Assembly: GCA_026391215.1 (NCBI GenBank)
Contig: JAPLDX010000122.1
Coordinates: 1-21,750, forward strand
From: Bacteroidia bacterium
GTDB taxonomy: Bacteria; Bacteroidota; Bacteroidia; Bacteroidales; VadinHA17
DNA: 21,750 nucleotides
Direction: 5' to 3'
Shown here: in pieces, positions 1-21,750 of the stretch
Position numbering within the stretch: the stretch's first letter is position 1
How the letters are laid out: each line of letters starts with the position of its first letter
Notes under the pieces: generated by a model
Database searches by the model: none
Told to the model about the DNA's origin: nothing
The model's input: the letters and a program-made list of their open reading frames with translations, nothing else
Translations under genes and position numbers: made by a program

Positions 1-27
1 TGTTATTATGGATATGGCAATTTCCAT
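1..27 (-). CDS. 5' end of the next gene of the hydrogenase operon (partial; MEIAISIIT...), probably another membrane subunit
   Basis: ATG at 27-25, 14 nt after the stop of the antiporter gene, with an A/T-rich leader. The hydrophobic start runs off the window edge. Confidence 0.45.
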
Positions 28-41
28 TTATATTAAGGTAT

Positions 42-1940
42 TTATATCATAATCAGCAACATAATAATCAATCCGGCACAGGCCCAGATAATATAGTCCG
101 GCAGTACACCTGAGTGAGCTTCACTGAACAGGTGACTCAGCCAGAGCACGAACTTCTTTGACAGGTCATAAATATCAAACCATTTCTCTTCAGCTTTCTT
201 ATAGATCCATGAAAAGAATTTGAATTCTACGATAGTCTTATAAAATTCAGGTGTAGCAAAACTTGCCTGATCCTGAATTGTTTCCCCTCCTATGAAGCTG
301 TCCTCTCTTCTGAATTTTTTAAGGTTTAAAGCAAGGTATAGGATTATTCCAAGAACTAATGAGATTAATACCAGCAACGAAACAACTGATGAATTCCAGA
401 ATCCTATAAATTGGAATTCACCTGTTACTGGCATGAACAGTTTTGGTACTATTACGTTTGTGGCAAATACACCAAAGCCTATACAGAACAAAGCCAGTAT
501 TACTAAAGGTAGCCACATAAGAAATGGCACCTCGCGCACATTCTCAAGAGATGGCCGGCGACGGCTGAGGAATATACCTCCGATGAGTTTAATAAAGCTT
601 GCAAGGGTAAGAGCTGATCCAAGAACAGCCAATCCAAGCCATATTACCCAGAGTTTATTTGCAATACCAGCTCCGGAACCGAAGTCAATTATTCCCTGGT
701 AGATCATCCATTTTGAAGCAAAACCATTAAGTGGCGGTACTCCTGAGATCGACATGGCAAAGATGAGAGCGGCAACAAATGTTATAGGCATCGCTTTTGA
801 AAGTCCTCCAAGCTCATCAATATTTTCTTCTCCGGTACGGTACTCGACGCAGCCCGCCGAAAGCAGAAGTCCACTTTTGTAGAGGGCCTGGTTGATCATA
901 TGGAAGAGACCGGCAGCAATCCCGATCATCGAACCAAGCCCGAAGCCAAGGATCATATAACCCACCTGTGAAACTGCATGAAATCCCAGAAGCCGCTTGT
1001 AATTATGCTGTACCAGGGCCATCATAACTGCAGTGATTATTGTGATCACTCCAATTGTGAGCAACAACAATCTCATCCAATCACCAAGTATGAAGATATC
1101 AGTGGTCATCCTTGCCAGGAAATATATTCCCAGCAGCTTATCCAGAGAAGCAGGAAGCAGTGCAGATGAAGAGGCGGGAGCATCTTTGGCATAATCCGGA
1201 ACCCATGAATGGAAAGGAAAGGCTCCTGCTTTTGCAAAGCTCCCGACCAGAAGTGCAAGGAAAGCTGTTATTGAAAGAATGTTGGTAGTTGGCAGATTGA
1301 TAGAGTCGATGCTTAATGATCCGGTCAGCCTCCAGAGTAAGCCGATTCCAAGTATCATTATTGAATCTGATGCCCCGATCAGAATGAGGGTTTTCTTTGC
1401 AGTTGCTGAGCTCTCCTCATCGCGTCCCGGGATGAGCTTATAAAGAGTGATCCCCAGGATACCCCAGAAGGTGAGGAACAACAGCAGGTTGTCAGATAAT
1501 ACTGCACCATAGGAGCAGCCAATAGTGATCAGGAACCATGTGTAGTAATGCTTTACCCGTCCGGTTTTGATATATACTAATGAATATAATAAAATCAAAA
1601 CAGCGAAAATGCTGATAAACAGTACTATCAGTTTGCTGAGATTATCAATTGTAAATGTAAAGTACCTGTCCAGTTCCTGAAATAAATTCGAACCAAAAAG
1701 CAGAATACATGATTTACCGATGATCCCGTCCAGTACGGCCATCTGAACGGACGAACTGAACAATGAAACAGTAAAATAGCCGGTAACAAGACTTATTATC
1801 ACCGCAAAGATGCCTTTTGCTGTTAAAAACCTGTCAGGAATAAGTAACAGGAGAAGCCCTGCCGCAATGGGTAACAATATAAGGAATTGCAGGTAGCTGC
1901 AAACAGATGGCTGTGATATTATGGAGATAAACTCATTCAT
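42..1940 (-). CDS. Ion-translocating antiporter-like membrane subunit (NuoL/MrpA-MrpD/HyfB family) of the group 4 hydrogenase
   Basis: 632 aa, many TM helices, family motifs KAGAFPFHSWVPD, KRLLGFHAVSQVGY, HMINQALYKSGL and GVPPLNGFASKW. ATGA overlap with the large-subunit gene. Confidence 0.92.
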   Translation of the reverse strand: MNEFISIISQPSVCSYLQFLILLPIAAGLLLLLIPDRFLTAKGIFAVIISLVTGYFTVSLFSSSVQMAVLDGIIGKSCILLFGSNLFQELDRYFTFTIDNLSKLIVLFISIFAVLILLYSLVYIKTGRVKHYYTWFLITIGCSYGAVLSDNLLLFLTFWGILGITLYKLIPGRDEESSATAKKTLILIGASDSIMILGIGLLWRLTGSLSIDSINLPTTNILSITAFLALLVGSFAKAGAFPFHSWVPDYAKDAPASSSALLPASLDKLLGIYFLARMTTDIFILGDWMRLLLLTIGVITIITAVMMALVQHNYKRLLGFHAVSQVGYMILGFGLGSMIGIAAGLFHMINQALYKSGLLLSAGCVEYRTGEENIDELGGLSKAMPITFVAALIFAMSISGVPPLNGFASKWMIYQGIIDFGSGAGIANKLWVIWLGLAVLGSALTLASFIKLIGGIFLSRRRPSLENVREVPFLMWLPLVILALFCIGFGVFATNVIVPKLFMPVTGEFQFIGFWNSSVVSLLVLISLVLGIILYLALNLKKFRREDSFIGGETIQDQASFATPEFYKTIVEFKFFSWIYKKAEEKWFDIYDLSKKFVLWLSHLFSEAHSGVLPDYIIWACAGLIIMLLIMI

Positions 1941-3142
1941 TTCAATTGGATAAGGTTTTTCTTCAGTTCAGAGGTTTTACCCGTTGATAAATCAATGAGA
2001 TCTTTTGCGTTCCAGATCTTCCTGCCTGATTTCTGATCATAAGCAACAGCAAGACGTTCAGTACAGCAATAACATGGATCAACAGCAGCCAGCGAAATTG
2101 TTGCATCTGCAATTGTCTGTCCGATACAAGATTTCTTGAATGTGGCAATGTTGACATAACTCGGTGCCCTGATCTTATGCCTTGCAGGCGAGTTGGAGCC
2201 ATCAGACACCACGTAATGAAATACTTCTCCCCTGGGAGCCTCAGCACGTCCGGCGCCGCTGCCCTCAGGTATCTCTTTAACGACTACATTTATATCACCT
2301 TCTTTTGTTTTTTCCAGGCCGCTGAGGCATTGTTCAATAATTGAGATTGATTCGTACATTTCCAGGAGCCTGACCTGCGCCTTGGCAAAGACGTCGCCTT
2401 CCTCTGCTGTGATCACTTTCCAGTTCACAAGCGGATAAGCGGCATAAGGATCATCCTTCCTGATGTCAATTGCTACTCCTGAAGCCCTTGCAGTCGGACC
2501 AACAGCAGCATAATCTATAACATCCTGCTTTGTAAGGATGCCCACACCTTTAGTCCTGGCATGAATGACAGGATCATCCATGACTGCGCCTGTTAACAGA
2601 TCAGTTTTTTTCTTAACATCAGCCAGTATCTTCCTGATTACAGGTATCTTATTATTCTCAATGTCCCGGCGAACTCCTCCAACCCTGAACATCGCGTAGC
2701 TATTCCTGTTGCCTGTGATCATTTCGAAAAGATCAAGAACTGGTTCCCTGTACTTCCATGCCCACATGAATACAGTGTTGTATCCCAGGAAATGACCGGC
2801 AAGACCGACCCACAGGAGGTGACTGTGAATACGTTCAAGTTCGCCAATGAATGATCTGATATATTTTGCCCTGTCAGTAATTTCAACTCCTGCAATCTCT
2901 TCTACTGCATTCGCGAAAGCAAAAGGATGAGATGTCGAGCATATGCCGCATATCCGTTCAACCAGAAAGAAAACCTGATCGTAAGTCTTTGATTCACTAA
3001 GCTTTTCAATACTCCTGTGATTATAACCTGTTTCCCACTTTATATCCTTTACGATCTCACCGTCGCAGAAAAGCTTAAATAGTTCGGGCTCCTCCTGCAG
3101 GGGATGATAGGGACCAATCGGTATGAGTGTTTTCTTGCCCAT
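1937..3142 (-). CDS. Group 4 [NiFe]-hydrogenase large (catalytic) subunit (HycE/MbhL/EchE family)
   Basis: 401 aa. NuoD-like N-terminus GPYHP...GYNHRSIEKL, L1 motif ERICGICSTSH, EAPRGE, L2 motif DPCYCCTER (all four Ni-Fe Cys present), followed by a 38-aa C-terminal extension. Confidence 0.95.
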   Translation of the reverse strand: MGKKTLIPIGPYHPLQEEPELFKLFCDGEIVKDIKWETGYNHRSIEKLSESKTYDQVFFLVERICGICSTSHPFAFANAVEEIAGVEITDRAKYIRSFIGELERIHSHLLWVGLAGHFLGYNTVFMWAWKYREPVLDLFEMITGNRNSYAMFRVGGVRRDIENNKIPVIRKILADVKKKTDLLTGAVMDDPVIHARTKGVGILTKQDVIDYAAVGPTARASGVAIDIRKDDPYAAYPLVNWKVITAEEGDVFAKAQVRLLEMYESISIIEQCLSGLEKTKEGDINVVVKEIPEGSGAGRAEAPRGEVFHYVVSDGSNSPARHKIRAPSYVNIATFKKSCIGQTIADATISLAAVDPCYCCTERLAVAYDQKSGRKIWNAKDLIDLSTGKTSELKKNLIQLK

Positions 3143-3156
3143 CTTCTTTCAGGTTC

Positions 3157-3594
3157 TTATTTAAACTCTTTCCTGTAAGGATAAACTCCTTCTGCCCAGT
3201 TGCCGTCAGATATCAGTTTCTCCTGGTTCGGGTGATTTAGAAAATTAATGCCGAATAACTCATGCATTTCCCTTTCAATCCAGTTGGATGCATTGAACAT
3301 ATTCGAAAGCGATTCAATCTCCGGATTTTCCTTATCGAGTATCACATGTATATTCAGAACCAGCCCGATTGCATCCAGACTGAAATGATAATGTATCTCA
3401 AATCCTTTTTTTGTATGCAGGGCTGAGGCAATGATGAATCTGAATCCGGCTGTTTTATATAAATACTCTGCAACTTTAAGAATAGCATCCGGATTTATCG
3501 TGATAATAGCGCGCTTCTCACTCTTTTTTTCGGTGCTGATAATATCAGAACCAAAGTTCTCTTTCAATTTCTCTATCGCCAGATCCGTATTCAT
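3157..3594 (-). CDS. NuoC-like subunit of the group 4 hydrogenase (MbhK/EchD family)
   Basis: 145 aa, NuoC signature ASNWIEREMHELFGINFLNHP. Lies between the small and large subunit genes. Confidence 0.88.
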   Translation of the reverse strand: MNTDLAIEKLKENFGSDIISTEKKSEKRAIITINPDAILKVAEYLYKTAGFRFIIASALHTKKGFEIHYHFSLDAIGLVLNIHVILDKENPEIESLSNMFNASNWIEREMHELFGINFLNHPNQEKLISDGNWAEGVYPYRKEFK

Positions 3595-3663
3595 TTAACT
3601 TTAAACTTTAAACATTAAACTTTAAACTCTTCTTCCTTGTGCCCTGCGCCTAGCGCCTAGTGC
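3595..3663. repeat. Two adjacent heptamer tandem arrays filling the intergenic gap
   Basis: TTTAAAC-type x4 at 3600-3627 (tttaaac, tttaaac, attaaac, tttaaac) and CTAGCGC-type x4 at 3636-3663 (cttgtgc, cctgcgc, ctagcgc, ctagtgc). Confidence 0.8.
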
Positions 3664-4077
3664 CTATTTTTTATTTACCAGTTTCACTATTCCTCCGATT
3701 ATTGCTTCAGGTTTTGGCGGACACCCGGGGATATATGCATCTACCGGGATTATCTTGTCCACGGGCCCGGCAAAGGTTATGCTGTCTGCAAATAATCCTC
3801 CTGTGCATCCGCAGGCGCCGATCGCAACAACCAGTATCGGCCTGGGAGCCTGGTTATAGATCTCCAGAAGCCGGTTCTTGTCCTTCATGTTAATGGATCC
3901 GTTAACCAGCAGTACATCTGCATGACGTATACTGCCGACCAGGAGAATACCGAACCGTTCAAGGTCATGCTTTGGTGTCAGACAGTCCAGTATCTCTATG
4001 TCACAGTTATTGCAGGATGCTCCGCCGAAGTGGAAAACCCAGAGAGACTTTTTGAAGCAAAAATTCTTAAAACCCAC
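3664..4077 (-). CDS. Group 4 [NiFe]-hydrogenase small subunit (NuoB/HycG/MbhJ/EchC family)
   Basis: 137 aa, GTG start. SCNNCDIE, RHADVLLVNG, GACGCTGG and YIPGCPPKPEAI motifs ligate one [4Fe-4S] cluster. Confidence 0.93.
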   Translation of the reverse strand: MGFKNFCFKKSLWVFHFGGASCNNCDIEILDCLTPKHDLERFGILLVGSIRHADVLLVNGSINMKDKNRLLEIYNQAPRPILVVAIGACGCTGGLFADSITFAGPVDKIIPVDAYIPGCPPKPEAIIGGIVKLVNKK

Positions 4078-4089
4078 AATTACAAATAT

Positions 4090-5022
4090 TTAGTAACCAA
4101 ATGCAATCAATACCAGAGCAAAAACTGCAAGCAGGTTCATCCAGATCACGAAGAAACTCATAGCCTGCTTGATCTTAATCCTGGGATTTGTGTTCCTTAT
4201 TAATGTAATAAGCAGAACAACCAGCAAAACTTTGAGCACTGCCCAAAGAATATTTATCCCATTCAGCCTGAAACCGTTCATTAATAAGGCAATCAGGAAA
4301 GCAGGGAGGATGAAGAGCATTATATATTTTGTAAGCTTGATAAGTCCGTATGCAGGCCCTGAATACTCAATAAAGATCCCTTCGGTTATTTCGGCCTCAG
4401 CTTCAGGCATATCGAATGGAACCATGGCCAGCTTTGCCTGGATACAGAATATCCCGACAATAAATAGCAGGACTCCCGAGATGCTTCCTATGAAAGGAGT
4501 GCCGGACTGCTGAGTTTGAATAATAGTGTATAGATCAAAATGCTGTCCGCATTTCATTATTATCCCTGCTATGACCAGGAGAAAAGTGAATTCATAACTG
4601 AGGATAAGCTTCATTTCTCTTGAACCTCCAACGGCAGCAAGCGGATTACCTGAAGCGAGAGCTCCCATTATATATGAAAAGGAAGGTATCGTAAGAAGGT
4701 AGAAGATTACCAGAAGATCGCCTTTAAAACCTGTTGTTATATTAAATAGTGGCAACAGAATAAATACTCCTGCCATTACTGCGCCAAACACTGCAAAAAC
4801 CGGAGCCATAAGGAACATCATCGGGGATCCCTGCTTTGGGAGGATTGTTTCCTTGACAAGCAGTAATTTAAAGAAATCATAGAAAGGCTGCAGGAGAGGA
4901 GGTCCCTTACGGAATTGCACCCTTGCAGAGATCTTCCTGTCGAACCATGACAGGAAAGCGCCTGTAACTGCAACGAAGAGCAGACCCGGGAAAACAAAGA
5001 AATAAAACAGATTGACTGCCAT
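4090..5022 (-). CDS. NuoH/HycD/MbhM-like membrane anchor subunit
   Basis: 310 aa, hydrophobic, motifs DRKISARVQFRKGPPLLQPFYDFFKLL and PFDMPEAEAEITEGIFIEYSG. Confidence 0.93.
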   Translation of the reverse strand: MAVNLFYFFVFPGLLFVAVTGAFLSWFDRKISARVQFRKGPPLLQPFYDFFKLLLVKETILPKQGSPMMFLMAPVFAVFGAVMAGVFILLPLFNITTGFKGDLLVIFYLLTIPSFSYIMGALASGNPLAAVGGSREMKLILSYEFTFLLVIAGIIMKCGQHFDLYTIIQTQQSGTPFIGSISGVLLFIVGIFCIQAKLAMVPFDMPEAEAEITEGIFIEYSGPAYGLIKLTKYIMLFILPAFLIALLMNGFRLNGINILWAVLKVLLVVLLITLIRNTNPRIKIKQAMSFFVIWMNLLAVFALVLIAFGY

Positions 5023-5023
5023 A

Positions 5024-5521
5024 TTACTTATTCTCAGTGATATACAAATATTCTTTCACAAGGACCTTATCATTCAGTCTGTAAATATTCTTTTCCGGCG
5101 ATTCATCCTCATCAGTAAGAGACACTGTTCCGGTGGGAGAGGCTTTAATGAATTTTTCCAGCTCCTTCTCGTCATTCAGATCATAAAAAAGATCTCTGTT
5201 CCTGTGATGAATGAAGAAATCGGTCATCATGGTACCGAAAGGGCAAATTGTTACACACGACTTGCAAGACACACAAAGATTGGTGTGGCGCATTATGATT
5301 CCATCTTTATCTTTTTCAAGGGCATCAGCGGGACAGACACCTATGCAGGGAGCATCTTCACATCTCCTGCAGGTAAACCTGAATGTCGCCAGCTCGCGAA
5401 TGGTTTTAAGCCCGTTTGAATTAAAAGATGTATAATATAATGCTTCGGGGAGCTCCTGTGATGAGTTTTCAACCATGGCAGCCCTCAGCTTTATCATATC
5501 TATCAGGATCTTTTTTGCCAT
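5024..5521 (-). CDS. HycB/DmsB/CooF-type Fe-S electron-transfer protein retaining two [4Fe-4S] motifs
   Basis: 165 aa with CRRCEDAPCIGVCP and CVSCKSCVTICP. The outer two cluster motifs of the family lack Cys. Confidence 0.82.
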   Translation of the reverse strand: MAKKILIDMIKLRAAMVENSSQELPEALYYTSFNSNGLKTIRELATFRFTCRRCEDAPCIGVCPADALEKDKDGIIMRHTNLCVSCKSCVTICPFGTMMTDFFIHHRNRDLFYDLNDEKELEKFIKASPTGTVSLTDEDESPEKNIYRLNDKVLVKEYLYITENK

Positions 5522-5522
5522 A

Positions 5523-6347
5523 TCAGTCCCAGATATTTGGTTGATCCTTTATTTCATCATAAGTGAATACAGGTCCATCCTTGCAGACGAAGTATTTTCC
5601 CATCATGCAGTGTCCGCACTTTCCCAATCCGCATGACATATTTTTCTCCATCGAAAGATAAACATCATGTTCAGGATAGCCCATTTCAAGAAGCTTCCTT
5701 GTTCCGAATTTCATCATAATTGGAGGTCCGCAAACAACTGCAATTGAATTCTTTATATCAACCTTCACATCATCCAGGAGGATAGTGACCACTCCGACCC
5801 TTTCATTCCAGTTGCCTGAAGCTTTATCGACACTTCTCAGCACTTCAAATTTTGGAGTCTTTCTTAACACTGAAATATAAGGTTTGTAAATGCAATCTTC
5901 AGGTGTTTTTGAACCATAGCAGAGTGTTACTTTTCTTAATTTATCAGAAACAGCTATAAGGTTGTAGAGAAGCGATCTGATCGGTGCAAATCCACAGCCT
6001 CCGCCAAGTATAAGCACCTCTTTATCATAGAATTTCTCAACGGGATAGCCTCGTCCGTAGGGACCTCTTATTCCCATATAAGCTCCCGGCTTGAGATTAT
6101 GCATATACTCGGTCATATACCCGGTTTTCATAACGGTGACCTCGAGCTTATCTGTTACCTGCGGTGAGGAAGAAGGAGTAAAGGGCGCTTCTCCGATACC
6201 ATCAACGGATAATTCAATAAACTGACCGGTTCTGAATGCAAACTCTTCTTCAGGAACGAGGACAAATGTTTTTATGAGGGGTGATTCTTCAATCACGTCT
6301 GTCAGCTTTGCCCTCAGAGGCTTATATATATTTTTGTCATTCCTCAT
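5523..6347 (-). CDS. FAD/NAD(P)-binding [2Fe-2S] oxidoreductase (AsrB / sulfhydrogenase gamma / FlxA / PyrK family)
   Basis: 274 aa, motifs GQFIEL...GEAPFTPSS, IRGPYGRGYP, GGGCGFAPIRS, VCGPPIMM and C-terminal MSCGLGKCGHC...VCKDGPVF. Confidence 0.92.
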   Translation of the reverse strand: MRNDKNIYKPLRAKLTDVIEESPLIKTFVLVPEEEFAFRTGQFIELSVDGIGEAPFTPSSSPQVTDKLEVTVMKTGYMTEYMHNLKPGAYMGIRGPYGRGYPVEKFYDKEVLILGGGCGFAPIRSLLYNLIAVSDKLRKVTLCYGSKTPEDCIYKPYISVLRKTPKFEVLRSVDKASGNWNERVGVVTILLDDVKVDIKNSIAVVCGPPIMMKFGTRKLLEMGYPEHDVYLSMEKNMSCGLGKCGHCMMGKYFVCKDGPVFTYDEIKDQPNIWD

Positions 6348-6355
6348 ATTCTCTG

Positions 6356-7363
6356 TTAAGCGAGTTCCCTGAAAAGTTCATTTTTATTTATCTTGCCTAT
6401 ACAGGCTTCAATGCATCTTCCGCAACCTGTACATGCAACAGAATTGAATTTCTCCGGTTTCCAGACATATTTACACATATACCTGTTCCTGAAGCGGTTA
6501 TGAAGCCTGAACAGGGCGTCTTCTCCGCCTGCAACCCTCTCAAATCCTGGATACTGGCAGGCATCCAGCTGTTTTACCTTTTCAAATCCGGGTTTATCTA
6601 TGAGCAAAAAGCAGGTGCATGTAGGGCATATTGTTGCACACGCTCCGCATGAAACACAATGAGAAGAATATTTTTCCCAGGTTTCCTTTTTTGCTTCAGC
6701 AACGATTTTGCCTGTAGCTTTATAATCCGGCAATCCTTTGTTCGCTTCAGTGAGAAGGGATTCCGTTTCTTTCTGCTTCTTTTCTATATCCGATAAAGTA
6801 TTTTTGTCATCAAATGATATTGCTTCAGGGATTGTTTTAAGGAAATTCTCCCCTTTAACTGAAATTACCCTGAATATTATCAATCCGTTCAGACTGATTA
6901 CAGCAAGATCAGCTTTACCTGCCGAATATGGCTTTATGCCATATGAGAGGCAATGACAATGTTCCTGGGTGCCAAAACAATCGGCCGAAATCAGCAGAGT
7001 ATCTTCGCGGCGCTTTCTGTAGAAGGGATCATTGAAATCTTTATCAAGGTAGATTTCGTCCAGCAGCGATAATCCTTCAATATCGCAATTTGGAGCTCCG
7101 ATAATAATCCATGATTTCCCGGTCCTTCTGTCCGATGTGACATTTTCCTTTACGGGAAGGAAGAAGCTCTTAAGAGAAGTAACCGGCTTGGGCTTATTGT
7201 AAACGATCTGTGAAATGTTGGTCGGATGGACCATTTCATAGTCCTGTCCGAATTCATTGCAGATACTTGCATAAACTGCATGGGATGATATCAGATTTTC
7301 CAATACCTTATCCCACTCTTCCTTTTTGATGCTTTTATACTGCATTAATGTGAGAAGATTCAC
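6356..7363 (-). CDS. AsrA / sulfhydrogenase beta / FlxB-D family Fe-S protein (ATG at 7345 is an equally likely start)
   Basis: GAPNCDIEGL...LD...DPFY..RRE, C-x5-CHC, CVSCGACATICPTCTC and CTGCGRCIEAC. Directly upstream of the AsrB-like gene. Confidence 0.9.
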   Translation of the reverse strand: MNLLTLMQYKSIKKEEWDKVLENLISSHAVYASICNEFGQDYEMVHPTNISQIVYNKPKPVTSLKSFFLPVKENVTSDRRTGKSWIIIGAPNCDIEGLSLLDEIYLDKDFNDPFYRKRREDTLLISADCFGTQEHCHCLSYGIKPYSAGKADLAVISLNGLIIFRVISVKGENFLKTIPEAISFDDKNTLSDIEKKQKETESLLTEANKGLPDYKATGKIVAEAKKETWEKYSSHCVSCGACATICPTCTCFLLIDKPGFEKVKQLDACQYPGFERVAGGEDALFRLHNRFRNRYMCKYVWKPEKFNSVACTGCGRCIEACIGKINKNELFRELA

Positions 7364-7610
7364 ATATAAAATTAAAATCTACAGTTATAAATCTATAAAA
7401 ATCTATCTGATTTTATTATGATAAAAATCAACATATTTTTAAATATCAATGGATCAGCTAATTAAAAGTATATTTAATTTAAAAATGGAATATATATAAT
7501 GCAAAATCAAAAAAATAATATGATTTTATATGAAAGAAATCACAATATATAATACAAAAATCAGCTATGTTCACATGCTGTTTATGATTGACGGACTTTA
7601 AAAACCTCGA
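7364..7610. promoter_or_regulatory. Divergent AT-rich promoter region with two Crp/Fnr-like TGA-N6-TCA boxes
   Basis: atgataaaaatcaa (7418-7431) and atgaaagaaatcac (7530-7543), each preceded by tgatttta. Lies between the hydrogenase operon and the hyp operon. Confidence 0.5.
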
Positions 7611-7613
7611 GTT

Positions 7614-9869
7614 ATTATACAAGGATATGAAATACTGATCAAAGGGCTGGTCCAGGGTGTCGGATTTCGCCCTTTTATTTGCAGAATGGCCTCAAAACAC
7701 GGACTCCAGGGATATGTCGAAAATAGAACCGATGGCGTCTCAGTGATTGTGCAGGGCGATCTTAAAACTATCGACAGTTTCAGCAATGATATCCTTCGGC
7801 TTGCCCCTCCGGCATCACAGATAAAATCTATAGAAATCAACGAAGTAAAGATACCAGGCTTTGACAGCTTTAAAATTACAGGGAGTAAAACATATGATAA
7901 TCAGATTACTGAAGTAAGCCCTGATATTGCGGTCTGTCCTGAATGCCTGGCTGATATTGAAAAGGATCCGGGGAGAATAGATTATCCGTTTGTTAACTGC
8001 ACAAACTGCGGTCCGAGGTTTACGATAATTGAAGGGCTTCCCTATGACCGTCCGAAGACAACAATGAAAAGCTTCAGGATGTGCGCAAAATGTAAATCAG
8101 AGTACAATGATATTCTTGACCGCCGTTTTCATGCTCAACCCATAGCATGTAATTCATGCGGACCGGCTTATAGCTATAAGGACCGCACCAAAAGCCTTGG
8201 CAGGATAAATGAAATATTGCAGGAGGTGTCCGCACAGATAGCCTCAGGCAGAACAGTAGCTGTCAAAGGGATGGGAGGTTATCACCTTATGTGTGACGCA
8301 TTGAATAACAATGCAGTAAGCGAACTGAGAAATAAGAAACAGCGTGATGCAAAGCCTTTTGCCGTAATGTTCATGGATCTTCACACAGTTAAAAACTACT
8401 GCTTCCTTGATGACGCGGAGGAAAAGGAGCTTACCTCATGGCGAAGGCCTATCCTGATCCTGAAACAGAAGAAACAGCTGTCAGCAGCAGTAAGTGACGG
8501 ACTGAATACAATAGGAGCCATGCTGCCTTATATGCCCCTTCATTATATGCTGTTCAGGGTGCTGAAAACACCTGCTGTTGTTCTTACCAGCGGCAATTTG
8601 TCCGATGAACCAGTAATCATCAACGACCTTATCGCTGAAAAAAAGCTGATGCCGGTTGCTGACTCCATACTAAGCTTTAACAGGCAGATCCTTAACAGAA
8701 CTGATGATTCAGTAGTACGGTTTATTGACCGTAAAATAACCATAATACGAAGATCCAGAGGATTTGTCCCTCGTCCGGTAGATCTTAAATTCAACGTTGA
8801 AGGGATACTGGCACTGGGCGCTGAACAGAAAAACAGCTTCTCTCTTGGCAGGGGAAATCAGGCAGTTATGAGCCAGTATATCGGAGATCTTAAAAATCAT
8901 GCGACATATGATTTTTTTATTGAGTCAATTGACAGATTTTCAAAGCTTTTCAGATTTAAGCCACGCTGCATCGCATGTGATCTTCATCCGGATTATCTTT
9001 CAACACGGCTTGCCGAAGAACTTGAGAAGGAATTAAAAATTCCTCTTATCAGAATACAGCATCACCATGCTCATATTGCTTCATGCATGGCTGAAAACGG
9101 GATTGACGATGAAGTTATCGGGGTCAGCCTTGACGGAACAGGCTTCGGCACAGACGGTAAAATATGGGGAGGCGAGTTTATGATAGCCGACCTTAAGAAT
9201 TTCAAAAGGTTCTCCGGTTTCGATTATATACCTCTGCCCGGAGGTGAAAAGGCAATTGAGGAACCATGGAGAATGGCATTTTCATATATTCATAAATATT
9301 TCGGTGACAGCTTTGATTTTAACTCCATGCCCCTGTTCGGGATTATTGAAAAGAAAAAGCTGTCACTTATCAGGGAGGCGCTCGATAAGAAAATAAATTC
9401 ACCGGAATCTTCAGGAGCAGGCAGGCTGTTTGATGCCGTCTCCGCGATCCTCGGACTTTGTATTACAGCAAGATTTGATTCAGAAGCTCCAATGAGGCTT
9501 GAATCTGCAATAAATGATGAAACAAATGACTTCTATCCTTTCAGAGCAGAAAAGACCATTCTGTTTTCCGATACCCTGAAAGCCGTTATTGAAGATATGA
9601 AACATAAGTCAGCTTCAGTTATCTCCGCTAAATTTCATAACACTGTTGCGCAGGTTATCCTTGAAGTATCAAAGCAGATCAGGAAGGAAACATCCATTAA
9701 CAAAGTGCTTCTTTCAGGCGGTGTTTTCCAGAATAAATATCTTCTGGAGAAATCTTTGTATCTTTTGAACCGCAACAGGTTTAAAGTATTTACAAACCAC
9801 ATTGTTCCGGCCAATGACGGAGGTATATCACTTGGTCAGTTAGTAATTGCTTCTAAAACAAGAAGATAA
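7614..9869 (+). CDS. hypF: Carbamoyltransferase HypF (first ATG at 7686; homology extends upstream to ~7614)
   Basis: Acylphosphatase motif KGLVQGVGFRPF in frame at 7641-7676, zinc fingers CPEC...CTNCGPRF and CAKC...CNSCGP, VKGMGGYHL, QHHHAH, DGTGFG, SGGVFQN and NDGGISLGQ. Confidence 0.96.
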   Translation: MIQGYEILIKGLVQGVGFRPFICRMASKHGLQGYVENRTDGVSVIVQGDLKTIDSFSNDILRLAPPASQIKSIEINEVKIPGFDSFKITGSKTYDNQITEVSPDIAVCPECLADIEKDPGRIDYPFVNCTNCGPRFTIIEGLPYDRPKTTMKSFRMCAKCKSEYNDILDRRFHAQPIACNSCGPAYSYKDRTKSLGRINEILQEVSAQIASGRTVAVKGMGGYHLMCDALNNNAVSELRNKKQRDAKPFAVMFMDLHTVKNYCFLDDAEEKELTSWRRPILILKQKKQLSAAVSDGLNTIGAMLPYMPLHYMLFRVLKTPAVVLTSGNLSDEPVIINDLIAEKKLMPVADSILSFNRQILNRTDDSVVRFIDRKITIIRRSRGFVPRPVDLKFNVEGILALGAEQKNSFSLGRGNQAVMSQYIGDLKNHATYDFFIESIDRFSKLFRFKPRCIACDLHPDYLSTRLAEELEKELKIPLIRIQHHHAHIASCMAENGIDDEVIGVSLDGTGFGTDGKIWGGEFMIADLKNFKRFSGFDYIPLPGGEKAIEEPWRMAFSYIHKYFGDSFDFNSMPLFGIIEKKKLSLIREALDKKINSPESSGAGRLFDAVSAILGLCITARFDSEAPMRLESAINDETNDFYPFRAEKTILFSDTLKAVIEDMKHKSASVISAKFHNTVAQVILEVSKQIRKETSINKVLLSGGVFQNKYLLEKSLYLLNRNRFKVFTNHIVPANDGGISLGQLVIASKTRR

Positions 9870-10087
9870 TGTGCCTTAGTATTCCTGTGAAAATTGTGTC
9901 AATTGATGGCGACATTGCAGAAGTATCTGCAGGAGGAACTCTTTTTAAAGCCGGAATGCAGATGATTGATAATGCAAATGTCGGTGATTATGTCCTTCTT
10001 CATGCAGGTTTCGCGATTCAGAAGATAAGTGAAGAAGACGCTGCAGAGACTTATAAAATTCTCCGTGAAATGAATGATATCGGATGA
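9869..10087 (+). CDS. hypC: Hydrogenase maturation chaperone HypC
   Basis: MCLSIP N-terminus and VGDYVLLHAGFAI. TAATG overlap with hypF. Confidence 0.96.
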   Translation: MCLSIPVKIVSIDGDIAEVSAGGTLFKAGMQMIDNANVGDYVLLHAGFAIQKISEEDAAETYKILREMNDIG

Positions 10088-11172
10088 AGTATATTGATGA
10101 ATACAGGGATAAGGAATTGATAATGAAGCTGGCGGACCGGATAGCCAGTGCTGTGAAGCGGGATTATACTTTTATGGAGGTTTGCGGAGGCCATACGGCA
10201 GCAATACACAGGTTCGGAATTCCGTCACTGCTCCCGGAAAATATCAGGTTGATCTCAGGACCCGGTTGTCCTGTATGCGTTACAGATACCGGTTTTATTG
10301 ATAAGGCAATCGCATATTCGCAAAAAGAGGATGTTATAATCACTACTTTCGGAGACCTGATAAGGGTCCCCGGCTCAGCATCATCACTTGAAAAACAGAA
10401 AGCAGCCGGTGCAGATGTACGGATTATTTTTTCAGGTCTTGAAGCTCTTGAAATTGCAAAAACAAATCCCAGAAAAAAGATCATTTTCCTCGGAATTGGT
10501 TTTGAGACAACCGCTCCGGGAACTGCAGTTACAATAAAACAGGCTGAAAAAGAGAATATTAACAATTTCTTCGTTTTAAGCGCTCATAAGATAATGCCTC
10601 CTGCAATGGAAGAAATTGTAAAAGGAGGAACGAATCTCGATGGTTTTATCTGCCCTGGTCATGTAGCTGCAATAACAGGTTCATCAATTTTTAATTTTCT
10701 TCCTGAAAAATACAACCTTGGTTGTGTGGTTACCGGTTTTGAACCGACCGACCTGTTACAATCGGTACTGCTCCTGACAGAACAGGCGAACAGAAATGAA
10801 CCAAAAGTGGAAATACAGTATAACAGGGTAGTCACTGTGAATGGTAATATTAAGGCTCAAAGGCATTTAAATGATGTATTTGAGACTTGTGATGCATACT
10901 GGAGAGGTTTTGGGATAATTCAGTCCAGCGGGCTCACTCCCGGAAAAAACTTTGAAAGATTCAATGCGGAGATAAATATGCCTGTAGAGGCCGGCAAACA
11001 TGATGAAAATGAAATGTGCATCTGCGGTGAAATTCTAAGGGGATTGAAGGAACCGGGTGAATGTCCTCTTTTTGCAGATATCTGCACGCCTGAAAATCCG
11101 GTGGGAGCCTGCATGGTATCCGGTGAAGGATCATGTAATACGTGGTATAAATACAGACGTCAGGATGAATGA
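10084..11172 (+). CDS. hypD: Hydrogenase maturation protein HypD
   Basis: MEVCGGHT, GPGCPVC, GFETTAP, PGHV and GACMVSGEGSC motifs. Confidence 0.97.
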   Translation: MKYIDEYRDKELIMKLADRIASAVKRDYTFMEVCGGHTAAIHRFGIPSLLPENIRLISGPGCPVCVTDTGFIDKAIAYSQKEDVIITTFGDLIRVPGSASSLEKQKAAGADVRIIFSGLEALEIAKTNPRKKIIFLGIGFETTAPGTAVTIKQAEKENINNFFVLSAHKIMPPAMEEIVKGGTNLDGFICPGHVAAITGSSIFNFLPEKYNLGCVVTGFEPTDLLQSVLLLTEQANRNEPKVEIQYNRVVTVNGNIKAQRHLNDVFETCDAYWRGFGIIQSSGLTPGKNFERFNAEINMPVEAGKHDENEMCICGEILRGLKEPGECPLFADICTPENPVGACMVSGEGSCNTWYKYRRQDE

Positions 11173-12172
11173 TCATATCTCTCTGAATCACGGAAATGGT
11201 GGCAGGCAGACACATGAGCTGATAAAGAAGGTGTTTGTGAAGAGCTTCGGTATGACTGAGCCGCTGACTGACTCGGCCATACTTGAGGAACCTGGAAAGA
11301 CTTTTGTGTTTACAACTGACTCTTATGTTGTTGACCCGATATTTTTCCCTGGAGGGAACATCGGCAAGCTCGCTGTCTGCGGTACGGTTAATGACCTGGC
11401 AGTATCAGGCGCACTGCCAAAATACCTTGCCTGTTCTTTTATAATTGAAGAAGGTTTCCCGATGGATGATCTTATATCTGTCACAAAAGCGATGGCCGAA
11501 GAAGCTTTAAAAGCAGGGGTGAAGATCGTTACAGGTGATACAAAAGTGGTAGGGAAGGGTAAATGCGACAGGCTGTTCATAACTACTTCAGGTACCGGTA
11601 TCATTAATAAGGAGAAGGAACATATAAGTACAGGCAGGCAGGTAACTTCTGGAGACAAACTGATCATCAACGGCTCTCTCGGCAATCATGCCATAGCAGT
11701 CCTTGGTGCCCGTAACAATCTGAGTTTCAGTACACCTGTTATTTCAGACTGCGCATCGCTGAACCACCTGATTGCCGGAGTGCTTGAGAAATGCGGTGAA
11801 GTGCATTTCATGCGTGATCTTACCAGGGGAGGCCTGGCAGGGGTATTGAATGAGCTTGCTGAAATGACTGGAACCGGCATCTCAGTTAATGAACGTTCCG
11901 TTCCAATTGATGAACCTGTCAGGGGAGTATGTGAAATGCTGGGATTTGATCCGTTATACCTGGCAAATGAAGGTAAGGTGCTGATTGTGGCAGGAAAAGG
12001 ATCAGAGGAAGAAATACTTGATATTATAAGGCGTGATCCTCTTGGAGTAGATTCCGCGATTATCGGGGAGATCACGGCTGAAAACAGGGGAATGGTTATC
12101 TTGAATACAACTGCCGGAGGGAAGAGGATAATTGACATGCCTTCGGGTGTTCAGCTTCCAAGGATTTGTTAA
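11165..12172 (+). CDS. hypE: Carbamoyl dehydratase HypE (start at ATG 11165, not 11057)
   Basis: MNDHISLNHGNGG, TTDSYVVDPIFFPGGNIGKLAVCGTVNDL, RDLTRGG, ANEG and terminal LPRIC. Confidence 0.97.
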   Translation: MNDHISLNHGNGGRQTHELIKKVFVKSFGMTEPLTDSAILEEPGKTFVFTTDSYVVDPIFFPGGNIGKLAVCGTVNDLAVSGALPKYLACSFIIEEGFPMDDLISVTKAMAEEALKAGVKIVTGDTKVVGKGKCDRLFITTSGTGIINKEKEHISTGRQVTSGDKLIINGSLGNHAIAVLGARNNLSFSTPVISDCASLNHLIAGVLEKCGEVHFMRDLTRGGLAGVLNELAEMTGTGISVNERSVPIDEPVRGVCEMLGFDPLYLANEGKVLIVAGKGSEEEILDIIRRDPLGVDSAIIGEITAENRGMVILNTTAGGKRIIDMPSGVQLPRIC

Positions 12173-12182
12173 AAGAGTTTTT

Positions 12183-12524
12183 ATGCATGAGATTAAAATA
12201 GCGGAGGATCTTTCGGTAATTGTGCTGGAAACGGCAAAGAAGGAAAACCTTTCAAAGATCACCAAGGTGAATATAACCTTCGGCCAGCTTATCCAGATTG
12301 TCCCCGATATCTTCAGGTTTGCCTTTGATGAAGCTGTAAAGAATTCAGTAGCCCAGGAGGCTGAGTTGACAATTGAAGTAATACCGGTGATGATGAAATG
12401 TATAAATTGCGGAAACGATTTCCAGGTTGTTGAGAATCGCTTTTCATGTAATGTGTGTAATTCAACCGATCTGGAAATTATTCATGGTAAGGAATTGTTT
12501 ATAAAAAGTATAGAAGGAGAATAG
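12183..12524 (+). CDS. hypA: Nickel metallochaperone HypA (start at ATG 12183)
   Basis: MHE N-terminus, CINC...CNVC zinc site and GKELFIKSIE. Confidence 0.95.
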   Translation: MHEIKIAEDLSVIVLETAKKENLSKITKVNITFGQLIQIVPDIFRFAFDEAVKNSVAQEAELTIEVIPVMMKCINCGNDFQVVENRFSCNVCNSTDLEIIHGKELFIKSIEGE

Positions 12525-12527
12525 CTC

Positions 12528-13202
12528 ATGGAAATCAAAATAATGAAAAACATCCTTGACAGGAACCAGAACAAAGCCAATGAGGTGAGAAATCTGCTGG
12601 CATCAAGAAAAGTACTGATGGTGAATATAATAAGTTCACCGGGAGCAGGCAAGACTACACTGCTGGAACGTACCTGCGAAGCTCTTGCCTCAAAATTCAG
12701 GATAGGAGTAATTGAAGGGGATGTAACTACCGACAGGGATGCACAGCGTCTTAAAAAGTACAATATTCCGATTGTTGTTATAAATACTGAAGGAGGATGT
12801 CATCTTGATTCCCACAGCATCTCAAAAGTCCTCGATTCATTTGATCTTGATAATCTTGACGTTCTATTCGTTGAGAATGTAGGTAACCTTATCTGTCCGT
12901 CACAGTTTGATCTGGGTGAAACCTTTAAACTTGCGGTAGTAAGTACTGCTGAAGGAGATGATAAACCTGATAAATATCCAATGCTTTTCAGGGAGGCAAA
13001 AGCAGTCCTTCTCAATAAAATTGACCTGATCCAGTATACTAATTTTAATCATGAAAACTTCACCAGGGATCTTAAAAAGATCAATGGTAAAATACTTCAG
13101 TTCGATGTGTCATGTACCAGGGGTGATGGACTGGAGGAATGGTTTAAATGGATAACGGATCAGATAAGTCATTTAACTTCAGAACCTGAAGCCTATTTTT
13201 AA
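12528..13202 (+). CDS. hypB: Nickel-insertion GTPase HypB
   Basis: SSPGAGKTT P-loop, IEGD, GGCHLD, ENVGNLICP, EGDDKP and NKID. Confidence 0.96.
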   Translation: MEIKIMKNILDRNQNKANEVRNLLASRKVLMVNIISSPGAGKTTLLERTCEALASKFRIGVIEGDVTTDRDAQRLKKYNIPIVVINTEGGCHLDSHSISKVLDSFDLDNLDVLFVENVGNLICPSQFDLGETFKLAVVSTAEGDDKPDKYPMLFREAKAVLLNKIDLIQYTNFNHENFTRDLKKINGKILQFDVSCTRGDGLEEWFKWITDQISHLTSEPEAYF

Positions 13203-13922
13203 TTCGAGCCTGTTAAGATTCTCCTTATAGTCGACGTCGCCCAGACTATATTCTTTTTTCTGGTAACTGAAATGTGCATATCTGTAAGCAAAGCTCAGAT
13301 TAAGCTCATAATCCTCATACGCCCATGATATACCGGTACCGACAGAGAATGAACCTCCTGCTTTATAATTCTTTGGCAAGTTGTATTCTGAACCATAATA
13401 CGAATAATCATCGTTTTCACCGTAACTATCACTCCCTATCGGTACAATCACACCTCCCCTGATTAAAATAAACGGACTTACCTTGTTATCATAAAATACC
13501 TGGCGGAACTCAAGCAGCATAGGAGTAAAGGGACGTCCTATATAGACTACTCCTGAGCCAAGGCTTAATGAGGTCCTTGTGTTAAACGTATAACCAGCCA
13601 GGATATCAAAGCTGAAAGGAGCCGGGTACGTTGCATTTTGAGGACCAATGAGAAGCCCGGTTTCAAGTGATAAGATGAAACCGCCTGATTTTCTTCCATC
13701 AAACCAGGGAGCCTCTTTTGTGAATTTATCAACTTCGGGTAAACCGTAGATAAATATACTCCCATCAGATGTCTGAAATTTGTACTGAACTGAATCTGCT
13801 TCAATCAGCTTTCCGTATATTATGCTTCCGTTCTTAAGATAAAGAACATCCTTAGTTTTTTGACCAGTTAACTGTAATCCTATGATTATAAGGAAGATAA
13901 TGAATAGAGCTTGTTTTTTCAT
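13179..13922 (-). CDS. Predicted outer-membrane beta-barrel protein (hypothetical); likely start ATG 13922
   Basis: Signal peptide MKKQALFIIFLIIIGLQLTG-Q, N-terminal DVLYLKNGSIIYG module, alternating beta-strands and C-terminal LELKIGFRF (terminal Phe BAM signal). Confidence 0.75.
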   Translation of the reverse strand: MKKQALFIIFLIIIGLQLTGQKTKDVLYLKNGSIIYGKLIEADSVQYKFQTSDGSIFIYGLPEVDKFTKEAPWFDGRKSGGFILSLETGLLIGPQNATYPAPFSFDILAGYTFNTRTSLSLGSGVVYIGRPFTPMLLEFRQVFYDNKVSPFILIRGGVIVPIGSDSYGENDDYSYYGSEYNLPKNYKAGGSFSVGTGISWAYEDYELNLSFAYRYAHFSYQKKEYSLGDVDYKENLNRLELKIGFRF

Positions 13923-13994
13923 AGAGAAAGGTTTTAAGTTAATAAGGTTTAGCATGATTTTTGATTTGATTATCTTGACTAAACCTGATTTCTT

Positions 13995-15290
13995 ATGAAA
14001 GCAAAAATCATTCCAATTGTTCTTATTTCAATTTCCATTATTCTTCTGATATCCTGTGAAGATACGACATACAAGGAATACAAAGGGAATGCTCCTGTTT
14101 ATATGGGCTATTCAGAACTAAGAAAAGCTGTTAAATTAGAAGAAGATGTTCCTCTTGTTAATCCAGGAAAGATCTATTTCAAGGATAACTTCATCTTTAT
14201 TATTGAAGAACTTAAAGGTATCCACGTTTTTGATAACAGCGATCCCTCCGCTCCTGTAAAGAAGACATTTATTAATGTTCCGGGTGCAGTCGACATGGCC
14301 ATTTCTGATAATGTTCTGTACACAGACAGCTATATTGATCTTGTCGCGATTGATGTTCAGGATGTAGAAAATATCCAGGAAGTCGGCAGGGTGCATGATA
14401 TTCTCCCTTATACTGTTCCTCCTGTTGATAATGATTACCCGACATCGTATGTAGATAAATCCAAGGGTGTGGTATTAGATTGGGATTTAAAGACCATAAG
14501 AGAAAGAGTATATAACAATCCTCCTGTTTACCCGTACTATGAACTCCGGACAGATGGTTTCAAGAATTTTCCCGGAGCTGCTTCCATGTCGTCTTCAGGA
14601 TCAGGGGTGAGCAGCAGCGGTATAGGAATAGGTGGATCCATGGCGAGATTCGGTATCAAGGGAAACGTCCTGTTTCTTCTTGATAATAATAATATATCAC
14701 TATATGATATTACTGTTAAATCAGATCCGGGAGCACTTTGGGAAGTATATGCGGGATGGGGTATTGAAACAATGTTCCTGACCGAGAAAAACATGTTTCT
14801 CGGGACAACTACCGGAATGATAATCTTTGATATTACAAATCCTTACTCTATTAAAAACATTTCAAATTTCAGCCATATCCGCAGCTGTGATCCGGTTGTT
14901 GTTGACGATACACTTGCTTTTGTTACTCTGAGATCAGGGAATAATTGCGGAAGCACTGTCAATCGCCTTGACGTGGTCAATATAAAGAACCTGATAAGTC
15001 CCAGTATTGTCAGTTCATTTGCCATGAGCAATCCTCACGGTCTTGGAAAGGATGGCGACCTGCTGTTCATTTGTGATGGTGATGCAGGCTTGAAAATTTA
15101 TGATGCTTCCAATCCTCTGACAGTTGGTTACAATATTATATATACATATCCCTCAATCAATGCGTACGATGTTATTCCTGTAGGAAGCGTGCTTTTCATG
15201 ATAGGGGATGACGGACTATACCAGTATGATTATTCCGATATTCAGAATATATCTCTGTTAAGCAAGATATCTGTGGAAACTGCTGAATAG
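13995..15290 (+). CDS. LVIVD-repeat lipoprotein (predicted beta-propeller)
   Basis: Lipobox LLISC; repeats GIHVFDNSDPSAP, GMIIFDITNP and GLKIYDASNP; GIGGSMARF and SCDPVVV motifs. Confidence 0.8.
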   Translation: MKAKIIPIVLISISIILLISCEDTTYKEYKGNAPVYMGYSELRKAVKLEEDVPLVNPGKIYFKDNFIFIIEELKGIHVFDNSDPSAPVKKTFINVPGAVDMAISDNVLYTDSYIDLVAIDVQDVENIQEVGRVHDILPYTVPPVDNDYPTSYVDKSKGVVLDWDLKTIRERVYNNPPVYPYYELRTDGFKNFPGAASMSSSGSGVSSSGIGIGGSMARFGIKGNVLFLLDNNNISLYDITVKSDPGALWEVYAGWGIETMFLTEKNMFLGTTTGMIIFDITNPYSIKNISNFSHIRSCDPVVVDDTLAFVTLRSGNNCGSTVNRLDVVNIKNLISPSIVSSFAMSNPHGLGKDGDLLFICDGDAGLKIYDASNPLTVGYNIIYTYPSINAYDVIPVGSVLFMIGDDGLYQYDYSDIQNISLLSKISVETAE

Positions 15291-15345
15291 GGTAATGCGG
15301 TCCCGCAGTCGATTCGTACCATAGTTTAATTTTTCCGTTATATCT

Positions 15346-15417
15346 TTGTACCATCGTACCATTGTACCATTGTACCTTTGTACCTTTGTACCGTTGTACC
15401 GTTGTACCGTTGTACTA
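15346..15417. repeat. Octamer tandem array (TTGTACCN) x9
   Basis: ttgtacca, tcgtacca, ttgtacca, ttgtacct x2, ttgtaccg x3, ttgtacta. A lone tcgtacca copy lies at 15314-15321. Confidence 0.92.
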
Positions 15418-15557
15418 TTCTTTAGTTTCGTTCTAAATTAGTAACTATGACTTTTATAAGCTTTTTTTAGAAAGTAATGTTATTAAATTAGCGGCGCTTT
15501 TCAGAAAGCTGAGAATATAAAATTAATAATATTTAATTACTTAAAATTCAAACAGTT

Positions 15558-16025
15558 ATGTACCAAGTAGGAAACCTTGTGAAGGAGTTATCCGATAAGC
15601 ATGGTCGCACAAGAGAGAGTCTTATGCCTATACTCCAGGGTATAGTTGAAAGACATAATTATCTCACTGATGAGGCTATGGTCGAAGTTGCTAAAGAACT
15701 CGATATATCGGCAGCAGAAGTTTACGGAACGGCATCATTTTATACTTTCCTTGACACTAGTGTGAGAGGAAGGTATGTGATAAGAGTCTGTAAAACAATA
15801 ACATGCTCAATGAAAGGAAAAGGTGAAGTAATCCAAACCCTTGAAGATATGCTTAAGATCAAGGTTGGAGAAACTACTTCAGACAGGCAGTTCAGTCTTA
15901 TTGAGACCAATTGTATCGGATGGTGCCATAAAGCTCCTGCAATACTGATTAACGAAATACCTTATACAGAGCTTACCCCGGAAAAAGTTGTTGAGATTAT
16001 TAAAGGTTATATGCTAAAGAAATAA
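15558..16025 (+). CDS. hydC: [FeFe]-hydrogenase gamma subunit (NuoE-like, thioredoxin-fold [2Fe-2S])
   Basis: VYGTASFY, CKTITC and NCIGWCHKAP motifs. First gene of a hydCBA cluster. Confidence 0.9.
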   Translation: MYQVGNLVKELSDKHGRTRESLMPILQGIVERHNYLTDEAMVEVAKELDISAAEVYGTASFYTFLDTSVRGRYVIRVCKTITCSMKGKGEVIQTLEDMLKIKVGETTSDRQFSLIETNCIGWCHKAPAILINEIPYTELTPEKVVEIIKGYMLKK

Positions 16026-16037
16026 TACCCTGAAGAC

Positions 16038-17198
16038 ATGGAAAAAAGAGGACTAAACAAGGTAGATCTTATTTTTGAAAAAGTAGATCCAAAAGAGGTT
16101 CTGACTAAGGCTTTTACAATGAAGAGTGATGAAATCATTCAGCAGATTCTTGATTCAGGGCTTAAAGGACGAGGCGGCGCCGGTTTCCCAACCGGGCTGA
16201 AATGGAAATATACCGCAGCGGTGAAGGAACCGGAAAAATACGTTGTCTGCAACGCTGATGAAGGTGAACCAGGGACATTTAAAGACAGGGAGATGCTGGA
16301 CAAGGTGGCATACAAGGTTTACGGTGGTATGGTAATTGCCGGCAAAGCTATCGGCGCCAAAAAGGGTATAGTTTATCTGAGGGGAGAATACAGGTATCTT
16401 ATCCCTCAGCTTTTAATGGAGCTTGAATCATTCCACAAGCTTATTAAGGCCATTGGATTCGACTTTAAGATAAACTATTGTCTCGGCAGCGGAGCCTATA
16501 TCTGCGGCGAGGAGAGTGCACTCTTTGAATCGGTTGAGGGCGGACGCGGAGAACCGCGTAACAAGCCTCCATACCCGACTACTTCAGGAGTATTCAACAA
16601 GCCTACCTCAATCAACAATGTAGAGACTCTTGTTACTGCAATGATGATAATCAAGCATGGTCCTGAGTCTTACAGCCAGCTCGGAACAAAAGACTCCAGA
16701 GGTTCCAAGGTATTCTCTATTTCCGGTGATACTCCGACACCAGGCATCTTTGAACTGGAACTCGGTATGTCAGTTCATGAATTTGTAAATGAATTCGGCG
16801 ATGGGGATACCAAGGCAGTACAGGTTGGAGGAGCTTCAGGCTTCTGTGTGCCAAGAAAAAAATTCCAGAGCACAGTTATCGGTTTTGAGGGTGTGCCGAC
16901 CGGCGGATCAATGAAGCTGTTCAACAGTTCACGGTCAATGTACAATGTACTTCATAATTATCTTGACTTCTTTGCAGAAGAGTCATGCGGACAATGCACT
17001 CCATGCAGGGTTGGTTGCCAGCAGCTGCTTAAAGGAGTCGAAAAGGTCAAAAAAGGAGAGGTCAAATCAACCTACCTGAATGAGCTTCTGAAGCTGGCTG
17101 ATACTATGAAAGTTGCTTCCAAATGTGGTCTGGGACAATCAGTTGGTAATGCATTCAGAACAATTGTTGAGAACTTCAGGGAAGAGATAATATACTAA
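16038..17198 (+). CDS. hydB: [FeFe]-hydrogenase beta subunit (NuoF-like FMN/NADH-binding), short form
   Basis: 386 aa with GRGGAGFPTGLKW, CNADEGEPGTFKDR, GAYICGEE and ESCGQCTPCR...CGLG. It ends after this single [4Fe-4S] site. Confidence 0.92.
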   Translation: MEKRGLNKVDLIFEKVDPKEVLTKAFTMKSDEIIQQILDSGLKGRGGAGFPTGLKWKYTAAVKEPEKYVVCNADEGEPGTFKDREMLDKVAYKVYGGMVIAGKAIGAKKGIVYLRGEYRYLIPQLLMELESFHKLIKAIGFDFKINYCLGSGAYICGEESALFESVEGGRGEPRNKPPYPTTSGVFNKPTSINNVETLVTAMMIIKHGPESYSQLGTKDSRGSKVFSISGDTPTPGIFELELGMSVHEFVNEFGDGDTKAVQVGGASGFCVPRKKFQSTVIGFEGVPTGGSMKLFNSSRSMYNVLHNYLDFFAEESCGQCTPCRVGCQQLLKGVEKVKKGEVKSTYLNELLKLADTMKVASKCGLGQSVGNAFRTIVENFREEIIY

Positions 17199-17217
17199 TA
17201 TAAAATTTATAGAAATA

Positions 17218-18999
17218 ATGATAAATCTGAATATTAATAACCAGAGGATTTCAGTTCAGCCGGGAACAACAGTTCTCGAAGCTGCAAGGAAACTCAATAT
17301 CAATATACCGACATTATGCAACCATCCTGACCTTTGCGTAGCAGGTAACTGCAGAGTTTGTGTCGTTGAGCAGACAGGGGCAAGAACTCTTATTGCCGCA
17401 TGTGCTATGCCGGCAGCTGAAGGAATGGATATCCATACAAATACACTGAAAGTTAGAAATGCACGGAAGCATATAGTTGAACTTCTTCTTTCTGAGCACA
17501 GATCCGATTGTACCAAATGCTATAAAAATCAGAAGTGCGAGCTCCAGGCTCTGGCAAATGAGTTTGCCTTTGGTGATACAATATTTCTTGACCTTGTTGA
17601 AGATCACGCTTATACAATTGACAGGTCATCACCGTCCTTCACAAAGGATGACAGCAAATGTATCCACTGTCAACGTTGTGTAAGAACATGCCACGAATTA
17701 CAGCATATCTCAGCAATAGCTGTAGCCAACAAAGGACTGCATCAGAAGATATCGTCATTTCATGACAGGCCGATGAGCCACGTGGTATGTACAAACTGCG
17801 GTCAGTGCGTTAACCGCTGTCCTACCGGTGCTCTCGTTGAGAAAACATACATCGACCACGTATGGGATGCGATATATGATAAAGACAAGCACGTTGTCGT
17901 GCAGACAGCTCCGGCAGTAAGGGTAGCTCTTGGCGAGGATCTGGGTTATGATCCTGGTGAAAGAGTCACAGGCAAGATGGTCACCGCTCTCAAACAGCTC
18001 GGTTTTGATTCAATTCTTGATACAGATTTTACTGCTGACCTGACTATTATGGAAGAGGGAACTGAGCTTCTGACAAGACTGAAAAAAGCTCTTGTTGATA
18101 AGGACAAAAATGCTGCATTCCCGATGTTCACCTCCTGTTCTCCGGGATGGATTAAATTCATCGAGCATAAGTACCCCGAATTTTTACATAATCTATCTAC
18201 ATGCAAATCCCCGCAGCAGATGTTCGGAGCTCTGGCGAAGACATTCTATGCTCAGAAAATGAAGATTGATCCTTCCAAAATTGTCTCCGTGTCGATAATG
18301 CCTTGTACTGCAAAAAAATATGAAGCAGACAGACCGGAAATGAGAGCAAGCGGATATAAGGATATTGATTATGTGCTCACCACACGCGAACTGGCAGTGA
18401 TGATCAAGCAGGCAGGAATAGACTTCAGAAATCTTGAATCATCTCATTATGATTCAATTATGGGCGATTCCACAGGTGCTGCCGTAATATTTGGTGCAAC
18501 AGGCGGTGTGATGGAAGCAGCGCTTCGTACAGCCTATGAGATTGTAACCGGACGTGAGGTCCCGTTTACAAATCTCAATATCACACCAGTCAGGGGAATG
18601 GAAGGAGTTAAGGAAGCAACAGTTAAAATTGAAGGTTGCACAGACGACTGGAAGTTTCTGGAAGGAGCAGAGCTTAAGGTTGCAATAGCCCATGGGCTTG
18701 TCAATGCCAATAAGATAATGAAGCAGGTGAGGGAAGGGAAATCTCCTTACCATTTTGTTGAGATCATGGCATGTCCGGGCGGTTGTATCGGAGGAGGAGG
18801 ACAGCCTATTCCTACCAGCATGGATATCAGGAAGAAGCGAATGAAAGCCATATATGCGGAGGATGAGCATATGGCTCTAAGAAAATCGCATGAAAATCCC
18901 GACGTGATAGCCATCTATAAGGAGTTCCTCGGAAAACCCAACAGCCATGTGTCACATGAGCTGCTGCATACACACTATGTGGAAAGGGAAAACTACTAA
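17218..18999 (+). CDS. hydA: Group A [FeFe]-hydrogenase catalytic alpha subunit
   Basis: [2Fe-2S] domain, His-ligated [4Fe-4S] (HRSDCTKC..C) and 2x[4Fe-4S]. H-cluster motifs FTSCSPGW, MPCTAKKYE and EIMACPGGCIGGGGQP. Fused small-subunit tail RKSHENP...LLHTHY. Confidence 0.96.
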   Translation: MINLNINNQRISVQPGTTVLEAARKLNINIPTLCNHPDLCVAGNCRVCVVEQTGARTLIAACAMPAAEGMDIHTNTLKVRNARKHIVELLLSEHRSDCTKCYKNQKCELQALANEFAFGDTIFLDLVEDHAYTIDRSSPSFTKDDSKCIHCQRCVRTCHELQHISAIAVANKGLHQKISSFHDRPMSHVVCTNCGQCVNRCPTGALVEKTYIDHVWDAIYDKDKHVVVQTAPAVRVALGEDLGYDPGERVTGKMVTALKQLGFDSILDTDFTADLTIMEEGTELLTRLKKALVDKDKNAAFPMFTSCSPGWIKFIEHKYPEFLHNLSTCKSPQQMFGALAKTFYAQKMKIDPSKIVSVSIMPCTAKKYEADRPEMRASGYKDIDYVLTTRELAVMIKQAGIDFRNLESSHYDSIMGDSTGAAVIFGATGGVMEAALRTAYEIVTGREVPFTNLNITPVRGMEGVKEATVKIEGCTDDWKFLEGAELKVAIAHGLVNANKIMKQVREGKSPYHFVEIMACPGGCIGGGGQPIPTSMDIRKKRMKAIYAEDEHMALRKSHENPDVIAIYKEFLGKPNSHVSHELLHTHYVERENY

Positions 19000-19004
19000 A
19001 TATG

Positions 19005-19027
19005 AAAGCCGGTGAGAGCCGGCTTTT
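19005..19027. terminator. Rho-independent terminator after hydA, possibly bidirectional
   Basis: aaagccgg-tgagag-ccggcttt(t) hairpin 5 nt after the hydA stop, between convergent genes. Confidence 0.75.
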
Positions 19028-19094
19028 CTATTGTCATGCAGTAGTGCAGTCATCTGACTTTATGGACTTTTAACTTTAAAGACTTTTAACCTAA

Positions 19095-19694
19095 TCATCC
19101 TTTGTGCCTTAGTGCCGTTGAGCCATTGAGGCGTTTTAAAAGCCATGCCATATTCTCACCAAGCACCCTCATTATTTCCAATCCTTCCTCATCATTCGCC
19201 ACTTCACCTTTCTTGCCTCCAACTCCAATATTCCAGTATGATGATCCCGGAATTATCATTTCGTTTATTAGAAAGAAATGATTGATACTATCGAAAGCAT
19301 GAATTGCACCGGCTCTTCTGACTGATATAACCGCTGCTCCCGGTTTCTTCTTCAACGGATTACCTGCACCCCTCAGGCAATATCCGGCTACATCTATCAG
19401 GGCTTTTGCTTCAGTGCAAAGGTCAGAAAAATATGTTGGAGAACCTATAATTACAGCATCTGCTTCCACCATTTTCTTTATGACCTTATTCAGGACTTCA
19501 TTCTCCTGGTGACACTGTCCGTCCTTTAATTCCCTGCATTTCAAGCAGGCTATGCATCCGTTCACCTTCTTACCTCCAAGCTGAAAGAACTCTGTTTTGA
19601 TACCGTTCTTTTCAATTGACTTAAATACTTCTTTTATAAGTATTTCGGTGTTGCCTCCCTTCCTGGGACTGCAGTTTATTCCGAGTAGCTTCAT
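19095..19694 (-). CDS. Iron-sulfur flavoprotein (Isf-like; NADPH-dependent FMN reductase/flavodoxin family)
   Basis: INCSPRKGGNT, compact Cys motif CIACLKC-x7-C, GSPTYF, RRAG and GSSYWN. Confidence 0.88.
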   Translation of the reverse strand: MKLLGINCSPRKGGNTEILIKEVFKSIEKNGIKTEFFQLGGKKVNGCIACLKCRELKDGQCHQENEVLNKVIKKMVEADAVIIGSPTYFSDLCTEAKALIDVAGYCLRGAGNPLKKKPGAAVISVRRAGAIHAFDSINHFFLINEMIIPGSSYWNIGVGGKKGEVANDEEGLEIMRVLGENMAWLLKRLNGSTALRHKG

Positions 19695-19707
19695 ATTCAG
19701 ACTTTTT

Positions 19708-19716
19708 GCGAATATA
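19708..19716 (-). promoter_or_regulatory. Putative Bacteroidota sigma-A -7 promoter element for the Isf-like gene
   Basis: TATATTCGC on the minus strand, one mismatch to TAnnTTTG, about 14 nt upstream of the start codon. Confidence 0.35.
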
Positions 19717-19804
19717 ATAAAATACTGGAATTGTATAAATAATGAAATGAAGGAGAGATGGCGAGAGAGGGGGAGGGGGAGAAAAATGTTCCAATATAAG
19801 TATC

Positions 19805-19832
19805 TTTAAACTTTGAATTTTAAACTTTGAAT
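19805..19832. repeat. Heptamer array tttaaac-tttgaat x2 just upstream of dinB
   Basis: Read directly from the sequence. Same TTTAAAC unit as at 3600-3627. Confidence 0.65.
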
Positions 19833-19840
19833 TCTTCTAA

Positions 19841-20908
19841 ATGAGAAAGATCATCCACATAGATATGGATGCTTTTTTTGCATCGGTGGAACAGCTCGAT
19901 AATCCTGAGCTCAGAGGCAAGCCTGTGGCAGTGGGAGGGAGCGGACCGCGTCATGTTGTAGCTGCAGCAAGCTACGAGGCGAGAAAATTTGGTGTGAGAT
20001 CAGCAATGCCTTCTGTAACTGCAAAAAAGCTCTGCCCTGACCTTATTTTCGTCACACACAGATTTGAACGATATAATGAATTGTCAGAGAATGTGTTGGA
20101 GATATTCAAGGAATATACAGATATTATTGAGCCTCTCTCAATTGATGAAGCTTTTCTTGATGTGACCAATGATAAGAAGAATATTGGTTCTGCAACACTT
20201 ATTGCCAGAGAGATTAAGGAAGAAATAAGAAAAAGAACAGGTCTTACGGCTTCTGCAGGCATTTCATTCAATAAGTTCCTGGCAAAGACCGCCTCCGATA
20301 TAAAGAAGCCGGATGGACTTTTCCTGATACAGCCTGATGAGGCGGAGAAATTCATTGAGGATCTTCCTGTTGAAAAGTTCTACGGAATAGGAAAGGTGAC
20401 AGCAGAAAAAATGCACAAGCTTGGTATTCATAAGGGCTGCGACCTGAAAAAGTGGGATTTGCCTGACCTGGTAAGGAATTTCGGAAAAGCAGGCATGTTT
20501 TATTATGACATAGTAAGAGCGATTGACGATCGTCCGGTGGAACCTGTTTATGAGCGGAAATCAATTGGGACTGAACTGACATATGAAAAAGACCTGACCA
20601 CCTCCTTTGAGATAATTGCGGAACTCTACAAGGTTGAAAAAGAGCTGATGGAAAGGCTCAGTAATGCAGAGACAACAGGGAAAACCATAACTCTGAAGAT
20701 CAAGTTCTCCGATTTCAGGCAGATAACCAGGAGTAGAACACTGCAGACCTATATACATGATTTCAGTACACTTCACAGGGAAGTCAGTGAAATCCGCAAA
20801 TCCCTCGATCTTGAAGGAACAAAGGTAAGGCTTTTAGGAGTATCCGTTTCCCATCTTGAAACTGATGAATGCAGTGACCAACAACTTCATTTGTTTGATA
20901 AAACTTAA
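19841..20908 (+). CDS. dinB: DNA polymerase IV (Y-family)
   Basis: IIHIDMDAFFASVE, AASYEARKFGV, SIDEAFLD, KFLAK and little-finger domain RKSIG...RLLGV. Confidence 0.97.
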   Translation: MRKIIHIDMDAFFASVEQLDNPELRGKPVAVGGSGPRHVVAAASYEARKFGVRSAMPSVTAKKLCPDLIFVTHRFERYNELSENVLEIFKEYTDIIEPLSIDEAFLDVTNDKKNIGSATLIAREIKEEIRKRTGLTASAGISFNKFLAKTASDIKKPDGLFLIQPDEAEKFIEDLPVEKFYGIGKVTAEKMHKLGIHKGCDLKKWDLPDLVRNFGKAGMFYYDIVRAIDDRPVEPVYERKSIGTELTYEKDLTTSFEIIAELYKVEKELMERLSNAETTGKTITLKIKFSDFRQITRSRTLQTYIHDFSTLHREVSEIRKSLDLEGTKVRLLGVSVSHLETDECSDQQLHLFDKT

Positions 20909-21032
20909 TCATTGAAAGAGGACCTAAGGAGGACATTTTGATTTCCACATAATTAAGATTCCCCCCTTGGGGGGCCCTATTCTTTATACAGATCTTTAAT
21001 AATTTCTTATTAAGGTTTTCCGGATATTAAAG

Positions 21033-21221
21033 GGAGATTCCTCATTCATCCTCCTGCGTCGGATTTATTCGGAATGACAAGGCTTTTTTTTGTGGATGGG
21101 GAAGAAGCGGCGATTCGCTGAAGAATTTTATCAAATAGAACATTGATCTATTGCGAATCGCCGCTTCTTCCCCTGACATCTCACCTACGCCTTGTCATTC
21201 CGAACGAAGTGAGGAATCTCC
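21033..21221. repeat. Large nested inverted repeat (REP/REPIN- or MITE-like element)
   Basis: Perfect paired arms 21033-21044/21210-21221 (12 bp), 21068-21083/21189-21204 (16 bp) and 21098-21118/21153-21173 (21 bp). Confidence 0.85.
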
Positions 21222-21343
21222 TGAATATCAGCACTATAACATCTTTTAAAGGTGTGTATCTTTCTGGCATTTCTTTGACGCCAGAGGCGTCTAATTCCAA
21301 TATCCATGATCACATCCATGGTTTGTTGGTTTTTTTACGGTGA

Positions 21344-21470
21344 CAACACCGGCGGTGTTGAATATCTGTTATTTGTGAAATCTAATTCAACACCCTCCGG
21401 GGTTGATACTTCTCTTTCAATTCTACCCCGGATGTAACCGGGGATATTGGATTTCAAAGCCTCCGGCTTT
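21344..21470. repeat. Cluster of short REP-like hairpins
   Basis: caacacc-ggc-ggtgttg (21344-21360), tcaacaccc-tcc-ggggttga (21387-21406), ccccgg-atgtaa-ccgggg (21426-21443) and aaagcc-tcc-ggcttt (21456-21470). Confidence 0.7.
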
Positions 21471-21600
21471 AGAACAATCTAAAATTCTATCCTTTGCAGT
21501 ATGTTGATAATCAATATAGTATTAAGATGTGTATAAAGGGTAGTTGGGGGGCCAGGTGGTAAAGATATCCTTTTGAGACAGCCTCCCGTGTTACTCCGTG

Positions 21601-21620
21601 CCTACCTGTCGGCAGGCAGG
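21601..21620. repeat. REP-like imperfect palindrome cctacctgtcggcaggcagg
   Basis: Resembles, from memory, the CCTGCCTGCCGGCAGGCAGG-type repeat. It supplies the stop codon of the edge ORF. Confidence 0.55.
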
Positions 21621-21748
21621 GTTAAATAGTTGTTTTTGAAGTAGTTATCAAGTACAAGGTATCTTTCCCTGTGCTTTTTGATCAATTCGGGATTGTCACC
21701 GAAAGTTCTTTCAAAATTTTCAAATCTCTTCCGGGCATTATCCCTTAT
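21602..21748 (-). CDS. 3' end of a gene entering from the right edge (partial, unknown product)
   Basis: Open frame ...IRDNARKRFENFERTFGDNPELIKKHRERYLVLDNYFKNNYLTLPADR-stop (TAG at 21604-21602). Confidence 0.5.
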   Translation of the reverse strand: MRDNARKRFENFERTFGDNPELIKKHRERYLVLDNYFKNNYLTLPADR

Positions 21749-21750
21749 AG

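What the first reader, a model, noticed from the sequence alone, without database searches (positions are those of the whole stretch)
42..7363. Hybrid operon: group 4 ion-translocating [NiFe]-hydrogenase headed by an AsrA/AsrB (group 3b-type) NAD(P)H module
Seen: AsrA-like, AsrB-like, ferredoxin and NuoH-like genes are separated by only 8, 1 and 1 nt, followed by small, NuoC-like, large and antiporter subunits. Known: characterised group 4 enzymes take electrons from ferredoxin (Ech, Mbh, Eha/Ehb), formate dehydrogenase (Hyc/Hyf) or CODH (Coo). The beta/gamma pair normally serves soluble group 3b sulfhydrogenases, AsrABC or Flx-Hdr. No group 3b catalytic subunits, AsrC or Hdr genes appear in this window. 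Inference: a membrane-bound NAD(P)H:H+ oxidoreductase. It could use the ion gradient to drive uphill H2 evolution from NAD(P)H (reverse electron transport), or pump ions during H2-dependent NAD(P)+ reduction. I do not know of a biochemically characterised example.
Basis: partly seen in the sequence, partly recalled or inferred. Interest (0 to 1): 0.9.

Follow-up and report, generated by a model that had tools for sequence, protein, structure and literature searches.

The report
NAD(P)H module on membrane-bound hydrogenase
An uncultured Bacteroidales bacterium carries a conserved operon that puts an NAD(P)H-oxidising flavoprotein pair in front of an ion-pumping, Mrp-linked nickel-iron hydrogenase, which suggests an untested way to turn NAD(P)H into hydrogen gas using the membrane ion gradient.

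Summary
On the minus strand (7363->42) lie SHI-beta/AsrA-like, SHI-gamma/AsrB-like, a HycB/CooF-type 2x[4Fe-4S] protein, NuoH-like, small, NuoC-like, large ([NiFe] Cys ligands intact) and NuoL-like genes. The contig ends 41 nt after the last gene. Relatives, and contig C5 of the same bin, continue with MbhD/E, MnhB, MrpC-G, a HycF/NuoI-type subunit and a HycI protease.

So this is an Mrp-linked, FHL-like group 4 hydrogenase in which the beta/gamma flavoprotein sits where formate dehydrogenase or CODH normally sits. The gene order is kept in every related locus that the contigs allow me to judge: 12/12, 57/57 and 23/23 consistent. These include another Bacteroidota class and a clade with a Spirochaetota-labelled member.

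A divergent rex gene and two Rex-type boxes precede most copies. No 3b hydrogenase exists in the genome, and a paralogous beta/gamma pair belongs to a Flx-Hdr cluster.

The function (NAD(P)H:H+ oxidoreduction coupled to ions) is inferred, not shown. Similar asrAB-cooF-Mrp-group 4 clusters were noted in silico in 2019 and 2026, always with an Fdh-like subunit, which is absent here. I call it a new variant of a known kind.

The parts
6356..7363 (-). SHI-beta / AsrA-like iron-sulfur subunit (Fer4_22). The likely true start is the ATG at 7345 (329 aa).
   Evidence: The only PDB relative is P. furiosus sulfhydrogenase 1 beta, 9nez_B, 1.4e-27. Sixteen Cys are invariant in 81 orthologues. Most listed homologues are 328-336 aa.
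5523..6347 (-). SHI-gamma / AsrB-like flavoprotein: FAD domain, NAD(P)-binding domain and a C-terminal [2Fe-2S].
   Evidence: The best PDB hit is SHI gamma, 9nez_C, 1.4e-46. G116 G117 G119 A121 P122 and C239/C244/C247/C255 are invariant in 104 distinct orthologues.
5024..5521 (-).
   Evidence: Fer4_11, with HydN/DsrO/ArrB-type NCBIfam hits. PDB hits are ArrB, HDCR HycB3/4 and FHL HycB; MbhN scores only 1.3e-5. Eight Cys are invariant.
4090..5022 (-). NuoH / MbhM / HycD-like membrane subunit.
   Evidence: PF00146, 1.7e-64.
3664..4077 (-). Hydrogenase small subunit (NuoB-like, proximal cluster only).
   Evidence: PF01058, 7.7e-30. C22, C25, C89 and C119 are invariant.
3157..3594 (-). NuoC / MbhK-like subunit.
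   Evidence: PF00329, 1.4e-23.
1937..3142 (-). [NiFe] large subunit, group 4, with a C-terminal extension of about 40 aa.
   Evidence: One search shows the motifs RICGICS and DPCYCC. C65/C68/C357/C360 are invariant. The best PDB hits are MbhL 6cfw_L (9.5e-85) and HycE 7z0s_E (2.9e-77).
42..1940 (-). NuoL / MbhH-like antiporter-type subunit. It is the last gene before the contig end, and the operon continues beyond the window.
   Evidence: PF00361. Continuation on contig C5 and in relatives.
7348..7365 (.). Rex-type operator, exact core TGTGA-N6-TCACA, ending 4 nt before the ATG at 7345.
   Evidence: A proximal exact core is present in 74 of 88 related loci, against 0 of 1760 shuffles with any exact core.
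7528..7545 (.). Second Rex-type box, one core mismatch, about 199 nt upstream of the operon start.
   Evidence: A distal exact core is present in 80 of 88 related loci.
7686..13202 (+). Divergent hypF-hypC-hypD-hypE-hypA-hypB maturation genes for the [NiFe] site.
   Evidence: Pfam HypF domains, HupF_HypC, HypD, AIRS/AIRS_C, HypA and cobW/HypB.

Best explanation
The operon encodes an Mrp-linked, formate-hydrogenlyase-like group 4 [NiFe]-hydrogenase whose substrate module is an NAD(P)H-oxidising flavoprotein pair.

Proposed electron path (inferred from family knowledge): NAD(P)H -> FAD and [2Fe-2S] of the gamma/AsrB-like subunit -> Fe-S clusters of the beta/AsrA-like subunit -> the two clusters of the HycB/CooF-like connector -> the HycF/NuoI-like subunit (encoded at the operon's end) -> the proximal cluster of the small subunit -> the [NiFe] site, where H+ is reduced to H2.

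NADH -> H2 is uphill above roughly 60-70 Pa H2 (E0' -320 versus -414 mV). The NuoH/NuoL/Mrp membrane arm would therefore let H+ or Na+ flow inward to drive H2 evolution. It would run near equilibrium at very low H2, and in reverse it could pump ions during H2-dependent NAD(P)+ reduction. The rex gene and Rex boxes in most relatives suggest that the operon is switched on when NADH/NAD+ is high, which fits NADH disposal.

Shown: the gene content, intact cofactor ligands, and strict conservation of the linkage. Inferred: that beta/gamma dock on the complex, the identity of the nucleotide, the direction, and the ion coupling.
For: 1. All parts are present with intact ligands.
2. The gaps asrB-fdx and fdx-nuoH are 1 nt each.
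3. Gene order is conserved:
   - 12 of 12 orthologous loci from same-genus and same-order genomes.
   - 57 of 57 genome-contig loci with at least 7.3 kb downstream; the other 23 of 80 are cut by contig ends and are consistent as far as they go.
   - One genome of another Bacteroidota class at 49% AsrA identity.
   - 23 of 23 metagenome loci found with a Spirochaetota-labelled homologue: 12 reach the large subunit, and AsrA is 40-64% identical to the window's.
4. Co-occurrence: 13 relatives hold a large-subunit orthologue. Twelve have AsrA-like adjacent, and the 13th (G005, 79% complete) is cut by a contig end 465 nt upstream of the large-subunit gene.
5. The layout is FHL-like. An extra HycB-type protein stands at the head. 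A separate HycF-type protein (7z0s_F, 6.7e-21) and HycI stand at the tail. There are seven Mrp-type genes.
6. This is the only [NiFe] large subunit in the assembly, with hyp genes adjacent.
7. rex lies about 187 nt upstream in 82 of 90 loci. Exact Rex-type cores occur in 82 of 88 loci and at both conserved positions in 73, against 0 of 1760 shuffles. The Rex consensus is quoted in PMC6391272 and PMC5317091 (passages read).
Against: - There is no evidence of physical attachment of beta/gamma to the hydrogenase.
- There are no expression data.
- Rex also controls ferredoxin-dependent membrane [NiFe] hydrogenases (PMC6391272, passage read), so Rex linkage does not prove NADH is the substrate. The window itself lacks the adjacent rex gene.
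- The HycB-like protein could be a docking site for soluble ferredoxin, so ferredoxin may still be a donor, or the main one.
- AsrA-like is broken into pieces in 2 of 12 relatives (G009, G022) while most hydrogenase genes there read through. These genomes are 87% and 86% complete, and one carries N, so assembly error is possible.
- NCBIfam scores are far below every equivalog cut-off (144 versus 690 for ShyB; 121.8 versus 323 for AsrA; 201.5 versus 288.6 for AsrB). Cofactor specificity therefore cannot be transferred.
- No ion-driven NAD(P)H-dependent hydrogenase has been measured.
Confidence: 0.5

Rival explanations
1. Ferredoxin remains the main donor, as in Mbh. The beta/gamma module is a side branch, so the complex either mixes electrons from ferredoxin and NAD(P)H into H2, or acts as an ion-coupled ferredoxin:NAD(P)+ oxidoreductase with H2 as an overflow.
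For: The large subunit is closest to ferredoxin-dependent MbhL among solved structures. A HycB-type protein and a HycF-type protein could both accept ferredoxin. The genome makes reduced ferredoxin through PFOR. The 2026 paper proposes a branched, bifurcating network for related 4b clusters (PMC13582414, section 16).
Against: The beta/gamma family is not known to carry a bifurcating flavin (family knowledge, recalled). The third branch proposed in print, the Fdh-like protein, is absent here. The genome already has Rnf and a HydABC-type [FeFe] hydrogenase in the same window for those two jobs.
Confidence: 0.2
2. The enzyme works mainly as an uptake hydrogenase: H2 + NAD(P)+ -> NAD(P)H, exporting H+ or Na+ and feeding NADH to Nuo and anaerobic respiration.
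For: The reaction is downhill at high H2 (established potentials). SHI-type beta/gamma modules are reversible (title of the reference cited in PMC13582414). The genome has a Nuo-type complex on contigs C19 and C31.
Against: A Rex-repressed operon is derepressed when NADH is already high, which fits NADH consumption better than NADH production (Rex function as described in PMC5317091). The neighbouring genes are H2-evolving fermentation equipment.
Confidence: 0.12
3. The beta/gamma pair, with or without the connector, is a separate soluble oxidoreductase that is only co-transcribed with the hydrogenase. It might reduce a diffusible carrier.
For: Nothing shows docking. The same genome uses a paralogous beta/gamma pair in a different complex, Flx-Hdr.
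Against: Order and tight spacing are kept down to 40-50% AsrA identity, with no case of the large-subunit orthologue without the pair where contigs allow a judgement. The position copies that of FdhH or CooS modules, which do dock (family knowledge).
Confidence: 0.1
4. The beta/gamma module reduces sulfur or polysulfide, in the manner of a sulfhydrogenase or Mbs, rather than exchanging electrons with NAD(P).
For: Sources annotate the homologues as 'sulfhydrogenase subunit beta (sulfur reductase)'.
Against: The NAD(P)-binding loop and the FAD domain are invariant. The [NiFe] ligands and the hyp genes are intact, unlike Mbs-type complexes.
Confidence: 0.03

Closest known systems
Pyrococcus furiosus membrane-bound hydrogenase Mbh (Mrp-linked, ferredoxin-coupled; PDB 6CFW)
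   Same: The large subunit's best solved relative is MbhL (9.5e-85). NuoH-, NuoL-, NuoC-like, MbhD/E, MnhB and MrpC-G-type subunits are present.
   Different: Mbh takes electrons directly from ferredoxin. It has no beta/gamma flavoprotein and no HycB-type connector. Gene order also differs.
Formate hydrogenlyase (E. coli FHL-1, PDB 7Z0S) and Mrp-linked formate/CO-dependent group 4b enzymes
   Same: Modular wiring: substrate module -> HycB/CooF-type -> HycF-type -> small -> large. A C-terminal extension plus HycI protease. An Mrp module as described for 4b (10.64898/2026.02.25.708027, passage read).
   Different: No formate dehydrogenase or CODH is present. An FAD/NAD(P) flavoprotein pair occupies that place. 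The connector has 2 clusters, whereas HycB has 4 (the latter recalled).
Pyrococcus furiosus soluble hydrogenase I (group 3b) beta and gamma subunits (PDB 9NEZ)
   Same: These are the only (beta) and the best (gamma) solved homologues, with the same domains and Cys patterns.
   Different: No 3b alpha/delta subunits exist in the genome. Scores are far below the ShyB/ShyC/HydB/HydG equivalog cut-offs. The partner here is a membrane complex.
Genome-predicted asrA-asrB-cooF-Mrp-group 4 clusters (Saganbacteria RX5A, PMC6349859; group 4b clusters with Cys-less Fdh plus SHI-beta/gamma, PMC13582414)
   Same: The same combination: a beta/gamma pair, a CooF-type protein, Mrp-type subunits and a group 4 hydrogenase. 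All are untested biochemically.
   Different: Those clusters include a molybdopterin (Fdh-like) protein, and the 2026 paper proposes three-way bifurcation. No such ORF is in the Bacteroidales or metagenome loci. I could not compare sequences, and the supplements that draw those clusters are closed.
Respiratory complex I (NADH:quinone oxidoreductase)
   Same: An NADH-type flavoprotein input, NuoB/C/D/H/I homologues and antiporter-like subunits in one assembly.
   Different: The input module is not NuoEFG. The acceptor is H+ at a [NiFe] site rather than quinone. The thermodynamic driving force is opposite.
Electron-confurcating HydABC [FeFe]-hydrogenase and Flx-Hdr
   Same: HydABC is the established route from NADH to H2 and is encoded 8 kb away in the same window. 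Flx-Hdr uses a paralogous beta/gamma pair in the same genome.
   Different: HydABC needs ferredoxin as co-donor and is soluble. Flx-Hdr has no hydrogenase.

Membership tests
Group 4 (energy-converting) [NiFe]-hydrogenase | Large subunit of the NuoD type with both CxxC Ni-binding motifs | tested here: met
   RICGICS and DPCYCC. C65, C68, C357 and C360 are invariant in 73 distinct orthologues. Pfam Complex1_49kDa + NiFeSe_Hases.
Group 4 (energy-converting) [NiFe]-hydrogenase | NuoB-like small subunit with only the proximal [4Fe-4S] | tested here: met
   137 aa, PF01058. Four Cys are invariant.
Group 4 (energy-converting) [NiFe]-hydrogenase | NuoH-like and NuoL-like membrane subunits in the operon | tested here: met
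   PF00146 and PF00361.
Group 4 (energy-converting) [NiFe]-hydrogenase | NuoI/HycF/MbhN-type 2x[4Fe-4S] subunit | tested here: met
   A 206-aa protein follows MrpG in G004, G005 and G352, with best PDB hit HycF at 6.7e-21. In the window's own bin only its first 40 aa are assembled, at the end of contig C5.
Group 4 (energy-converting) [NiFe]-hydrogenase | H2 evolution or uptake coupled to ion translocation | not testable with these tools
   Needs biochemistry.
Mrp-linked subgroups (HydDB 4b / 4d) | Mrp antiporter-type subunits (MrpB-G homologues) encoded with the hydrogenase | tested here: met
   MbhD/E, MnhB, Oxidored_q2, Proton_antipo_M, MNHE, MrpF and PhaG_MnhG, found on contig C5 of the same bin and in relatives.
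Mrp-linked subgroups (HydDB 4b / 4d) | Placement of the large subunit in a named HydDB subgroup | not tested
   No HydDB classifier or reference set was available. I know only that MbhL is the nearest solved relative.
Formate- or CO-dependent hydrogenase complexes (4a/4b/4c) | Formate dehydrogenase or CODH catalytic subunit in the cluster | tested here: not met
   There is no such domain in the window. No unassigned ORF of 250 aa or more lies on the operon strand in the 23 metagenome loci. ORF lists of 8 genome-contig loci show only Mrp-type genes downstream.
Group 3b sulfhydrogenase beta/gamma (ShyBC/HydBG) | Beta with Fer4_22 and gamma with FAD/NAD/[2Fe-2S] domains | tested here: met
Group 3b sulfhydrogenase beta/gamma (ShyBC/HydBG) | Encoded with 3b alpha and delta subunits, and scoring above the equivalog cut-offs | tested here: not met
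   The assembly has only one [NiFe] large subunit, the group 4 one. Scores are 144 versus 690 and 182.6 versus 600.
Anaerobic sulfite reductase AsrABC | AsrC siroheme subunit adjacent, and scores above the TIGR02910/02911 cut-offs | tested here: not met
   No AsrC-like gene is in the window. Scores are 121.8 versus 323.15 and 201.5 versus 288.6.
Published asrAB-linked group 4 clusters (PMC6349859, PMC13582414) | Molybdopterin / Fdh-like subunit alongside asrA, asrB, cooF and Mrp | tested here: not met
   asrA, asrB, a cooF-type gene and Mrp genes are present, but no MopB-size ORF is in the operon.
Rex regulon | Palindromic TTGTGAA-N4-TTCACAA-type operator upstream, and a rex gene | tested here: inconclusive
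   Core boxes are conserved and rex is adjacent in 82 of 90 relatives. The window lacks the adjacent rex; the bin has only a 35%-identical Rex on C65. Binding is untested, and the core is shared with CRP/FNR-type sites (recalled).

The most novel reading that the evidence does not exclude
A natural 'complex I with protons as the acceptor'. This would be an Mrp-linked NADH:H+ oxidoreductase that spends sodium- or proton-motive force to vent NADH directly as H2 without ferredoxin. It would be a second solution, beside flavin-based electron confurcation, to the problem of making H2 from NADH. It would be common in uncultured Bacteroidales of peat, sediment and digesters, and would have been built independently of NuoEFG by recruiting a sulfhydrogenase-type flavoprotein module.
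Probability: 0.35. Interest if true: 0.85.

Novelty: new variant of a known kind. Interest (0 to 1): 0.66.

Why it matters
Fermenters and syntrophs must reoxidise NADH, and H2 formation from NADH is uphill except at very low H2. The accepted routes are electron confurcation with ferredoxin (HydABC) and detours through Rnf. A membrane hydrogenase wired directly to an NAD(P)H dehydrogenase module would add a chemiosmotic route, by reverse electron transport, and would change energy budgets drawn for abundant uncultured Bacteroidales in methanogenic habitats.

It would also be a living analogue of the step by which a hydrogenase plus an antiporter gained an NADH-oxidising module on the way to complex I. 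The operon is compact, conserved and Rex-flanked, so the question can be tested by expression, membrane assays and cryo-EM.

Tried and rejected
- Complex prediction of AsrA-like (alignment A1, 81 rows) with the HycB-like connector (A2, 81 rows): no verdict, score 0.00 against a mark of 0.32, controls not run. It counts neither for nor against binding.
- AlphaFold2 model of the connector: mean pLDDT 65.4, with the cluster-binding stretches below 50. Foldseek against PDB gave no match at E <= 0.001. Nothing was learned from this.
- RNA evidence: no RNA holder was listed for window:42-7700.
- ESM Atlas for the AsrA-like protein returned only generic Fer4_22 clusters from several phyla. These are leads only.
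- The search for homologous proteins with the AsrA-like protein listed 120 close homologues (68-87% identity), with Bacteroidota/Bacteroidia/Bacteroidales labels wherever a taxon label was given. It gave no breadth.
- A 400-genome sample of the phylum found one further orthologue.
- HydDB subgroup: not determined, because no classifier or reference sequences were available.
- I first read the 165-aa ferredoxin as the NuoI/EchF equivalent of a six-subunit Ech. I rejected this after finding a separate HycF-type gene and the Mrp genes downstream in relatives.
- I considered that the beta/gamma pair might be a stray part of a 3b hydrogenase or of AsrABC. I rejected this.
- Literature: no paper was found with phrases for an NADH- or NADPH-dependent membrane-bound or energy-converting hydrogenase. 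Searches gave only the two in-silico notes cited.
- Supplements are closed. Supplementary Fig. 3e and Note 5 of PMC6349859 and Supplementary Fig. 1B of PMC13582414 may draw clusters closer to this one than the main texts say.

Full report
**What is in the window.** Eight ORFs run head to tail on the minus strand from 7363 to 42. The gaps between them are 8, 1, 1, 12, 69 and 14 nt, then a 4-nt overlap. Pfam and NCBIfam identify them as follows.

| Coordinates | Identity | Main evidence |
|---|---|---|
| 6356-7363 | Fer4_22 protein | Best hits sulfhydrogenase ShyB and AsrA |
| 5523-6347 | FAD_binding_6 / NAD_binding_1 / DHODB_Fe-S_bind protein | Best hits hydrogenase gamma and AsrB |
| 5024-5521 | 165-aa two-cluster protein of the HydN/HycB/DmsB kind | Fer4_11 |
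| 4090-5022 | NuoH-like | PF00146 |
| 3664-4077 | NuoB-like small subunit | PF01058 |
| 3157-3594 | NuoC-like | PF00329 |
| 1937-3142 | NuoD-like large subunit | Complex1_49kDa + NiFeSe_Hases |
| 42-1940 | NuoL-like | PF00361 |

The large subunit keeps RICGICS and DPCYCC, followed by an extension of about 40 residues. Divergently, hypFCDEAB fill 7686-13202, and a HydABC-type [FeFe] hydrogenase lies at 15558-18999.

**Three corrections.**
- The AsrA-like gene probably starts at the ATG at 7345. Most of the 120 database homologues listed are 328-336 aa, and a conserved palindrome covers 7348-7365.
- The window begins at base 1 of its contig, so the operon is cut 41 nt after the NuoL-like stop.
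- The 'ferredoxin' is not the NuoI/EchF equivalent.

In eight genome contigs relatives examined, the NuoL-like gene is followed by ORFs of about 175, 145, 112, 512, 161 and 88 aa. In one of them, Pfam identifies these as MbhD/E, MnhB, NuoK/MrpC, MrpD, MrpE and MrpF. In G004, G005 and G352 there follow MrpG, a 206-aa 2x[4Fe-4S] protein whose best solved relative is HycF of formate hydrogenlyase (6.7e-21; MbhN 8e-12), and a HycI protease; G004 and G005 also have a conserved 137-aa protein after it, whereas the G352 locus ends within HycI.

In the window's own bin, the 4.5-kb contig C5 overlaps window 143-713 at 96% nucleotide identity. It then carries MbhD/E through MrpG and the first 40 codons of the HycF-like gene before it ends. 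The 96% figure suggests a co-binned strain variant rather than the literal continuation. The rest of HycF and HycI was not found in the assembly.

**What kind of enzyme.** Among solved structures, the large subunit is nearest to P. furiosus MbhL (9.5e-85), then to E. coli HycE (2.9e-77). The AsrA-like protein has a single solved relative, SHI beta (9nez_B, 1.4e-27). The AsrB-like protein's best solved relative is SHI gamma (9nez_C, 1.4e-46). The head connector matches ArrB, HDCR HycB3/4 and FHL HycB.

The layout is therefore that of formate hydrogenlyase or a CO-dependent hydrogenase: substrate module -> HycB/CooF-type -> HycF-type -> small -> large, with an Mrp membrane arm. An FAD/NAD(P) flavoprotein pair stands where FdhH or CooS would be. 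No formate dehydrogenase, CODH or molybdopterin-size ORF is in the operon in any locus I inspected.

Cofactor ligands are under constraint:
- The GGxGxAP nucleotide loop and the four [2Fe-2S] Cys of gamma are invariant in 104 distinct sequences.
- The eight Cys of the connector are invariant in 98.
- Sixteen Cys of beta are invariant in 81.
- The proximal-cluster Cys and the Ni ligands are invariant in 84 and 73 respectively.

**Is the linkage more than chance?** In 40 relatives, 12 hold a close AsrA-like orthologue. All 12 loci keep the eight-gene order. In two of them (G009, G022; 87% and 86% complete) the AsrA-like gene is in pieces.

A scan of one genome per species gave 198 related stretches. 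Of the best 80 loci, all 57 with at least 7.3 kb downstream show the full order, and the 23 that are cut are consistent as far as they go. The record titles of these 80 name uncultured Bacteroidales, Bacteroidia, Bacteroidota or Rikenellaceae MAGs and the like.

The large-subunit orthologue occurs in 13 of the 40 relatives. Twelve are the AsrA carriers. The 13th (G005, 79% complete) has its contig end 465 nt upstream of the large-subunit gene.

In an even sample of 400 genomes of the phylum, only one other genome has an orthologue (49% identity, labelled 'same phylum', so another class), and it keeps the whole order through HycI.

Outside the phylum, a search of 1.84 billion cluster representatives showed a steep fall from the protein's own clusters to a 45%-identical protein labelled Spirochaetota, and to 38-40% proteins labelled Omnitrophota, Patescibacteria group and Planctomycetota. 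A metagenome scan with the Spirochaetota-labelled protein returned 23 loci whose AsrA is 40-64% identical to the window's. All 23 are consistent with the same order, 12 reach the large subunit, and eight extend as far as MrpE, seven of them into MrpF.

The trait is patchy: about half of the sampled species of the genus carry it, and it is rare elsewhere in the phylum. Wherever it occurs, the beta/gamma pair and the hydrogenase travel together.

**Context in the genome.** This is the only [NiFe] large subunit above the Pfam cut-off in the assembly; the second hit is NuoD. So the adjacent hyp genes serve it, and there is no 3b enzyme to which the beta/gamma pair could belong.

A paralogous pair (28% and 35% identity) starts contig C77. 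In G004, a pair found with the same query at a similar 31% identity ends an HdrCBA-MvhD-Fe-S cluster, which is a Flx-Hdr arrangement. So the genome has both the usual use of this module and the hydrogenase-linked one. The bin also has Rnf, PFOR and five [FeFe]-hydrogenase-like genes.

**Regulation.** In 82 of 90 related loci, a gene with CoA_binding and Put_DNA-bind_N domains (Rex type) is transcribed divergently, starting about 187 nt upstream of the AsrA-like gene. Of the 8 loci without it, 2 are cut by contig ends.

Two TGTGA-N6-TCACA cores sit at about -19 and -202. Of 88 loci with at least 300 nt upstream, 82 have an exact core and 73 have both at these positions. In 1760 shuffles, none had an exact core. 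The loci are kin, so these counts are not independent.

The window has the proximal core exact (7348-7365) and the distal one with one mismatch (7528-7545). It lacks the adjacent rex; the bin's only Rex homologue is 35% identical, on C65.

The Rex consensus TTGTGAANNNNTTCACAA, and Rex's role as a repressor released at high NADH/NAD+, are as quoted in PMC6391272 and PMC5317091 (passages read). The same passages show that Rex also represses a ferredoxin-dependent membrane [NiFe] hydrogenase. This supports a role in NADH-driven redox balancing but does not prove NADH is the substrate.

**Mechanism proposed.** NAD(P)H reduces FAD in gamma. Electrons then pass through [2Fe-2S], the beta clusters, the connector, HycF-like and the small subunit to [NiFe].

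By the standard potentials (-320 and -414 mV), NADH -> H2 costs about 18 kJ/mol at 1 bar H2 and turns favourable only below roughly 60-70 Pa. One inward ion through the NuoH/NuoL/Mrp arm would pay for it. In reverse, the enzyme could export an ion. Rex control favours the H2-evolving direction.

These steps are inferred. I put 0.5 on the full statement and about 0.7 on the narrower claim that beta/gamma are the input module of this complex. The rivals are a ferredoxin-main or branched enzyme, an uptake enzyme, an unattached flavoprotein, and a sulfur reductase; they are listed with their tests.

**What is known already.** HydDB defines Mrp-linked 4b (formate/CO) and 4d (ferredoxin) and a loose 4g of unknown function (PMC5037454, passages).

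Matheus Carnevali et al. 2019 described an 'enigmatic' Saganbacteria group 4 locus with Mrp-like subunits, an unclassifiable molybdopterin oxidoreductase, cooF, asrA and asrB, which 'might compose an oxidoreductase module' (PMC6349859, passages).

A 2026 paper reports group 4b clusters in which a Cys-less Fdh co-occurs with SHI-gamma and SHI-beta homologues, and it proposes a three-way bifurcating network (PMC13582414, section 16).

Neither paper was biochemical, and both include the Fdh-like protein that is absent here. I found nothing on the Bacteroidales form. Papers on uncultured Bacteroidales (PMC7661554, PMC11225162, passages) do not mention it, and phrase searches for NADH- or NADPH-dependent membrane hydrogenases found no paper. 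Supplements were closed and may hold closer drawings.

**Verdict.** The feature is real and strongly conserved. It is a new variant (Fdh-less, NAD(P)H-only input) of a modular family that is already known, and the beta/gamma-linked relatives of that family have been noticed in genomes. Interest 0.66.

Noticed in passing
L023:3953-4423 and the same position in 46 of 80 genome-contig loci and 8 of 12 genome-search loci; absent from the window: A 151-156-aa stand-alone cyclic-nucleotide-binding-domain protein (PF00027, 1e-10) with no DNA-binding domain is inserted between the AsrB-like gene and the connector gene. It may be a regulatory or ligand-sensing subunit.
   Followed up: partly
window 1-713 versus G000 contig C5:3978-4548: C5 overlaps window 143-713 at 96% nucleotide identity but diverges from window 1-142. 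In C5 the NuoL-like C-terminal part and the MbhD/E-like protein read in one frame (a 346-aa ORF). This could be a strain variant, a fusion or an assembly fault.
   Followed up: partly
window 15558-18999 (+): NuoE-like, NuoF-like (386 aa) and a 593-aa HydA form a HydABC-type, presumably electron-confurcating, [FeFe] hydrogenase beside the hyp genes. The bin has five Fe_hyd_lg_C matches in all (C98, C117 and three on C65 near a Rex homologue).
   Followed up: partly
window 13179-13955 (-) and 13995-15290 (+): Two ORFs of 258 and 431 aa lie between hypB and the [FeFe] hydrogenase genes and have no Pfam match at E <= 0.01.
   Followed up: no
G000:C77:1-1658 (L033) and G004:C1:484000-496000 (L140): A paralogous AsrA/AsrB-like pair (28-35% identity) is present. 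In G004 it ends an HdrC-HdrB-HdrA-MvhD-Fe-S cluster of the Flx-Hdr type, preceded by a DHO_dh-like gene. In G000 the contig start cuts the cluster.
   Followed up: partly
L031 (G009:C80) and L032 (G022:C39): The AsrA-like gene is split by stops or frameshifts in two relatives while most downstream genes read through. This could be pseudogenisation or poor assembly (the genomes are 87% and 86% complete).
   Followed up: no
L115:5527-5940 and L141:2523-2930: A conserved 137-aa protein with paired CxxC motifs follows HycI at the operon's end (71% identical between G004 and G005). Its only Pfam hit is a weak Zn-ribbon match.
   Followed up: no
L120 and L121 (metagenome loci): A gap of about 465 nt separates the AsrA-like and AsrB-like genes. 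This is room for a small inserted gene that I did not examine.
   Followed up: no
window 19095-19694 (-) and 19841-20908 (+): An NADPH-dependent FMN reductase-family gene and a DinB/ImpB-type translesion polymerase gene lie at the far end of the window. They are unrelated to the finding.
   Followed up: no
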